IMG/VR virus record: IMGVR_UViG_3300047095_000752
Location: 62,001-126,000 of that record
Reading direction: 5' to 3' (one strand)
DNA: 64,000 bases
Part shown: in pieces, positions 1 through 64,000 of the stretch
How positions within the stretch are numbered: the stretch's first letter is position 1
How the letters are laid out: each line of letters opens with the position of its first letter
Position numbers and translations under genes: made by a program
The notes under the pieces: generated by a model
Told to the model about the DNA's origin: nothing
Database searches by the model: none
Seen by the model: the letters and a program-made list of their open reading frames with translations, nothing else

Positions 1-492
1 GACTTCAAGCTTATCGAATTCGTTGAATGAATATTCGTTATTTGAATGTTCCACGTTGCGGAGCTTGCTGGCGAAGTCCGGGAGCGTGGCGAGATTACGC
101 TGCACTTTCTCCCGTGGTGGAGCCTTGGGCTTGGCGGTTGTGTTTGCGTTTGTAGAACCCTTGGGACGACCGCGACCACGCTTCACCGTAACAACAGGGG
201 CTTCATGTTGCACTGTTGGTGAAGTGATGGGTTGTGTGGGTTCGGGATCTGATGTGTCGGAATTAATATTGAAGATACCGAGAGCTTTGCTATATTCGAC
301 ATCGTCGTCGTCTTCTTCTTCGATGTCTTCATCTTCATCTTCGTCAATATCTTCGTCGGGTTCGTATGATATAATCGTGCGGGGTTCAAGAAATGGGTTC
401 GTATTGTCTTCGACACTATCAAAATTGAATGCGTCGTTGATGTTTGAAATAAGTGAATCGGTATCATTAACTTGGTCTACGTGTTCTGACAT
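1..492 (-). CDS. Acidic low-complexity protein with AT-hook motif (partial, runs off window)
   Basis: Manual translation from ATG at 492: MSEHVDQVNDTDS...EDEDEDIEEEDDDD...KRGRGRPKGS; frame open to position 1; not in the ORF track. Confidence 0.75.
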   Translation of the reverse strand, partial: MSEHVDQVNDTDSLISNINDAFNFDSVEDNTNPFLEPRTIISYEPDEDIDEDEDEDIEEEDDDDVEYSKALGIFNINSDTSDPEPTQPITSPTVQHEAPVVTVKRGRGRPKGSTNANTTAKPKAPPREKVQRNLATLPDFASKLRNVEHSNNEYSFNEFDKLEV

Positions 493-513
493 GAAAGTCA
501 ACTCCAATAACCA

Positions 514-906
514 TTACGAGAATGGCTTAATGTTTGGTGAGAAGTGTTTCTTGGCGTGTAGTTCAAACGATTCAAACTTCGCCTTTGCGATATTACTTAG
601 ATCTCTTATGCTGTCTATGTCATTTAATTCATCACTTACAAATATAATAATTTCATCTGGAATTAATTTTTGTACTTTTAATACAGCTTTACGGTATGAG
701 TATGGATTTGGTTTAAATACCTTCCCGCCCGTATATATTTTCACTGGATATATCCCGTGTTTAAAGCACCACCACATTATTTTAAACCGTGAGAATATAG
801 TCCTATTGGTCACCAAATAATAGTCTATATCGTACTCGTACAATATATTATTTTTTGGATCGAAATTCTTTTGCAATGTTTCGAACGATAGTATTATATT
901 CTTCAT
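514..906 (-). CDS. Hypothetical protein, degenerate HAD-like C-terminal motifs
   Basis: KPNPYSY and IIFVSDELNDI resemble HAD motifs III/IV, but there is no N-terminal DxD. Confidence 0.4.
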   Translation of the reverse strand: MKNIILSFETLQKNFDPKNNILYEYDIDYYLVTNRTIFSRFKIMWWCFKHGIYPVKIYTGGKVFKPNPYSYRKAVLKVQKLIPDEIIIFVSDELNDIDSIRDLSNIAKAKFESFELHAKKHFSPNIKPFS

Positions 907-1009
907 AATAATTCCAACAATAAAAATATAGGTTTCATATTATAACAACTATAGACCTTTAAGTAAAGTTGACCCCATCTTTGTAAAAAAGATGAATGAG
1001 ACTTAAGGT

Positions 1010-1029
1010 CAATAATTAATATATATAAT
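1010..1029 (-). promoter_or_regulatory. AT-rich repeated motif (putative phage early promoter)
   Basis: + strand CAATAATTAATATATATAAT, one of 9 near-identical copies upstream of minus-strand genes. Confidence 0.55.
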
Positions 1030-1043
1030 AGCATTGGATTCGT

Positions 1044-3515
1044 TTACATCCGGAGTTCTTCGTCAGCTTGAATCCATTCCTTTTGAGTATGTGTTATTAA
1101 TAATACGAGGTAGTCTTTGGATAGCATTTCAAATATACTCACCACTATAGACGAATTCTCTTCATCGAGGGAATCTAATAATTCGTCAAGTAAAAGTATA
1201 TTAGTTTTATACCCAGACATATATTCTAACAGATATCGTATACACAGTAGAATAATAATATTAGCAAGTTTAGTCTCACCGGCAGATAGGTCGGCGTATT
1301 CGGATAGTTTTGTATTATGTACAACATTTATACTGAATTTATTGTTACTCTTACCAGACTTTAGTGTCTTCTGGCTTGAGAACGTGACACGTAAAACGCC
1401 TATGAACTCCGATAGTTCTCTGGCTTTTTTATTGAGAATTGGAATGGACTCATCCATGAGAACAGACTTTATGCCTACATCCCCGAAAGCCTTCTTCCAA
1501 AATTTAACGATTTCAAGCTCTTCGTTTACGGCTTCGACTGCGGTGTAAAGATTTGCTTTTTCCGCACCCAATATTTTTATATTATCTTTTGTAGTTTTAA
1601 TAAATTCTTTTGTATTTTTCTTTACCGCTAATGTTGTTGATGTGATCACTTCCATCTTTTTAGTTATATCCGACAATTCTTCATTTTTAGAATTTATTGT
1701 ATCTTGTCGCTCATTGAGGGATCTGAGGTCGATATTGATATTCGATTTATCGATTTCGCATTGGTGTATTTGTTGTTCATACGCCTGTATAGATGATATG
1801 TGTCCGCCCTTAAACTCCGCTACTTTAGCTTGAAAGTCTGTATTGAATTTAGTCTTAAGTTTGGTAATTTCATTCTTTATATGATCACCTTTAGTATCCA
1901 ATTGAATTTTTAACTGGTCTAGTTTATTCTTAAGTGTTTCAGTTGATAGTGTGAGTGTAGATTTGAATCCAGTTATATCACCATTAAGTTTAGCTATTTC
2001 TTCTATTTTTGGAGTTGTCAATTCTTGTATTTTATTGTTAGCTCCGGTTTCAATATTTTCAATAAATTTATTAAAGTTTTCAATTATATTTACTTTTTCT
2101 TGTTCTTTAGTGGACTTTTGTTGAAAACAAATTGAACGAAGTTCAGATTCATTAATTAGATTTGACTCCAGATTTACTTTATCATTTTGGAGTCTTGTTA
2201 TAGTGTCATTTATACTTTGTATATTATCGTTTAGAGGCTGATTGCATGTATTACATTTATTCAATGCTTTAGATTGTTCGTATGATTGGATTTGGGTGTC
2301 TATTGCCGCCATATTAGTATTTATATTACTTATTGTTGAGTCGTGCCGCAAGAATTTAGATTCAAGTTCATGCAACTCATTATTAACTGTATTTAAATTT
2401 AGAGTATACTTATCAGTTTCTTGTTTTATATTATTTTCTTTAATTTTATTAATTTTATTTGTTATATCTGTTATCTCGGTGTGTAAATTATTTATATGTG
2501 ATATTATTGTATTGATCGTCTTAGCCGTTTCATTTTCAATTGTGCTAAGCTCGGATGTTTTATTAGTTATATCATTATTTAGTGCTAATATTTCATCCGA
2601 GAACGAATTATTCAACTCAGCTTCCATATCTTTATATTCAAGAGTCGCTGTGTTCTTAATAGACTCTAAGTGAAGCTGGTACGATGTTTGTAGTGATTCG
2701 ATCTGAGTTTTAAGTTGAACTTCTTTAGATTCGATATCTTTGATCTTAGCTTGCAATTCAGTTAGTTTATTTATATCTAAATCTGTGATTAAGTTTTCGA
2801 TATGACACTTTAGAACCGTCTTATCTCGGTTTAGATTTTTATACATACCTTCGTTATACAATAAGTTAGTTTTTAATTTATCATTTTCAGAATTTATATT
2901 ATTATTGTGTAGTTCTATTTTACCATCTATACCTTCAATCTTATATTGAATGTTATCGAGATCTCGCTTTAGTATATTTGTATTATTTGTTAGTGTCTCA
3001 TGGTGCTGATCGAATCGGTCTAACATTAGAATACTGTCTAGAATTTCCTTTTGACCCGAGTGCGTCATATTCACAAAAGATCTTGCTATATATTGTGAAA
3101 ACAACATCGTATTCAAGAAAACATCTTTATTTATAAAAATTGAATTTATGATCTGATTTGTAGCCTTGACATCCATGTCCGTGGATAATTGAGTTCCATT
3201 TTGATATAAGATTTTTGTATTTTTGTATTTGGAATGTTTTCTATAATTATGGATTTCATATTCGACACCGTCTTTTTCGAATACTAATTTAACATAACAA
3301 TTTTTACCAACTATATTATTTACTACAGCATCGCCACCTAAGCCCTTCGAAGTCTCATCGAAGATAGCCCAGATTATAGCGTCAATTATAGTTGTCTTAC
3401 CTGAGCCATTTGCCCCAACAACCATTAGTAATTTATTTGTACTAAGATCCATATCAAATAATGTATGGCATTTAAAATTTTCTAGATATAAACTTTTGAA
3501 GGTTATTGTCTTCAT
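1044..3515 (-). CDS. sbcC: SbcC/Rad50-like (T4 gp46-like) SMC ATPase
   Basis: Walker A GANGSGKT, long coiled coil with CNTC zinc hook, signature LSAGE, Walker B LLLDE, H-loop ITH. Confidence 0.93.
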   Translation of the reverse strand: MKTITFKSLYLENFKCHTLFDMDLSTNKLLMVVGANGSGKTTIIDAIIWAIFDETSKGLGGDAVVNNIVGKNCYVKLVFEKDGVEYEIHNYRKHSKYKNTKILYQNGTQLSTDMDVKATNQIINSIFINKDVFLNTMLFSQYIARSFVNMTHSGQKEILDSILMLDRFDQHHETLTNNTNILKRDLDNIQYKIEGIDGKIELHNNNINSENDKLKTNLLYNEGMYKNLNRDKTVLKCHIENLITDLDINKLTELQAKIKDIESKEVQLKTQIESLQTSYQLHLESIKNTATLEYKDMEAELNNSFSDEILALNNDITNKTSELSTIENETAKTINTIISHINNLHTEITDITNKINKIKENNIKQETDKYTLNLNTVNNELHELESKFLRHDSTISNINTNMAAIDTQIQSYEQSKALNKCNTCNQPLNDNIQSINDTITRLQNDKVNLESNLINESELRSICFQQKSTKEQEKVNIIENFNKFIENIETGANNKIQELTTPKIEEIAKLNGDITGFKSTLTLSTETLKNKLDQLKIQLDTKGDHIKNEITKLKTKFNTDFQAKVAEFKGGHISSIQAYEQQIHQCEIDKSNINIDLRSLNERQDTINSKNEELSDITKKMEVITSTTLAVKKNTKEFIKTTKDNIKILGAEKANLYTAVEAVNEELEIVKFWKKAFGDVGIKSVLMDESIPILNKKARELSEFIGVLRVTFSSQKTLKSGKSNNKFSINVVHNTKLSEYADLSAGETKLANIIILLCIRYLLEYMSGYKTNILLLDELLDSLDEENSSIVVSIFEMLSKDYLVLLITHTQKEWIQADEELRM

Positions 3516-4523
3516 TTATTCCCTTGGCTCCAGATTCGTTAGTCCAATTTGAAGATACCGATCCCGATCATATTCTGGTACGTTATTTATCTCTAGATAT
3601 TTTATCATTTGTTCGCCGAGAGCCATTGAAGATGATATACCGCGAATAACATCTTCAGGTTCGTATTTATCAATAACGGGTACTGCAGCTTCTTTAACGA
3701 TATTGCTTATTTCTTTTGGTATTTCTTGTAGGTTATTATGGACAGTTATGAAGTCATCTTTATTTTCTAATATTTGCTTTACTTCTTCAAAATTAGTATT
3801 TTCATCGATTTGGATATCTACATATTTTCTAAAGCCGGTTACTTCAACGAATTCAGTCTTTAGAGTTTCATCATCGAATACAATAAAACCTTTAGGTCCC
3901 TTTTCTCCACGGTTCATAGGAACTAGAGTACCGGGATAATGGATATGATCTACAGTTTGGTGGGTATGATAATCGCCGAGTAATACGAGTTTGAATTTAT
4001 GTAGATCCTTTTTAGTAAAGCGCGTAGATACCTTCAGCCCACTGTCCGTTGCTGCCTCGCTTAACGGGAAGTGTGATATCAATATATCATTCGGTTCCGC
4101 TCCTGCAATATCAGTTTGCATATCTTGTGAGTCGGGTATATACGTTATATTATCAACTACAGTCGGATATACATGAACAGTTGTGTTCGGCATGGTCTTG
4201 AATAATGATACTGAATTCTGACCTACATACAAACTGGATCCATCGTGGTTGCCGGGGATGAATACATAATTTAATTTATCACAATATTTCAATAATAATT
4301 CTTGGAATAGATAAAATGGTCTGGTGTAGATCGTGTTTCTATGATGTCCTATATCACCACCAAAAATCACGGTATCGATATTATTTTTAACCCCGTACGT
4401 GAGGACTTGTTCTATAGAATCTAATAATTCTTGCAATTTTAATGTGATGCCATTTTCCAGTTCTACTGTATCATTTGCGAACGGCTGAAGGTGTAAATCT
4501 GCTGTGAATATCTTTTTAGCCAC
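3516..4523 (-). CDS. sbcD: SbcD/Mre11-like (T4 gp47-like) metallophosphoesterase nuclease
   Basis: ADLH, GGDIGH, PGNHD, SHF, GDYH motifs; abuts sbcC. Confidence 0.92.
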   Translation of the reverse strand: MAKKIFTADLHLQPFANDTVELENGITLKLQELLDSIEQVLTYGVKNNIDTVIFGGDIGHHRNTIYTRPFYLFQELLLKYCDKLNYVFIPGNHDGSSLYVGQNSVSLFKTMPNTTVHVYPTVVDNITYIPDSQDMQTDIAGAEPNDILISHFPLSEAATDSGLKVSTRFTKKDLHKFKLVLLGDYHTHQTVDHIHYPGTLVPMNRGEKGPKGFIVFDDETLKTEFVEVTGFRKYVDIQIDENTNFEEVKQILENKDDFITVHNNLQEIPKEISNIVKEAAVPVIDKYEPEDVIRGISSSMALGEQMIKYLEINNVPEYDRDRYLQIGLTNLEPRE

Positions 4524-4563
4524 GTGACTTACTCACTTTCTTTCTCCGGGTGGGTGGACTATT

Positions 4564-5322
4564 TTAATTTCTATTATCTGTGTACTTCGTAGCTGCCCAT
4601 ACGGTAATCGGGATCTTATCCAACAACGCTTCGTACTTCATTGTGAAGACAGAGCTATACTTCGAATTTTTGTATAGGGTCAATTTCAATTCTTCTGTTG
4701 CTAATATAAACGAATTTACCTCATAGCGGGTATCACAGTAATATGTATTTACACTTAAATTATCCACTGAATGTACATCGAATTTTGTCTCAGATACCAG
4801 ATCGGATGGAATCAAAATAAAACTCGCATGGTCGCCATCTATCTTAAGGGTGACTACGGCGCTCTCCAGTGTCTTGGATGCCTTCTCAATGCGTTTTAGC
4901 ACTGTCCGGTCCATAACTGTCTCAAACACCTTAGATTCGATTGCCTTGGCATTTGTAGATGTTACATTCTCAGGGTCTAGATACTTTGGTTCGAGCATGG
5001 AAGTATCTGGTATTAGGTATGTTATCTTACTCTGAGGATCCATCCAGACATATTTACCTTTTTCAAAGTTCAGACGGACTTCATTATTATCCAAACTAAA
5101 AAGACTTAATAGTGCATGCTGCTGCTTAATGTTATTAATATAAACAGTTGAATTACCAAAATATTTAGTAAGATCAATATCAAATAATAGAGTCCGAGGT
5201 TTATTTAATTGGTGTATTTTACCTTCTTGGATAGTTAGATCCTGACATGAATCCTTTAGATAAGAAAACAAACTCATGATAGATCGAAATTGGTCAGCAC
5301 TGAAGTTCATAGAAACTGGCAT
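4564..5322 (-). CDS. Probable DNA polymerase sliding clamp (gp45/PCNA-like)
   Basis: 252 aa, two-repeat alpha/beta pattern, position in replication cluster; no diagnostic motif. Confidence 0.5.
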   Translation of the reverse strand: MPVSMNFSADQFRSIMSLFSYLKDSCQDLTIQEGKIHQLNKPRTLLFDIDLTKYFGNSTVYINNIKQQHALLSLFSLDNNEVRLNFEKGKYVWMDPQSKITYLIPDTSMLEPKYLDPENVTSTNAKAIESKVFETVMDRTVLKRIEKASKTLESAVVTLKIDGDHASFILIPSDLVSETKFDVHSVDNLSVNTYYCDTRYEVNSFILATEELKLTLYKNSKYSSVFTMKYEALLDKIPITVWAATKYTDNRN

Positions 5323-5324
5323 TG

Positions 5325-5828
5325 TTATTTTTCTCCGTTAAATGTATATGATACGACCATCCATTTAAGATCGCATGTGCGTGGAACTATGATTGGAAAT
5401 TTAGGGATTATATTGAATTTACCCAACCAATTGTAAAAGTTATCTTTAGCCTTCTTGCTTATTTTAGGGTTTTTATTTGGTAGATCGAGTAATGAATCGT
5501 GTCCGTGTTTAATACATTTATTTTTGTTATTTTTGTTTAATTGTACAGGATGTAATATATATCGTTTATCATTTTCAAAATTATACTGACATAAATCAAC
5601 AACAGGTTCTGCGTCAAAGTATGCTTTCTCGAATGCAACTAAATTCAAAAAGAACATTTCAATATCATTCTTCTCAAGGTGTGTGTATATATCATTTATG
5701 TCTTCGACGTGATTGGAATACAGGGATACCATGTCGTTTTGAATTTCATATAAGAATTTGATTGTATCTTCGGAATTCCCAAGCTCAATACCATATACAA
5801 GTTTAACCACTGTCTTTTGGATTTTCAT
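5325..5828 (-). CDS. Hypothetical protein (paralog of 7729-8268 and 36709-37194)
   Basis: Shared N-terminal (L/A)xYG/YA strand and C-terminal WxI/V motif. Confidence 0.6.
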   Translation of the reverse strand: MKIQKTVVKLVYGIELGNSEDTIKFLYEIQNDMVSLYSNHVEDINDIYTHLEKNDIEMFFLNLVAFEKAYFDAEPVVDLCQYNFENDKRYILHPVQLNKNNKNKCIKHGHDSLLDLPNKNPKISKKAKDNFYNWLGKFNIIPKFPIIVPRTCDLKWMVVSYTFNGEK

Positions 5829-5856
5829 TTAACAAGTCCTTTTTAAGGTTAAGGTA

Positions 5857-6222
5857 TTAAGTGTTAGTTATAGAGATAACGTGATTCACTCGGTCTGAAA
5901 CACTTTTAATATTAGTTGATATATTCGTCAATTTATTTTTTAACTGTGTATTTTCATCAAGGAGTTTAGCTTCATTGGAACACTTGTCCAGCCTATCTTT
6001 GAGGGATTTATTTTCAGATATCAATTTTGATATTGTAGTTTTCATTTCACATACCGAGTCTTCGTATACAGATATTAAAAACTCAGCAGAAGCTCCGGGG
6101 TATACAAACCACGCTCCTGTGGATGTTTTTATACAAACCTTGTCGGATAGTTTTGGATCTTCGGATTTTTCAATTTCCCATACTGTATCTGTATAATTTT
6201 CAGTTGGTATTAATACATCCAT
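5857..6222 (-). CDS. Hypothetical coiled-coil protein
   Basis: In-operon ORF with GGAG RBS. Confidence 0.6.
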   Translation of the reverse strand: MDVLIPTENYTDTVWEIEKSEDPKLSDKVCIKTSTGAWFVYPGASAEFLISVYEDSVCEMKTTISKLISENKSLKDRLDKCSNEAKLLDENTQLKNKLTNISTNIKSVSDRVNHVISITNT

Positions 6223-6235
6223 TTGTAACGATCTC

Positions 6236-7648
6236 CTATTTGAGTGAAATGTTGTAGGGCCAGTTCTTTTCGTCGTACACTGCTAGTCGGTCTAATAAAC
6301 CCTTTTCAAAGCTTTGAATTTTTTCGGTTTTATCTCTGTTCCAGACTTTACGAATAGTTGGATCTGTGTCCACAATGTCAAAACATATAGGGCGTTTTTT
6401 ACCTTCAAGTTGGCGGATCAATCTACCAATTAACTGAACTGGATTATTTGTAGGCGATGTCATAATAGCACAGTCGAGATTGGGTCGGTTGTTTCCGTCT
6501 CGGCACGCTTTATATGATGAAAAGACTAACTGTTTAGTATGGAATGCATCTTTCATATTTGTTATATCGGATACCTTCAATATTTCTTTTGGCTTCGCGG
6601 TAGGTAAGAACATACCAATAGATTCTCGTGGTGCCTTACACTTCTCAGCTAAGAACATCAAAGGACTGATATAATTCCCGACGATAAGAGTATTACGGCC
6701 TTCATCAAAAGCTTTATCGATAAGATATACAATTAAACTAACATACATCTCAGACTTTTTACTCTGAGTATAATATTTAGATAACTCGAAAAAACCGGAA
6801 TAGTTTATGTACTTGTATGAATTTTTATTTATATTGAAGTTTGATTTAATAACTAAAATCTTAGGAACAATAGTATCTTTGACGTCGACTTCAAATTCTT
6901 TTATTTCACCAAAGTGATATCCAATAATTTTATTTGAAGGACCGGGTCTCTCGGGGGTTGCGCTCAGGGCTAGGGTTACTCTTGCGTTGACTGATATACA
7001 CGACTTAGAGAAGGTCTCTGCGCCACTCACCGCGTGACATTCATCACACACAAGTACTCCTATACCACATTCCTTGAAATACTTAAGAAAATCATATTTT
7101 TGATTTTTTACTGCAATACCAATTACGTGAGGAGTTGTAAGTAAAACTGATTTATCTAATTCTTTTTTGTATTTCTTTTCTTGTGTGGTCAATACTCCGA
7201 TATCATCTATAGATAAGGTCGTGTGGTCTGTTATTTCTTTTATCCATTGTTTTAATAAATCTTTTTTATGTACAATAATTAATGTCTTTTTCTTTCGGCG
7301 GCACATCATAGCAATTGTGCATATAGTTTTACCAATTCCCGGTAGAGCTTTTAATATGCCATTATTATTTGTTGATAAATAGTCGACGGCTTTAATCTGA
7401 GTATCATTACGAAGTTCAATTTTAGAATCAATATCTATGTCAAGCCCTTCACACGTTTGATCTTCAACCTCATCATTGACGGGATAGTATCTAGGTATTA
7501 GAATTCCATTATTAATATTTTCATAAAATACAAAGGTTTCACTATCAGTTGAGTTGAATTTTTGTTGTGTTATTGTTAGGTCTTTGATTATTGCGTTAAA
7601 TCGTGGGTGGTCGGATGGAATTTCAATACCGGAATTTCGTATAAGCAT
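6236..7648 (-). CDS. Superfamily 2 DNA helicase (UvsW/ResIII-like)
   Basis: PGIGKT, DECH, SATP, QLIGRLIR motifs. Confidence 0.9.
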   Translation of the reverse strand: MLIRNSGIEIPSDHPRFNAIIKDLTITQQKFNSTDSETFVFYENINNGILIPRYYPVNDEVEDQTCEGLDIDIDSKIELRNDTQIKAVDYLSTNNNGILKALPGIGKTICTIAMMCRRKKKTLIIVHKKDLLKQWIKEITDHTTLSIDDIGVLTTQEKKYKKELDKSVLLTTPHVIGIAVKNQKYDFLKYFKECGIGVLVCDECHAVSGAETFSKSCISVNARVTLALSATPERPGPSNKIIGYHFGEIKEFEVDVKDTIVPKILVIKSNFNINKNSYKYINYSGFFELSKYYTQSKKSEMYVSLIVYLIDKAFDEGRNTLIVGNYISPLMFLAEKCKAPRESIGMFLPTAKPKEILKVSDITNMKDAFHTKQLVFSSYKACRDGNNRPNLDCAIMTSPTNNPVQLIGRLIRQLEGKKRPICFDIVDTDPTIRKVWNRDKTEKIQSFEKGLLDRLAVYDEKNWPYNISLK

Positions 7649-7679
7649 GGGTAGCTCCTATTATACACAATTATAACAT

Positions 7680-7714
7680 AAAAAGCCCCGCTTGGGCAAG
7701 GAGTCCAAGCGGGG
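7680..7714 (-). terminator. Rho-independent terminator
   Basis: CCCCGCTTGG/CCAAGCGGGG stem followed by T-run on minus strand. Confidence 0.75.
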
Positions 7715-7728
7715 TAACTAACAATTCT

Positions 7729-8268
7729 CTATTTAATATTACTTGATATAGCCATACCAATCAACCAATTGAATTGAAATCCGGATACATCAACTTTATA
7801 TTCTTTGAAAAATTTAGTGAATTCATTTATTTTTGATGATAGCGACTTTCTACTTATCGTATTTATAAGAAAGTCGATGCCATCCCATTCATCAGTTGAA
7901 TTGTATATATCACAATTTACCACACCGGGTACAAGTAATATAGCAGGAGATTGATTCTTATCCATAACTTTATACCAGTTAAACGGTAAGGGTCCGGGTG
8001 GACCTGAGAATGGAGACAACTCATCAAAGAAATCCAATAGTGTATTTATAATATTTTTATTATCACAGTTAATTAATTTATGAAACAACTCATAGTCTAT
8101 ATCATCTTCTGGATCTAATGTTTTATAGTATGGTTCAAATTTTTTCATGAATTCTATTGATGACTGCTCAGACAATATATGACCATATGCTATATACGAT
8201 TTAACCCCAATCGCGATCTTCATTGGATGTGTCCTTCTCGGTAATCTTCTCTTCAATCTTTTCTTCAT
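7729..8268 (-). CDS. Hypothetical protein (true start probably at MKIAIG)
   Basis: ORF in operon; similar to 5325-5828. Confidence 0.6.
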   Translation of the reverse strand: MKKRLKRRLPRRTHPMKIAIGVKSYIAYGHILSEQSSIEFMKKFEPYYKTLDPEDDIDYELFHKLINCDNKNIINTLLDFFDELSPFSGPPGPLPFNWYKVMDKNQSPAILLVPGVVNCDIYNSTDEWDGIDFLINTISRKSLSSKINEFTKFFKEYKVDVSGFQFNWLIGMAISSNIK

Positions 8269-8524
8269 TCTTTTTGTAATAGTGTTCGTACAGGTGAATT
8301 ATAATCCCAAACGAAACACCAATAATAGTTATACAGATCCAAAGCGGAATGAAGCTGATAAGATATAGAATCGGGTATATAGCTTTCAAAAATATAGCGG
8401 AAACACCAAACCAAAACCATGTAAGAGCTATTATATAAACCATAAATAATCTAAAGTCAGATTTTGTTTCAAGTTTAGATTCAAGTATTACTTGTAAATA
8501 TTTATTTAGTTGCGGCATTTTCAT
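8201..8524 (-). CDS. Small membrane protein (2 TM)
   Basis: Two long hydrophobic segments, charged tail. Confidence 0.65.
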   Translation of the reverse strand: MKMPQLNKYLQVILESKLETKSDFRLFMVYIIALTWFWFGVSAIFLKAIYPILYLISFIPLWICITIIGVSFGIIIHLYEHYYKKNEEKIEEKITEKDTSNEDRDWG

Positions 8525-9830
8525 ATTCCTTTATGATGTAAGATTCTACGCTCGCTATAACTTTTACAATTTGATTAATATTATTTTCAATTTCAGGCTT
8601 ATCTATTTTTACTGTTAGTAATTTCTTAATATTATATTTTTCAATAACTGCTTTCACATCATCTTCAGTTTCTTTAATTTGTTTTGCTATGTCGGTTATG
8701 ATGGTTTCAATTGGAGCCTTAAGTCTAAGTTCGGAAATTATAGGTCGTAATTTTTCAATAATATTTACTTCTTTTAATTGCTCTTCATATCTCGCTTTTG
8801 TATACGCGCAGTATTTTTTATATGTTATTTTGTAATGCTCATAGCACTTTAATAACATTTCATCGACTGACGCTATCCTAAAGGCTTTATTTTCATCCAC
8901 TACATACATTGAATATCTTACATTTGATGTCAATGCGAAGTCAATTGATTTTTTCATTTCATTGTATATCTCTTGTGTATTTCTTTGCTTTATAACTTCA
9001 AATTTAATGCTGGTACCATTCTTCTCATTAGATTCGTCAATAAATGCGATGCTATTAGATGTGATCAAATCATTGTATTTTGCAATTCTGTTATAAACAT
9101 TTTCAAAATTAACTCGCGGTGCCCAGCCGTGTATTGTTATAGTTTTGTTAACTTTATCTTCGGTGTATTGACCTTTTACCGATAGGGTTGCTTCACCTTT
9201 AGTGAGTATAGATTTCAATACATCTTTTGATGATAATATATCGCAATTTGGGATATTGGGTTTTATGATTACATTTCTATCGGTTTTTCTCAATAAATAT
9301 AAAAGTCGTTTATATAATGATTCTCTTTTGTATATGGGGAAGTCAGCTTTAACACCAAATCCGATGGATGATAGTTCTTCTGTACCCATTAAACAAAATG
9401 GAAAGAATGTGGGTAAATATTCCGGTTCTTGGAAATCTAATTCATTCAACGTCCAAGTCACATGCTTCACGTATTTCATTGCAGTATTTTCAACAAATGG
9501 GTGTGCTTTTATGGATGTATATCTGTCCGCCGATGGTGGAGTTGGTTCTATACCAATGGTAGAACCCCACTGACCACCACCGATTGCAAACTTATTTCTG
9601 ATAGCCCAAGTAGCAGGACCAATGCTGGGGGCATGTGGGTGGTATTTACCGAGAAGTTCGCCGTTAGCAGTTACGGTCTTAACTTCTGATTTTGAAGCTA
9701 TTGTATGGAGTACTAACAGAAGCCTTCTTTGAACTGGTAAAAGACCGTCAATGATAGACGGTAGCATTTTTTCTTTGTTTACATAATTGCCATAAGTTTT
9801 ATAGCAATCGATTGCGAGTTTGAAGCTCAC
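8502..9830 (-). CDS. Type IIA DNA topoisomerase subunit A (GyrA/ParC/T4 gp52-like, no CTD pinwheel)
   Basis: DGLLPVQRRLL, KYHPH, catalytic SADRYT; 442 aa. Confidence 0.9.
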   Translation of the reverse strand: MSFKLAIDCYKTYGNYVNKEKMLPSIIDGLLPVQRRLLLVLHTIASKSEVKTVTANGELLGKYHPHAPSIGPATWAIRNKFAIGGGQWGSTIGIEPTPPSADRYTSIKAHPFVENTAMKYVKHVTWTLNELDFQEPEYLPTFFPFCLMGTEELSSIGFGVKADFPIYKRESLYKRLLYLLRKTDRNVIIKPNIPNCDILSSKDVLKSILTKGEATLSVKGQYTEDKVNKTITIHGWAPRVNFENVYNRIAKYNDLITSNSIAFIDESNEKNGTSIKFEVIKQRNTQEIYNEMKKSIDFALTSNVRYSMYVVDENKAFRIASVDEMLLKCYEHYKITYKKYCAYTKARYEEQLKEVNIIEKLRPIISELRLKAPIETIITDIAKQIKETEDDVKAVIEKYNIKKLLTVKIDKPEIENNINQIVKVIASVESYIIKEYENAATK

Positions 9831-9858
9831 TATATTTTCCTTTTTGTGCTAGATGCGA

Positions 9859-10434
9859 TTAGAAAGGAATGTCGTCTACCGGAATCGGCGCGTATTGGTT
9901 TGGGTTATACGCCGGTTGTGGTTGGTTGTTATATTGTGGTGGTGCTTGCTGAGCATATGCTGCCTTTGGCTGGGCTTGTTGATAGCCGCCCTGCTGCTGG
10001 GCTGGGTACTGTGTGTTCCCCGCTCCTGTGGCACCACGGACATCTTCTTGACGAAGAACATCCACCTTATGTGCTTTAACATATGTCTTTTGCTTATTTT
10101 CACCGGATGTCTTATCTACCCAGTTAGACATGTGAAGCGATCCATGAACGATTAGGGGTGAACCCTTACGAACACGTTCGCCAATGAACTGAGCCAGCTT
10201 ATCCCAGATTTCTACATCGTAATAAATAGATGTATCATTCTGAGCCGCCCCTTGTTCCGCTGCACGTTGTTCGGCGGACTTGGGTGGGTTATATGCAAAT
10301 CGGAATCGACATACGGACTTACCGGATTGTGTGGTATTCAGGACAGGATCTGCGACGACCCGACCACTTAGAGAAATAGTATTGATATCAGGTACATTAA
10401 GGGTATTGCCAGTTACAGGTTGATTTGGATTCAT
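9859..10434 (-). CDS. ssb: Single-stranded DNA-binding protein
   Basis: LSGRVVADP, VEIWDKLA, KGSPLIVHGSL OB fold; Q/P-rich linker; acidic DDIPF tail. Confidence 0.93.
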   Translation of the reverse strand: MNPNQPVTGNTLNVPDINTISLSGRVVADPVLNTTQSGKSVCRFRFAYNPPKSAEQRAAEQGAAQNDTSIYYDVEIWDKLAQFIGERVRKGSPLIVHGSLHMSNWVDKTSGENKQKTYVKAHKVDVLRQEDVRGATGAGNTQYPAQQQGGYQQAQPKAAYAQQAPPQYNNQPQPAYNPNQYAPIPVDDIPF

Positions 10435-10448
10435 GCTTACAAGTTCCT

Positions 10449-10670
10449 TTAGATTGCTGTTTTATTTTTTGATGATTTGTTTGCACAGGAGCTACAAAAC
10501 CATTTGTAGTCCACATTTTTCCACCCATATCCATTTAATACTTCGACGTGATCTTCGTCATAAATATCTATAAATACAGGTACTTCATTCTTTCGATTTT
10601 TTAGAATTTCTTCACATTGTGAATTTGAAAATAAATTATTCTCACAATAAAACTCTTTCTGGTGAGTCAC
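10449..10670 (-). CDS. Small hypothetical protein with CxxC
   Basis: GW...WFCSSC; GTG start with purine-rich RBS. Confidence 0.5.
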   Translation of the reverse strand: MTHQKEFYCENNLFSNSQCEEILKNRKNEVPVFIDIYDEDHVEVLNGYGWKNVDYKWFCSSCANKSSKNKTAI

Positions 10671-10752
10671 TTTCTTCTTCCTTCTGTTAGATTGTTGATT
10701 GATGTTGGGGGTTAGCTAACTGTATATATGATATCACATGTAGGGTTAGTTG

Positions 10753-12579
10753 TCAATAAATATACTTGTCGAGTACAAGATCTTTCTTAAGTTTCGGATC
10801 CTTCATAAGATCAAATAACTTTTTACAAATAACGTCATCCCATTCGATTGGGATTAACTTTCGGTGAGCTTCATCTAAAGTTATTTTCTTTAGTTCAGGT
10901 GGGTTAAATTGACCCAATCCTTTGAATCGACGTATTTTATTATTTCCAGCTTCTCTGGCTTTATCCAGTTCAACTTGATTCCATATGGGGACGAATTTAG
11001 CGTTAAGTCCATATCCAAACAATGGAGTTTTACATACATATAGCTTTTTAGCTTGAATTAATTCTGGAGTCAATTTGGCGAATAATGTTATTAGCAGAGC
11101 CGTTATAAATTCCCCCGCCGGGTCAGCATCCGCGCTCAAAATTATTTTAGAATATCTTAATTTATCAATATTACAATGAGGAGTTATACCGCACCCAATT
11201 GCAGTTATAATATCTTTAACTACATCATTTGCCAATACTTCTGATAACCGTTTACGAGTTACATTTACAACCACTCCCCGTAGTGGAAGGATGGCGTGCT
11301 TAGTAGGATCCCGCATTTGAAGAAGACCGCCAATAGCAGATTCTCCTTCACCAATCAGGAGTTCTCCGCCTTCTTTAGTGCAATCTCGTAACTTATTAAA
11401 TCCGGGTATGCTTCGCTTTGATGTGTTGTTTGCATTTTTGTTTATCTTTTTGTTTTGCATTGATGTACGATAATATTCGAATTTTTCTAGAATCTCATTC
11501 AAGTTGGGTAACTTCTTGAAATATGATTCCATTAAAGCTGGGATAGCATCCATAACCAATAGATTTGATTTCGAACTTAATTTTTCTTTAGTCTGGGATT
11601 CAAATTCAACATCGACTACTTGCAGATTAATATAGATGCGTAGCCAATTTAAAGCATCTGATGAATTGAACTCAAATTTATTTTTCTTAGCTAATTTTTG
11701 AAATAAATCTTCAATTATATCTTTAACCTTATTAATATGTGCACCCTGCTCAACCTTTACAAAGTTTACCGTGGTGAACACATCCATCTTTGTATTTTCG
11801 GAATTAAAATCCCATCCAATTTTTACTACACATTTTTCAGAATTTTTATTTTCAGTTGTAAATTCATGCCATTCTTTTACATTCTTGCCTAGATAAGATT
11901 CAATAAGATTCGACTCGGAACCTTTTATAGCTATCTTCTCACCATCTACATTCAATACAATATGGACTTGGTCGAAATTCGCCGCTGTGATTATCAATCG
12001 TTCTTTAACAATTGTAGTATTTATCTTTAGTGTATCAAAATGATTTTTATGTGGCTTTACTGTTATTATTGTTGAAAATGCATTTTGAGATTTCTTTTCC
12101 AGTGTGTGTCTTACTGGTTCTTCTTTATACTTAAATTCATATCGCGCATGTTTTTTATTCTTGAATATATTAATCTTCATATATTCTGATAGGGCATTTA
12201 CGCAAGTTAGACCTACACCATGTAGACCACTCGATACTTTATACGCTGAGTCTTCATCATTCTTTTTATATTTACCAGATGTGAAAATTGAATTGCATAT
12301 TAAGATTGGACGATCTTCGTATAACGGTAACTTATGATCGAACGGTATACCACGACCCGAATCCGCTACAATGAATTCCCCGGAATTATTATCGATTTGA
12401 ACATATATATTTTTAGCAAATCCTGCCGATACTTCATCAATTGCATTATCCAAACATTCTAAAAGTAATTTAGTAGGGTCAGCAGATCCACCAATGTACA
12501 TACCGGGTCGTAGACGTATTTGATCTAATGCCCCGAGTTGCTGAATTTTATCTACACCATAATCGTCTTTTTTTGCCAT
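10753..12579 (-). CDS. Type IIA DNA topoisomerase subunit B (GyrB/ParE-like, GHKL ATPase + TOPRIM)
   Basis: IRLRPGMYIG, ECLDNAIDE, DSGRGIP, GLHGVG, GEGESA, PLRG, DAD, RFKGLG. Confidence 0.93.
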   Translation of the reverse strand: MAKKDDYGVDKIQQLGALDQIRLRPGMYIGGSADPTKLLLECLDNAIDEVSAGFAKNIYVQIDNNSGEFIVADSGRGIPFDHKLPLYEDRPILICNSIFTSGKYKKNDEDSAYKVSSGLHGVGLTCVNALSEYMKINIFKNKKHARYEFKYKEEPVRHTLEKKSQNAFSTIITVKPHKNHFDTLKINTTIVKERLIITAANFDQVHIVLNVDGEKIAIKGSESNLIESYLGKNVKEWHEFTTENKNSEKCVVKIGWDFNSENTKMDVFTTVNFVKVEQGAHINKVKDIIEDLFQKLAKKNKFEFNSSDALNWLRIYINLQVVDVEFESQTKEKLSSKSNLLVMDAIPALMESYFKKLPNLNEILEKFEYYRTSMQNKKINKNANNTSKRSIPGFNKLRDCTKEGGELLIGEGESAIGGLLQMRDPTKHAILPLRGVVVNVTRKRLSEVLANDVVKDIITAIGCGITPHCNIDKLRYSKIILSADADPAGEFITALLITLFAKLTPELIQAKKLYVCKTPLFGYGLNAKFVPIWNQVELDKAREAGNNKIRRFKGLGQFNPPELKKITLDEAHRKLIPIEWDDVICKKLFDLMKDPKLKKDLVLDKYIY

Positions 12580-12600
12580 GTTAGTCTTTCTGTTCCTTTA

Positions 12601-12641
12601 AAAAATCCCAGTCAAGAGTATAATATCTTGACTGGGATTTT
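12601..12641. terminator. Perfect 16-bp inverted repeat, bidirectional terminator-like
   Basis: AAAATCCCAGTCAAGA-N8-TCTTGACTGGGATTTT. Confidence 0.75.
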
Positions 12642-12664
12642 AAGTTAATGATGTTATGATTTAA

Positions 12665-13630
12665 TTACAGACCAAGCTCTTCATCACTAAACATATTTCC
12701 GATATCGTCATTATTCATATGATGTACATTTTGAGGTGGTTGATTCTGAGTCACAACATTCTGATATTGAGGTGGCGCTGGGGTGTACTGTGGCTGTTGT
12801 GGAGGCGCGGTCACCGGAGCCACATATTGAGGTTGTGTTACTGGTGGCTGCTGATATTGTGGTGGCGATTGTGGCTGTTGATATTGTGTAGGTTCGGGTT
12901 GGTTATATTGTGGTGGTGCATTATTATATTGAGGTTGATTGTTATATTGTTGGGGTTGCGCTTGATTATTATAAGTCTTCTTATAATTACCTTGCTGATT
13001 ACCACCGGCATTTGGTGGATTTTCTCGAAGTTTATAAATAGCAGAATTAATAACCTTGAACATTGCTTTTTGTAGAAGGATATCATACGGCGCGTCGGTA
13101 CCAACCTTACGCAGAATACCTTCAAATATAGCCAACGAATACACACCACCATACATAGACGAGTTACTTAACATGTACGAACCATTTTTACCATCTTGAC
13201 CCTTAATCCAAACAATAAGCTTATCTGGGTTGGGATCATTCGGTAACAATGAAAATGTAATTATACTAGACTGACGATTAGATCCGGGAGGGGCAGGGTG
13301 CATAATACCCAATGAATTCTTATATTTAGGATCTGTATTTTTGTCTGGATTTTCATATGTACCATTCTTAACCAATGGTAGATGCTTTAGAATATGAATC
13401 ACATTATCATGACTAAGGGTCATACACGCCTTAGCTTCTTCATTATATCGCTTTTCGCCCTTCTGTGGCATCTTACTTACACCAGCTAGGATGGGGGCGA
13501 TATGGAGTTGCAACCGACCATCCATAGCCAATTCGAGTCCGAAGCGAGCTTTCGAACTACAGAATGTATACGGGTATGTATTGGCGCGAGTGCATATATT
13601 GAAGATTTGGTCTGTCACTTCAGAAGACAT
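12665..13630 (-). CDS. Hypothetical protein with Q/P/Y-rich tail and acidic C-terminus (possible ssDNA-binding/recombination mediator)
   Basis: Globular N-domain, repeats of PQY(N/Q)Q, ends MFSDEELGL, SSB-like architecture. Confidence 0.55.
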   Translation of the reverse strand: MSSEVTDQIFNICTRANTYPYTFCSSKARFGLELAMDGRLQLHIAPILAGVSKMPQKGEKRYNEEAKACMTLSHDNVIHILKHLPLVKNGTYENPDKNTDPKYKNSLGIMHPAPPGSNRQSSIITFSLLPNDPNPDKLIVWIKGQDGKNGSYMLSNSSMYGGVYSLAIFEGILRKVGTDAPYDILLQKAMFKVINSAIYKLRENPPNAGGNQQGNYKKTYNNQAQPQQYNNQPQYNNAPPQYNQPEPTQYQQPQSPPQYQQPPVTQPQYVAPVTAPPQQPQYTPAPPQYQNVVTQNQPPQNVHHMNNDDIGNMFSDEELGL

Positions 13631-14380
13631 TTACAACAAGTCCTTTTCGTTAAGGTTATGCTTTGAGGTTTCTTTTTGAATGATTTCCCACTTATAAAAT
13701 GGGTGTATTTCAATATTAGATCCACTATATATATTTTCTTTTATAAGACGTAATATAGTTGGATTTTTATTGTAGTTTCCAATTTTCAGGGACATTGTGT
13801 TATGACTTAATATATCCTTTTTATAGTCTAGTGTGTGGGTGACTTTACTTGCAATTAAATCGTCAAAATCTACCCGATAAAAATTATCAAGTATGTAACT
13901 ATTTAATTCACGTAGGCTAAAGTCGGATATATGACCAGTATTTGATTTAATACTTGAGCATGTGAATACAATTGCAATTTTTTTAATTTCTTCATAAAAG
14001 ATAATATATTTGGAACTTATATAAGGACCGTCTAAAGCGTGATTTAAATTAGAATCCAAGTACTCCGGAAATATATAGTCATTTAATTTTACATAAGATC
14101 CATTCGTTTCAATAATATCTTTAATTATAAAGTGCTTAGATAGACTTACGTCTTTATGGTGGTGGATTGTGGTTCCATTCTTGTTTACACTTTCTTTATA
14201 ATCTAAAATTGAATCTTGAATATAATCATCCATATACGTCAGGTCTCGGCGAGTCATATTTGGAATTTTATTCAGATTTTCTTTTATATTATTGTAATAG
14301 CATAGAAGCAGCTTTAATATCGACTCCGCTCTGATAACGGAGTCGATATTATTATTATACAACAAGTCTGATGTTTTCAT
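13631..14380 (-). CDS. Hypothetical protein
   Basis: 249-aa ORF abutting the next gene. Confidence 0.65.
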   Translation of the reverse strand: MKTSDLLYNNNIDSVIRAESILKLLLCYYNNIKENLNKIPNMTRRDLTYMDDYIQDSILDYKESVNKNGTTIHHHKDVSLSKHFIIKDIIETNGSYVKLNDYIFPEYLDSNLNHALDGPYISSKYIIFYEEIKKIAIVFTCSSIKSNTGHISDFSLRELNSYILDNFYRVDFDDLIASKVTHTLDYKKDILSHNTMSLKIGNYNKNPTILRLIKENIYSGSNIEIHPFYKWEIIQKETSKHNLNEKDLL

Positions 14381-14401
14381 ATAATATAATCCAGCTTTAA
14401 A

Positions 14402-14803
14402 TTATCGGGTGTACTGGTCGAGGACATTCTTGTCCAGATGCGCCACGTTACCCTGCGGCTCCTGTGTGAACTTACCATCAATGAGAGGCGCGGATGGACG
14501 TTCGGACTGTACAGAGTTTGCGGTTCCGATAATAGACTTATACAAAGTCTTTGCGTCATCGGTGGCGTCAATGCTCACTGTGCCGCGAGGGATATTAATA
14601 AACGCGATAGCGGGACTTGATACATTGACATTCTTCAAATAGTTCTGTACTTGTTCGAATCGTTGATCGTTATAGTTTTCTTTGGTGAAAATCAGCCGCT
14701 CGCGACCACGCATCTCAAAACGGATTTCAGCCGAATCAATGATGATTTTGAGAACATCGCCAGCAAATTTAGAGGAGTCGTTTGTAGTTACAACAATTTT
14801 CAT
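14402..14803 (-). CDS. Hypothetical protein
   Basis: First gene after the sigma70 promoter, AAGGA RBS. Confidence 0.7.
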   Translation of the reverse strand: MKIVVTTNDSSKFAGDVLKIIIDSAEIRFEMRGRERLIFTKENYNDQRFEQVQNYLKNVNVSSPAIAFINIPRGTVSIDATDDAKTLYKSIIGTANSVQSERPSAPLIDGKFTQEPQGNVAHLDKNVLDQYTR

Positions 14804-14877
14804 TTTTTCAAATTCCTTCTTGTTTTTGAACTTTGGTGTGATTTAAAAAATTCTGCAGCATTAAACTGCAGAATATA

Positions 14878-14906
14878 ACTATACCAGATTATTTTTTATA
14901 TGTCAA
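14878..14906 (-). promoter_or_regulatory. Sigma70-type promoter for the replication cluster
   Basis: TTGACA-17 nt-TATAGT with TG extended -10. Confidence 0.75.
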
Positions 14907-14907
14907 A

Positions 14908-15423
14908 TTATTCTATAAAGTCTTGTTTCACTTCAATAAATAGTCTTGATATAAATTTTTTATAACTTTCAGCGTCAATGTATTTAATACAATCTATGAG
15001 TAATTTAGGTGCAGATTCTATGTGTAAGAACTGTTCCATCTCTTCGCGAGATATATCTTTATCTATTTTTTTGATCTCGACTAAACTGATCATTTTAATT
15101 TTAATGAATCTTATCGTCTGGATGATGTTTTTAATATATTCATTACGATCATTTATATTATAATTCTCTAATTTCAAATAATTCAAGCTATATGTCTTTG
15201 CAAGTGAATTTAATACTAATGTAAAATAATCGGTATTACTCATATCCAAATGATCTAAATAATACTTGAGCATAGAATCTGAAATTCTTAAATTAAATGA
15301 TCTTAAGAATTCAATTTGATCGTGCTCGAATAATAGATCTTCATTCATTGCAGTCTGTGCGTAGTCCGATTCTTCAGGATCTACAATATGCCCTAAAAAT
15401 CTTTGATCTGTAATACCCATCAT
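14908..15423 (-). CDS. Hypothetical protein
   Basis: 171 aa, GAGGA RBS. Confidence 0.7.
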   Translation of the reverse strand: MMGITDQRFLGHIVDPEESDYAQTAMNEDLLFEHDQIEFLRSFNLRISDSMLKYYLDHLDMSNTDYFTLVLNSLAKTYSLNYLKLENYNINDRNEYIKNIIQTIRFIKIKMISLVEIKKIDKDISREEMEQFLHIESAPKLLIDCIKYIDAESYKKFISRLFIEVKQDFIE

Positions 15424-15547
15424 AATCCTCTTTACTGTTAAAAAATATATAACAAAAAAATCGTAACTTCAATTAATGAATGACTTTATGATATATGAAG
15501 ATCGCATATACTTTAATCTGGGATAAAAATAAACCAGAGTATATACT

Positions 15548-15567
15548 CAATACTTAATATATATAAT
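15548..15567 (-). promoter_or_regulatory. AT-rich repeated motif (putative early promoter)
   Basis: CAATACTTAATATATATAAT. Confidence 0.5.
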
Positions 15568-15572
15568 CGTAC

Positions 15573-15797
15573 TTATTTTGGAGTTGGTAATGGTTTACCG
15601 GTTATCGATCTTCCCTTTAAAGCTCTCTTATCAATTTCATTTTTAAGGGCTGCAGCGGCAAGTACTCGACGATTTGCATCCACGGTCTTGATCGTCTGTC
15701 CAGCAAAAGGAACTGAGTTCTTTGTAGTTACACTTGCTGCTGGTACATATGGTACTTTCATGTGCTCATCTTCATAGAAAAATTGAGTAGTAAACAT
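15573..15797 (-). CDS. Small basic protein downstream of RNAP beta-C (possible head protein)
   Basis: 74 aa, AAGGA RBS, N-terminal FFYED. Confidence 0.6.
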   Translation of the reverse strand: MFTTQFFYEDEHMKVPYVPAASVTTKNSVPFAGQTIKTVDANRRVLAAAALKNEIDKRALKGRSITGKPLPTPK

Positions 15798-15829
15798 TAA
15801 TATAATCCTTTATAGTTTATTTTTAAACA

Positions 15830-18313
15830 TTAACTCTTTAGTAGGATCGCTGACATGTACTGAGAAAATATTTCTTTCACGGGGTTTTGACGTGATACCT
15901 TAAAGGTTGCATCCCCCTTTTGAACGATCTCGGAAATCAATTCGTTTTTAACCCCGTGATCCGAACTCTGAGGTCCGAACAATTCATCGAGCAATACAGG
16001 TACATCCCAAGCAAGAAGCGAGTATAAGTCGCCTTCACCGATCTTCTGTCCGCCTCCTCGTTTAGCACCAGCCGTGGGAGCTAAAGTCCCAGTAGCATAG
16101 GAGCCGGTCGATCTCGCTGAAATCTTCTTATCCGACATATGCTCAAGTTTGTTTACATATAAATAACCAACCGAAATTGGATCTGTAATTTTATTATTAA
16201 ACGTAGGTAGCATTAATGGATATTTGGTTTTAAGTCCTAATACACGTAAAGCTTTTAATATATTATCTCTAGCTGGAGTTTTAAATGGAGGAAATACTAA
16301 AGGTACAAATCCGTTTTCTTTAATTTGATTGACCATATCCCTGTACATTGGATCGCTCATTGATTTAAGCTTAGTTATACTACTTTTACTGTAATGGAAT
16401 CCGTCTGTATTATCGAGAAGTGATAAAGCTGCAGCATATTTTGTGGTAAATTCTATTCTGGATTTTGTGGTTGCAATTATGGCTAACTCTTTGGCGATCA
16501 ACCCTGTGTGTAGCTCCATTAGCTGACCGGGGTTCATTCGATTAATTACAGATAGAGTTGAATATAACATTTCAATTTTACGACCATCTGGCATCCGAGG
16601 CATCTCATCATCGGGGACAATTGCCGCAACTACACCTTTATTGAACGCTCTATTATTAAGTTTATCCCCCTTGATCATTTGAAGCTCTTGTTGGATCGTG
16701 AATTTAATTAAGACCCCGATAAATGGCTTTCCACGTTCCTTAAATGACCCCAGAGGGTATCTACCATTGAGACGAGTGTAGCGCTCACGGAATGCTTCGA
16801 ACGCCGGTACAAGCAACTGAGGGATGTCCTCTTCGGGTATATTTGAATATACTTCGATATCTACAATCTTACCACCATCCGCTCTTAAGTGCTTCAAAGT
16901 TTGGGTATCGTAAAGGGTGGTAGAGTGTGTCATCAACACCGCCCCTTTATCTACATAATCCCCAATATTGGCTATAAATGAAAGATCGTCTTCTTCGGTT
17001 ATATACACACTTTGTTCTTCTTGGTGGAGAGATGTGAATCTTTTCGATGCACTTTCGCTCACAACCATGCCATCCTCGAAGTTATACCCATACCAAGGCA
17101 TAAACGCGCAAAGCATGTTGATCCCAGTGCTGATTATCCCATCCTTTACACCGGATCCTTCGGCTAAGATCTCTCCAGTTTTTACTTTTTGTCCGATCTT
17201 GACTAAAGTTTGAAATACTCCAAGTCCATTTTTGCCCTGCCCAGATTTTAACAACACAGGTTTAATATCTACAGCATGGATCTTATTTTTATCATCTCTT
17301 ATAATAATTTCAAGTGTAGTTATATCCGTAATGACACCATCAATGGGGGCTTTTTTAATAAACGAATCTGATAATAGACCCGATAATACACTTTCAAATC
17401 CAGTTTGGATCGCTGGAAATTCTTTATACTTAAGTGGGATCGCTTGTTTAGCCTGACCTGACGCCATGCAAACGCGAGCACCTTCATTTGATTCAACGAA
17501 TGGGATCATTGCCGGTCCGACAGAAAGGATCTCGTGCGGCATGACCTTTGATCGATCTCGTTCGGCAAATAATCCACGGGTGTTTGTTAGTGCAGATCCA
17601 ATCGTTAAATGTTGTAGGATCCCCATTTTATCCGATGCAGGTGTATCCAACGGATCGATGTTACCAAAATAGCTTGGGTGAATATTCATTGCTGCTGCGG
17701 GCCACGCTGCCGCTTTTGGGATCCCGCCGATCCCAATCGGCGTGATCCGCGTCAGCATGCTCAATTCCTCAAGTGGATTTATATTTTCAGCCGTAGTAAA
17801 GTTCTGACTTGTTACGATCAGACTCATAACGGTAGTGGGATTTATGAATAAACGGGCATCCTTATCACCTGAAAGGCGCTTTGACATATATTCGGTATAA
17901 GCCGCATTCAACTGCTTTTGGAGCAGAGATACGAATACTTCGGATGATCGAACGCGCAAGTTATGGGTGTCATTCCAATCGTCAATACGACCTTTTACTA
18001 CCTCCTCAACCATGTTTTGGATTATATATCTTAACTCGGTTGGGTGATTGCGGCTGGCCAAGATGTTCTTCTCAATAGCAGTCACGATATTATCGAGAAT
18101 GTTATTGAGGATATAGGTACAGTTTCTATTACCTATAGACTTTTCAAGAACACTCTGCCAGAACAATGGAGTTTCCATCGCATCTATATTTTTTGGGAAA
18201 AACGGAACAGATTTATTGAAGCATTCAATTTGTTGCTTCCCTGCCTCATTATTGTCCGCGCACTCGAATGTTGCAATTTGCCCATTAGGTAATTTTATAG
18301 ATCTATTGTACAT
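15830..18313 (-). CDS. rpoB: DNA-directed RNA polymerase beta subunit, C-terminal fragment
   Basis: NPLEELSMLTR, YNFEDG, GDKLNNRAFNKGVV, RMNPGQ, KLEHMSDKKISARSTG, GGQKIGE. Confidence 0.95.
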   Translation of the reverse strand: MYNRSIKLPNGQIATFECADNNEAGKQQIECFNKSVPFFPKNIDAMETPLFWQSVLEKSIGNRNCTYILNNILDNIVTAIEKNILASRNHPTELRYIIQNMVEEVVKGRIDDWNDTHNLRVRSSEVFVSLLQKQLNAAYTEYMSKRLSGDKDARLFINPTTVMSLIVTSQNFTTAENINPLEELSMLTRITPIGIGGIPKAAAWPAAAMNIHPSYFGNIDPLDTPASDKMGILQHLTIGSALTNTRGLFAERDRSKVMPHEILSVGPAMIPFVESNEGARVCMASGQAKQAIPLKYKEFPAIQTGFESVLSGLLSDSFIKKAPIDGVITDITTLEIIIRDDKNKIHAVDIKPVLLKSGQGKNGLGVFQTLVKIGQKVKTGEILAEGSGVKDGIISTGINMLCAFMPWYGYNFEDGMVVSESASKRFTSLHQEEQSVYITEEDDLSFIANIGDYVDKGAVLMTHSTTLYDTQTLKHLRADGGKIVDIEVYSNIPEEDIPQLLVPAFEAFRERYTRLNGRYPLGSFKERGKPFIGVLIKFTIQQELQMIKGDKLNNRAFNKGVVAAIVPDDEMPRMPDGRKIEMLYSTLSVINRMNPGQLMELHTGLIAKELAIIATTKSRIEFTTKYAAALSLLDNTDGFHYSKSSITKLKSMSDPMYRDMVNQIKENGFVPLVFPPFKTPARDNILKALRVLGLKTKYPLMLPTFNNKITDPISVGYLYVNKLEHMSDKKISARSTGSYATGTLAPTAGAKRGGGQKIGEGDLYSLLAWDVPVLLDELFGPQSSDHGVKNELISEIVQKGDATFKVSRQNPVKEIFSQYMSAILLKS

Positions 18314-18353
18314 AAATTTTCCTCTAAACCGAATAAAATGTTGGGGTTATATA

Positions 18354-18366
18354 TAGAAATTTGTCC
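18354..18366 (-). promoter_or_regulatory. Putative phage late promoter RACA-N6-TA
   Basis: GGACAAATTTCTA upstream of beta-C; 4 copies in the window. Confidence 0.55.
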
Positions 18367-18426
18367 TACGATATGATATCATATGTATATGTAGTATGTA
18401 AAAAGTTTAAATAAAAGGATTTAAAT

Positions 18427-19191
18427 ATGCCTGTAAAATTGAAATATGATTTTGTTTACAATTTCTTTAAAGAAAAAGGTTGTGAATTATTAGAAACGGA
18501 ATATGTCGGTACACACACTAAAATGAGATATATATGTGAATGTGGTGATGAAAGTGTAATCTCATATAATAAGTTCCAACGAGGTAACAGATGCGCAAAA
18601 TGTGCCGGTAATGAAAAACATACATATGAAGAAGTATATAAGGCATTTGCCTCTAAAGGCTATGAGTTGTTAGAAACTGAATATGTTAATATAGGTACCA
18701 AAATGAGATATAAATGTGAATGTGGTAATGTAAGTGAAATAAGATTTTACGCTTTCAAAAGGGGAAGTGGATGTAAAAAATGTCAAATCGAAAATAATTC
18801 CGGAGAAAATCACTACAGATTTAAAAAAGATCGTTCCCGATTATGCCGAACTACTTATTTATCGTTTGATCTTAAAAAACTCCACATCTTAAAAGACGAT
18901 CCAAATTATGATAACCACCTTCAATCCAAACATAAAGCTCAATTAAATCCTTCCCGTTGGGCTAAATCCGAGTACGCTGTAGATCATATATTCCCTCGCG
19001 TAGCTTTCATAGATAACAATTTAGATAATATTCACGGGGGAGTATTAATCAAAGAAATCTGCAATCTCAGAGAAAACTTAAGAATAATAAATAGAAAAGA
19101 TAACCAAACAAAAGCCGGAAAATACTCCCAAGAAGACTTCCTCCAATGGTTTAACAATAACCTAAATAAAAAAATAAAAGCCAGTGTATAA
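18427..19191 (+). CDS. HNH-family putative homing endonuclease with zinc-ribbon repeats
   Basis: Repeats ELLETEYV..KMRYxCECG..F.RG..CxKC; VDHIFP...NLR...N..K; AAGGA RBS; the only convincing plus-strand gene. Confidence 0.85.
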   Translation: MPVKLKYDFVYNFFKEKGCELLETEYVGTHTKMRYICECGDESVISYNKFQRGNRCAKCAGNEKHTYEEVYKAFASKGYELLETEYVNIGTKMRYKCECGNVSEIRFYAFKRGSGCKKCQIENNSGENHYRFKKDRSRLCRTTYLSFDLKKLHILKDDPNYDNHLQSKHKAQLNPSRWAKSEYAVDHIFPRVAFIDNNLDNIHGGVLIKEICNLRENLRIINRKDNQTKAGKYSQEDFLQWFNNNLNKKIKASV

Positions 19192-19215
19192 ACTGACTTT
19201 AAATATTATAATATA

Positions 19216-21349
19216 TTATTTCATTTTTAGAAAATAAGGATTTTTTAAATTTGTGGAATAACGCTTAATGTTTGGTGTGTACATATACAGTTGGATGTTA
19301 ACATGAGACCCATCTCTCGGATATAACGCAAGAGCCACATTAAATGAACTTACATAGAAATTAATGTTACACATCCCATATTGGGCGATACTATTTATCA
19401 ATTGTGTTATCCTATGTCCGATTTTAGCATATCCTTTGAACATATCATACATCGAAGTTCACCATCGGTTTGTCATCCTTATAGGTCTTTTATAATATGC
19501 CGGTCCTATCGACTTGATCATTGGAGTATATACATAGAGATGCCAATGTATTAGCTTCCGACCATCCAGTCGGGGTGAGTGTAATATATCAACGCCTACA
19601 CTTGTCAGTGTATAAAAGTGAACACGTAATAACTCAAATCCAAGTATACTATCTATAAACATTTTTAATTTTTCTGTCACGGTTTGAATATTTTTATAGG
19701 TCATAACCCCATAGTCCCTAATAACATCGGTCGTTTATATGTATCGCCGGACATCCTATTACTGGCGGCATAAGCATAAATGTGAAATTTATAGCTATAT
19801 CCATTCGTTACCGAGAAAAAACCAATCCCAACATTACCGGTCGCACCATAAAAATTTATAGACCATATCTCGTGTCCTGTTATTTTTTCCATGAATTTAC
19901 TTAACATATGCGCGACTCTTCTAATAACATTAATGGGCATATTTAATCATCCTTATCATTTCTTTATTGGATTTTTTTGGTAAAGTTCCATGATTACTTA
20001 TGTACTTGTATATATTTAAATGTATTTGATCTGATGTTACATAAGCGCCGTGTTTAAAAATACGAACCCCTACATTTTTAGTTATAGGAAAGTAAATGAT
20101 GTCATAAAATCCAATTCCAAGAATCTTATTTATAAAGCGGATGAGCCGCCTCGCTATTTTTATAGTGAAACTACTCATGAATAGGCACCTTTCCATTGAA
20201 TGCATACGTCAGTACCCATGCCGCGTCGGATTATTTCGCATTTGTTCTTTATAAGACATCCCAAACGTATGAGCTTCAAGATGGAGCCAGCACGAAAACA
20301 TTCCTATATGTTCGTACATTATTATCCTTGACGTTGTATTATTTAGTACTATATAGTTTTTATTGTTAGGTTGTTCAAAGGATTTTATATGGGTTCTGAT
20401 GTCATATATAAGGGCGCTTGATACCGATTTATTTATTGCGTTTAAAAATTTTTCAATCCAATATGATGAATCGTAGATCCATTCGTCCATTTGTGTTTTA
20501 TGTGAAAGCATACTAATCTTTTTTTATTAATTTTTTTGATATTAAAATATACTTGGTTGATAGCGGTCGGACGCTATTATGACGAGATCGCATTTGTTCT
20601 CCTACGCTTACTTTACCATTCCTCATGTAAACTCCTTTTAAAGTTAATAAATAATATGGTGCATACAACAGAATATATGTAAGCTTTTTGAATTTCTTTT
20701 GGATAAATAAATTACATAGTGTGATTCTGTATATCTTAAAAAGTGATTTGTTAAGGTGGTGTGTATATAAAAATCTAAATTAAAATTACTAACTACGTGA
20801 AATACCTTATTTATAAACTTTGCGATAATATATAGGGTGTGCCCAGTATACTCTTCAAAATAAGGTGCTATATTTATCATTTGTAATAGCTTATTTTATG
20901 ATGTAAAAATGAAATGCATAAAAATCCGTATCTATTATTATTCATTATTTTAAAGTTAGATTGGTGCAGAGCTATATTATTTGTTGGTATTCCAACGTGG
21001 ACCATATATCTTATAAGTGATGTGTGTTGAGCCGTGATAGTATTTACAAAGAGTCGCAGTATATTTGATAAATTACCTACAATTGTCACATATGCTTTTC
21101 GCATTTGATTGAAATTCATTATATTGTATACCTTATTTTAAACACAGTAAAGTAAACTTGTAATAGATGATGAGTTCTTAAATTTAATACTGAGAGTACA
21201 GATGGGATGGAGTAGTTCTCAATTGCTAAAACAACTATGTGATGAATATCGGGGCGTGATATATTTAATGCATTTATAAGCAATCTAATAGTGGAGCCTA
21301 CATTAAGACATGTCAGTTTAATGCAAGTATTATAGTGGTTACTAATCAT
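19216..21349 (-). CDS. Tandem array of 8 short paralogous hypothetical ORFs (76-100 aa)
   Basis: ORFs at 19216, 19459, 19701, 19930, 20209, 20644, 20877, 21119; overlapping stop/start codons; shared helix (L/I)xxFI(N/D)xI. Confidence 0.6.
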
Positions 21350-21515
21350 TTCTGTATACTTTATAAAAATCTATGATTACATCCAATGCTAAGCTAGCAA
21401 TTATACCTACTATTGCAGATTCTATAAAATTCATATTCCATATTTGATCTGTTACAATTATACATGTGAGGACGAATAAAAAATACGATACAGTACGTAA
21501 CCAAGGTCGATTCAT
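21342..21515 (-). CDS. Small membrane protein (57 aa, not in ORF track)
   Basis: MNRPWLRTVSYFLFVLTCIIV...AIVGIIASLALDVII; ATGA overlap and GGAGG RBS. Confidence 0.6.
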   Translation of the reverse strand: MNRPWLRTVSYFLFVLTCIIVTDQIWNMNFIESAIVGIIASLALDVIIDFYKVYRND

Positions 21516-21919
21516 TTACCCTCCAGTTCTTCTTTAAGTTTATTGAATAGTTTTTGTTTTTCAGTTTTTGTTAAATTTAATGCATCTATTTTATTTTGTC
21601 TTCTAGTTCTTTCTATAGCTCTTTTATATTCTTTTTCCTTTTTAATTCGTTCGTTAAATTCATTTTCTGTTTCATATCTATACAATACAAATTTTTCATC
21701 AAAACTGTCATAATAAGATTCCGATCTTTCAAGTTGCATTGAATAGTAGTCTCTATACTCAGGGTCGATAAGGTCTTCGAATTTCTTTTCGGCTTCGTCT
21801 AGACTTTTACGTATCTCTTCAAATGTCACATCGTAAAATCCACTATCTAAATTTATCGAATGAACTTTTTTATACTTTCTACTTATATTGTATTGAGTGT
21901 ATGTATCTTGCTTTGGCAT
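21512..21919 (-). CDS. Hypothetical protein, YRYETxxE family
   Basis: FVLYRYETENEFNER shared with 21879-22292 and 50239-50691. Confidence 0.7.
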   Translation of the reverse strand: MPKQDTYTQYNISRKYKKVHSINLDSGFYDVTFEEIRKSLDEAEKKFEDLIDPEYRDYYSMQLERSESYYDSFDEKFVLYRYETENEFNERIKKEKEYKRAIERTRRQNKIDALNLTKTEKQKLFNKLKEELEGK

Positions 21920-22292
21920 TGTATTTAATCCTCCTTCGTTGTCTTTTTACTCTTTTATTATAACAATTAAACATTCTGTGAATAAATTCTCCACGAGTCT
22001 CGTATCTATAAAGGACGACCATAAATGTCGACCCATGGGATGCGTTGATAAAATAATTCGAGTACTCATATTTATGTGGTGCCAACCTTGATAATAAACG
22101 ATTAAGTATATTTCCAATAAACATAGGTATTTCATTTGTGGAGACCATCCAAATATCAGCTACACCAATAAACTCAGATGTATGATATTTATCTCGTCTA
22201 TTTGAATTATAAAACGCTTCAATGTTATCTATATTATTTTCGTCTATTTTTGTATATTGATTCTCATCATCTATGCTTTTTAAATACATCAT
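21879..22292 (-). CDS. Hypothetical protein, YRYETxxE family
   Basis: VVLYRYETRGEFIHR. Confidence 0.65.
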   Translation of the reverse strand: MMYLKSIDDENQYTKIDENNIDNIEAFYNSNRRDKYHTSEFIGVADIWMVSTNEIPMFIGNILNRLLSRLAPHKYEYSNYFINASHGSTFMVVLYRYETRGEFIHRMFNCYNKRVKRQRRRIKYNAKARYIHSIQYK

Positions 22293-22311
22293 TTCACGAA
22301 AAAATCTCCAT

Positions 22312-22337
22312 AAAAAATGGGAGTGGTACTACCTCCC
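22312..22337 (-). terminator. Rho-independent terminator
   Basis: GGGAG/CTCCC stem plus T-run. Confidence 0.55.
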
Positions 22338-22353
22338 AAAAAGTACTAGACGG

Positions 22354-22446
22354 TTAGATCGCACGGAAGACGAAATCGTCATCCATTAGGAGTTGCCACG
22401 CGGGGATTGCAGGATGAACTTCAATCAACTTCGGTACCACGTTCAT
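22354..22446 (-). CDS. 30-aa peptide
   Basis: MNVVPKLIEVHPAIPAWQLLMDDDFVFRAI, AAGGA RBS, followed by a terminator. Confidence 0.5.
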   Translation of the reverse strand: MNVVPKLIEVHPAIPAWQLLMDDDFVFRAI

Positions 22447-22568
22447 GTTCCGTTCCTTTGGTTGGGTGGGAGATAAGCATGAGACTTGATTGTGGGGATA
22501 GGATGAAATTGTATTGATGTTTGTCAGAATCTATGTCGCATATAAATACAGATTTTGTATCTCCGAGT

Positions 22569-22790
22569 TTAGATTGCGACTGTATCATTGCGGGACATTT
22601 CTTGTAACTGCTTGTAGAACAGGTATGCAGATGTGTGCCTGTTATCAGGAACATTTTTGGATTTGATCAGTCTCTGTCCGTGGAGGCTATATTCAAAATC
22701 TCCATCAGGTTTCTTTTCGACTGATATAATGACTCCGTATTTAACTAAGGCGCTCTCCATCTCCTCAGTTGTAAGTTCTTCCGTGCACAT
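22569..22790 (-). CDS. Hypothetical protein
   Basis: GGAGG RBS, first gene after an AT-rich motif. Confidence 0.65.
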   Translation of the reverse strand: MCTEELTTEEMESALVKYGVIISVEKKPDGDFEYSLHGQRLIKSKNVPDNRHTSAYLFYKQLQEMSRNDTVAI

Positions 22791-22822
22791 TTTGACCTCC
22801 GTTTTTGGTTAAAGGATATATA

Positions 22823-22879
22823 CAATAATAAATATATATAATAAAAAAATAACCCCGCAGCCTGTAGTGGCAGCGGGGT
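22823..22879 (-). promoter_or_regulatory. Terminator hairpin fused to AT-rich promoter-like motif
   Basis: CCCCGC stem (22843-22879) abutting CAATAATAAATATATATAAT (22823-22842). Confidence 0.6.
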
Positions 22880-23003
22880 AAAGAGGTATCAGTCCCCGTC
22901 GAGGTTCCGCCCCCTCACCACCGAGGGATTGATGTTATGGAACCTCTCAGCGAAGGCGAACCCAGCAAGGATGGAGATATCCCTTCCGTTAGATTGGTGT
23001 CGG

Positions 23004-23396
23004 TTACATCGCTTCAATCGCGTTGACCGGGTTCAGTTCGGCACGAGATACACGGCGCGCTTCCAACAAGTCATTGCGAAGGGCTTCCGAAATGACCGAG
23101 GATCCAGCCATTCGAATTTGGAGTACACGGGCGCATTCGTGAACCTTTTTGGTATCGCGTCCCTTGAGAGCTTGTACTGTCTCCAAAAGTTCAGGAGCCA
23201 GCCGGAAGGCGATGAAGCCCTTGTCGTCGGTCGGGGCGACCGGGTTCTTCTGGATGTACTTCTGCAATGACACGATGATATTATCCATCACCTTGTCGTT
23301 GTCAACGGTGATGGGCGGTGCTCCTTTACATCCGCCGTCCGCCACCCCGTTGAAAATTCCGATGAGGATGTTCACAATTTTAATCTGGTTTGTCAT
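23004..23396 (-). CDS. Hypothetical protein (GC-rich codons; start MTNQIK)
   Basis: AAAGGA RBS before ATG at 23396; AT-rich motif at 23472-23491. Confidence 0.7.
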   Translation of the reverse strand: MTNQIKIVNILIGIFNGVADGGCKGAPPITVDNDKVMDNIIVSLQKYIQKNPVAPTDDKGFIAFRLAPELLETVQALKGRDTKKVHECARVLQIRMAGSSVISEALRNDLLEARRVSRAELNPVNAIEAM

Positions 23397-23506
23397 GGCG
23401 AGATTCCTTTTTGCCCGGTGGGCGTTATAACCTAACAACTTAACTCCCATAAGTTAGCGTCAGATTATTTACACTTCTTAATATATATAGTGAAAACTCA
23501 CTGAAA

Positions 23507-24664
23507 TTAATCAGTGAGTTTGCCTTTAAACCATTCCATGAACTCTTCTTGGTCGTATTTACCGGACTTCTGTCCATTCTCTTCTCTTGGTATTATTCTC
23601 AAGTTTTCTCTTAAATTGCAAATATTTTTTACTATTAGAGGACCATGAATATTATCTAGATCATTATCTATAAAAGCTTTACGGGGGAATATGTGATCTA
23701 CCGTGTAATCAGATCTATCCCATATATTACTTGATGCCTTGGCGACTTTTTGGGATTGGATGTGATTATTGTAGTTTGGATCGTCTTTTAATATATGTAG
23801 TTTACCATAATCAAACCCAAGATATGTCATTCTTAGAATACGGGTTCGATCTGGGTTAAATCTTGGATTGTTCTCACCTCTAACTTTATCATCTAAATAA
23901 CATTCCCGACACCGTTGTCCTATATTTTTAAAGTTATTAAATTTCATTTTAAATGTATGATTTCGGTCACATTTCATTATAAGGTATTTATGAGCATTTA
24001 TATATGTTTTACTTAATAAACTATAACCAAAACTTTCTATATGACTTTTAACGACTTCGTATTCGGGTCGAAATTTACCAAAACATTCTGGACATCGGTG
24101 ACCCACGTGAACAAACCCGACAAAACTCATTTCAAATATGTGATTATCCGGGCACTTGATTTTCATGTTTGTTTTATTGTTGATGTATTCTGTATCTAAC
24201 AGTAAATATCCTTCAACATTTATTTTAGACTTTACATAATTAAAATCATTTTTACGTTCCTGTGCAAATCGTATTGAGACGCACTTATTACATCGATTAT
24301 CCTGACTATAAAAACTGCTAAACCGTACCTTATATGTGTGGTCTGCGGGACATTTTATTGTTATTTTTGAGTTTACACCCTTATAATTTCCTATATCAAT
24401 TAATGTGTAACCATAGTCATTTAGTATTTTAGATATTTCATCAGATCCATGCTTGACCTCTTTCTTAATACATTTCTTACAACTAGTAGTCCGTCTAAAA
24501 TTATTATATGGTATCTCCGATATATTACCGCATGAGCATTTATATTTCATTTTGGTTTGTGTATTAATATATTCTTCTTTACTGACTAATAATACACAGT
24601 TTCGATCTAAATATGTTTGTAATACTTGTTCGTAGGGTACGGGTTTAGACATATGAATTTTCAT
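23507..24664 (-). CDS. HNH-family putative homing endonuclease with 4 zinc-ribbon repeats
   Basis: Repeats LLxxxYIN...KCxxxH.F...RCxxC; VDHIFP...NLRENLRII; likely start ATG 24664 (ORF track starts at 24778). Confidence 0.85.
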   Translation of the reverse strand: MKIHMSKPVPYEQVLQTYLDRNCVLLVSKEEYINTQTKMKYKCSCGNISEIPYNNFRRTTSCKKCIKKEVKHGSDEISKILNDYGYTLIDIGNYKGVNSKITIKCPADHTYKVRFSSFYSQDNRCNKCVSIRFAQERKNDFNYVKSKINVEGYLLLDTEYINNKTNMKIKCPDNHIFEMSFVGFVHVGHRCPECFGKFRPEYEVVKSHIESFGYSLLSKTYINAHKYLIMKCDRNHTFKMKFNNFKNIGQRCRECYLDDKVRGENNPRFNPDRTRILRMTYLGFDYGKLHILKDDPNYNNHIQSQKVAKASSNIWDRSDYTVDHIFPRKAFIDNDLDNIHGPLIVKNICNLRENLRIIPREENGQKSGKYDQEEFMEWFKGKLTD

Positions 24665-24723
24665 TCTAAAAATACCTACATGAACTTGTCGTGTAGGTAG
24701 TATATTTAATTTATTTATTTGAA

Positions 24724-26364
24724 CTAAGCTATGGTATAAGTGACACCATAATCTTTTAAACTTTCTTTTAATCCCCATTTATAAGCTAACACCATCAATA
24801 GGGGAAATTTGTAGGATCCCATGTACCCTATGAGGTATGCGCCGTTTTGGAGGAACTTACTGTGGATCTTCATGATCGAATACGATGATTCGAAGCGCCC
24901 TACGTTAATTGTGGGATAGAATATCGGATAACGTACGATCTGGTTGACTAGTATTTTCTGTTGTCCATTTATCACGAACGTTCCATTCGCAGTAAGATAC
25001 GGTAGGTCCACATGCACTTCGTGTATGTTACCCTCCGGATCTTTAAGTTGGATCTGGTAGCGCTCCTTGATCGATTGATATATCTCCGATGCTCCTGTAT
25101 GCACTTGTTTTACTTCCATACTCTTCAATTTCAGCGGAACATCTTTATCTTCGAGGAGTTTGAAGGCATCTGAGATATCATCTTTTAAATTAACTCTAAA
25201 ATCAGTCATACGTTTATTTAAAATATGTGCAGGGCTTTGATAATCTAAAAGCTTGGGTACATCGGCGGACTTAATGATCATATTCGTTGAAAAGTTTTTG
25301 GCAGGATCTCTTTTTAATAATTGAGTTACAAGTTTATTTATAATCTCAGCTTGCTTCTCAGGACTCTTCCGATCAATCTTCTTTGAAATTTCTTTAGCCT
25401 TCTCAAGATCACCCATAACGCTATAAACAACAGATCTTGTGATTAATTTATTATGATTTTCAAAATCTTTTTCGCGATCAATTGTAGAGTCAGCTTTTGT
25501 ATAGTTCTTAATAGCGTCCTGTACGATTTGTTCGTGCTGCTTACTTACGAGAGGAGATTCCTTAGTGGCTATTTGAGCTACTTCTTCAGCGTGATTTGAT
25601 TCCCCTGTGACTCCATCTGTATTTTGTTGTAGTCTTAATAGTATATTTTTAACTCGGACTAAACTATTATTTTTAGCTAAGACATCATACAGCTTTACGA
25701 AGCGCCCACCATCTTTATTATAAACGAACATTATAATTTTTTCGAATGGTATTGATTCTCTTTTACCAGCTTCTAACATTAATAACATATTAAAAAAGAT
25801 ATAACACTTCTTGTAGAATAGTTTATCGGATAAAGGCTTATCGACGTTCACGGCATATAACAAGATTGTTTCAAATTTATCTTTATCGATCTCACTAGCA
25901 GTTTCTAAATATTGATTATATAATTTAGATCCCTGACCTGTATCAAATCTTTTTGTACGATACATTAAGTCTACGGCGTTTAAATACCGTGTGGCATCGT
26001 AAAAGAAGTTGTATCCATTTACTTTAGTGTACTCACCGGGTCTACCTTTAATTGGTAGGAGGTCTCGATCTTTAATTAATTTTGTATATTCTGGGGTGAG
26101 ATATGATTGTGGTCTTGTTATGGTAGGTACAAAAACATATCGAGCATATTGCTTTTTGAAATTTAAAAAGTTATAGGTCTCTAATAAATTTACATTTTCA
26201 CCATAGAAATAAAAACATAAGTTCTTTTTACTATTTGGATCTTTTATTGGTATGACTAATTCATCATACGGTATAAAAAGCTTTTGGTTTAATAAATTCA
26301 TGTTGAGTACCTTATGTTCTTTAAATCCGGTATTGAAAATAATTGGGTTATTACGTAAACCCAA
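24724..26364 (-). CDS. rpoB: DNA-directed RNA polymerase beta subunit, N-terminal fragment with large N-terminal extension
   Basis: LPYLTANGTFVINGQQKILVNQIVRYP matches beta region IPLMTxxGTFxINGxERVxVSQLxRSP; likely start ATG 26301. Confidence 0.85.
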   Translation of the reverse strand: MGLRNNPIIFNTGFKEHKVLNMNLLNQKLFIPYDELVIPIKDPNSKKNLCFYFYGENVNLLETYNFLNFKKQYARYVFVPTITRPQSYLTPEYTKLIKDRDLLPIKGRPGEYTKVNGYNFFYDATRYLNAVDLMYRTKRFDTGQGSKLYNQYLETASEIDKDKFETILLYAVNVDKPLSDKLFYKKCYIFFNMLLMLEAGKRESIPFEKIIMFVYNKDGGRFVKLYDVLAKNNSLVRVKNILLRLQQNTDGVTGESNHAEEVAQIATKESPLVSKQHEQIVQDAIKNYTKADSTIDREKDFENHNKLITRSVVYSVMGDLEKAKEISKKIDRKSPEKQAEIINKLVTQLLKRDPAKNFSTNMIIKSADVPKLLDYQSPAHILNKRMTDFRVNLKDDISDAFKLLEDKDVPLKLKSMEVKQVHTGASEIYQSIKERYQIQLKDPEGNIHEVHVDLPYLTANGTFVINGQQKILVNQIVRYPIFYPTINVGRFESSYSIMKIHSKFLQNGAYLIGYMGSYKFPLLMVLAYKWGLKESLKDYGVTYTIA

Positions 26365-26399
26365 TTATAGTATATATTTATATATTTTTCAATATATTA

Positions 26400-27827
26400 T
26401 TAAAATAGAATACCCTTTTGCATAGCATCCATAACCTGTGCCCGTTCGGACTGTAGTGAGCTTACACACTGGGGATCGCCTTGGCATTGTTGGAGTAGAC
26501 CATCTATATTGCTTAATTTCAGTTTATTCATATAATTGATACAAGCTTGTTGTTTACCGCCAGTTAAATTTGCACAACCTTGTTCAGTATACTTTTCCTG
26601 TTTACGAGCTTGATGTCTTTTCCATAGTATTGAAGCTGCAGTACCGGCGGCGGCGAGACCACCGGCAACAGCAGTCGCCGTTTGTGCTGTTGGGGACATT
26701 TGTTTATATCCATTTATAACGGCATTAGCACCATTTTTAGCCCGTTGCATTATACTTGGACCCTTGGGTTCTTCCGGTGTACCCCTAACCATATTAGCCA
26801 GATCATAATATGTATATCCGGCTACACCCATACCTGCAGTCGCTCTAAGTGGTTTACGCATTAAATTACGGCCAGCTCCAGTCAATGAGTTACCGACCCA
26901 TTTTGGGGCGACTCCAGATTTAGCAACGGCGGCTCCACCTTTTCTAAGCCCTAATCCAGCCATTTTAGGTAGGAATCTGGCAGCCGCACCAATAGCAGCC
27001 CCAATTTCATTAAATGTATATACGCCATCAACCCAAGGTGAATAATAAGATTCTTCAAAGTTCATAGCCTCAGACATCTCATCTTCATCAAACTCATTGG
27101 CTACAAAATTAACAGGGGTATCGACTGTAGCCTTGTCTAAAATAGATGGTTTAGAACTTGTTATAATACTTCTAATCTTATTAATATTAGTATTTACACC
27201 TTTTTGATATAATAGCTTGTATTCTTTAGTTCCATTCTTAGGTGAATACTCACAATATATAATCTTATCGAATGGGACTTCGGAGTCAATGTTCTTAATA
27301 TTTTTAATCATAGCTAAATATAATGGTAGAATCTTTTTAGTTAATAACTTTTCGGAAAATTCCAAATCTGTATTTAATGTATATAATAATACTTTTTCGG
27401 AGTTACTCGGTGAATTATTACATAATAATTTAAAATATGAACTCATCAATTCTCTAAACTTCTGATGATTGAATACAGTGATATTGTACCTGTCAATGAT
27501 AGCATCAAAATATCGATTAGCGTCTATATAGGTGTGAAATTTATCGAAGTCTTTTAGCTCGTTCAAGTTAGCTTTAATAGGTACAAAACCAGCATCTTTT
27601 ATACCGACCTTGTAATCTGAATTCATATAGGTTCGGAACGGGGCTGGAGATGTGGGTACAACATACTTACGTATACCGTTACCTGTAAATTTAGACCCTT
27701 TTATTGCAGAAAGAGTATCTTCGTTTTCACTTAACACCATTATTGACAGTAGCTTACCACCAACTGGGGATGTGGTTACACTTATGTCATTATATGAAAT
27801 GTAGGGTTTAATTGATGAATATATCAT
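26400..27827 (-). CDS. Putative internal virion protein (N-domain shared with RNAP beta-N; Ala/Gly-rich, Cys-rich C-terminus)
   Basis: Manual alignment to both neighbours; function inferred. Confidence 0.55.
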   Translation of the reverse strand: MIYSSIKPYISYNDISVTTSPVGGKLLSIMVLSENEDTLSAIKGSKFTGNGIRKYVVPTSPAPFRTYMNSDYKVGIKDAGFVPIKANLNELKDFDKFHTYIDANRYFDAIIDRYNITVFNHQKFRELMSSYFKLLCNNSPSNSEKVLLYTLNTDLEFSEKLLTKKILPLYLAMIKNIKNIDSEVPFDKIIYCEYSPKNGTKEYKLLYQKGVNTNINKIRSIITSSKPSILDKATVDTPVNFVANEFDEDEMSEAMNFEESYYSPWVDGVYTFNEIGAAIGAAARFLPKMAGLGLRKGGAAVAKSGVAPKWVGNSLTGAGRNLMRKPLRATAGMGVAGYTYYDLANMVRGTPEEPKGPSIMQRAKNGANAVINGYKQMSPTAQTATAVAGGLAAAGTAASILWKRHQARKQEKYTEQGCANLTGGKQQACINYMNKLKLSNIDGLLQQCQGDPQCVSSLQSERAQVMDAMQKGILF

Positions 27828-27833
27828 TATTTA

Positions 27834-28796
27834 TTATCCAAGTTCGTTTAACTTTGCTCTAATTGCGGCGGTGCACTTATCAGGATTGTTGGCTAACTTA
27901 CAACGCTTCATTTTAGCCATTAATTCCTTGCGAACCTTATCCCCAACATGAGCTAAACACGCGGACTTCTTTTCGGGATCTTCGATTTTATTACAACCGT
28001 TATTATACCAGTCTTTTTTCTCTAATGCATCTTTAATTAATTTAGCTGCTAATACGGTACCACCAACGACGGCGGCTCCTGTGGCTACTTTGGATGTAGT
28101 AGAAGAGTTCTTTATACCAGATGCTACACTTCCGGCTTTTGCTTTTACGGAAGATGCGCCATTTGTAATAGCACGCACAATGGATGCGCGGCACCTACTT
28201 GGGTGTAACAGACACTCTCCTGTTATGCGCCCACTATCCACAGCGGCGTTAAATCCCGCCGTTGCAGCGGCAATACCACCTACTGTAGCGGCGGCGGATT
28301 GTACCATTAAGGACAACACTCTGGCTGATGCTTTGGGTACATCGACGGCACCAAGACGAACTGTCGCACCGACCCCAAGTTTGGCGGCGTTTGCTACACT
28401 TTTAACATTAGTGAAGTCATCTTTAATTTCATTAGCCGCCATACCTGTACCTAAAACTGCAGCACCTACTTTAGCTCTAGTACGAGTCTTATCCAACTCA
28501 CCCTTAAGCTGTAGGGCTTTACCCTTCCAAGCATCTTTACTTTTTAATTTTGCAAGGGTACCTTTCGGATCAGCTTTGAAATTCTTATATGAAGTCAATT
28601 TACCGAAGTCGATGCCTTTACTTACATCTCGTAGGGTATGCTTCTTAAATGCTTCCACTGGTACGGATACAAGCTTCTTACCAGCCTTCTTGGCACCGCT
28701 GCCTAAAAATTTCGCCAATTCCAGTCCGGTTTCGACTTTACCCGCTTCATTTATAACATCATCTTCGTAATATTTTTTCACTGTGTAACTCCTCAT
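27834..28796 (-). CDS. Putative internal virion protein (Ala/Gly/Lys-rich, 4-Cys C-terminal motif)
   Basis: Follows late-type motif; C-terminus GCx10-11C...C...C like 26400-27827. Confidence 0.55.
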   Translation of the reverse strand: MRSYTVKKYYEDDVINEAGKVETGLELAKFLGSGAKKAGKKLVSVPVEAFKKHTLRDVSKGIDFGKLTSYKNFKADPKGTLAKLKSKDAWKGKALQLKGELDKTRTRAKVGAAVLGTGMAANEIKDDFTNVKSVANAAKLGVGATVRLGAVDVPKASARVLSLMVQSAAATVGGIAAATAGFNAAVDSGRITGECLLHPSRCRASIVRAITNGASSVKAKAGSVASGIKNSSTTSKVATGAAVVGGTVLAAKLIKDALEKKDWYNNGCNKIEDPEKKSACLAHVGDKVRKELMAKMKRCKLANNPDKCTAAIRAKLNELG

Positions 28797-28813
28797 AAAA
28801 TATAGATTTACTA

Positions 28814-28826
28814 TATAAATTTGTCC
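28814..28826 (-). promoter_or_regulatory. Putative late promoter RACA-N6-TA
   Basis: GGACAAATTTATA, just downstream of a terminator at 28845-28874. Confidence 0.55.
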
Positions 28827-28894
28827 TAAAAATAAAAAGTCTACAAAAAAACACGGTAGTTATAATACCGTGTTAATCATTATTTTTTATTATA

Positions 28895-30135
28895 TCACTT
28901 CAAAGACAATAAATACGAACTGTTTATTATTTTAATTACAGTCAGTTCCAAGAAACATATGTACATAATCCACATTATTATAGATGATGTGTAGTTAATA
29001 CATCTCCATATGCGAGAATAATATTTACTATTGGTGCCTGATGTGTATATAGGTGGTCTTATATAGTATTCACTGAAGGTCCCACGATGGGTCAAGGTTA
29101 TAGATTTGTAATTAAATCCAGATCCCGGAAACATATGATTTATCGGTCTAAATGCAACCTCAACGACATTATATAGTTTCATTAAAAGTTATTCCGCGTA
29201 AAGTTGAATGTGCTAGGCTTAGATATCATATATTCGGAATTTGGTATTATTATACTATTATTTGGAAAAATTAAATATAATATTTCTAATGCCATTATAA
29301 TTATTGGACTCAGGCAACGTCGTATAAACATGGCAAACTGATGGTTAGAAGTTACTGACAATAAAAATGTTTCCATAATTTGATATCTAGTCCACTCACA
29401 TAGTTGTATTCTATATACTTTACAGTCTTTAGTATGTATAGTAAATCTTAATTTCATGAATGTAAATGGTTTACGCTCAGGTTTATTATCCCATGTATAC
29501 ATAATGACTCGATTTTGGAATTAATACTGAGAAGCCAGCGTAATCAAATTGGGAAAACCCTTTGGTGCGGCGACTAACTAAATTTAGCAAAAGTCCAAAT
29601 ACGTGCTCACTCGATACAAATATAATATCGGAAAACCATTTACCATGGTTATATATAAATGGACTTGCAAATAAAGTCTCTACAATCTTGTAACTGTGGA
29701 ATCTAGGTCTCATGTCAAACAAAGAATATAAATGATATCCGGGATGTGTTCTACTTTTAAATATAGAATATTGAAGTCGGATACAAGTAAATTTGAATTT
29801 CATACAATCCAGTTGTGGTTACGGTCATCGTTTGAAGCCGTTCTGTATATATGCATAAAACTCACCGTTAGGAATGGTTTCATTTTTCTGTCAATAAAAA
29901 ACAATATATCCAATATTAATAATAGAGTTGAACTTAAAGATGATATTAGATACATTATACATACTCTATTTGGTACTGGTACATTTCCATACTCGGGCGG
30001 AAATAATAAAACCATACTAACGGTATTAAAATGAGTTGGATTCGGATATGGAGCAAATGTAACTGAGTTATATAATTTTCTAGGATCTTTACGATACCCC
30101 GTGTATGTGAATCGATTGAACGGACCTTTAATCAT
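28895..30135 (-). CDS. Tandem array of 4 short paralogous hypothetical ORFs (95-111 aa)
   Basis: ORFs at 28895, 29182, 29486, 29800; coupled; beta-rich N-half and hydrophobic C-terminal helix. Confidence 0.55.
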
Positions 30136-31000
30136 AATTTTTAATCAGAAGTTCTGTTACATTTCCTCTTTTATCACCACTTGAGTTTATATTTCGTTTA
30201 GCTGATACTTCTGTGACTTTATAGTTCTTATACAAATCTCGTATTTCATCTGCACTCGAATTCGACATAAGGAATTTTACCCCAAGCCCATGTAGGTAAT
30301 CGCACACTTCTTTTAACTTCTTATGATCTTCGATGCCAAATCCATCGCTTGTATATGACGTAAAGTTCGATGTTTTCGTCAATGGGAGATATGGAGGGTC
30401 GAAATAAAAGAAATCGTGCTCAGAGTCTTCGTTGGAATATATCTTGAATACAAAGTCTATATATGATTCATTGTATATACTTACATTCTTGAGATGTAGG
30501 CTGCATTCTCGTAGATTCTTTTCATCACAGATACAAGGGTTCCTGTAATCTCCAAATGGGGTATTGAAGTAACCTTGCTTACTCACTCTGTATAATCCGT
30601 TGAAGCAAGTTTTATTTAGAAACAAGAATCGAGACGCCCTCTGTACGTCATTTAGCTGTACATACACTTCTGGGTCTCTGTCTAGCTTTCTAACTTCTAC
30701 ATAATATTCTTTTGAGTTTTCATGTTCTTTCAAATCTTCTATTAAATCTTCTACGTTTTCTTGTACTACTTTATATAGATTTATTAATTCTGAATTTGAA
30801 TCGTTGATGTAACTGTATTGTACATTTTTATGTTTTAATATATTAAATAGGACTGCTCCTCCACCTACAAATGGTTCGTAATAGTTGCTTATAACTTCTG
30901 GTAAATTTTCTTTTATTTTTGGTAGTAATTGCGTTTTTCCACCAGCCCACTTTACAAATGGTTTTGGTAACTTCACATTAGTTGTGAGATTCACGGACAC
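30128..31000 (-). CDS. dam: DNA adenine methyltransferase (Dam/D12 class)
   Basis: KWAGGK, YYEPFVGGGAV, FNGLYRV, YFDPPY, MSNS. Confidence 0.93.
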   Translation of the reverse strand: MSVNLTTNVKLPKPFVKWAGGKTQLLPKIKENLPEVISNYYEPFVGGGAVLFNILKHKNVQYSYINDSNSELINLYKVVQENVEDLIEDLKEHENSKEYYVEVRKLDRDPEVYVQLNDVQRASRFLFLNKTCFNGLYRVSKQGYFNTPFGDYRNPCICDEKNLRECSLHLKNVSIYNESYIDFVFKIYSNEDSEHDFFYFDPPYLPLTKTSNFTSYTSDGFGIEDHKKLKEVCDYLHGLGVKFLMSNSSADEIRDLYKNYKVTEVSAKRNINSSGDKRGNVTELLIKNYD

Positions 31001-31449
31001 ATTCCTTTTGTTATAGACGATTCTATTTGGTTATTGAGTTCGGTTAATTCTTTTATTTTTTGTGTAGTTTCAAGTTTTTTCTTTCTTAATTCTTCTAGAC
31101 TTACCACCTCGCCGTTGAACATAGCTTGTGACGACATTGCTTCCATTATATAAACTTTAGCTATTTTGCCGCGTTGGTTATGATATCTATCTTTAAATGT
31201 GAAAGGTCGCATATTTTGATCGATCCATACTTGATCGACATCACTGTATTTATACTCATTCGAAGTGGCATCAATCCAATTATATTGAATTCCATTATAA
31301 GCCACCATTATTGTAATGTCTGGTATTTTTTCAAGTATGGCTCTAAGAAATAAATATGTTTGAGTTGGTGATGAGAATCCTATAGACCCTATACACGTAC
31401 CTGACTCCGCATCCACGTGAAACCCATCGAGGTTTAGTTCGGGATTCAT
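30991..31449 (-). CDS. Hypothetical protein
   Basis: 152-aa ORF overlapping the dam start. Confidence 0.6.
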   Translation of the reverse strand: MNPELNLDGFHVDAESGTCIGSIGFSSPTQTYLFLRAILEKIPDITIMVAYNGIQYNWIDATSNEYKYSDVDQVWIDQNMRPFTFKDRYHNQRGKIAKVYIMEAMSSQAMFNGEVVSLEELRKKKLETTQKIKELTELNNQIESSITKGMCP

Positions 31450-31512
31450 GTCAATTGTAACACCTTTTCGGGTTAAGTTAGTAGTTCCAATATTTATACA
31501 TCATATATAAAT

Positions 31513-32337
31513 TTATTTCAATAATTTAATTTCATCTATAATTTTACTTTTAAACCATTTTAAAAATTTCTCTTTGTTGTACTTATCAAATTTCTTCATA
31601 TTTTCCGAATGTAGAAGTAATTGTAGATTGTCTCGTGTATTAGCTATTTTTCGAACTATTTGTTCCGTATGAATTTTTTCCGATAAAATTTTAGAAAATG
31701 CGCAAATCGGAAAAATATGATCTACATTATAATCTCCGGGATTTATTAAAAAATTGTTATAATTCGGATCATCTTTCATATTTTTAATAATCCATCGTAT
31801 TTTCTTTTTTCGTCTTAATTTGGAGTTTGATGTAACTTCGTCTCGAATTGGATTAAAATTATAATGATTTGTACCCGATCTATTTTTTGACATTCTTTCT
31901 TTAAAACATTCTATACAAATTTTATAACGATCCAATCGATTGGAATATGGGTGTCCTTTTTGACACACGAAATCTAATTTTTGCCGGTATCCCTCATATA
32001 TTTCTGATGTGCAAATTATGTTATCTTTTTTACACATCTCTTTAATTTGATTTAATTTTTTGACTTTAAGTATCACTTTATTACTTTTTATTTTTTCTAA
32101 CGTTTTAGATTTTATTATACTTTTATTTTCTAGTTTAATTTCTTTATTACAAACTTTACAACAATTTCTTTTTCTTTTTATAAGATCTTTATACGTTTTT
32201 TGCTGTAAATGCCCATCGGGACACAAACAATCCATATGGTGGGTGGTTCCATTATAGTGTTGATCTAATAAAACCCACCCCAAATCAAAAAATGCTTTAT
32301 CTACAATTGATATATCTATCTTAGATTTATTTTTCAT
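31513..32337 (-). CDS. HNH-family putative homing endonuclease
   Basis: CPDGH...CKVC, GTNHYNFNP, KDDPNYNN, VDHIFP, NLQLL...NMKK; third paralog of 18427 and 23507. Confidence 0.8.
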   Translation of the reverse strand: MKNKSKIDISIVDKAFFDLGWVLLDQHYNGTTHHMDCLCPDGHLQQKTYKDLIKRKRNCCKVCNKEIKLENKSIIKSKTLEKIKSNKVILKVKKLNQIKEMCKKDNIICTSEIYEGYRQKLDFVCQKGHPYSNRLDRYKICIECFKERMSKNRSGTNHYNFNPIRDEVTSNSKLRRKKKIRWIIKNMKDDPNYNNFLINPGDYNVDHIFPICAFSKILSEKIHTEQIVRKIANTRDNLQLLLHSENMKKFDKYNKEKFLKWFKSKIIDEIKLLK

Positions 32338-32765
32338 TTAATATCTTTTCCTAAAATTAAATTTATATTATTCAATGCACGCCGACCAACTTGTTTAAAA
32401 TATTTAGAATTTTTTAATTCGTATGCCGCCATCTTTGAATCCCCTTCCGATAAATATTTAGTAAATTTTGGGAAATTCAAATAAAAATTACCACCCATAT
32501 TAAAACAAAGATCTACTACAACAATCTGCTGTTTTCCTGTCAACTTTTCAAAATTCGGAAATTTCTTAGCCTCATTGAAATGTTTTGTAAAATCTTTTTC
32601 AAACAATTCATCTGCTTGTTTTTGTGTAATTACTGAGTACTTTTCACCGGGCACAATTAGGTGCCCCCAGCCTATCGTCCACTTACCCAGACTATCCTTG
32701 TATTTTTTTAGTCTCAGACCCTCGTGGTTTTTTATATATTCTTTAGCCATATCTAAACTTGACAT
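32334..32765 (-). CDS. Phage lysozyme (GH24, T4 lysozyme-like)
   Basis: HEGLRLKKYKDSLGKWTIGWGH (E-x8-D-x5-T), FNMG. Confidence 0.9.
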   Translation of the reverse strand: MSSLDMAKEYIKNHEGLRLKKYKDSLGKWTIGWGHLIVPGEKYSVITQKQADELFEKDFTKHFNEAKKFPNFEKLTGKQQIVVVDLCFNMGGNFYLNFPKFTKYLSEGDSKMAAYELKNSKYFKQVGRRALNNINLILGKDIK

Positions 32766-32781
32766 ATCATATTCTCCTTTA

Positions 32782-32794
32782 TATAAATTTGTTC
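32782..32794 (-). promoter_or_regulatory. Putative late promoter RACA-N6-TA
   Basis: GAACAAATTTATA directly upstream of the lysozyme RBS. Confidence 0.55.
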
Positions 32795-33255
32795 TATTTA
32801 TCCAAATTTACGGAAGGTACACTCAATTTAATCCAATAATATACAATCGCGCCCGGATGGATACTTCTAACGTCTACCCACTTGGAGTCTTTATTAGAGT
32901 ATATCATCCAAGCATTTGTATCATTGAAGGTCGAATGTTTAAACCCTATTTCAAATCCACGGTTAAATATATTTTTTTCTGTGTAAAATAATATAAAGTA
33001 TAATTGCTTTTTATCTTTACTCGTCTTAACCGGACTCAATTTTGACAGTAATGATATGTCAGCGTTATGGGTAAACCCTATATCAAAAAAAGTTGGATAT
33101 GGATAATGTCTATTATTTGTGTGTAGAAATTTATTTGCGGTGTATCTTGAATTTCCACTACCATCTTTATATTTTAATTTCACATGTTTAAAGTAATCTT
33201 TACTAATATCTTTCTTGCTTTTCATTAAATTTCCTTTCACAAAAAAATCACCCAC
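32794..33255 (-). CDS. Hypothetical protein (DUF551-like C-terminal family)
   Basis: LYFIL...EIGFK...W..Y...W...VYYWIKL, shared with 33975-34670. Confidence 0.55.
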   Translation of the reverse strand: MGDFFVKGNLMKSKKDISKDYFKHVKLKYKDGSGNSRYTANKFLHTNNRHYPYPTFFDIGFTHNADISLLSKLSPVKTSKDKKQLYFILFYTEKNIFNRGFEIGFKHSTFNDTNAWMIYSNKDSKWVDVRSIHPGAIVYYWIKLSVPSVNLDK

Positions 33256-33274
33256 CCGACGTGGTGGGTGATTT
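33241..33274 (-). terminator. Rho-independent terminator
   Basis: AAATCACCCACC/GGTGGGTGATTT stem plus T-run. Confidence 0.75.
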
Positions 33275-33279
33275 CAACA

Positions 33280-33885
33280 TTACTCGATGGGGGACACCTG
33301 ATTTTTATATGTGTAGGTCCCCCAGCCCTTGGTGTTCACGAATACATCCTTGACACTGAAGTTCTCAAGGATGTATTTGTATGGGCGTGAGGGCTTATCC
33401 TTTCGGTCGGTCGGATCAAGGTCGATGCGCTTACCAGCGGACACCCACATCGCATCCGACAGGAGATAACCAGCCGCGTAACGGCGATCCATCTCGAAGT
33501 GCGGGAGACGGTCATACTCCAGCAGAAACGTGACGGCAATGTTAATCGACGTGTCGAAGTCGATTGAACAGTCCGTGAAATTGCAGTTCTTGAAGACTGC
33601 TTTCGAGTCGTCCGTGAACTTGAACACACTCCCTGAGAAATCGGTTCCAATAAAAGAGCCAGAAATCGAAGAGTAAGTCAAATCACATTTGGTCAAATCG
33701 AGGACAGACGTATCCCCCTTCACCCGGATGTCATGGTCCCGAAGATCCACCAATCCGTTGTGAGTTGGATACAATTTTTTATTGTCGTTAAATGTTGTCA
33801 GATGTCCATGCTCAAGACGGCTAAGCATGGTATTCTGAACTTTAACGGCAATTTTCTCATCCTCTGTTAGTGTGTTTGTATCCAT
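33280..33885 (-). CDS. Pentapeptide-repeat-containing protein
   Basis: LDLTKCDLTYSSISGSFIGTDFSGSVFK...AVFKNCNFTDCSI. Confidence 0.65.
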   Translation of the reverse strand: MDTNTLTEDEKIAVKVQNTMLSRLEHGHLTTFNDNKKLYPTHNGLVDLRDHDIRVKGDTSVLDLTKCDLTYSSISGSFIGTDFSGSVFKFTDDSKAVFKNCNFTDCSIDFDTSINIAVTFLLEYDRLPHFEMDRRYAAGYLLSDAMWVSAGKRIDLDPTDRKDKPSRPYKYILENFSVKDVFVNTKGWGTYTYKNQVSPIE

Positions 33886-33918
33886 ACATCTCCTTCAAAG
33901 TTAAAGTAAAATCCATTA

Positions 33919-33968
33919 CAATATTAAATATATATAATAAAAAAATAAAGGGAGGATGATACCTCCCT
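33919..33968 (-). promoter_or_regulatory. Terminator + AT-rich promoter-like motif
   Basis: AGGGAGG/CCTCCCT stem abutting CAATATTAAATATATATAAT. Confidence 0.6.
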
Positions 33969-33974
33969 AAAATT

Positions 33975-34670
33975 TTAATAATCTTCTACTTTAATTTTTG
34001 GTATCTTTAGATAAGTCCATGAATGTACGCTATAATTTTCATATTTAGTATGTGGAGTAACCCAACGACGAAGGTCGGAATCGCAGTAAAAAGTCCAATC
34101 GTTGAACATAGTTGTGCAATTTGTTTTAAATCCAATTTCTACGTTCAATTGTCCGTTTGACTTATCTTCTACTAAAATGCAATATAGAGTTTGTAGATTC
34201 TTTTTATTATCATTTACCATCGGTTTACTTTTATTATTACCGACACGCAAATATTTATTTGAATATAACTGCTTAGTCAGATCTGTAAGTGGTTCTGCAG
34301 TATCAATAATCTTATCATGAAATGTGTAGATTCGTTTACACGATGGAATGTCGTATACTTTACCATTTGGGTGTTTAATTAAAAACTTATATTTAAACTT
34401 ACCATTTTTCTTTTTAGCGTGAATTGAGCGATATGCAATTGGTTCGAAAATAGGGGCTTTGAATATTTTCTTTGGGAATGTATAGCTAATACGCTGGTCA
34501 TTGATCCAGTCCGATGTCTTTTGCGACAATGTTGCCACTTGGTCTATATCTAGAATGATATTATTTCCAGCTACTGTGAACTTTAGTTTATTTTTTCCAA
34601 TATCTTCGTAAATTGTTAGTGTGGATTCATCTTTGACTTGAGACTTTGCTTCAAACAATGTTTTTTGCAT
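33975..34670 (-). CDS. Hypothetical protein (DUF551-like C-terminal family)
   Basis: LYCILV...EIGFK...WTFYC...W...VHSWTYL. Confidence 0.65.
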   Translation of the reverse strand: MQKTLFEAKSQVKDESTLTIYEDIGKNKLKFTVAGNNIILDIDQVATLSQKTSDWINDQRISYTFPKKIFKAPIFEPIAYRSIHAKKKNGKFKYKFLIKHPNGKVYDIPSCKRIYTFHDKIIDTAEPLTDLTKQLYSNKYLRVGNNKSKPMVNDNKKNLQTLYCILVEDKSNGQLNVEIGFKTNCTTMFNDWTFYCDSDLRRWVTPHTKYENYSVHSWTYLKIPKIKVEDY

Positions 34671-34746
34671 TTTGATACCTTTACAATTAATTTTGGACAG
34701 GGTTCACGTTCTTTCGTATAAAGTGTATCACATAACCTTGGATCTG

Positions 34747-36031
34747 TCAATTCAAACGGCGGTTCGGCATCATATAATATCTAACATATGTATGATATAC
34801 CTTCATGAATGCAATTAAAATACTACTCGAATCTAGAACTGCTGATTCGTCCCCCAATCTTGATGAATAAAAGAAATTATAGTTCATATAACCAATCGAA
34901 CATAGGTCTTCGAAATAATAAACAACTACACGTGATATAACACGTCCGCTTCTTGCACTATCTGGTAACCCTTCCCATATTAAATCCAAAAATTTACACA
35001 ATGATTTACTGATCTGACCTATCAACACGTCCAATTCATTGAGTTTAAACATATCACGCAGGACCCCAGTATTTATCTAATGGTAAACATAATGCTTTAT
35101 ACGGTGTAATGAATAACATCATAACATTATCTCTAAGTTCTGAGAGCTGATGGGATACGGAATAATATTTCGCTTTAGGTTTATGTGCATATGTTAATCT
35201 CCGTGTATCTGATAAGTAATCATGTGCGATAATTTCTTTATTAATTTTATATGTAGATCTAATAACTCCAACCAATAGCTTTTGAAGTTTCTGTATTGAG
35301 AGGTAATAATAGTTGTTTATAGGGTGATTATAACTCATTTGGACCTGTCGTATAATAGTTCTTTCGCTTTGTCTAATATTTTTCCGCGAATCCAACTGTT
35401 ATTGGAGGTTCCCGATCCGAATAAATCGACTCCTACTAAGAAATTTGCTAGGTCGGAAGAATTTCGATTCACATAATCATTCACAAATATAACTCTATTT
35501 ACACCATTGATTTGTTTGTTGTATGTTCTTATATACCCATCCTCTATTTTGACTACAATGTCCTGATCTGATACGTTATATCCAAACACTTCGGATTTAT
35601 TTTCGGTTATGTACTTTCTGGTTTCACCATTTAGATATATCGATGTAGTCAAGTCATCTAAGTGTTTTTTATAATCTAATGGTGACATTTCGTTTTCTTG
35701 AATTTTAATAGAATCTAAAGCGACTAACGACTCTATGTATTTGGGGTCTACTGGTATATTGGTCACTGTGTTATCCCCTGTAGTAAGGTTCTTTCGAAAG
35801 TTGAAATATGAATAATTTAGAACATACATAATTTAATACAGATTCCGTCCTATAGTATGAATTTATATGTTTTGGAAATGATTTTTTATAACTTACAAAC
35901 CGGAGTGTCTTCCTATCATATTCGTGTGGTATTTTATCCGGATGTAATCTAACTAATACAGAACTAATCTCATGTATGTATATTCTCAAGTCCAGCATAA
36001 TATCGCAGATTTTATTTAATAAATCACGCAC
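34747..36031 (-). CDS. Cluster of 4 short hypothetical ORFs
   Basis: ORFs at 34747, 35054, 35335, 35771; three resemble the helix-first array proteins. Confidence 0.5.
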
Positions 36032-36704
36032 ATGAAAACTGCTTTTTAGTTAGAGTTTGTTTTAGAGGGCACACTTCAATACAATTCAAGGTCAGATCAT
36101 CTTTATCGGCAAATAGGTATTCCCAGATTTTTGATTTTTTGTTATATGTGTATAATTTAGAATCTCCTAGATCCGCTGCAAGTTCACAATACTGTGTTTT
36201 ATTATATTTGAATAATAGTATGCATAATTTAATTTGATTTGCATTTACTTTTCTTTTACAATATTTTGATGCTGGGGTTGTCTCAAAAAATCGTGATATT
36301 TGTGAGTATAGATTTCTGGTTGGTATTTTAGTCAATTTATGTATATCCATTCCATAATACACACTATTGAATGATTCTGGCTCCATTGGAGATCCGCTAC
36401 CAAGCAAGTAGTATTTTCCGTTTATATGTTTATATACTATATTCTCTACATAACCCGCCCACCCACGAGTCATATCTTTCACACCGTACATAGTGAAGAT
36501 TTGATGTGAGTTGCTTTTCATTACATTTTCTATTTTTCTAAGTTTATTTTGATGTACCCACAAGTTTAAATCAGATCTCAAATTGATGATATCTTGTTCT
36601 GATAGTTCAGAATTATCAGTAAATAAATTGTCATGTCCAGCCATCTTGATCCGAGAGCCATCATCCGGAAACTTGATAGCCGCGTCACCGTATCTTTTAA
36701 ACAT
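36024..36704 (-). CDS. Hypothetical protein (paralog of 33975-34670)
   Basis: Shared W(I/V)xxQ/N, KHxNGKxY and LCILL segments. Confidence 0.65.
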   Translation of the reverse strand: MFKRYGDAAIKFPDDGSRIKMAGHDNLFTDNSELSEQDIINLRSDLNLWVHQNKLRKIENVMKSNSHQIFTMYGVKDMTRGWAGYVENIVYKHINGKYYLLGSGSPMEPESFNSVYYGMDIHKLTKIPTRNLYSQISRFFETTPASKYCKRKVNANQIKLCILLFKYNKTQYCELAADLGDSKLYTYNKKSKIWEYLFADKDDLTLNCIEVCPLKQTLTKKQFSCA

Positions 36705-36708
36705 CTAT

Positions 36709-37194
36709 TTAATAATCCCTGTAGTCGCGTGTGTCGTATATTATATGCCATTCTAATTGCTTTGCTATATAATCATAAAAATTCGATTCCATAAGATATA
36801 TAAAATCCCGAATTGCTTCTGTATTTTCTGAAGTCTTTAAACTTTGGATACTGGTATTATTATCATCGTCAAACAAATGGACTGCAACGCCCTCATCGGA
36901 TGGGTATATGAATCCGACATCTTCCCCGTTTATTTTACAGATTTCCATGGTAAATGGATAGTATACATGTAAATACCTAAATAGCCTTTCATAATTTTCT
37001 TCTTCATATAAATTTACCAATTCTATATTGTCTATATTAAATATTTCCAATTTTGAATTTTTATCGGGTACTCTGTTATGTATCATATATAATGAAAATC
37101 TACGCAACTCGTCTATCGTTTTAAATCTATATGCGTAAAGCATGTATATATTAACGTCTACTGTAGATGTCGTGGTTATTAACACTGTTTTCAA
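36709..37194 (-). CDS. Hypothetical protein
   Basis: Weak similarity to 5325-5828 and 7729-8268. Confidence 0.6.
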   Translation of the reverse strand: MKTVLITTTSTVDVNIYMLYAYRFKTIDELRRFSLYMIHNRVPDKNSKLEIFNIDNIELVNLYEEENYERLFRYLHVYYPFTMEICKINGEDVGFIYPSDEGVAVHLFDDDNNTSIQSLKTSENTEAIRDFIYLMESNFYDYIAKQLEWHIIYDTRDYRDY

Positions 37195-37834
37195 CTCCTT
37201 GTGTGGTAAATGGTTAACCTAATATCCGGGAACCCTAAGCTTATACCAATCTCTCGTTGGTGGAATATAAGTATGCTGGGTGGCACTCGTTTATTAATCA
37301 ATCGAGTATATGATGTCTTGTAGTCCAGTCTGATTATCATACCATACTTTACTATGTGTGAACTTTGTATTTGGTCCGGTGGTACGGTTATAACTGGTTT
37401 TATTATATGTACTTTTTTAGAATTTATTATAGTGCATATAAATACTGTATACATAAAACTTATTATATTTAATATTGTATTGTTAATTTTCATATTAGCG
37501 ACATCTTGAATGTTATCTCATAGCTTCCGGATTTCTTTTTTATTGTTAAGTATTTAGTTAATATTCGATTCTGTTGCTGAGATCTATGTACATACCCAAG
37601 TCCTATCCCACTAACCCATCCTATTTTATAAGGGACTTCAAATTGAGCTATACCCCAAGTTGCTTTCTGGATGGTGGAATGATCTACTTTAAACATATGT
37701 ATATCGAATTTTTTATTAATCTTTAACAGCAATAACTTTAAATGCATTATTTGAAACAAGATTACATGTTTTGCACCAAGGCTCGGTGATAGACATCCTC
37801 CTCTCCCAACGAGTCGGATTGAAAACATCTTCAT
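37191..37834 (-). CDS. Two short hypothetical ORFs (37191-37493, 37490-37834)
   Basis: ATGA-coupled; composition like the array proteins. Confidence 0.5.
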
Positions 37835-37859
37835 AAAGTTCCTTTCGATTTAGACGAAT

Positions 37860-37891
37860 AAAAAAATCGGGGGTTTGTACGACCCCCGATT
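37860..37891 (-). terminator. Rho-independent terminator
   Basis: AATCGGGGGT/ACCCCCGATT stem plus T-run. Confidence 0.75.
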
Positions 37892-37901
37892 AATTCTCAG
37901 T

Positions 37902-38627
37902 TTACTTTTTGCGTAGGACCACACCGTACAGTGAGGCGTCGTCCTGAGTTGCTCGGTCTACCTTTATGTAGTGGCTGGCGAACAGAATCCAGACTCTACC
38001 GAGAACAAACCGAACCACTCGTGGTAGTTTCCAATACAGGCGGGTGAACTTAGACGTATTCGAGTCCTTAAAGAAGAACTCTTTCTCAACCGTGAAGTGC
38101 TTGTGGAACCTTTCCACTATAGCCTCGTGGTTGTAAGTCTTCTCATCCCACTTATAGTGGATTTGAAATTTGTATTCGGGTCCGTACGGTACCGTTATAT
38201 AGACGGCTCCACCGGGTACCAGAATTCTATTGATTTCATTCATTATATCAAGATCGCCATCACCGGGGAAGTGCTCGATGGTGGAGATGATTGTCACTAT
38301 GTCCGCACTTTGACTTGGAAATCCGAGTTTTATAGGCTCTCCTAACTCGAAGTATTTCATTCGGAACGTCCGCATTTCCGAGCAATACTTTCTCTGGACC
38401 ATGAGTCCTTCCTCCACGTCGAGGACTGACTGTATTGTCCCATGACGGCGGCTTAAATATGACGCCAGTGGACTTTTCCAAGGTCCAATGTCGAGCACCA
38501 CCTTATCGTACAACTTCCCTTTGAAGTGCTGCAGGAACCAGTGATTCTCTACGCACCTGTAAAACTCCACGCCTTTTATGAACTGGATAAACCCCAGTCT
38601 AAATGTAAAAAGCCATATTTCCCACAT
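37902..38627 (-). CDS. Class I SAM-dependent methyltransferase
   Basis: VLDIGP, SADIVTIISTIEHF, EINRILVPGG, ITVPY; start MWEIWL with GGGAG RBS; AT-rich motif at 38672-38691. Confidence 0.85.
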   Translation of the reverse strand: MWEIWLFTFRLGFIQFIKGVEFYRCVENHWFLQHFKGKLYDKVVLDIGPWKSPLASYLSRRHGTIQSVLDVEEGLMVQRKYCSEMRTFRMKYFELGEPIKLGFPSQSADIVTIISTIEHFPGDGDLDIMNEINRILVPGGAVYITVPYGPEYKFQIHYKWDEKTYNHEAIVERFHKHFTVEKEFFFKDSNTSKFTRLYWKLPRVVRFVLGRVWILFASHYIKVDRATQDDASLYGVVLRKK

Positions 38628-38702
38628 CGTGGGTGTACTCCCAGTATTTTTGTTAAAGTTGATGGTTAATTCAATAATTGATATATATAATGTTACCCTC
38701 AC

Positions 38703-39251
38703 TCATTGTAAATGTGATTTCCTATAAAACCCTTCGATCTTATACCAAGCCACTATAGTTTCGATGCGAGTTGATATCCACATATCCAAATCCGGGCAGT
38801 AGAAGTTCCAGTATTCTCTTGGACTCATTATATGTGCTATGTGGTATGCGTATGTGAATTTATGATTTTTATATTGCCTTTGAGCAATCAAATATAATTG
38901 TCTAGCTTTTGTGTATTTTGGGAGTTTATTAAAGTCGAATTCATATTCACTATCATTCATTATTATTGTATCTATTGCTAATTTATTTGGATGAAATATT
39001 CCTACTCTTCTTTTTATATAATCAATCGAGTCGTTATCGTAATTTATATCCAATTGCTTATCACCAAATATTTTATGTAATTCACCATCTTCCGTTTTGA
39101 ACGACAACTGATCGAATAGCTCATCTACGCAGTCGTGCGTCGGAGTTAACACAGTATACGGTGGGAGTTTATCGTATTTGCTCATATGACCTTCTTTCTC
39201 TTTAACTGCTTTAGTCGCCATCCCAAATTCCTTTCGGGTGTAGTTTCGCAA
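38703..39251 (-). CDS. Hypothetical protein (DUF551-like C-terminal family)
   Basis: WNFYCPDLDMW...IVAWYKI. Confidence 0.6.
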   Translation of the reverse strand: MRNYTRKEFGMATKAVKEKEGHMSKYDKLPPYTVLTPTHDCVDELFDQLSFKTEDGELHKIFGDKQLDINYDNDSIDYIKRRVGIFHPNKLAIDTIIMNDSEYEFDFNKLPKYTKARQLYLIAQRQYKNHKFTYAYHIAHIMSPREYWNFYCPDLDMWISTRIETIVAWYKIEGFYRKSHLQ

Positions 39252-39525
39252 TTTCCAATAATTTCTTTATTGGTTCTTTAGCGTTGCCACCAGTCGGTGT
39301 CCAATAGTTTGGATCTTTATTATTAGGTAATTTTGATATAGCGAACTCAAGTATAGGAATCGTCTCTTCCGCTGTCATCCCATATAGTCTGCGTATACCC
39401 CTTTCACTATTAAACACTCGGCGATAATACCACACATAATTGAATGTAATGCTTACAGGACATTCGATACCATCGTTTATAACTCGGTGTGTATCCGGAT
39501 CTAGAAGTGTGATGTCATACCCCAT
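39211..39525 (-). CDS. Phage hypothetical protein
   Basis: MGYDI...SITFNY...LYGMT...YWTPTGGNA...HPKGIW. Confidence 0.7.
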   Translation of the reverse strand: MGYDITLLDPDTHRVINDGIECPVSITFNYVWYYRRVFNSERGIRRLYGMTAEETIPILEFAISKLPNNKDPNYWTPTGGNAKEPIKKLLEIAKLHPKGIWDGD

Positions 39526-39528
39526 GGT

Positions 39529-40101
39529 TTATACAAAAAATATAATTTCGGATAGAATTGGCTTAGATACTCTTAGATTTGGATAGGTATCATTTTCTAT
39601 GTCATACATATTTTCAAATCCGGTTTTTTTAAATAGTAGGCTACAATTCAGTTGGTTGTTATCTTTATAATATCTATATTCGTCTGTATATGAGGTATGA
39701 CTTAAAGTAGGCATAGATAAAAATGTTGTGGTGGCTGGTTCGTTCGTATCATGAGTAAAATGATGAAATTTCAATTTACATAACAATTGTTTATAACCAT
39801 CCATCTTAATATAATATAATGGTAAATAAGTTCTTTCTGAAATTTTATTATATATTTCTCCTATTAAGTTTTTCTGAAAATACATACCGATTAGATCATA
39901 TAATATTTGGTCTGGAGATTGTGGATTTCTATTTAGAACGCAGTTATTAATTAAGTTGTATTCGGATTTATAATGGGCTGAGGCGGCGGACCGTATTGAG
40001 TTGTTTAGTGGTTTCGTAACGTGACTCCAAAACTCATTGTTACCTAGTACAAACGGAAACCCATATACTTCTCCGTCTTTTGGGGCGAATATCCTGCTCA
40101 T
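39529..40101 (-). CDS. Hypothetical protein
   Basis: 190-aa in-operon ORF. Confidence 0.6.
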   Translation of the reverse strand: MSRIFAPKDGEVYGFPFVLGNNEFWSHVTKPLNNSIRSAASAHYKSEYNLINNCVLNRNPQSPDQILYDLIGMYFQKNLIGEIYNKISERTYLPLYYIKMDGYKQLLCKLKFHHFTHDTNEPATTTFLSMPTLSHTSYTDEYRYYKDNNQLNCSLLFKKTGFENMYDIENDTYPNLRVSKPILSEIIFFV

Positions 40102-40103
40102 AG

Positions 40104-40472
40104 TTAAACTCCTATTCCAGTTTTAAGACAACCCATACTACAAAAATACGAGACTTTATTACCTTTAGAAATACAAAATCCTTTATTCTGTTTAAATCCC
40201 GCAATACAATCGGGGTTACCACAGAATTCTATATGAATTCCCTTATCTAATAATACTTTATTCATATAGTTATTTTTAATAACCAACCGTCTTATCTTTC
40301 GGATTATTGGGAGTTCTTCCTTTGGCTTAATCTTTGCATCGGTCTCACCCAATATATTTAAAATCTCAAGATCTTGTTTATGATAATTATCGATTATTTC
40401 TAATTGCTCTTTACATTGTTCTTTCAGTTGAGCAATATCGTGATCCGATAGTTTTGATTTATTTCCCATCAA
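40104..40472 (-). CDS. Hypothetical protein with treble-clef/TRASH-like Cys motif
   Basis: CGNPDC...YFCSMGC. Confidence 0.6.
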   Translation of the reverse strand: MMGNKSKLSDHDIAQLKEQCKEQLEIIDNYHKQDLEILNILGETDAKIKPKEELPIIRKIRRLVIKNNYMNKVLLDKGIHIEFCGNPDCIAGFKQNKGFCISKGNKVSYFCSMGCLKTGIGV

Positions 40473-40560
40473 GATTTATTCCGATTTGCGTACCAATAAC
40501 CTGCAGCGAAACAAACTATAAGCAGTATTAACGTTGTCATTTGAACTTTCCTTTTGGTTG

Positions 40561-41827
40561 TTAGTTATAATATGAATACACTATGCTAAAATTGTACAAC
40601 TTGTAGAAGTATATACGAACTTCATATGAGGTGTGGCAATCCATTTTATTTTTTGAAAACATCATTAATTCGGCGCTGTGCATCCATACATTATCTCCAA
40701 AATGTGTGAAGATATATTTATCATGCAAAATCATATCTATTAAACAGTTTACTTTATAAAACATTCTTGATGTTAGGCTTAAGGTCGGCGTTGTAAATAC
40801 CATTTACATCGACCTTTTAACTAGATAATAATCTATAGGAAATGGACTCCCCATAGAATCGAAAGTCTCATTCGCATCAAAAGCGACAAGTATATATCGT
40901 TTGATTTCAATATCAGTAATATCTACTAAAATTTTGGGGTGATAATTTTTAAATACAAATCTATATGTAACTTTAGGTTCTCCGTATTCGATATTATATC
41001 CATACAAATAATGTGAAGGTAGCATCAATATTTTATTTATATTTATTTTACTCAATAGATTAATACAAGAACCAATCAAACTTCTTAACTCATGATTGTC
41101 GTAGTCGTCAGGTAGTAGTGTAATCATCAAAAAGATCCTATCACATTATACACCACGGCTTCATTAATATCATTTTTCCTCCAAAGTAATGTGATTAAAT
41201 AATCGTTCACCGAGAATTGACCAATCTTCTTTATGTATACAGCTTTACTTTCATCAAATGCAAATTTCACTGTATAATACGTGTATTTATTATTAGTTTT
41301 ATAATTTTTGAACATGTACACAGGAAGTATAAGAATTGGTTTATTGTTGTGTGTGAACCCAGCCGCTGTAGTTAAACATAAATTTATAATACGATATAGC
41401 CTCCCAACAACTCCATTTAAATGAAATCCTGTAATAGAGTAAGTCTCCGACATTAGAAACTACTGTTTACCGAGTAGACTATATTAGGCGAAGTATAGTA
41501 TGTACCAATACAATACATAAAAATATAGTTTTTAAGGTTTAGATCGGATTTACGTAGAGTTATATCTTTTCTTTTTTTATCACCATTCTTATGTCGGATT
41601 GAAATTGACTTAAACCAGTATATCTTAAATTCTTCCGTAAATAGATAAGTTGGGAATATTATGTTGACCTTGCGTCCCGTCGAGTTATACATATAACATC
41701 TATGTAACAGATAAAATACTTCTCCTATTACAAAATTTATATCATTCGTAAAATTGTTAATGTACTTCAATGGTCCACTCCTTTTTGTGTGTCTTCTATT
41801 ACTCCACATTATCCAGCGAGCCTTCAA
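40561..41827 (-). CDS. Tandem array of 4 short paralogous hypothetical ORFs
   Basis: ORFs at 40561, 40804, 41127, 41453; shared helix then I(L/I)xPxY(L/M)(F/Y). Confidence 0.6.
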
Positions 41828-41943
41828 TTACATCTTCTATCGTCAAGTCGTTAGAAAATGCAATAAAAATAAATAGAATAGCAGCTTGCACTTTAGTCAT
41901 TTTCTAACTCTTTTGATGCAAAAAAGAAAACTTGTATTATATA

Positions 41944-41997
41944 CAATATTAAATATATATAATAAAAACTAGCACAACTCCGATGGTTGTGCTAGTT
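41944..41997 (-). promoter_or_regulatory. Terminator + AT-rich promoter-like motif
   Basis: AACTAGCACAAC/GTTGTGCTAGTT stem abutting CAATATTAAATATATATAAT. Confidence 0.65.
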
Positions 41998-42018
41998 CTT
42001 AAAATGATTTTGGTTGTA

Positions 42019-42312
42019 TTATTCTTCAGCGCCTACATACTCGATGAACTTATTGTCTTCGGTCAATTCGTAGATTGTATTTGCTGTGGGATTCTCCGGG
42101 AGAGTAGTCTCCGCCAGAAAGTCCTTGGGTGCTGTGATTGGGTCATACACCACACCTTCCTTGCCAGACAGGCGCTTCAGGAAGGAGAAGTCGTACGAGA
42201 TGGAGATTGTACCGTTGGGGCGCTTGAACTTGTACACTTTGAGCTTGTAGTAGCCCTTGGACTTGGAGTCTGACTTGGGTGTGGTCTTGGTGGCTTTTTC
42301 GGTCTTAGGCAT
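42019..42312 (-). CDS. Hypothetical protein (strong codon bias)
   Basis: AAGGA RBS, C/G-ending codons, followed by a terminator. Confidence 0.75.
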   Translation of the reverse strand: MPKTEKATKTTPKSDSKSKGYYKLKVYKFKRPNGTISISYDFSFLKRLSGKEGVVYDPITAPKDFLAETTLPENPTANTIYELTEDNKFIEYVGAEE

Positions 42313-42339
42313 TGTTGTATTCCTTTTAAGTTGAGTTGG

Positions 42340-42750
42340 TTACTTGCGTTTATCGACATTTAATACTTTTATTTCTTCTGGAGTCAATTTAGATCTTGCA
42401 GACTCTATTAATGCTTTTCTCTTCTTATCTTTCTCTTCTTTTTCAATGCGTCTTTTATCTGCTCTTTGATGTGTTTCCCACCAGTTTGCTAAATTTCTGG
42501 ATTGCCGGACTCTACCATTATATACGATATTGGTCAGTTCATCTTCGGTCATTTCAGATACCGTTTTACAAAGTAGAACTACTATATCATTTAACCTATG
42601 TGAATTTCCATAAAAATCTTGAGCGGCTTCTTTTATCCAGTCTGGGAGATCTATTGATTTTATAGAATTTATATATACCAAATGTTCCGATGCTTCTTTC
42701 GAGTCTTGTTCGGAGCGGTTCGGATTCATATACGACGAGTCGCATGGCAT
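42340..42750 (-). CDS. Phage hypothetical protein (MPCD...WWxxHQxxD type)
   Basis: MPCDSSY, LC, NWWETHQRAD, KLTPEE. Confidence 0.7.
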   Translation of the reverse strand: MPCDSSYMNPNRSEQDSKEASEHLVYINSIKSIDLPDWIKEAAQDFYGNSHRLNDIVVLLCKTVSEMTEDELTNIVYNGRVRQSRNLANWWETHQRADKRRIEKEEKDKKRKALIESARSKLTPEEIKVLNVDKRK

Positions 42751-42780
42751 TGTGGAGTTGGTGTCCTTTTGGTCCGGGAA

Positions 42781-43536
42781 TTACTTGTTAAAAAGTTTAG
42801 TCCAAGAAATAACACTATCTTTTGAGATAATTTGTTCACCCATTTTAAGCACTTTACCGTCACAGTGTACAATATTATTATAATATACATTTTTATTACC
42901 CTTGGTCGATTTTACCAGAGCAAAGTAATATCCTTTTTTATTAATTTGGTTTTCATGATCAAACTCGCGGTTTGTAAAAAACTCTGATATTGCATCGGAT
43001 TTGAGTTTATATTCGGTATTAAACAATTTAAACTCAGAAGCTTCGATACCATCATCTATATCTGTAAATTCATAACATTCAAAGTCTTGAAATCTCTCCA
43101 ATAAAGTGATTTCAAATATATTATCTTTATTGTCTTTGAATATAATATTGAAGCCACACTCATCGGTGTATAATGTATATGGCGTTTTTAGTTTAACTAA
43201 AAGCTGTTCATTAAATCTAACAAAATGTCTATCATAATATTCATTATATACTTGTTGGATGTCACTTTTAATAGAACTAAGATCCTCTAATTCCGAATAT
43301 GATATGCAATATATTTTACTCTCGCAAAGGAAATCGCCTAATGGCTCACACATTATGGTCAATGCTTTTAATTGCTCGGAGCTTACTTTATAGAACTTTT
43401 TGATATATCTGTCGAATTTTTCCACAGTTGTCAGCGGAAAATATTTGACGTGTGCATCCAACGTTTTTTGGTCCATTATGGATTCCTTTAAATTTTCGAC
43501 CATGCCAAAAGTCTGTATTTCAAATCGGTCCAGCAT
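42781..43536 (-). CDS. Hypothetical protein
   Basis: C-terminal YYFALV...VISWTKL like the DUF551-like family. Confidence 0.6.
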   Translation of the reverse strand: MLDRFEIQTFGMVENLKESIMDQKTLDAHVKYFPLTTVEKFDRYIKKFYKVSSEQLKALTIMCEPLGDFLCESKIYCISYSELEDLSSIKSDIQQVYNEYYDRHFVRFNEQLLVKLKTPYTLYTDECGFNIIFKDNKDNIFEITLLERFQDFECYEFTDIDDGIEASEFKLFNTEYKLKSDAISEFFTNREFDHENQINKKGYYFALVKSTKGNKNVYYNNIVHCDGKVLKMGEQIISKDSVISWTKLFNK

Positions 43537-43988
43537 TTGTTTTTATTATCATAAGTTTTAAACCAATCGTTGTCTATATACTTACATACGTACATGTTGT
43601 AGTTTGATAATCTTTTTGTTGTCATACTGAATATATCCATAGTTACACAAAAATAAAGATCATTTTCAGTTGAATTCTTAGGGTAATTGAATAACTCCAT
43701 TTGTAGTCCATTTATAATATAACTATAATCACTCGATACCATTTTATTCAAAATTTTATCGGAAGATGTAATTGATGGTAAATCAATTTCGTAATACATA
43801 TCAGCGTAACTTGTATTACTTTGGATTTCCCGTATAGCTCCAGCTTCATCTTTATAACATAAATCCGTCATGTTTAATCTTAATAGACTACCACGTAAAC
43901 TATGATCTGGTATGTAAACTTTATATGGGATTAATTTTTTGTATTTTGTTTTAATTTTCTTTTCGAGTTTACTCTGGTCTTCGTCCAT
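43488..43988 (-). CDS. Hypothetical protein (DUF551-like C-terminal family)
   Basis: LYFCV...W...W...LLAWSKI; GGAG RBS. Confidence 0.65.
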   Translation of the reverse strand: MDEDQSKLEKKIKTKYKKLIPYKVYIPDHSLRGSLLRLNMTDLCYKDEAGAIREIQSNTSYADMYYEIDLPSITSSDKILNKMVSSDYSYIINGLQMELFNYPKNSTENDLYFCVTMDIFSMTTKRLSNYNMYVCKYIDNDWFKTYDNKNKCWTDLKYRLLAWSKI

Positions 43989-44012
43989 GCTCGACTCCTT
44001 GTTGTTGCGAGG

Positions 44013-44180
44013 CTATTTTCTATTTTTATCAAGCCACTCTTTTAGTTCATCTTCGGAATACCGTATACAACTACCAATTATCATATGTGGTATTTCCTTA
44101 TTTTCTCGGAGTTTACATAGTGTACTTTTTGATACACTTAGCCATTCAGACACTTCGGATTCGGTCAACATTTTTTTCAT
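44013..44180 (-). CDS. Excisionase-family (HTH_17) small DNA-binding protein, 55 aa (not in ORF track)
   Basis: MKKMLTESEVSEWLSVSKSTLCKLRENKEIPHMIIGSCIRYSEDELKEWL; AAGGA RBS. Confidence 0.85.
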   Translation of the reverse strand: MKKMLTESEVSEWLSVSKSTLCKLRENKEIPHMIIGSCIRYSEDELKEWLDKNRK

Positions 44181-44193
44181 TATGAGATTCCTT

Positions 44194-44607
44194 TTAGTTT
44201 TCGGTGGTGTTTATCGTGAATTGTTCTAAGAGATTAAGTACTTCTAAAGCCTCTTCAAACCTTAATGCTGGGTGTTCAGATCTATGTTTAGTTCTAACTC
44301 CCGTTATTTCAACCTTATGTAAATAGCGGTGCCCATCCCAATGGAATTCATAAAATATTTTTTCTTTTTCAACTTCATCGTATCTCGCATTATCCCTCAA
44401 AAATTTATTTACGGAATTCATAAACTTTTCTTTTTTCTTATATTTCCATATAATGAATATACCTAAGCTTAGATTGTGACCTGATTTTAACATATCGCCC
44501 CCTAAAATTTCATTGACTTTATGGTATTTTTCTAATATCTCACGTAACAAAATAGTTCGTTTTTCCAAGTCTTTTAATAGCCGTTCTATGGCTCGTCCGG
44601 ATTTCAT
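44194..44607 (-). CDS. Hypothetical protein
   Basis: 137 aa, AAGGA RBS. Confidence 0.65.
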   Translation of the reverse strand: MKSGRAIERLLKDLEKRTILLREILEKYHKVNEILGGDMLKSGHNLSLGIFIIWKYKKKEKFMNSVNKFLRDNARYDEVEKEKIFYEFHWDGHRYLHKVEITGVRTKHRSEHPALRFEEALEVLNLLEQFTINTTEN

Positions 44608-44622
44608 TTTTGGTGGTGTCCT

Positions 44623-45699
44623 TTAAGGTTGAATATAAAATCCGAAATAAAATATTGTACATAACATGAGTATAAATGATATGAATATAAATACTGTGTC
44701 GAAGTATATATGTGGTTTGATAAACTCTTTAAACTTATGAAATAAATCATCAACCTCATCTACAATATCTGTTAGAATTGTATTATTCCCTATATATTTT
44801 GTAGCTTGATATGTAGGTTCTCGGACTATTATCGGAGTCTGTACTATCATGGGATCCGGAGTCTGTAACTTATAATCGTTATTCATATTTCGAATCATAT
44901 GAGCGATATTATCATCACTTTCATTTGCGATCCATTTTATAATCTGTTCAACTTCGGCTATAGCACAGTCCATGCGTTCTTTTGTTTCAACATGTATTGA
45001 TTTAAAAGTTGTTTCGGTATTTGTTGGTGTCATTGTAAAGCTAGATATATATGGTTTAACATTGAGTATCGACTTTATGATAGTTATTTTATCGGCTGTT
45101 ATATCACCATCTGTATGAATTGTTCGATTACTAGGTAACGGTGGGGGTAAATCCGACCTATTATAATTCGTATATGATGGATTTCTATGATATTGTTTTA
45201 AATCATTTACTAAGCTACTTATACTAAAATTTTCATCTACATAATAATATTTATGACTCCCTTCAACAATTTCAATATATTGTATAAGGTCATCATGATA
45301 ATACTGATATGCCTGTGATGGTGAGTATGACCAATCTATATTATCATTATCTAGACATTTTAATATAGGTCTAGTTTCGAATATAAAACATTCATTCGTA
45401 TCACCCACAAAACATGATGTTGGTAATGGATCATCTGAATACTTCGTCTGTAGCTGTTTTAAATAAAATATACATTGTATTATAACGGATTGTCTATTTG
45501 ATGCTTTTGTAAAATCTTTTTTGTATTTAACTTCTATTAGACAATGGACGCCATCGCCTTTCATTAAGCCGTCTGATATACATGGAGAAGTTATAATACA
45601 ATTATCTAAATTATTATAAAACATTGTTCTATATGCGGATTCTACATCCTTCTCAGCATGTGCCACATCTAGTTGTTTCATTAATTGTTTTGCATTCAT
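44623..45699 (-). CDS. PD-(D/E)XK nuclease-domain protein with C-terminal transmembrane helix
   Basis: SDG...LIEVK...IIQCIFYL aligns with the N-terminus of 46148-48583; C-terminal FIFISFILMLCTIFYFGFYI; start MNAKQL. Confidence 0.75.
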   Translation of the reverse strand: MNAKQLMKQLDVAHAEKDVESAYRTMFYNNLDNCIITSPCISDGLMKGDGVHCLIEVKYKKDFTKASNRQSVIIQCIFYLKQLQTKYSDDPLPTSCFVGDTNECFIFETRPILKCLDNDNIDWSYSPSQAYQYYHDDLIQYIEIVEGSHKYYYVDENFSISSLVNDLKQYHRNPSYTNYNRSDLPPPLPSNRTIHTDGDITADKITIIKSILNVKPYISSFTMTPTNTETTFKSIHVETKERMDCAIAEVEQIIKWIANESDDNIAHMIRNMNNDYKLQTPDPMIVQTPIIVREPTYQATKYIGNNTILTDIVDEVDDLFHKFKEFIKPHIYFDTVFIFISFILMLCTIFYFGFYIQP

Positions 45700-45730
45700 T
45701 ATAAACAAACTCCAAAATAAAATGCAGTAA

Positions 45731-46144
45731 TCAACATTCCCAATCAAAATCCGAGTCATCAGTATCATCTGATTTATTTATTGTATTTGATTTTACATTT
45801 TGTCTAAGTTTATATAAAATAGAAACCCATATCCAACATATCCAACATATCCATAATAATAAAATGGGGGGTCCGAAAAGCTTTTCTTCAACTATATCTA
45901 ATGCGCCAAACGTAAAAGATAGAATAATTAAAACTATTAATGATATAATTTTCAGTGTAGTACTTTTAGCACATTTTTCATATATATTATAATTAGAATT
46001 TAAGTCCTCTGTTATATCAATTACGAATTTAATTAATATACCAAGTACAGCAACTATTAAAACTATAATAGCTATTGGTGGAGATAATATAAATACAATT
46101 ATAAATAAAAATAAACACCCCAGAAGAGCACATATTTCAATCAT
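45731..46144 (-). CDS. Integral membrane protein (about 4 TM)
   Basis: Four hydrophobic segments, acidic tail. Confidence 0.7.
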   Translation of the reverse strand: MIEICALLGCLFLFIIVFILSPPIAIIVLIVAVLGILIKFVIDITEDLNSNYNIYEKCAKSTTLKIISLIVLIILSFTFGALDIVEEKLFGPPILLLWICWICWIWVSILYKLRQNVKSNTINKSDDTDDSDFDWEC

Positions 46145-46147
46145 TAT

Positions 46148-48583
46148 TCATTTCCTTAAGAACCCAAGTTCATAGACCATTGGAATCATACGTTGTTCAA
46201 ATGCCTTGTACTGGTCTCTAAAGGCTTTGAACTCTTCCGCATAATACTTCTTCCATACGAGCTTTAGCTGGGCGTAGCCACTGTCCCAGCTATCCAGATG
46301 GTAGTCCGGATGTGATTGTGACATCAACTTGCGAACAGCCATAGACTTCAACAATAACTCTGTGGCTGCATCCAATACTTCGCGAGCATCTTGTGATAGC
46401 TCTATATCTTTTAGTTTATTATATACGAATCTTTCTTGTTTATTATTTTTGACATCTTTATAAAGACTATCATAATTAGCATTATTTGCCGCCTCCATTA
46501 TTTGATCTGTTGATAGCCAGAAGAATTCGTTTTTAATATCCCATAGTTTATCTTTATATGTTATTTGACGTAGGGATGATTGTTGGGAAGAATTATTGAA
46601 AAGTGAATATACAATAGAGTCATTTACAAATTGTTGCCATTCCGGGTGGTCTTCATTCGGAGCTATATATTCGTCTTTATCATTAATCCAAGTGCCTTTA
46701 ATGGATTTTCTTGCTGTGAACAATGTAGTCACTTTATAAAAGTTTTCATTCATAATCGAGAACCCATTACCTTTGGATGAGCAACTTGAAAATAAAGCGA
46801 CTCCACATGAATTTTCATATGCATTATTTGAAGTGTTTAACATATAACCCATATTATTATCTAAAGATGTTCCATAGCCGGTCTGTTTAATTTTCATGGA
46901 GCTACTTAGATATGGAAAATCTTTTTTAACTTTATTTTTTAAATTTTCTCGAACCCAATCACTACATGGCTTTAAATTATCTAAATTGTATAAAGATTTC
47001 CTACTAATACTTGATATACCGGTGTAAATTATATCCTTAATGTCGCTATTAAATTCATTATTTATAGTTTTTCCACTTTTCCATATACTGAAATCAATTC
47101 CCCAAGATTCCGCTGTGTCTGAAAAATGATTTGCGCAAAATAACATACTATATATAAATTCAAATTTATTTAAAAATTTTTCTCTAAATTTATTAAATGA
47201 TGGGCTTGTCTTGTATGATGATTTGGCGAATACTACTATAGTTATATTATTATTTATATTCAATTTATATATTCTATATAAGAATTGTGTGTATAAATTT
47301 TGGGCAGATTTACCCCATCCTTCTTCTATCATTTTTTTATTTAGTTTTGTATTTGCAACACCATCTTTATGTGAACCGTTCGATTTCATCATATTCCCCT
47401 GCCGAGCATAAGGAGGATTGATAAAAAACAGTATTTCTTTACCTTCCTTTAATGAAGATTTAAGTCTATCGGGTAGTTTTCTACCTTCATCATTCAAAAA
47501 GTCAAATTGAAATATCGTAGCATTTGAATTATACCCCATATCTTTAATTGTATCTATATCAGACTGTTCCAAAGTCGATAGATACAATTCTTTGAAATTA
47601 TAGTCCCGAGTTAAATTGGCAGATCCACATGCACAGTCCCATACGATATAGCGATCTTTCCAGTCTTCGCCGAGATGATTTGAAATCTCTTTATGTGCTT
47701 CGTCGGCCCAGACGGCGGGAGTGAAAAACTCTCCCTTGCGCCTACGAGTCTCGTCTTCAATTAATCTATCCCCATATGCAGTCAATTCTTCTTTTTCATT
47801 TGGTGTATAATTAATACCTTCGTATTTCTTAAAAAACGATTTAAATTCTTTTACTTTAACATTCCCATAATTTTTAGTAAAAAGAATAGTGGGGTTATTA
47901 GAATTGAGACCGTTTTCATCTGAATTTATAAGCAATTGTAGAAACAAATTAACCCGTTGATTGATAGATAATTTACAAGGGCTAGACTTTGTATCTACAA
48001 GGATTTCTTTATCGAATATATCAAAAGCCGCAACAATGTTTTTATTGTTGATTTTTACTTTAGTCAAATCACCGGAGTGGATCTTAATCAAAGTATCAAC
48101 TACATCATTAAGCTTAAATTTATCATCTATGAAATAGCAAAATGAATTATATTCTTGTATGTCAATATCTTCTGAGAGTTCAACCATAAGCTCAGGGTTG
48201 TTCATATGGGCAGTAGATGCCGAACCCTTGATATCTTTATTCAAATACTTCTTTAGAACCTTAGCGTCTAAAATAAAGCATTCGTCATTATCACCGATAA
48301 ATATGGAGGTTGGTAAAGCTTTACCATTTTTATGAAAATCTTGTAGATAATACAAGCACTGTATAAGGACAGTTACTCGGTCTTCGATTTTCTTAAAGTT
48401 TAGATCTCGCTTGAATTCCAATAATGAAAAAATATTATCACCAATGATAATACCATCCATATTTTGTTCGCGAGTTATCTGGATATCCTTTTCTTTTTTG
48501 AATAGCTTATCAAAATATTTCTTGTAAACCATTTCAATGTCGGATTCATTCTTCGTTTTTTGCAGGTCTGCGTATAGGCTCAT
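46148..48583 (-). CDS. Type IIG-like restriction-modification fusion (PD-(D/E)XK nuclease + N6-adenine methyltransferase + TRD)
   Basis: MDG...LLEFK; GEFFTP; WDCACGSANL; INPPY. Confidence 0.85.
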   Translation of the reverse strand: MSLYADLQKTKNESDIEMVYKKYFDKLFKKEKDIQITREQNMDGIIIGDNIFSLLEFKRDLNFKKIEDRVTVLIQCLYYLQDFHKNGKALPTSIFIGDNDECFILDAKVLKKYLNKDIKGSASTAHMNNPELMVELSEDIDIQEYNSFCYFIDDKFKLNDVVDTLIKIHSGDLTKVKINNKNIVAAFDIFDKEILVDTKSSPCKLSINQRVNLFLQLLINSDENGLNSNNPTILFTKNYGNVKVKEFKSFFKKYEGINYTPNEKEELTAYGDRLIEDETRRRKGEFFTPAVWADEAHKEISNHLGEDWKDRYIVWDCACGSANLTRDYNFKELYLSTLEQSDIDTIKDMGYNSNATIFQFDFLNDEGRKLPDRLKSSLKEGKEILFFINPPYARQGNMMKSNGSHKDGVANTKLNKKMIEEGWGKSAQNLYTQFLYRIYKLNINNNITIVVFAKSSYKTSPSFNKFREKFLNKFEFIYSMLFCANHFSDTAESWGIDFSIWKSGKTINNEFNSDIKDIIYTGISSISRKSLYNLDNLKPCSDWVRENLKNKVKKDFPYLSSSMKIKQTGYGTSLDNNMGYMLNTSNNAYENSCGVALFSSCSSKGNGFSIMNENFYKVTTLFTARKSIKGTWINDKDEYIAPNEDHPEWQQFVNDSIVYSLFNNSSQQSSLRQITYKDKLWDIKNEFFWLSTDQIMEAANNANYDSLYKDVKNNKQERFVYNKLKDIELSQDAREVLDAATELLLKSMAVRKLMSQSHPDYHLDSWDSGYAQLKLVWKKYYAEEFKAFRDQYKAFEQRMIPMVYELGFLRK

Positions 48584-48607
48584 GAGAGTTCCTCGTGTTG
48601 GTTTTTA

Positions 48608-49102
48608 TTATTTTATAGCTTTTAATCCTAATTTCCATCTTTTCTTGATTGAGGTTAAATATTTACTTACATCTTTATCATGTCCATGTATAATTGCATA
48701 TGGTGGGTCGTCTTCGTAAAAAGTCCATTGGTCCTCATGGGGTCCGTCCAAATCCTCTGCTAATTCCTTAATTTTCAAATATATATTTTCAATTTCTTCA
48801 TTTTCATAATATCGAAACTTAGACGGTTTAAGTGAAAAACATCCTTTACGTTCACCAAATATAAGTCCGGTATGTATATAACCGTCGGTGTATATTTTAT
48901 CTAAAAGGCGTATAACCCTCGTATCATGATCTTCATCCCAAAGAACAGCAAAATCTAAGTGCTTAGGTTTTTTCAAATCGTTATTATCAAAATCTTTCCA
49001 AACTACAGTCCTAAATATAGAATAATGGGTTCCCCGTCCGAGATCGGTTGATGGACTTTGTTCATCATAAATAGTTTTAAAATAGCTGGAATATTGTACC
49101 AT
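48608..49102 (-). CDS. Hypothetical protein
   Basis: 164 aa, GAGG RBS, first gene after a sigma70 promoter. Confidence 0.7.
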   Translation of the reverse strand: MVQYSSYFKTIYDEQSPSTDLGRGTHYSIFRTVVWKDFDNNDLKKPKHLDFAVLWDEDHDTRVIRLLDKIYTDGYIHTGLIFGERKGCFSLKPSKFRYYENEEIENIYLKIKELAEDLDGPHEDQWTFYEDDPPYAIIHGHDKDVSKYLTSIKKRWKLGLKAIK

Positions 49103-49286
49103 ATTAATTGTCCCTCGTGTTCTTGGAAAATAAATAACGGTCCGCGCTAAATGCCACTAAATGACTATAAGTGACGAAGTAGGTGATTGCTTAAACTTCA
49201 GCGTTACTTCAACTAAAGCTAAACCCTCTCAGACCGGGGAACGTAAAGTTCCCTGTACTCAAAACGTGATCATATCAAGTAAATAT

Positions 49287-49315
49287 AGTGTACCATCGAA
49301 TCTAGATCCTGTCAA
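49287..49315 (-). promoter_or_regulatory. Sigma70-type promoter upstream of the R-M cassette
   Basis: TTGACA-17 nt-TACACT with TG extended -10. Confidence 0.65.
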
Positions 49316-49337
49316 CTTATGATGTTAGTTTATACTT

Positions 49338-50180
49338 TTATTGAATCGAATCCAACAAGTTTCGAGACTCTATGAGTTGGGATTGGGTTACAAATGGAGC
49401 ACGTGGTGGATCGGTGACATCATCGGATACAGTGACATCCGGAAAATCATATACGCTATCGGATGTATTCATAGCGGCAATTTGATTTGAAAGTGAAGTG
49501 AACGACTCCAGTATATTTTTATATCGTGCGTTTTCTGCATTTCTCAGTTTATTCAAATTGGCTTCAATTGTTTTAATATTCGTTTCAAGTGTCGCAAATT
49601 TCTGATCCATATCATTTTTAAATTCATTGAATTTTTCAATCATTACAATTTCAACATTATCTGCAATCTCGGATGTTCTGTATTGAATTTCATTTTTAAT
49701 ATCGGTCGACTGCTTTTCGATGGTTTCTTCGAATGTGGATTTAACGTCCGAACCAATTCTCGTTAGAGATACTTCCCGGTGAGTATTCTTATATGTATCC
49801 TGTAGATTTTGGGTCTGTTCGCCCAATATTTCTCTCAACATACTCGAAATATTATTATACAATTTATTATGGGCTGTGGTTTTATTTGGACTTCCTTTGG
49901 GGCGTCCGGTACGTTTTTGTTCGCGGCGCACTTTGCCCCACAATTCCAGATCAGACTTGAGGTTCAAAAGAGCGGGACAATCTTGAAAGTTATTCCAGTT
50001 ATATGTGTACGGATAATCATTTTCTACAAGTATATTTTGTATAGATCTCATTTTATCTCGGCAGGTTGGGTCCGAATGATTATACAAAAACCCCCGGATG
50101 GTGTATATCGAATAGCCGGAGTGGTTAGCAATGAACTGTACAATGCAGGTGGTTTGATCTGTTTTTGGGTTAGTGGGCAT
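49338..50180 (-). CDS. AT-hook and coiled-coil protein
   Basis: KRTGRPKGS, heptad-rich C-terminal half. Confidence 0.65.
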   Translation of the reverse strand: MPTNPKTDQTTCIVQFIANHSGYSIYTIRGFLYNHSDPTCRDKMRSIQNILVENDYPYTYNWNNFQDCPALLNLKSDLELWGKVRREQKRTGRPKGSPNKTTAHNKLYNNISSMLREILGEQTQNLQDTYKNTHREVSLTRIGSDVKSTFEETIEKQSTDIKNEIQYRTSEIADNVEIVMIEKFNEFKNDMDQKFATLETNIKTIEANLNKLRNAENARYKNILESFTSLSNQIAAMNTSDSVYDFPDVTVSDDVTDPPRAPFVTQSQLIESRNLLDSIQ

Positions 50181-50238
50181 TTTTAAACCTTTTCATGTTA
50201 AGTTGGGGGGTGAGTGTACTTACAGTGGTCTGTTAAAC

Positions 50239-50691
50239 TTAAACGGTTGAGGTATGCCCCGACTCCACCGGAATTTTACAATTGGCATTTATTGTCTTAA
50301 TCAATTCCATCCGAGATTTCATGGGTAGACTATTTACGGCTTTATATACCCGATCTATCTGTTCTTGCTCATGTTGTTCCCGGCGGCGAATCTGGTCCTT
50401 TATGTTAAAATCCATCGTGTCACATCTATTGTTGTATTCTTCTTCGGTCTCATATCTATAATTTACAATCTCATATCCGCCACATTTATAGTCATCACCA
50501 AATTGATATTTAACAACTTGTTTAACCCATTTTGGATTGTGGTTGTTATCAAGCAATTCTATAATTTTATTTTTAGCGTCATCCAAAAGTAATCCGTCAA
50601 GGTCATCAATCATAGAGTCTAGCTCAATTATCGATGATCTTTTCAAAAGCTTCTTGGATTCGTAATCTCTGGCTGTGAGTTCTACTTTCAT
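50239..50691 (-). CDS. Hypothetical protein, YRYETxxE family
   Basis: IVNYRYETEEEYNNR. Confidence 0.65.
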   Translation of the reverse strand: MKVELTARDYESKKLLKRSSIIELDSMIDDLDGLLLDDAKNKIIELLDNNHNPKWVKQVVKYQFGDDYKCGGYEIVNYRYETEEEYNNRCDTMDFNIKDQIRRREQHEQEQIDRVYKAVNSLPMKSRMELIKTINANCKIPVESGHTSTV

Positions 50692-50692
50692 T

Positions 50693-53600
50693 TTAATTCC
50701 TTTGTAGGTTCAGGTGCTTTGAAATCGTTAATCTAAATGCTGGGATATAAGACGGATTTAGATTACGAAGGTCGGCGATTTCCGTCTGGATTTTTATATA
50801 ATGCTCGTTGCCGTCATCCCCATATAAAGTGTATTTATAATAAAACGGGGAATTGAAAAATCTTTTCATATGAGTTGTTACTGGTAAATCTCTTAAGTAA
50901 ACCCTATAATATTGGGTTATTATCTTTGGTTTTATAACATATAATAGTTCATATACTTTAAACATGGAATCTGTAAATAATTTTATAATTTTAGAATACT
51001 TTTTAATATCGGAAGAAGTCATCATACAATTTTGGACTCGATGCTGTGAATTTTATCTCTGATGTTGTATATGCACGTGCGCCCCACGAGAAAAACTTAG
51101 AATGTACTACCCATATATTTGCTATTCCAATTACCTTCTGTAACATGGTTGACGAATATGTTATTGATCGATTTATAGATTGGCTTGTATTTAAGAAATA
51201 ATCATTCTTGATATAAACTCTATTGTATTGTATGAATATTCCTGCTTTCTTCCCTATCACGTGTATAATAGATTGCGCCCGACATAATAATTCATTGTAT
51301 ACCCGTAGTGGAAGTTTATGGAGCATCATTCTTCATCATCTCCATAATCATCGAATTCGTCGATTTCATCGTATTGTGCCGCAACCCCATTATAATATTT
51401 TGTTTTATTATATGAATCTTGATAGTCCATGAAAAATGCCTTAAATAACTGACTAAATTCATCCGTGTATCCATGTTCACCTCGTCCGCCGGTATAATTG
51501 AAAAACATTATAAACACAAATGAACTATACCCCAATCCAAATATATTTATCGTTTGAGACTTTTCCCGTAAAAAATCAAATATTTTATTCACATCATTGT
51601 ATAATACAGAGTGTACAGACGTATTTATATAAGATCCTAGACTACAGGTTCGACTTAATATGAACTGGAAAACATCCATCAGAAATCCTATACGCACACA
51701 AAGTTCGTACATAGGACTACACCTACCCTCGTCATTACAACACGCGACGATATACGTTTCATGCAATGAGGCGTGTGGATCTGGATAGTACTCGCTTTTT
51801 AGTAAATTCTTGATATAATCTCTAAAACAAAATCCATCGAGAGTTGTCTGGTGCCTTCCGTTGAGTTGCACTATCATTCGGGTACGCTCCAAGTCTTTCG
51901 GGTCAACGTAGTGTCCTTAGTGTAGATAATCTCGTAATGTAACTCCAAAGTGTTATACGACTGATCATCATATGAACCCTTCAACCGTAGTATATTCAAT
52001 TTATTATACGCTGCAAATAAATAATCGTGATCTCCATGCGGGGGTTCTTCCTTAACTTGGCATATCGTATAGGGGGTTGAATTTAAATCTATAGTTAGAC
52101 CCACATCTTTATTTTTTATAGGAGATTTGTTGTATGTTGGAGCCATATAATACATATAAGTCGGTAGGGCTATATATTTCAACTTAGGTGTACAGCGGTA
52201 TAATAAATAGAAAAGCCCCGTTATAAGTTTTTCTATTTTGAGTGCAAATTGTTTACACATCATTTGATAGCTTCGGATGCGAATGTAATTTGACTAAATT
52301 TTGTATGGACAGTTTTATCAAATTTGTTGGGAGAACCACTATATTTGAATATACTAAATAATGTAAGTTTGAAGTTAGATATATTCATAATTTGAGTGCC
52401 AGACCATGCTATATCACTCGATATAAAATTTGTATTAACAATCAACTTATAGTCATCCAAGCCCGAATCTAATGTAAAGTCATAATACGATCTATTATTA
52501 TGTAAGGAGGGCTGCAAAGTTCTATACATATACCCTGATATCGCTATTATGTCGACGTTAAGTTCTCGTAATAAACTCAAAATTTCACATATCGAATTCT
52601 CTAACTTTAGTATCATGCTTTACCTTTCGGTCTAGTTGTGTGTAACTGGGTATACGATAAAGATATATCACCACCGTCATCCTCGGCGGATACTAATTTA
52701 AATATAGTCAGTCTACATTTGTTTATATAAATATTTTCAAACCTTGATTTTTGACCATGATTAATTTTTGGTATGTATTCAAATCTAGTCATTATATATC
52801 GTATACTATCATTTATATTGAATGATACGTGGAATTCGTTATAATTGTCTGGTGTTGATGTGTATGATGGACTCATATAATACAAAAATGAATGAAAGCA
52901 TATACACTCCATCGGTCTTTTAATGCTTAACATTCTGAATATGGTCACTATACAATTCTCGATTAATTCTGGTATATGATTCATTTGTATTTAATAAGGA
53001 TAGGGTTGATCATACAGTCAAATGCTTTTTGGTCTAATACAAATAACTTGGGGGGTTCACTATCCGGTCCAACCTCGAATATCGGGCATTTTACGCATGA
53101 CATGTGATAAATAATATTTGATGTACCCTCGATTCTTTTGTAAAAGTCCACTTCATCATTTGTGTTGAATACGTAATCTATAAGGTCCCAATAGAGCGAC
53201 GGATCCCCAGTTCTATACAGGTAGTTTGGAATATGTATATATTTAGGTTTAAATTTTAATATTAAATTTAATATTTTACAAATCGAAACTTCAACGTAAT
53301 GAATAGGGTCAGTCGTTGCCATTGTTAAATCCTTTTTTAAGAGTTGGAATATCAACCGAATCAAAAATGTATATTGGGTATGGTGAATGTGAGAATTTAT
53401 TTAAATTGAATTTAAATAATGTATTTTTACCAGTACTCCTATATACTTCGTTGAGGTCATTGGGTTTCATGTTGTACATTTTTCTGGGTGGGTTATCAAC
53501 TCCGAATCCACTGGAGTCTATATAGTAGTTCGTAGTTCGCCTCCATATATAACAAGGTGTAAATAACACGAAGGGTCGTACACCAGAACTTCCTAATTTC

Positions 53601-55727
53601 GATTTAACTATTAATATAAGGGTAGATGATATTGCAGATTCTATCATGTCGATGAAATCCATAGTTAACATCTATAACCTCCTGTCGGTAAGATTTGATG
53701 TTATTCGGATATCAGCGTAACCCTTCTTTATATTTACATAATATAAATTGTTGGCATTTGATAGCCCATTAAAATAAATCAGTTTTAGATTATCTACTAT
53801 ATAGTTTTTTGGTCTAGGTGGGCTATAAATGAGTATGTCACCAACACCATCGATACGATATGGTTCAAACATTAAGGTATTGACTATAAAATGAACATGC
53901 CGATCATGTACACTTGATGCGGCTGGTGCATATGCTACTAAATTTAAGTACAAAAGTGAATTCCTAATATCATATAAATTAAAAATAGTTTTTATTATTG
54001 TCATTACCGCTGGTATGGATGCTGATATATAATTTCTGGTGCTACTCATGGCATTCTCTATAATCGTATATTTCGATTCCGCGCCCCATAAATGAAATTG
54101 AGAATAAAGTTGGCTTGTGAATAAATGCTACCGCTAAGTCGACCTTTGTGTCAAAGTCGAATCCTAACGTCATAGTGGTTGAGGCATACGGTTTATATCT
54201 GTATATATCGGGAGTTAAGCTAACTTCAACATACCCTAAAAAACTTTTACAACAATCATGGACGGCGTATCTATACATAGAATCGCAGTATATGTCAGTA
54301 ACCTTTCTACTCTGCACTAAATATGACATCAAATGACTACATAATGTTATAACGAATTTACGTTTAAATATTTTACATAATATACACAGAACACTACACA
54401 CACTATATTCTATTTTTCGAACTAACACGAGATTCAATTCAATATCCTTTCGTGGTTTTACTCTCTTGTTAAAATATATATAGTGAGTGTTTTAATATAC
54501 ACTGAGTGTTAGATGTAACCTGTCGGTCAAGGGTGAACCACTGTATTCATAGTCCAAATGTAATATATCCGACTTGTGAATATTAAATACATTTATTTCA
54601 TTATTGACGTTAGTTGTATATGTTTTGTATGACTTTATTTGGTCATATACTTTAAGTGAAATTAACGGCTCTCTGTATAATGTCATATAATTATCAAAAC
54701 CGTCCAGATCAGTTTGCGAAGAAAAGAATACTAAATTCTGAGACTTCATATCGATTGAACATATATCTTTTGGCTTACATATAATATGATAAAAAAGAAC
54801 AAAAGATTTGGATATTGAGTTTTCAATTTTAGCATATAAGTCCCGTATAAAATCTTCAGCCATACGCATATTGTTACCTCCCTTAAGTTCGATTACAAAA
54901 ATAAATATCATAAGGTATGATATCAATAATTAATATATATAATTAAAAATCACTTACCAAAATTAATGGTAAGTGATTTAATGTAGGACTTTTAACTTAT
55001 ATTAGAATGCTGTATATTCCTCGATGGGTATTATGTCGAAGTGAGCGCTACGAGGAAATGATAACCCTATTATATGCCTTTTGTGTATACATGTTTTGAA
55101 ATCGGGAGTTTGGCATGGGTAGTAATTAAAATCTTTCAGAAAAATTGTCAAACCTTCGAATAAAGGGGTGTCATCAGACCATCTAACTTTTTGTATATAT
55201 CTCGGATACAAAACCGAATAATGACCATCTAAAATTAATGGGTTGTATGTGAATATGTATATTATTTCACCAATTGGATCTAGGATACGACGTAATAATT
55301 TAAAAAGTATAGGTACACATTTTAAATACAGGTCGCTTATCAATTGCTTCAGTCTCCGGTTTGTTAACATCTAAAATGCGTTATAATCACAAAGTTTTAT
55401 CATTTCAAATGACGTGTCATCCACCCTTTTTATTCCTATTAAATTCTTCTTACGGACCAGCATTCTATAGTCTTCTCGACCCGTTTCGTAATCGTTAAAA
55501 TCTTGAGCCGAAAATGTCGTATAATAATTTGTATATAATTCTAGACCCCACAGTACCTTATCTTTATGTTTCGGGTATACAATTGAGGTATGGCAATATA
55601 TAGTAATAGGGTTTGTAACAAATATGTATGTGACTTTATTTATGGGTTGTATAATATTTCTAATTAAATGAAATAATAATTCTATTTTATGTGCTATTTG
55701 AGTGTATTTGTCAAAGTCTTCGTTCAT
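50693..55727 (-). CDS. Tandem array of ~12 short paralogous hypothetical ORFs (108-144 aa) plus one unrelated ORF (51326-51892)
   Basis: ORFs at 50693, 51003, 51874, 52260, 52613, 52981, 53309, 53672, 54042, 54492, 55002, 55371; KIExxIxxI(L/F)xxL...I..PxYxY pattern; coupled stops/starts. Confidence 0.65.
54924..54979 (-). promoter_or_regulatory. Terminator + AT-rich promoter-like motif
   Basis: AAATCACTTACCA/TGGTAAGTGATTT stem abutting CAATAATTAATATATATAAT. Confidence 0.65.
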
Positions 55728-55766
55728 TTGATTTCCTGAAGTTTAAGATTAAACCATTCTATGAAT

Positions 55767-57323
55767 TTATTTCTTCTTTTCTTTTAATTTTTCTATACTC
55801 AACTCACTGAGGGGTTCGCCGAATAATACTTTTTCGATCTGTGAATATTTCTTCGAGTCTTTTGAGATCAACCCAAATGTTAAACTTTTACCAAGGTTCT
55901 CATAGGCGACCCCCAGAGACCACGATATAATCGAAGGAAGAGATTTAATGCTATGTAATTCCGGATCGTATGGATCCTTCAATCTGGCTGCAATCATCGG
56001 ATCTTTCTTATTTCTTAAAATCGTTGCGAGGATGACCTCAAGGTGGCAACTATCCCAAGGTCCAAAAGTACTTAGAGCTTCGTAAAACTTCTTGTATAGG
56101 TTCTCTGGGGTCTCCCATGGACCCTTGCCCGCAACCAATGAGTCTAGGCTCTGGGCGATCTTTTCAGGAGCGATCTTAAAGAATTTAATTGTAAATAATT
56201 TAACATCTTTACCATACATTAAAGTGATACTATCAGCAGTTTCATTATAATCATCGTGGATATTAATTTCAACAGGCATTTCAATAGTAGCATTAACTTC
56301 AATATTACCAATATACATTCTAAAATAGCCTAAAGGTAACTTATAAGTATTTCCTACTTTTTCAATTGCATACTCGTCCTTGAAGATACTTTTATTGATC
56401 TTAATCGTTGTTACTTCAGCGCTGGAGTATAGATCGTTATCTTTTTGATATACCATACCTGATAAATATTTTTCTTCGTCATCTGTAATAGAGTCCGCAA
56501 GTTCTTTTAAGATATCCACCTTCTTGAAGACTACGGCCCCGCCTGTGTGAAATGAATTGTGTGTCTGAACATTATTATTCAAAAATTCTTCGGAGTCAGT
56601 TTTAAGATCATATACATATCCACAATATCCCTCTATACCGGGAACTACCTGCTCAATATCAATGTAATCATTAATATCCTGTATAAGCTTATCTGAAGGC
56701 ACAGCATTCTTTAAAGTCCAATATACAAGTCCGTCTTCAGTATTAATATCAAAGTTACAAGTATGACTTAAATGATCTGCTACAAGCTTCAACTGTGATA
56801 CAAAGTTAAAACTAAAAATCTTAGACTTGGTGTTGACTTTATCGTCGGACTTAATATTATCAAATAAGAAATGATATAAAAGGTATGTTAAGTTACTAGT
56901 ACTTATTTTAGATAAATAATCAGGATTAATACAAAAATTATATATCGAATCGCCATTAAAATATTCGGAATGATTTGCAATTATATGTAAATTAGGATCT
57001 TCAAATATATTCAACAAAATGTCAAATAGTATATCTACATCAGGCGGCTCTACCCCGTAAACAAATTCTAATTTACGTTCGGTGTTATCAACCCAAATTC
57101 TATCATGGAACATTACTATATCTTTAGCTTCAACCACCGTAGGTTGCCCGTCAAGCGACTGAATCCATACAGGGTGGTCTTCTTGGCAAAACAGCATATG
57201 TCCAGTCACAGTGCGAATAAAGCACATTGGTGCCGTTGGTGTATGCCTTTGGATCTTATATGCTCGGGTTAAACCGTCTTTACCCACGACATTGAGATCT
57301 AACTCTTTAGTTTCTAAATTCAT
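55767..57323 (-). CDS. rpoC: Split-intein C-part (256 aa) fused to RNA polymerase beta' C-terminal fragment
   Basis: CQEDHPVW (block B), VYDL (block F), QTHN|SFHTGG (block G + trigger loop), HLEVILATI, AYEN. Confidence 0.9.
   Translation of the reverse strand: MNLETKELDLNVVGKDGLTRAYKIQRHTPTAPMCFIRTVTGHMLFCQEDHPVWIQSLDGQPTVVEAKDIVMFHDRIWVDNTERKLEFVYGVEPPDVDILFDILLNIFEDPNLHIIANHSEYFNGDSIYNFCINPDYLSKISTSNLTYLLYHFLFDNIKSDDKVNTKSKIFSFNFVSQLKLVADHLSHTCNFDINTEDGLVYWTLKNAVPSDKLIQDINDYIDIEQVVPGIEGYCGYVYDLKTDSEEFLNNNVQTHNSFHTGGAVVFKKVDILKELADSITDDEEKYLSGMVYQKDNDLYSSAEVTTIKINKSIFKDEYAIEKVGNTYKLPLGYFRMYIGNIEVNATIEMPVEINIHDDYNETADSITLMYGKDVKLFTIKFFKIAPEKIAQSLDSLVAGKGPWETPENLYKKFYEALSTFGPWDSCHLEVILATILRNKKDPMIAARLKDPYDPELHSIKSLPSIISWSLGVAYENLGKSLTFGLISKDSKKYSQIEKVLFGEPLSELSIEKLKEKKK
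56556..57323 (-). mobile_element. IntC half of atypically split intein with degenerate endonuclease-like insert
   Basis: Residues 1-256; ends His-Asn followed by Ser+1. Confidence 0.88.
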
Positions 57324-57333
57324 TTACAGTTCC

Positions 57334-57603
57334 TTAAATAATAGGTGAAGATGCTAATTGCCAATATACGGGCGCGTAATATTCTTCCGGGACATGTGAT
57401 TTTTTGTAGTTCTTTTCGCCTTCCCAGCAACCCATATGTTTATATTGACTAAACTTTTTATTATATCTTAATAAACATATCTTAAATTCACGAGGTTCTT
57501 CGGAATAATATAATGCACGTGTTAAACAGTCGTTGTCAGGGAGTTTATCAACGGTTTTAATCCAGTTGCTTAAATTAATTTCGTCTTTACTTATTTTGTG
57601 CAT
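57334..57603 (-). CDS. DUF551-like small protein
   Basis: WIKTVDKLPD...PVYWQL. Confidence 0.65.
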   Translation of the reverse strand: MHKISKDEINLSNWIKTVDKLPDNDCLTRALYYSEEPREFKICLLRYNKKFSQYKHMGCWEGEKNYKKSHVPEEYYAPVYWQLASSPII

Positions 57604-57605
57604 TG

Positions 57606-59324
57606 TTAAGCAACTTTCTTCTTAAATACATTATTTCCACAATCCCAAACACGATCATATTCATTACTTTGCATATTTTGCCACTCGGTTAATGTTGGAT
57701 CAAATGATTCTAATAGATTGTTTAATTTATGTTTTTGAAATTTAAGTCTGGAATCTCGATTCATATAATCATTGGTATAAAAGTAATTTGGTGAGCCTGT
57801 ATGCGTTAATTCAAATCCAGAGCTTTCATATATATTACCATATCCATATCTTAGATCTGAATAGGTTATTATATCACACTTGATATCTTTTGAGAAGTCA
57901 TTTACTAACTTTTGGAAACCACCGACTACATTTGTATTTAATTTTGTGCAGAATCTTAATATTTCGTAATTGTCTTTGGATCTAATTACTGTAATCATGC
58001 TAATTAAATTATTATTACTATCATAAAGTCCATAATTGAATCCACGATGAGTGTAACCTTGTATATGATTTTGGTCTAAAAATAACTCTGCGTCCTTGAA
58101 GGGAACCTTATGTATATTTAGATCCGATGTATTATATGTATTTTCATATATTTTTAATTTATTTGCAATAATCGAACAAACTATATCTTGCTTATTAAAC
58201 CATTCATCATCGAATATATGAATTAAATCAATTCCTTTTTCTTTACATAAATTCGTTTTATTGATATGGTAATGTTCATCTTTGCCTTGTTTTTCGGAGT
58301 GCCAATAGAGTCCGTTGAATTCAATTGCAAGTTTGTAGTCTGGAATGTAAATGTCGATTTCAAGTGGATTTATTAATGACCGGTCATTTTCTATTATAAT
58401 TGTATTTTCTGGTAGGATCGATTTAACGAATTCGTAAACTTCGTGCTCGCCTTTGGAAGTGCCTGACATACCCTGATGTGGGTAACAATTAAAACATCTT
58501 GGTATGTGTCCATCCGCTAAATTATCTAAAAAGATATGATTACAAGTATTACATTTGAATTCATATCGGTTATCTCGTGATATTCCATTATATTCATCTA
58601 GGCTAAATACTGGCGTTACTTTACTTAATAATCTTTTTGAATTCAACAATTTTATATAAAATACTTCTTTTAATTTAACTTTACCAGCGGCAGACGATAT
58701 ATAGTGTTTATGACCATATCGTTTAACCATTGTGTTTTCGGCTTTGTTTCTTATCTCTTTTATTTTAGATACGTTATCCACACCGTATTTTTCTTGTACT
58801 GTATTTTTAATCTTTTCACGAATTTCATTAGATTCGAATGGAGTTAGTGCTCCATATTTTTCTAAATTAGTTTTATTTCGTTTTTCGTTTATTTCTTTAT
58901 TGTCAAACAGATTTACACTACCATATCGCTCAATTCGTGTATTAAGTATTTTATTCTTAACTTTTTCATTTTTTGCCGATTGTTCATACCCATACTTTTT
59001 TAGATTTGTGTTTTTTATTTTTTGTTTTACATCTTCATTTTGAAACCCATATTCAGATCCATATCTCTCCAGATTTGTTTGTTTAATTTTGTTTTTAGTT
59101 TCTGTATTTAATCCCCTGCATTTATTAGAGCATGTTTTATAAAATCCATCTTTAAAACTTTTATATGGGGTTGGGCTTTTACAAACTTTACACAAATGTT
59201 CGTCATTAACTGAAATATATTTAATATAATATTCTGATATATGTATTTCTTTGTGTGAATGCATTATATGATTTTTTAAAGAATTTGTATCATCAAACAC
59301 TCTCTGGCAGATCTGACATTGCAT
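57606..59324 (-). CDS. Free-standing putative homing endonuclease (Zn finger, TNLERYG repeats, Vsr-like/Hef-like nuclease)
   Basis: CQIC..H..H; TNL(E/K)(R/K)YG repeats; EIDIYIPDYKLAIEFNGLYWH; LIHIFDDEW; NHIQG, RFC, YSDLRYG. Confidence 0.85.
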   Translation of the reverse strand: MQCQICQRVFDDTNSLKNHIMHSHKEIHISEYYIKYISVNDEHLCKVCKSPTPYKSFKDGFYKTCSNKCRGLNTETKNKIKQTNLERYGSEYGFQNEDVKQKIKNTNLKKYGYEQSAKNEKVKNKILNTRIERYGSVNLFDNKEINEKRNKTNLEKYGALTPFESNEIREKIKNTVQEKYGVDNVSKIKEIRNKAENTMVKRYGHKHYISSAAGKVKLKEVFYIKLLNSKRLLSKVTPVFSLDEYNGISRDNRYEFKCNTCNHIFLDNLADGHIPRCFNCYPHQGMSGTSKGEHEVYEFVKSILPENTIIIENDRSLINPLEIDIYIPDYKLAIEFNGLYWHSEKQGKDEHYHINKTNLCKEKGIDLIHIFDDEWFNKQDIVCSIIANKLKIYENTYNTSDLNIHKVPFKDAELFLDQNHIQGYTHRGFNYGLYDSNNNLISMITVIRSKDNYEILRFCTKLNTNVVGGFQKLVNDFSKDIKCDIITYSDLRYGYGNIYESSGFELTHTGSPNYFYTNDYMNRDSRLKFQKHKLNNLLESFDPTLTEWQNMQSNEYDRVWDCGNNVFKKKVA

Positions 59325-59343
59325 TTAATATTTTCTTTCGTAA

Positions 59344-60834
59344 TTAGTTTTGGTCCCAAAGTTCATCTAATGAGATTATACCATGCTTTTCCGTATTTAC
59401 CAACCCCGTTGAACACTTCATAATCTTTTCTGATAACGAACAACAGGCTTGGGCAGCAAGCATACCCAGTGCCCGTGACTTTACCTGATAAATCAAATCG
59501 CCATAACAAGTGCGGCATATTTCACGACTTTTGCAAAATGTAGGGCTACGGAGTTCTACGAACTTTCCGATATGTGCATCAGTCAGTCTTTCTACCTTCC
59601 GATCCTTCTGATTTATAATATAACGACCTTGCATCCGACCAAATAATTCGGATGTTATCTTAAGTTTTAGTCCTCGTTTAGTTCCACAATCCGCATTTGT
59701 GATGTCACCCTCACACGATCCAATCGAATACACCATTTTACGATATGCATATCCACCGAACGCGGTATTTACGGCACGGTCAATAATACCCTTACGACTA
59801 CCTGCGGCGGATTCTAGGTATTGCTCAGGATCGAAACCATCAACCAACGCTTTTTCGACAGGCGGAAGGAGTTCGCCACTGGCGTTACTGATCAATCCTT
59901 TGGATACCATAATCTGACGCAATTGCGATCCACCCTTGGCCGCCCCACTTGCTATCTGGATATAAAGTCCTTCTTCTTGTGTCCTCAAATATTCCATCAA
60001 GGCAACATCCATCTCATCTAAAATTTTAATTTGTTTATTTACATCCGGCTCAGCCTTAAGTTTCTTTGAAAGGCTTTTTAATTCGGGTGAAGGTATAAAC
60101 ATATCTAAACTAATAGTCTGGGGATATTGAGTAGCAGCCTCGAAGGACATCTTGCACATCTTATCAATTGTAAGTGCGAAATCAGCTTTGTTTTTAAGCA
60201 TCACTTCTTTTAATACTTTACTCACATCTCTCGCATTCATAGGTTTATCTATAAATGGAATGTAAGATGGGAGAACACTATTGAATATAACTCTACCTGC
60301 GGTTGTGTTTGTAAGCCCGATATTCGTGTTGATCCGGACGGGATCCCCCGGATGTAGTTTTTCAGCATCTTGTACATTGTTTATAACTCTTATAGGTTTT
60401 TTATTTTCCAAGTAAGTAATTGTAAAAATACCGATATTCATTTCTTTTGATAGTGAAAAGTTAGGAGAATTTAAGAATTCAAAGCCCTGTGTTGTAATCA
60501 TTTTATTCTTAACTTCATTCTGAGCTTCAATTGAAATTGGGACGACAATAGCCATTTGGTCACCATCGAAATCCGCCATGTAAGGACCCACAACAACCGG
60601 GTGAATATCAATAGTCGGTCCATCGATTATAGTAACGTAAGCACCTTGGATCCGTCCTCTTTCGACGTTAGGATCACGTTTATATAATACTACTCGATTT
60701 TTATCTTCGATTTCTTTTACTGCGATTTTTCGAATAGTATCATAAATTATAGGATTTACTTTATATCCCTTAGAGATGTATTTCAATATCTTACGGATAT
60801 CGTCGATGGAGACTTTTTCACTTTCATGTAACAT
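59344..60834 (-). CDS. rpoC: RNA polymerase beta' middle (catalytic) fragment fused to split-intein N-part
   Basis: YMADFDGDQM, SGAAKG, GSRKGIIDRAVNTAFGGYAYRKM (bridge helix), DCGT/RSPTFC/CRTCYG, GMLAAQ. Confidence 0.95.
   Translation of the reverse strand: MLHESEKVSIDDIRKILKYISKGYKVNPIIYDTIRKIAVKEIEDKNRVVLYKRDPNVERGRIQGAYVTIIDGPTIDIHPVVVGPYMADFDGDQMAIVVPISIEAQNEVKNKMITTQGFEFLNSPNFSLSKEMNIGIFTITYLENKKPIRVINNVQDAEKLHPGDPVRINTNIGLTNTTAGRVIFNSVLPSYIPFIDKPMNARDVSKVLKEVMLKNKADFALTIDKMCKMSFEAATQYPQTISLDMFIPSPELKSLSKKLKAEPDVNKQIKILDEMDVALMEYLRTQEEGLYIQIASGAAKGGSQLRQIMVSKGLISNASGELLPPVEKALVDGFDPEQYLESAAGSRKGIIDRAVNTAFGGYAYRKMVYSIGSCEGDITNADCGTKRGLKLKITSELFGRMQGRYIINQKDRKVERLTDAHIGKFVELRSPTFCKSREICRTCYGDLIYQVKSRALGMLAAQACCSLSEKIMKCSTGLVNTEKHGIISLDELWDQN
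59347..59415 (-). mobile_element. IntN half (23 aa) of atypically split intein
   Basis: CSTGLVNTEKHGIISLDELWDQN-stop, intein block A pattern beginning with Cys1. Confidence 0.85.
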
Positions 60835-60855
60835 TCAGGATTCCTTTAATACGTA

Positions 60856-61218
60856 TTAATCCAATTGCTTATATCGTTTATCTAATTCGTTAATTAAAGC
60901 GTGGATACTATCGTCCATTTTATATTTATTTGCTGTCGCCCAAGATCCAGCATAAGCATTATCATCTTCTTTTATTTCCGGTGTTATTTCAAGAACGGAT
61001 ACGAGAGCCTCATACAGTTTGTGTGTATCTATTGATTTGTATGTACTGTCTCTATCTCTTGATTTATCAAGTTCACTTCTTAATTGTAGTAATTCTTGTA
61101 TATACTCAGCATTCTGTTTTTTTAATGTACTGATAATGGATATTGAATCTATATTTGATCCTTCATACTTATCCATATCGTTTATATTGAGACCAAAAGA
61201 TCCATTTTCAGATTCCAT
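60856..61218 (-). CDS. Hypothetical protein
   Basis: 120 aa, between beta' fragments. Confidence 0.65.
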   Translation of the reverse strand: MESENGSFGLNINDMDKYEGSNIDSISIISTLKKQNAEYIQELLQLRSELDKSRDRDSTYKSIDTHKLYEALVSVLEITPEIKEDDNAYAGSWATANKYKMDDSIHALINELDKRYKQLD

Positions 61219-61233
61219 TTAAATACCCTTTTG

Positions 61234-61560
61234 TTAAATGCCTCTGCTGTACTCTTCTTGTGCATCTGCTAAGACAGGTACAACATACCGAGTATAACCT
61301 CTTCGTCCATCACTTACAAATTTTGGGGCAGCGATAAAGTGGGCGGCTTGCTTATCATTCTTCATCTTAAATGGAAATTTACCATCCCATCCTTCGACTT
61401 TGTCTAAGTTCGTCTCGCCAACTTCAACTTTAGTACCATCTGATAATTTAATATCATTCGGGATACCATTACCTTCAAAATCATCATTAGCCTTATACTT
61501 GAGGATTTCTTTCTTGGTCATACTATCAATTTGTTCGAATATAATCTTTTTCAATACCAT
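61234..61560 (-). CDS. Hypothetical protein (possible head protein)
   Basis: 108 aa, AAGGA RBS, N-terminal IIFEQ. Confidence 0.65.
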   Translation of the reverse strand: MVLKKIIFEQIDSMTKKEILKYKANDDFEGNGIPNDIKLSDGTKVEVGETNLDKVEGWDGKFPFKMKNDKQAAHFIAAPKFVSDGRRGYTRYVVPVLADAQEEYSRGI

Positions 61561-61578
61561 TGTTATTTCCTTTGTGGG

Positions 61579-62499
61579 TTAATCGTCTTCTAATAAATCG
61601 GATTCTTGAGATAAGAATTTCTTAACTTCTATGTGAAATTCATCGGGAATCATGCTTTTGTATGGTGAATTAATAATGCCATATATAAGATATGGTTCAA
61701 AAAGCTGACACGCTAGTCGTAATGGTACACCAACATTACCAACTTTTAATTTATAATTCGGTGTAATGACCGCACGAGCAGAATAGTCCACCCGCTTACC
61801 CAGAAGATGGTTTCGTATCAGACCTTCCTTCTTGGATACTTTTACTTTTACAAGCTCATATAGATCTCGCATAAATAATTGCATTCTATAACTGAAAATA
61901 TCAAACAACTGACCGGATACACTACCTAACTGAGTTCCTGCCATAATTATTTTTTGATATAACTTTGTGAGATCATCGATCTGGATATCCCCAGTAATTT
62001 CGTCAATCTGAATTGGTCTATATTCGGGTGAAATTACAGGTAATTTATTTATAAAGAAAGTTCGATCATCAACTGCTTTGTAAAGTACATCGATAATCTT
62101 ATTTCGGTCTCCACCCTCTTCACCGGTCGAAAAACGTATCTTATGGATGTTGTTTACAAATGCAGTCATACCATTAATATCACCCATATCATCTTCGACT
62201 AAATTATTATTCGAATCCAGTGAAAATATGGCTTCCCCAGATAATAAGTCGGGGATGCGTCTAAAGATACGCTTCTCTAAAATATCATATAGAAATGGGT
62301 GAACAACATTACAGTTTAGATCAATCCAAGAATAATTAGAACGTCTCTCTTTAGATCCTTCTACCCCGAAGATAGTTTCTGAATATAAACCTTGAGGGTG
62401 GAAATTCATAGACTTATCGAAGTAGATTTGATGTGATGTTATAGCTTCTAGTGCCTTCTTTTCTTTTAAAAAGACATCTACGTGAATTGGTTCGATCAT
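61579..62499 (-). CDS. rpoC: RNA polymerase beta' N-terminal fragment
   Basis: GLYSETIFG, LPVISPEYRP, DDLTKLYQKII, GLIRNHLLGKRVDYSARAVI, LFEPY. Confidence 0.93.
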   Translation of the reverse strand: MIEPIHVDVFLKEKKALEAITSHQIYFDKSMNFHPQGLYSETIFGVEGSKERRSNYSWIDLNCNVVHPFLYDILEKRIFRRIPDLLSGEAIFSLDSNNNLVEDDMGDINGMTAFVNNIHKIRFSTGEEGGDRNKIIDVLYKAVDDRTFFINKLPVISPEYRPIQIDEITGDIQIDDLTKLYQKIIMAGTQLGSVSGQLFDIFSYRMQLFMRDLYELVKVKVSKKEGLIRNHLLGKRVDYSARAVITPNYKLKVGNVGVPLRLACQLFEPYLIYGIINSPYKSMIPDEFHIEVKKFLSQESDLLEDD

Positions 62500-62510
62500 A
62501 AAAATACCTC

Positions 62511-62574
62511 TAAAAATTTGTCCAATTAATTAAATTTTATAAAAAAACATGGTGGAAATACATATTCCACCATG
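62511..62574 (-). promoter_or_regulatory. Terminator (62541-62574) followed by putative late promoter (62511-62523)
   Basis: CATGGTGGAA/TTCCACCATG stem; GGACAAATTTTTA. Confidence 0.6.
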
Positions 62575-62592
62575 CTTCTAATTTCTATTATA

Positions 62593-62955
62593 TCACAGAT
62601 CCTTATAGGATCCCTTAATAAAATGTTCGATTATGTTGTCTTTCATCTTGTCAAGGACTGGAAATGAGGATCGGTTCTTCTCAATCACAGTTTCCAATAT
62701 CCCCAATATGACTTTATAGTCTATCTTATCTTTATCATCTTTAACATATTTATTATGGAATTCAACAAATTTTCTGATATCTTTTAAATTGTATTTTTTA
62801 AGAATTTTGAAATGTCGTATGGATATGGGGTTGTGTTCTATATAAACGTCCTCATATACCGCGTATAATTCCTTCATATTTTTTATTGTTTTATATTTGA
62901 CTTTGAATAGAATTAAGTCGATAAACACTTTGAGTTTATTATATTTTTCATCCAT
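62593..62955 (-). CDS. Hypothetical protein
   Basis: 120-aa ORF ending before a terminator. Confidence 0.6.
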   Translation of the reverse strand: MDEKYNKLKVFIDLILFKVKYKTIKNMKELYAVYEDVYIEHNPISIRHFKILKKYNLKDIRKFVEFHNKYVKDDKDKIDYKVILGILETVIEKNRSSFPVLDKMKDNIIEHFIKGSYKDL

Positions 62956-62961
62956 AATATA

Positions 62962-63846
62962 TCAGTCCGATTCGATCTTGGATTCAGGGGTGTGTCCAAT
63001 CTTGAAGAGCGAATCCATGTTGCCGCTCAGGGCGTCCAGATCAACTTTCGCGTTCTGGACATTGTCATGGATATAGTCGCCCCACGGGATTTTGCGTTTG
63101 TCGATGGACTTGAAGAAATCGATTTCGTATTCGCACCATTTCTGGTACATCGGGAAATCCGCCGCGTTGGCTTCTTCGTTCATCTGACCTTGGAAGTCCG
63201 CCATGTACAGTTCCCAAATCCGAAGGAGTTCCGTGTCCTTCAGCTTGACTATGAACAGGTCGGCTTCCTTGTCTGAGTTCATGGCGACAGCGTACAGGGA
63301 GAACAGAGTGTTCATCTGCGTGAAGGCGTACAGGAGAAGCTTGCACTGGTCCTTGGTGTACGGGAAGTGGGTCAGGTCGCCGTAACAGTCGTAGTTGGAG
63401 TCCTTGTGATCCTTCATGACATCGAAGACTTCATTCTTGAGGTTATCATAGTTCGGAAGCTTGGACAGGATCTTCCGGAAGGTGCCATCCGGATCGTCTT
63501 CAACGTCCTTGAGGAGTTCATCCATGTTGATATCGTTGACAAGGGTGTCGTGGATGTGCTGGACGAGGTTGTGATACAGACGCTGTTCAATGGTGAGTTG
63601 CTCACCACCATCTTCGGAGCATATGTTGGACATCATGGCTGTGGTGTAAAAGCGATTGATGTCAGCTTGACTGTTGAAGAATGCGATGGTGTTGACATTT
63701 CGGGCAACACGGTCGGGGGAGCCGAGTTCACCGTCGTAAAAGTCGATTCCCTTGATGTTGTGGAAGAAAACCATCCACGTCTCGGGGAGTTCAAGCGCGT
63801 CAATCCGCGCACGCATCTTCTTTGTGAGCTTTGCCATTGTTTTCAA
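62962..63846 (-). CDS. Hypothetical acidic protein (GC-rich, strong codon bias)
   Basis: 294 aa, C/G-ending codons, AAGGA RBS. Confidence 0.75.
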   Translation of the reverse strand: MKTMAKLTKKMRARIDALELPETWMVFFHNIKGIDFYDGELGSPDRVARNVNTIAFFNSQADINRFYTTAMMSNICSEDGGEQLTIEQRLYHNLVQHIHDTLVNDINMDELLKDVEDDPDGTFRKILSKLPNYDNLKNEVFDVMKDHKDSNYDCYGDLTHFPYTKDQCKLLLYAFTQMNTLFSLYAVAMNSDKEADLFIVKLKDTELLRIWELYMADFQGQMNEEANAADFPMYQKWCEYEIDFFKSIDKRKIPWGDYIHDNVQNAKVDLDALSGNMDSLFKIGHTPESKIESD

Positions 63847-64000
63847 ATTCCTTTATTCACACTACGGTTTAAGAGACACAACAGTTTATATACTATAATA
63901 ATATTTTGCCCGTGGAACCAATTGTCTTAACATAAGCATAATGTCGACATCGTACTTATGATTCATCCCGCGAGGCTTTAAATACTTATAGAATACTAAA

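What the first reader, a model, noticed from the sequence alone, without database searches (positions are those of the whole stretch)
50693..55727. Largest tandem array (~12) of hyperdivergent small paralogs
Seen: consecutive 108-144 aa ORFs, many with ATGA overlaps, share only an N-terminal amphipathic helix and following strand: KIEKLITGLFYLL..YIALPTYMY, KLENSICEILSLL..IIAISGYMY, LIENCIVTIFRML..ICFHSFLY, YVEVSICKILNLI..YIHIPNYLY, MIESAISSTLILI..LFTPCYIW, KIEYSVCSVLCIL, KIENSISKSFVLF. No DNA-level repeat is visible, and composition is rich in Y/I/F/H/C. Inference: a gene-accordion family with a constant docking helix and variable beta-rich part, such as interchangeable specificity adaptors or anti-defence proteins.
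Basis: partly seen in the sequence, partly recalled or inferred. Interest (0 to 1): 0.72.

Follow-up and report, generated by a model that had tools for sequence, protein, structure and literature searches.

The report
Fast-evolving small-protein family, lake jumbo phage
A row of small genes in an uncultured lake-water giant phage is a real, very diverged protein family (seven or eight sure members, not twelve) that changes far faster than its neighbours. It probably encodes early-made accessory proteins for dealing with the host, but no function has been tested.

Summary
The window is part of a 245-kb jumbo phage from lake-water metagenomes that carries two multisubunit RNA polymerase sets. 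Fourteen tightly packed minus-strand genes (g1-g14, 50239-55727) follow the split beta' genes.

Sequence and profile comparisons show one diverged family. Membership is firm for g3, g4 and g6-g10, suggestive for g1, g2 and g5, and absent for g11-g14. Three more members lie in a second array at 40804-41827. Members share an N-terminal helix-strand module (..IE.sI....L.., then I.IP.Y) and a later K-L-T-L-F strand.

AlphaFold gives one helix plus seven strands for g9 (pLDDT 68). No known fold or family matches it.

Four related contigs carry the same collinear array. Flanking RNA polymerase genes are 91-97% identical. The array core (g5-g11) is only 33-42% identical and has no detectable DNA similarity. 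dN/dS stays below 1, and adjacent genes differ strongly in dS, which indicates recombination mosaics.

g3 onward starts at a terminator plus an invariant AT-rich motif. The motif occurs 29 times in the genome and resembles the AR9 early (virion polymerase) promoter.

My best reading is early-expressed, fast-evolving host-interaction proteins. An active "gene accordion" is not supported, and a docking role for the helix is untested.

The parts
55371..55727 (-). g1, 118 aa; recent paralog of g2; suggestive family member
   Evidence: g1~g2 E 4e-21. hhalign of the g1/g2 group against the enlarged family profile gives P 0.004 over 34 N-terminal columns. 75-80% identical to orthologs in L009 and L014.
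55002..55370 (-). g2, 122 aa; paralog of g1
   Evidence: L012 has a single g1/g2-type gene.
54947..54979 (-). Terminator-like hairpin (13-bp stem plus T run) between g2 and g3
   Evidence: The stem is conserved in L009, L014 and L012 while the loop varies.
54915..54944 (-). Invariant AT-rich block (core TATATATATTAATTATTGA at 54923-54941); predicted phage early-type promoter for g3 onward
   Evidence: Nearly invariant across five lineages. Five copies in the window against 0.07 expected. 29 copies in the genome, 25 on the minus strand. Resembles the AR9 early promoter AAATATATATTAT-(6N)-G (PMC5312081).
54492..54869 (-). g3, 125 aa from the ATG behind AAGGGAGG; family member
   Evidence: Start and RBS. 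hhalign against the g7-g10 profile gives P 1.9e-5 over 94 columns. Ranked 1 of about 800 ORFs in the leave-one-group-out test.
54042..54437 (-). g4, 131 aa; family member
   Evidence: hhalign against the enlarged profile gives P 8e-4 over 55 columns. AF2 pLDDT 51.8, uninformative.
53672..54049 (-). g5, 125 aa; suggestive member (lacks the helix Glu)
   Evidence: hhalign P 0.0095 over 21 N-terminal columns. The leave-one-group-out test failed. Orthologs are 31-38% identical.
53309..53671 (-). g6, 120 aa; family member
   Evidence: hhalign P 6e-4 over 79 columns.
52981..53322 (-). g7, 113 aa; core subfamily with g9
   Evidence: phmmer against g9 gives E 1e-7. Present in the representative library as P0103.
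52613..52984 (-). g8, 123 aa; core subfamily with g10
   Evidence: phmmer against g10 gives E 5e-5. The g7/g9 HMM hits g8 at E 0.004 and g10 at E 9e-4 as its best non-self hits in the genome.
52260..52616 (-). g9, 118 aa; folded member
   Evidence: AF2 with an 18-row alignment: pLDDT 68.5, pTM 0.58, helix 2-18 followed by seven strands.
51874..52263 (-). g10, 129 aa; core subfamily with g8
51326..51877 (-). g11, 183 aa, acidic (pI 4.6); in the same operon but not a family member
   Evidence: hhalign P >= 0.2. Orthologs are 42-51% identical. Composition.
51003..51329 (-). g12, 108 aa; not shown to be a member
   Evidence: hhalign P >= 0.22. 74.5% identical to the L009 ortholog.
50693..51025 (-). 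g13, 110 aa; not shown to be a member (control-level score)
   Evidence: hhalign P 0.035, then 0.12 with the enlarged profile.
50239..50691 (-). g14, 150 aa; a different family, with a paralog at 21512-21919 and a weaker match at 21879-22292
   Evidence: The g14 HMM hits 21512-21919 at E 4e-5 and 21879-22292 at E 0.036.
40804..41827 (-). Second array of three members (40804-41130, 41127-41453, 41453-41827) with the same N-terminal module
   Evidence: hhalign against the g7-g10 profile gives P 9e-5 over 37 columns. The N-terminal HMM hits 40804-41130 at E 6.8e-4 as the first non-self hit. No BLAST similarity to the syntenic L012 genes, although the flanks are 41-57% identical.
41943..41961 (-). 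Promoter-motif copy (3 mismatches) behind a hairpin and T run, directly upstream of the second array

Best explanation
g3-g10, probably with g1-g2 and three genes at 40.8-41.8 kb, are real protein-coding genes of one lineage-specific family. Each encodes a ~115-130-aa alpha+beta protein.

The family arose by old tandem duplications, including a two-gene unit g7g8 -> g9g10. It has since diverged under weak purifying selection, and alleles are shuffled by recombination between co-circulating phage lineages.

g3 onward is transcribed as the promoter-proximal part of an operon. That operon starts at a conserved terminator/promoter cassette of the phage's own AT-rich promoter class, which I infer to be the early class read by the virion RNA polymerase.

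I infer that the proteins are non-essential early accessory factors acting at the phage-host or phage-phage interface, such as host takeover, defence evasion or exclusion. In this reading the conserved N-terminal helix-strand module and the K-L-T-L-F strand hold the fold together, and the variable remainder carries target specificity.

Shown: the genes are coding, they are paralogs, the island is hypervariable and mosaic, and the regulatory cassette is conserved. Inferred: the early timing and the host-interaction role.
For: Coding:
- Collinear orthologs of matching length exist in four other contigs even where DNA similarity is gone.
- dN/dS is 0.2-0.6 over longer distances.
- Shine-Dalgarno-like sites or ATGA coupling precede most starts.

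Family:
- Searches support it; the consensus is.

Lineage-specific ORFans:
- Only 11 hits were found among 1.84 billion representative proteins, four of which are the window's own genes (g7-g10); of the seven external hits, five were traced to related contigs with collinear arrays and two (P0110, P0111) were not traced.
- Pfam, PHROGs and PDB sequence searches gave nothing.
- No fold match: Foldseek E > 0.05 and best VIA Z 4.2.
- Relatives with 65-70% beta' identity lack the family.

Hypervariability:
- Flanking genes have dN 0.004-0.17. The core has dN 0.58-0.75.
- Amino-acid identity falls from 75% (g1) to 33% (g5, g8, g9) and rises again to 71% (g12).

Recombination:
- Between L009 and L011, dS is 0.19 for g8 but 0.78-1.23 for g9 and g10, and g7 is saturated.
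- L009 and L014 are 98-100% identical across the array, with divergent patches at g1, at the end of g5 and in the 280-aa gene.

Regulation:
- define the cassette. One search gives the AR9 early promoter for comparison.
- The genome holds two beta' sets, as in AR9 and phiKZ-type phages.
- The second array also sits directly behind such a motif.

Context:
- The array lies in the replication/transcription module, not among recognisable virion genes.
Against: - No expression data exist. No RNA run was listed, so both timing and translation are inferred.
- No gene shows dN/dS above 1. The recent L009-L014 comparison gives pN/pS 0.99 from only 25 changes, which fits relaxed constraint as well as conflict.
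- dS in the core is saturated, so rate estimates are rough.
- No partner, target or defence system is identified, and the host is unknown.
- The strand and temporal partition of the genome could not be confirmed. Plus-strand blocks also hold replication genes.
- The g9 model has only moderate confidence and the g4 model is poor, so a shared fold across the family is not demonstrated.
Confidence: 0.4

Rival explanations
1. Dispensable ORFan genes that drift under relaxed constraint. The island diverges fast simply because little depends on the sequences, with no arms race and no specific targets.
For: The pooled recent pN/pS is 0.99 (20 nonsynonymous against 5 synonymous changes). Gene-wide dN/dS is never above 1. 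The family is absent from relatives at 65-70% beta' identity.
Against: All members keep intact frames, lengths, order and the two motifs across five lineages despite saturated dS. dN/dS is 0.2-0.6 at intermediate distance. The regulatory cassette in front of them is invariant. Duplicates have been retained for a long time.
Confidence: 0.25
2. The conserved N-terminal helix docks all paralogs onto one conserved phage hub, for example the adjacent multisubunit RNA polymerase. The variable beta part then supplies interchangeable specificity.
For: The N-terminal 40 residues are the most conserved part among both paralogs and orthologs. The array abuts the beta' genes, whose products are 91-97% conserved. 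Weak, non-significant structural echoes of Rpb7/RpoE' subunits recur.
Against: In the model the helix is part of a single compact domain (pTM 0.58), so its conservation may simply reflect the hydrophobic core. The promoter motif is invariant while the proteins vary, which argues against promoter-specificity factors. The second array is not next to polymerase genes. All fold matches are below noise.
Confidence: 0.1
3. Virion-internal or ejected proteins (the paralogous inner-body or internal-protein type), packaged and delivered with the DNA.
For: Tandem, very diverged paralog families of packaged proteins are known in phiKZ-like phages (from my own knowledge; not checked here).
Against: The array lies in the replication/transcription module. 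It sits behind an early-type rather than a late-type motif. The proteins are small and have no detectable relation to such families.
Confidence: 0.08
4. Degenerate enzymes or enzyme-derived binders of the nucleotidyltransferase or ADP-ribosyltransferase fold.
For: Language-model neighbours of g9 include DUF2204, AbiEii and ANT(2'') clusters at scores of 0.91-0.93. The best VIA matches are ADP-ribosyltransferase domains at Z 4.2.
Against: The lead does not recur for g3 (best 0.69, unnamed cluster) or g10 (best 0.42). Z 4.2 is under the tool's stated background of 7-8. No G-S / D-x-D or R-S-E motif is conserved in the alignments. There are no Pfam hits.
Confidence: 0.03
5. Chance ORFs that are not translated.
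For: No RNA or protein data exist.
Against: Amino-acid similarity and ORF architecture are conserved where the DNA is unalignable. dN/dS is below 1. RBS sites or ATGA coupling are present. The strand is fully packed, with no alternative genes.
Confidence: 0.02

Closest known systems
Early-gene operons of phiKZ/AR9-type jumbo phages, read by the virion RNA polymerase from extended AT-rich promoters (AR9: AAATATATATTAT-(6N)-G; PMC5312081)
   Same: The phage has two multisubunit polymerase sets. It has a highly conserved, many-copy, extended AT-rich motif with a conserved G a few bases downstream, often just after a terminator hairpin. Small ORFan genes come first in the unit.
   Different: No sequence relation to any AR9 or phiKZ protein, and beta' identity is 27% or less. 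The start site and timing are unmapped. The motif is longer and not identical.
Poxvirus-type gene accordion (transient tandem amplification of one gene under selection)
   Same: Tandem paralogs in a large DNA virus, and a conflict-driven rationale.
   Different: Accordions are recent, near-identical DNA copies with rapidly changing copy number. Here the paralogs are 33% identical or less with no DNA repeat. Copy number is nearly fixed at 12-14. The allele is identical across samples.
Hyperplastic or accessory early regions of large virulent phages (T4-type plasticity regions, the SPO1 host-takeover module) and anti-defence gene islands
   Same: A block of small, co-directional, tightly coupled genes between conserved core genes. 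Divergence and mosaicism between close relatives are extreme. The proteins are ORFans.
   Different: Those regions mostly hold unrelated genes, whereas here at least seven genes are one family. No associated regulator or known anti-defence family was found. This comparison rests on general knowledge, not on a test.
Lineage-specific expansions in jumbo phages (for example the ~35-copy zinc-ribbon expansion in Bacillus phage G; PMC7824862)
   Same: A phage-lineage-restricted multi-copy family of small proteins.
   Different: The domain is different and unknown, there are fewer copies, and the members are arranged in two tandem arrays.

Membership tests
Single paralogous family covering the ~12 ORFs | Significant sequence or profile similarity of every ORF to the others | tested here: inconclusive
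   Met for g3, g4 and g6-g10 (P 1e-7 to 8e-4). Suggestive for g1, g2 and g5 (P 0.004-0.01). Not met for g11-g14 (P >= 0.12 with the enlarged profile). Reversed controls gave P >= 0.039.
Single paralogous family covering the ~12 ORFs | The same predicted fold in different members | tested here: inconclusive
   g9 is modelled as helix 2-18 plus seven strands (pLDDT 68.5). g4 is modelled as an N-terminal helix, a second helix and six strands, but at pLDDT 51.8. No model-to-model comparison was possible.
Gene accordion | Near-identical tandem DNA copies | tested here: not met
   No direct repeat longer than 26 nt. The best paralog pair is 32% identical at the amino-acid level.
Gene accordion | Copy number that varies between very close relatives or within populations | tested here: not met
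   L009, L014 and the window hold the same 14 genes. L012 lacks one g1/g2 copy and one g7g8 unit. Contigs of four other runs match with 0 differences.
Diversity-generating (templated) hypervariation | A template/variable repeat pair near the variable genes | tested here: not met
   No repeats in 50200-55800. Variation spans whole genes and includes synonymous sites. A reverse transcriptase was not searched for genome-wide.
AR9/phiKZ-type early (virion polymerase) promoter | An extended, highly conserved AT-rich element present in many co-directional copies upstream of genes | tested here: met
   29 copies, 25 on the minus strand. Five copies in the window against 0.07 expected. Invariant across five lineages. 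Compared with the published AR9 consensus.
AR9/phiKZ-type early (virion polymerase) promoter | Transcription starts about 6 nt downstream, early, and independently of new protein synthesis | not testable with these tools
   No RNA run was listed.
Anti-defence (anti-CRISPR-like) locus | Membership in a known anti-defence family, or an associated HTH regulator | tested here: not met
   No Pfam or PHROG hit for any array gene or its immediate neighbours. Activity is not testable here.
Minimal nucleotidyltransferase fold (DUF2204 / AbiEii / ANT(2'')) | A family-model match and conserved G-S and D-x-D catalytic motifs | tested here: not met
   No Pfam hit. The motifs are absent from the alignment. 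The language-model lead was not reproduced for g3 or g10.
ADP-ribosyltransferase fold | A structural match above background and an R-S-E or H-Y-E triad | tested here: not met
   Best Z 4.2, under the stated background of 7-8. Arg of Y-R-T is replaced by Tyr, Phe or His in the g8/g10 subfamily, and no ExE is present.

The most novel reading that the evidence does not exclude
The family is a modular adaptor system. A conserved N-terminal helix-strand module plugs every paralog into one conserved phage machine, most plausibly the neighbouring multisubunit RNA polymerase or another early hub. The hypervariable beta domain of each paralog recognises a different host factor or defence protein. Recombination between co-circulating lake phages reshuffles the set like cassettes. 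The fold would be new.
Probability: 0.1. Interest if true: 0.75.

Novelty: new member of a known kind. Interest (0 to 1): 0.42.

Why it matters
Hypervariable islands of small early genes are where large phages are thought to keep their host-takeover and counter-defence tools, and most of these genes are unreadable ORFans. This island is unusually tractable for four reasons:
- At least seven genes are one family with two recognisable motifs.
- Five natural allelic versions are already available from lake metagenomes.
- The flanks are nearly identical, so whole-array swaps are conceivable.
- A sharply defined promoter class marks the unit.

If a function is found, it would name a new protein family, and possibly a new fold, for freshwater jumbo phages. 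If none is found, the array is a clean example of how fast dispensable phage genes diverge and recombine.

Tried and rejected
- Megablast and tblastn against GenBank phages found no close relative.
- Pfam, PHROGs and PDB sequence searches of members and of the family profile gave nothing.
- Within-genome iteration and leave-one-out HMMs built from window sequences alone were too weak. They became informative only after orthologs were added.
- The search for related loci with the 518-aa protein picked intein peptides and failed. With the C-extein alignment it found only relatives at 27% identity.
- A hand-made regular expression for the I-P-x-Y strand was too strict. It gave 3 hits against 4.6 in shuffles and was dropped.
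- Fold searches in PDB, AFDB clusters, BFVD, the ESM Atlas and VIA-wide gave no match above background.
- The nucleotidyltransferase lead from the Atlas was not reproducible.
- AF2 of g4 with a g3-g6 alignment gave pLDDT 51.8 and is unusable.
- The g9+g10 co-fold gave no answer.
- I tried to use strand blocks as a proxy for early and late genes. It failed because the plus-strand blocks hold replication genes.
- Two literature searches for similar arrays returned nothing specific.
Full report
**What the window is.**
- The window is bases 62001-126000 of a 245,225-bp IMG/VR virus record estimated at 78% complete.
- It has about 33% G+C, no tRNA genes, and nearly all its genes on the minus strand.
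- The neighbourhood is a replication/transcription module. It holds SbcCD, a helicase, topoisomerase II, SSB, DNA methyltransferases, HNH endonucleases, an RNA polymerase beta subunit and a beta' gene split into three pieces.
- A second beta' gene lies elsewhere in the genome. The phage therefore has two multisubunit polymerase sets, like phiKZ- and AR9-type jumbo phages. No tubulin was found.
- No GenBank phage is close; beta' identity is 27% or less.
- At least 24 lake-water metagenome runs hold the array region.

**The observation.**
- Between 50239 and 55727 there are 14 consecutive minus-strand ORFs, which I call g1 to g14.
- After choosing starts with Shine-Dalgarno-like sites, they are 108-131 aa, except g11 (183 aa) and g14 (150 aa).
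- Five junctions are ATGA overlaps.
- There are no DNA repeats.
- Tyr, Ile and aromatics are enriched. Cys and His are barely enriched.

**Are they paralogs? Window sequences alone.**
- Only three pairs are significant: g1~g2, g7~g9 and g8~g10.
- Iteration and leave-one-out profiles add little.

**Are they paralogs? With orthologs added.**
- Homologs of the neighbouring beta' gene and an exhaustive profile search led to four further contigs with the same collinear array. These are L003/L009, L011, L012/L013 and L014.
- With these orthologs, the g7/g9 and g8/g10 subfamilies join. Their HMMs find each other as the best non-self hits among 814 genome ORFs, at E 9e-4 to 0.012.
- Profile-profile comparison against that four-gene family gives g3 P 1.9e-5 over 94 columns, g6 P 6e-4 over 79 columns, and a second array at 40804-41827 P 9e-5.
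- After adding these groups to the profile, g4 reaches P 8e-4, g1/g2 P 0.004 and g5 P 0.0095.
- g11-g14 and unrelated small-protein groups stay at P 0.12 or higher, and reversed alignments at P 0.039 or higher.
- A leave-one-group-out HMM test on the first 55 residues agrees. g3, g7, g10 and 40804-41130 rank first among about 800 ORFs, g4 and g6 rank 4th and 8th, and g1, g2, g5 and g12 fail.
- The family consensus is ..IE.sI.klf.Ll..i...k.I.iP.Yiyrtsp.y ... KltlFn ... i.f..I.
- The family is therefore firm for seven genes, suggestive for three and absent for four. It also extends to a second locus.

**Structure.**
- AlphaFold2 on g9 with 18 family sequences gives pLDDT 68.5 and pTM 0.58. The model has a helix at 2-18, which is its most confident part, followed by seven strands.
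- Nothing matches it. Foldseek against PDB, AFDB clusters and BFVD gives E above 0.05 and TM below 0.4. The ESM Atlas gives TM 0.51 or less against unrelated families. VIA-wide gives a best Z of 4.2, below that tool's stated background of 7-8.
- Scattered ADP-ribosyltransferase, OB-fold and Rpb7-like rows are at noise level.
- A nucleotidyltransferase lead from language-model neighbours of g9 did not recur for g3 or g10, and no catalytic motif is conserved.
- g4, folded with an independent g3-g6 alignment, reached only pLDDT 51.8. Common fold across the family is therefore untested.
- A g9+g10 co-fold, motivated by the duplicated two-gene unit, returned no answer.

**Evolution between lineages.**
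- Between the window and L003/L009, flanking polymerase genes are 96-99% identical in protein, with dN 0.004-0.02 and dS 0.3-1.6.
- Identity then falls along the array from 75% (g1) through 59%, 52% and 45% to 33-42% for g5-g11. It jumps back to about 71% at g12-g13.
- DNA similarity disappears between 54318 and 51275.
- Core dN is 0.58-0.75, at least 30 times that of the polymerase genes. dS there is saturated.
- Against local dS, omega is 0.3-0.6. Against the median flank dS of about 0.7, it would be near 1. No gene shows omega above 1.
- Between the nearly identical L009 and L014, pooled pN/pS is 0.99 from 25 changes.

**Recombination, copy number and stability.**
- Adjacent genes differ several-fold in dS within one genome pair. 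Between L009 and L011, g8 has dS 0.19 while g9-g10 have 0.78-1.23.
- L009 and L014 are 98-100% identical, except for patches at g1 and the end of g5 and a sharply different 280-aa gene. This is the signature of recombination mosaics, not of local hypermutation.
- The window's own allele is letter-perfect in contigs of four other lake runs.
- Copy number differs only in L012. It has one g1/g2-type gene and one g7g8-type unit, plus two unrelated small genes where g4 lies.
- The tree separates the two subfamilies with full support, and its branches are long. The duplications are therefore old.
- Relatives with 65-70% beta' identity carry unrelated genes at this position.
- The exhaustive search of 1.84 billion representatives found only 11 hits, all traced ones from this clade.

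**Regulation.**
- The 132-bp g2-g3 spacer holds a 13-bp-stem terminator hairpin. A 30-nt AT-rich block follows, nearly invariant in all five lineages even where the coding DNA is unalignable.
- Its core, TATATATATTAATTATTGA, occurs five times in the window against 0.07 expected, all on the minus strand.
- It occurs 29 times in the genome, 25 of them on the minus strand. Copies often follow a hairpin and T run and lie 40-70 nt before a ribosome-binding site. One copy precedes the second array.
- It resembles the experimentally defined AR9 early promoter AAATATATATTAT-(6N)-G, which is read by the virion polymerase. That paper states that such extended AT-rich elements are typical of phiKZ-related phages (PMC5312081).
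- I therefore infer that g3 onward forms the promoter-proximal part of an early operon. g1 and g2 belong to the preceding unit.
- No RNA data were available to test this.

**Interpretation.**
- The genes are real, old tandem paralogs of a lineage-specific family without a known fold.
- They sit in a hypervariable, recombining island behind a conserved phage promoter.
- This is the usual genomic signature of early accessory proteins that meet the host, through takeover, counter-defence or exclusion. I commit to that reading at about 0.4.
- The main rival is drift of dispensable genes under weak constraint.
An active gene accordion is not supported.
- The finding is a new family within a familiar kind of phage genome feature.

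Noticed in passing
window 55767-57323 (-): The 518-aa beta' C-terminal piece carries an intein-like insertion, roughly from Cys34 to His-Asn256 and followed by Ser257. Relatives' versions carry weak Pfam Intein_splicing hits. The L009 version is 694 aa, so the insert size varies. More distant relatives have an unsplit beta' of about 720 aa.
   Followed up: partly
window 57606-59324 (-): A 572-aa homing endonuclease (phrog_3339, E 1.6e-121; DUF7487 plus C2H2 zinc finger) sits between the beta' pieces. It is only 48-55% identical between relatives whose beta' is 91-97% identical.
   Followed up: partly
genome-wide; window 1009-1027, 15547-15565, 22822-22840, 38671-38689, 41943-41961, 54923-54941: A class of 29 copies of TATATATATTAA(T/A)TATTG(A/T), 25 of them on the minus strand, often directly after a terminator hairpin. 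It is a candidate early-promoter regulon of this phage.
   Followed up: partly
L009:12554-14761 and L012:12331-14532: Relatives carry a 733-735-aa gene with weak Cas12b/TnpB-type RuvC and WED hits just downstream of the array. The window's genome has no tblastn match to it. At that position it has a 164-aa ORF and an 811-aa protein with an NPPY motif, which looks like an N6-adenine methyltransferase.
   Followed up: partly
window 49338-50180 (-): The 280-aa coiled-coil-like gene after g14 is 88% identical to L014 but 71% to L009. L009 and L014 are about 99% identical across the array, so a sharp recombination breakpoint lies at the g14/280-aa boundary.
   Followed up: partly
window 21512-22292 (-): g14 has a paralog at 21512-21919 (E 4e-5) and a weaker match at 21879-22292 (E 0.036). 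Both lie behind another copy of the promoter motif at 22822-22840.
   Followed up: no
window 19459-21119, 28895-30135, 34747-36031, 37191-37834 (-): There are further runs of 80-115-aa ORFs. Several have an N-terminal amphipathic helix followed by a hydrophobic strand. The ORFs at 34747-35052 and 29800-30135 recur just under significance in the N-terminal HMM tests. They may be more distant members.
   Followed up: no
L009:4729-5673: L003/L009 has an extra 314-aa gene (faint CapR hit) between the beta' C piece and g1. It is absent from the window.
   Followed up: no
window 51326-51877 (-): g11 is acidic (pI 4.6, net charge -13), ends in a DEIDEFDDYGDDEE tail, and is better conserved in its C-terminal half. 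It is unrelated to the family but always embedded in the array.
   Followed up: no

Follow-up and report, generated by a model that had tools for sequence, protein, structure and literature searches.

Introduction

AceL-TerL, GOS-TerL and VidaL are natural, atypically split inteins with a very short N-terminal half (IntN), and the C-terminal half (IntC) is compact in this class, about 100–130 aa, being about 100 aa long in AceL-TerL. The three are named in PMC11766414, PMC13014065 and PMC10189870. Fractured genes, in which a gene for a free-standing GIY-YIG or Vsr-like homing endonuclease separates the halves of a split intein, were described by Dassa et al. in 2009, mostly from phage metagenomes (PMC2677866). 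That set comprised enzymes of eight types that act in DNA synthesis and repair, the term 'RNA polymerase' is absent from the text, and the break lay at the endonuclease-insertion site, with a single exception that had another break point (PMC2677866). Uncut inteins are known from multisubunit RNA polymerases (RNAP) of archaea (COG0086), eukaryotes and giant viruses and from chloroplast RpoB (PMC4760082, PMC5784728).

The locus described here belongs to an uncultured phage of 245 kb, whose own RNAP catalytic-subunit gene (beta') is cut inside the trigger loop by a split intein. The DNA analysed, referred to as the window, is a stretch of 64,000 nucleotides (positions 62,001 to 126,000 of IMG/VR record IMGVR_UViG_3300047095_000752). 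The arrangement is of a known kind, a fractured gene whose intein is atypically split, and the protein that hosts it is new.

Organization of the locus

The features of the locus are the following (window coordinates).

61579..62499, minus strand: separately encoded N-terminal piece of beta', 306 aa, whose cut lacks an intein; Pfam RNA_pol_Rpb1_2 positions 1–49 (4.4e-9) and a weak Rpb1_1 match
60856..61560, minus strand: two small ORFs in the intein-less beta' cut, of 108 aa (61234..61560) and 120 aa (60856..61218)
59344..60834, minus strand: ORF A, 496 aa, beta' middle plus IntN; ends ...GMLAAQACCSLSEKIMK then CSTGLVNTEKHGIISLDELWDQN-stop
59416..60834, minus strand: N-extein, ORF A residues 1–473, beta' middle with the MADFDGD motif; runs to ...AAQACCSLSEKIMK
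59347..59415, minus strand: IntN, 23 aa, block A with Cys1, CSTGLVNTEKHGIISLDELWDQN; stop codon at 59344–59346
57606..59324, minus strand: free-standing homing endonuclease gene, 572 aa (PHROG 3339, Pfam DUF7487, 3r3p alignment)
57334..57603, minus strand: 89-aa ORF between the endonuclease gene and IntC
57331..57335, minus strand: AAGGA ribosome-binding site of ORF C, 7 nt before the ATG; it overlaps the stop codon that ends the 89-aa ORF
55767..57323, minus strand: ORF C, 518 aa, IntC plus C-extein; starts 2,020 nt downstream of ORF A
56556..57323, minus strand: IntC, 256 aa, ORF C residues 1–256, with blocks N2/B/N4, then a vestigial endonuclease-like domain, then blocks F/G; ends ...GYVYDLKTDSEEFLNNNVQTHN
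56679..57086, minus strand: vestigial LAGLIDADG-like domain, IntC residues ~80–215, from the alignment with the uncut inteins of L007 and L009
55767..56555, minus strand: C-extein, beta' C-terminal part, 262 aa; ORF C residue 257 is Ser+1 and the sequence reads SFHTGGAV

The ORF features that an earlier reading of this DNA, made from the letters and called here the sequence-only reading, had claimed were all found in place, and every checkable detail of what it had observed was correct. The genes are tightly packed: ORF A is followed after 19 nt by the endonuclease ORF, this after 2 nt by the 89-aa ORF, and a further 10 nt lead to ORF C. Such packing suggests that they are co-transcribed. A promoter and terminator scan of positions 55500–62700 gave counts at or below the shuffled expectation and was uninformative. 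Paralogues of the endonuclease, IntC or the small ORFs were not found within the window.

The beta' N-terminal piece is also encoded by a separate gene in the related loci L001, L006, L011, L012 and L013. The 108-aa and 120-aa ORFs had no credible Pfam or PHROG match, and syntenic small ORFs occur in L001 and L006. The 89-aa ORF (dN/dS 0.22), which the sequence-only reading had left out of its account, had no family match in Pfam or PHROG and has an 87-aa counterpart in L001.

Repair at the RNA level was considered for this layout: the insert of about 2 kb might be a self-splicing intron, or be bypassed, so that a single mRNA would encode an uncut intein splicing in cis. In related jumbo phages, among them AR9 and those of Staphylococcus, RNAP genes are reportedly interrupted by group I and group II introns with endonuclease genes. 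Among AR9 genes, ORF A best matches the C-terminal gene of the virion RNAP beta', next to which lies a gene for a Hef-like endonuclease. Against such a repair, a permissively filtered cmscan of positions 55000–63000 with Rfam gave, at E ≤ 1, four weak and irrelevant matches and no group I or group II intron, the non-coding part of the insert amounts to only 31 nt, and ORF C has an ATG and an AAGGA of its own. Furthermore, the IntN ORF stops within the same linker in 23 clusters despite intervening DNA ranging from 327 nt (L013) to 6.7 kb (L003, with 12 unrelated genes including one for a DNA ligase), with 8 ORFs between the halves in L012 and 3 small ORFs each in L002 and L011. RNA splicing of the two ORFs, which according to the sequence-only reading would overturn it, is thus very improbable, and protein trans-splicing is retained as the preferred explanation.

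Identity of the beta' fragments and the extein junction

ORF A matched Pfam Rpb1_2 (1.5e-15) and Rpb1_5 (1e-8) and, in a phmmer search of PDB sequences, bacterial beta' (7e-34). Its N-extein carries the catalytic MADFDGD motif (NADFDGD in beta') and ends in the trigger loop's N-terminal arm, ...AAQACCSLSEKIMK; in the PDB alignment ...AAQA of ORF A sits at beta' ...AAQS, just before the loop. The C-extein begins with SFHTGG, the catalytic tip, followed by the C-terminal arm. The catalytic motif and Rpb1 domains 2 and 5 of beta' are thus all present, and the trigger-loop motif is restored only when the two exteins are joined.

About 18 intein-less relatives of ~700–737 aa read EKIMK followed, without interruption, by [S/T/G/L/A]FH[T/L]GG, and the C-extein is colinear with the last ~250 aa of intein-less relatives that are about 720 aa long. 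Removal of the in-frame insertion thus restores the conserved host motif EKIMK-SFHTGG. One relative, P0072, reads ...GIMRTFHTGG and forms a bridge to the bacterial consensus. The intein site corresponds to the position between R933 and T934 of Escherichia coli beta', three residues before the catalytic His. The trigger-loop junction proposed by the sequence-only reading is accordingly borne out by the intein-less alleles and, up to ...AAQ, by the PDB alignment. When compared by tblastn with 50,697 cultured-phage records, ORF A showed at most 30% identity and ORF C had zero matches.

The locus could also hold a beta' copy that is decaying or without function, as a pseudogene or as a product of misassembly. 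It comes from an uncultured metagenomic contig, and in the relative L004 overlapping frames interrupt the intein within the endonuclease domain, possibly owing to a frameshift. However, the exteins are under very strong purifying selection, with dN/dS of 0.02 (0.022 for the N-extein against L001 and 0.024 for the C-extein), independent assemblies from many samples and sources (ENA, Logan, JGI, IMG/VR) show this layout, and no other copy of the beta' middle or C-terminal part was detectable in the window. A defunct copy is therefore extremely unlikely.

Characteristics of the intein halves

Cys1 of IntN is residue 474 of ORF A (codon 59413–59415). IntN aligns to residues 1–25 of natural uncut inteins of the same site, and homologous IntN tails of 21–31 aa were found in 23 other clusters, with Cys at position 1 in 22 and Ser in the remaining one. 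The 23 aa of IntN, and the 21–31 aa of its natural counterparts, are short enough for peptide synthesis, as had been anticipated. Among 25 IntC sequences C46, Q47, H50, P51, D239, T242 and N256 are invariant, and His255 and Ser+1 are nearly so. Block B is CQxxHP with His50, block F contains Asp239, and IntC ends in His255-Asn256; hence the whole class 1 residue set (position 1, +1, penultimate His, terminal Asn, block-B His and block-F Asp) is present.

The AlphaFold2 model of IntC had a pLDDT of 88.1 and a pTM of 0.87, and its top 40 Foldseek matches in the PDB were all inteins (best E 2e-8, probability 1.00). ORF C had no Pfam or PHROG match at threshold, and its phmmer matches in the PDB (SUMO, BolA) were spurious, with E > 0.004; since nothing else was retrieved, the intein is not revealed by sequence search alone. 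In the intein-HMM check suggested by the sequence-only reading, Pfam PF14890 (Intein_splicing) gave 14.4 bits (E 0.034) for IntC, less than the gathering score of 35.8. The uncut inteins of L007 and L009 scored about 20.5 bits (E 4e-4), also below 35.8, and precomputed intein-model matches on relatives were faint or weak. Besides this score, it speaks against splicing that the block-B Thr is replaced by Gln throughout the family and that the model of the uncut L007 allele is of moderate quality (pLDDT 63.9), for which reason it was used only for the secondary structure of the IntN segment and for the LAGLIDADG match. That model matches PI-SceI, TliVMA and I-DmoI.

In the alignment with L007 and L009 the middle domain of IntC is shorter than in the uncut relatives, its first half being deleted. 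It has no invariant or near-invariant D/E except D183 and lacks conserved acidic residues for catalysis. In a comparison with a relative of 97% identity, dN/dS was 0.08 for each of IntN and IntC (IntC 0.080; dS 0.5–0.8), the IntN value being based on 7 substitutions. The identification of the two ORF ends as intein halves is supported by the Hint fold, by the conservation of the catalytic residues and by purifying selection.

The halves might no longer splice and instead act as a non-covalent docking module that holds the beta' fragments together, with the trigger loop still interrupted. Such a module has a precedent in a phage NrdA, a ribonucleotide reductase that a mobile element has broken into fragments and that reportedly assembles by interaction domains of mobile-element origin (PMC3045599). 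The beta' of this phage already tolerates one intein-less cut (61579/60834), and the change of the block-B Thr to Gln would fit a loss of splicing. Nevertheless, Cys1, His50, Asp239, His255, Asn256 and Ser+1 are all kept across 28–97% identity, and position +1 varies freely (S/T/G/L/A) in the intein-less alleles, so that Ser+1 is held by the intein and not by the polymerase. The trigger loop must fold into helices at each nucleotide addition, and a Hint complex of ~280 aa three residues from the catalytic His would be hard to reconcile with activity. Docking without splicing is consequently improbable, and trans-splicing is preferred to it.

Endonuclease gene

The product of the 572-aa ORF carries a C2H2 zinc finger at its N terminus, DUF7487 repeats and a putative nuclease core of the Vsr-like (EDxHD) type. 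It matched PHROG 3339 'homing endonuclease' (1.6e-121) and Pfam DUF7487 (2.7e-25), while REase_MTES_1575 (1.2e-3) was below the cut-off. Its phmmer match to 3r3p (I-Bth0305I) was weak (E 0.022 over 78 residues); the mutated positions D196A and H213A of that structure align to the D and H of ...EIDIY... and ...YWHS... (PMC3239194). The product is 47% identical to that of the syntenic L006 gene. The dN/dS of the endonuclease gene is 0.185. Taken together, the PHROG, Pfam and PDB alignments support a free-standing homing endonuclease between the halves.

The sequence-only reading had regarded the endonuclease as part of the arrangement, which holds for the window, L001 and L006; at five of the eight split loci inspected (L002, L003, L011, L012 and L013) the gene is missing between the halves. 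Probably the gene either mobilises the cassette or was a secondary arrival in it.

Distribution of split, uncut and empty alleles

The two-piece layout was found in other metagenomes in 23 (N piece) and at least 44 (C piece) independent protein clusters, far more than expected by chance. Separate same-strand ORFs for the halves, with their own stop or start, also occur in L001, L002, L003, L006, L011, L012 and L013. The arrangement is thus a widespread family and not a singleton.

Contiguous alleles, whose search the sequence-only reading had recommended, were found: in P0154, P0167, L007, L008 and L009 this intein occupies the site as one uninterrupted piece. IntN and IntC of the window align end to end with them, and the break falls in a variable linker after block A, in agreement with the earlier placement of the split; this linker is of low confidence in the L007 model. 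Relatives have up to three intein sites in beta', at the DFDGD motif, at IMK|SFH and at SFH|TGG.

In the extein tree split, uncut and empty states are interspersed, and the starred branches force at least four changes for the split state, which rules out inheritance of a single clade by vertical descent only. The best intein tree needs three changes for the split state and is compatible with a single as well as with multiple origins of the split.

Proposed mechanism

Protein trans-splicing is the best explanation of the junction, the uncut alleles, the fold, the catalytic residues, the dN/dS values and the lack of an intron, and it is very probable. The basis is the anatomy of the sequence, homology, the predicted fold, conservation and purifying selection, together with the natural uncut and empty alleles; from these we infer how splicing proceeds chemically and that the active subunit is the product of splicing. 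Because the intein cut lies inside the trigger loop, the active site can probably form only after the two proteins have been joined.

According to the proposed model, a class 1 intein in the beta' trigger loop was split after block A, giving a fractured RNAP gene, and the LAGLIDADG-type domain of IntC itself decayed. Two precursors, beta' middle-IntN (23 aa) and IntC (256 aa)-beta' C-terminal part, would be produced from the tightly packed same-strand genes. IntN would supply the first two strands and a short helix of the Hint fold and dock onto IntC. A thioester would then be formed by Cys1 with Lys473, Ser+1 would attack it to give a branched ester, Asn256 would cyclise, and an O-to-N shift would leave a normal peptide bond. 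The predicted product is a beta' segment of 735 aa, ...SLSEKIMK-SFHTGGAV..., in which alone the trigger loop would be intact.

If so, this would apparently be the first multisubunit RNAP, to our knowledge, whose catalytic trigger loop is assembled post-translationally from two polypeptides. That splicing is, beyond this, an obligatory, selected maturation step and more than the tolerated scar of a selfish element we consider unlikely. Under an obligatory maturation, the polymerase would be catalytically dead until the precursors meet, which could set the timing or place of phage transcription and would be why dozens of lineages have retained the split, also those that lost the endonuclease; some relatives, e.g. 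L013, would need two ligations per beta'. Nothing in the data supports the post-translational regulatory switch that had been suggested.

For intein biology, the family offers at least 44 clusters split after block A in which uncut, split and empty alleles can all be compared. For protein engineering, it is predicted to offer many diverged pairs, Ser1 variants among them, that may be orthogonal to one another; the size of IntC is a disadvantage.

Comparison with known systems

The statement of the sequence-only reading that it knew of no such case in a multisubunit RNAP is to be narrowed, as uncut inteins were already known there; the split form is apparently new, and in a literature search covering few subscription journals no RNAP with a split intein came up. 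The uncut RNAP inteins resemble the present one in their insertion at highly conserved catalytic regions of the large subunits. They are contiguous, cis-splicing and of cellular, organellar or giant-virus origin, whereas here a phage beta' is interrupted by an intein in two parts.

With the short-IntN inteins it shares an IntN formed by block A only (≤ ~40 aa; 23 aa here, 21–31 aa in the family), the rest being in IntC, and Cys1 as first nucleophile, replaced by Ser1 in a few relatives. It differs in extein and insertion site and in its IntC of 256 aa with an extra domain; VidaL (6vgv) ranked 40 in the Foldseek search (E 0.11), with no specific similarity. The assignment to an AceL-TerL-like class is therefore retained for IntN, but not for IntC, which has a vestigial LAGLIDADG-like domain and is not that of a mini-intein. 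Trans-splicing by a 23-aa IntN and an IntC of this size and domain content is predicted from their sequences.

As in the fractured genes, there are two same-strand ORFs, each with an extein part and an intein half, an endonuclease gene between them and a phage setting. The endonuclease is a candidate member of the Vsr-like lineage, for which the name EDxHD was introduced later (I-Bth0305I, PMC3239194). Unlike in those genes, the protein interrupted is the beta' of a multisubunit RNAP, the split falls in the linker that follows block A and not at the canonical endonuclease-insertion site, and the endonuclease, with its 572 aa, DUF7487 repeats and zinc finger, is much larger. A decayed, nested LAGLIDADG-like domain is also retained in the intein, which indicates that it was of full size before the split and does not fit the 'missing link' model of endonuclease acquisition (PMC2677866). 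A full-size LAGLIDADG intein split at a non-canonical site, with a second, free-standing endonuclease in the gap, does not agree either with a simple model in which an endonuclease invades a mini-intein.

Finally, the RNAPs of jumbo phages (AR9/PBS1, phiKZ-like, Staphylococcus) likewise have beta and beta' genes in pieces that are targets of homing endonucleases. Their pieces are joined by introns at the RNA level or remain separate subunits, whereas those of the present phage end in complementary intein halves.

Organization of the beta' locus

Four tightly packed ORFs, separated by intergenic gaps of 19, 2 and 10 nt, were located on the minus strand of the window:

59344..60834, minus strand: ORF A, 496 aa, middle piece of the RNA polymerase (RNAP) beta' subunit with the predicted N half of a split intein (IntN)
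57606..59324, minus strand: 572-aa ORF, between ORF A and the 89-aa ORF
57334..57603, minus strand: 89-aa ORF, between the 572-aa ORF and ORF C
55767..57323, minus strand: ORF C, 518 aa, predicted C half of the intein (IntC, residues 1-256) and C-terminal piece of beta'

Pfam assigns RNA_pol_Rpb1 domains 2 and 5 to ORF A, which also contains the metal-binding motif MADFDGD; its best alignment with PDB bacterial beta' chains (E 7e-34) ended at ...AAQ[S/A], immediately N-terminal to the trigger loop. Past ...SLSEKIMK it carries 23 more residues (CSTGLVNTEKHGIISLDELWDQN) and then a stop codon. ORF C has AAGGA 7 nt upstream of its ATG; its first 256 residues end in ...VYDLKTDSEEFLNNNVQTHN and are continued by 262 more, starting SFHTGGAV.... 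All details of the two-ORF layout described in the sequence-only reading were borne out by the window sequence, and the 89-aa ORF between the putative endonuclease gene and IntC is new relative to that reading. The parent IMG/VR record (UViG_3300047095_000752) comprises 245,225 bp, and the window covers a module for replication and transcription that includes genes for an SbcC-like protein, a helicase, topoisomerase II and RNAP beta. Among cultured phages, the best identity to ORF A was about 30%, with none closer, and ORF C had no match.

Trigger-loop junction and allelic states

The search of ORF A and ORF C against 5.8 billion proteins recovered metagenomic phage beta' genes that form a clade and occur in three states. 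Alleles without intein (about 18 cluster representatives, about 700-737 aa) read ...SLSEKIMK[S/T/G/L/A]FH[T/L]GGAV..., the residue at +1, the first of the C-terminal extein, varying freely. Split alleles (23 representatives) stop 21-31 residues past EKIMK, with the tail pattern C-x-x-G-x-[ILV]...[SFM]-[LM]-[DE]-[DE]-[LIV]-W, Cys1 being replaced by Ser1 in one of them. A few representatives are uncut or longer, extending further into the intein. The representative P0072 (...GIMRTFHTGG) bridges the clade motif to the bacterial consensus; K473/S257 of the window was therefore placed at R933/T934 of E. coli beta' (literature numbering), three residues N-terminal to the catalytic H936. Judged from these sequences, the junction in the trigger loop is real.

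Identification of the intein

The proposed intein identity did not pass the profile check, as Pfam Intein_splicing scored 14.4 bits, below the cut-off of 35.8, and a phmmer search of ORF C against PDB returned spurious matches only. Sequence models alone fail to show an intein; four other lines of evidence agree on it. A full HMMER scan with IntC as query, covering 1.84 billion representatives, yielded 44 relatives. Contiguous alleles were found: two of these relatives, P0154 (1485 aa) and P0167 (1015 aa), and the IMG/VR loci L007, L008 and L009 carry the element in one piece at the site occupied in the window. In a joint alignment with uncut inteins, the IntN tails of the window and of the relatives L001, L002, L003 and L006 correspond to residues 1-25, the IntC ORFs begin at the conserved LETK...GKDG, and the break lies within a variable linker 8-12 residues long, which upholds the split after block A.

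The AlphaFold2 model of IntC (25-sequence alignment; pLDDT 88.1, pTM 0.87) agreed with the anticipated Hint-type fold, its best 40 PDB matches all being inteins, including TliVMA (E 2e-8), GyrA, RadA, PI-SceI and PI-PfuI. The model of the uncut L007 intein was weaker (pLDDT 63.9); it resembles inteins with an endonuclease domain and LAGLIDADG enzymes, I-DmoI among them, and its IntN-equivalent part forms strand-strand-helix (5-8, 11-14, 15-22) and then a low-confidence linker (23-29). By homologues, alignment, modelled fold, and catalytic residues with purifying selection, the element is identified as an intein whose split follows block A.

A mini-intein was rejected for IntC: its residues ~80-215 make up a helix/strand domain whose counterpart in uncut relatives is, by homology, the second half of the LAGLIDADG domain. 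IntC has lost the first half, and none of the acidic catalytic residues is conserved; therefore, the domain is probably inactive.

Proposed mechanism

Standard class-1 protein trans-splicing is the best-supported reading and, as inferred from sequences and models, very probably correct. The 23-aa IntN would dock onto IntC, and reaction through Cys1, Ser+1 and Asn256 would yield a 735-aa beta' segment with the trigger loop intact and a released IntN/IntC complex. The residues Cys1, His50 (within an invariant CQxxHP), Asp239, His255, Asn256 and Ser+1 vary little or not at all across 26-88% identity. This conserved catalytic set, together with the position of the insert, speaks against non-covalent assembly of the halves without splicing, which is improbable. 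With respect to the 97%-identical relative L001, both exteins had a dN/dS of 0.02 and both intein halves one of 0.08; such purifying selection, and the occurrence in independent assemblies, make a pseudogene or artefact extremely unlikely.

Intervening gene

The 572-aa ORF matched PHROG 3339, 'homing endonuclease' (1.6e-121), and Pfam DUF7487 (2.7e-25), and weakly the catalytic domain of I-Bth0305I (PDB 3r3p, E 0.022). The crystal construct of the latter was mutated at D196A and H213A (PMC3239194), positions that align, within this weak match, to Asp and His of the 572-aa ORF. The Vsr-like 'EDxHD' family, whose prototype is I-Bth0305I, was originally predicted from the fractured genes described by Dassa et al. 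(PMC2677866). Purifying selection acts on the 572-aa gene (dN/dS 0.185), and syntenic homologues are encoded by L001 (665 aa) and by the distant locus L006 (689 aa), the latter 47% identical versus only 28% for IntC. The same endonuclease family is also present in another fracture, at the DFDGD motif of L013.

Split loci in relatives and evolution of the split

Contents of the IntN-IntC gap in related loci (identity of ORF A in brackets)
L002 (70%): three ORFs lacking endonuclease signatures; one of them is paralogous to the middle of IntC
L011 (65%): three small ORFs
L012 (51%): eight small ORFs
L003 (47%): twelve genes in 6.7 kb, DNA ligase among them
L013 (43%): 327 nt without ORF

From these contents, the split is kept without an endonuclease. 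Joining of the ORFs by RNA splicing is very unlikely, since these gaps differ in content and are endonuclease-free, the Rfam scan of the window region was negative, and the window insert leaves no non-coding room.

The paralogue in L002 (3820-4710, plus strand; 296 aa, 32% identity, E 2e-18) lacks a block F/G splicing end and is therefore a free-standing intein-derived gene. In L004 (7001-10346, plus strand) the break in the same intein lies within the LAGLIDADG domain and leaves two overlapping ORFs of 696 and 427 aa; it reflects a frameshift, the contig name being suggestive of long-read assembly, or else a second split type, the canonical one.

In the extein tree (53 sequences) split, uncut and empty states are interspersed, with well-supported sister pairs of unlike state (e.g. 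P0041/P0049, P0038/P0043, L007/P0052), and the window falls within a 14-member clade, all split. Such patchiness is typical for a mobile or repeatedly lost element. Uncut inteins with the full LAGLIDADG domain form one group in the intein tree, which neither shows nor excludes a single origin of the split.

Other interruptions and neighbouring features

60835-62499, minus strand: second beta' cut, without intein
61579..62499, minus strand: N-terminal piece of beta', 306 aa
62548-62574: perfect 10-bp-stem hairpin, intergenic, upstream of the N-terminal piece
51874-55727, minus strand: tandem array of ten ~120-aa ORFs, directly downstream of the C-terminal piece
23507-24778, minus strand: 423-aa ORF, CapR homology domain (1e-14), PHROG endonuclease families 681/559
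15830-18313, minus strand: RNAP beta-like ORF, 827 aa, Rpb2 domains 3 and 6, 37 kb from beta'

The intein-less cut lies within Pfam Rpb1 domain 2 (profile positions ~49 to 90), with two small ORFs (108 and 120 aa) between the N-terminal piece and ORF A, a layout common to L001, L006, L011, L012 and L013. Sub-threshold Rfam matches overlapping the hairpin are most likely due to chance. The ORFs of the array are weakly paralogous (best pair E 6e-20) without family matches, and a similar array follows the beta' C-terminal piece in L001. The 423-aa ORF, which may encode another mobile endonuclease, adjoins large ORFs at 24724..26364 and 26400..27827. The beta gene directly after beta' in L006, L007 and L013 encodes ~1350 aa; the size of the 827-aa ORF suggests that beta of the window is also in pieces.

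Some relatives, one of them 97% identical, carry a second, uncut intein three residues downstream (SFH/C...HN/TGG): L001 8986-11070 (P0002), P0011, P0013, P0014, P0017, P0023, P0147 and L009, a LAGLIDADG_3 domain being present in some. Its absence from the window makes this second intein, by sequence comparison, a natural presence/absence polymorphism directly after the catalytic His. A third site, at the catalytic DFDGD motif, is occupied in L013 (7118-10368), L007 (6998-11842), P0026, P0045, P0154 and P0167, by a contiguous intein in the case of L007, P0045 and P0154. The L013 copy is split at the canonical site and its halves flank a DUF7487 endonuclease gene; beta' of L013 would therefore need two trans-splicing events. 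The C-terminal residue of this intein appears to be Asp (..VQD/TM), not Asn.

Comparison with known systems

RNAP large subunits with uncut inteins have been described before (PMC4760082, PMC5784728); the earlier claim that a multi-subunit RNAP offered no such case therefore holds for the split form only. No description of a split intein in RNAP was found by a full-text literature search with most subscription journals outside its reach, and inteins go unmentioned in a paper on RNAP-encoding Caudovirales. The arrangement in the window would work in the manner of two known types, the fractured genes reported by Dassa et al. in 2009 and natural, atypically split inteins (AceL-TerL, GOS-TerL and VidaL). 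Unlike in these systems, the host protein is the beta' subunit of a multisubunit RNAP, the insertion site is the trigger loop, the predicted IntC is large and contains a decayed nested endonuclease domain, and a putative free-standing endonuclease is present beside this remnant.
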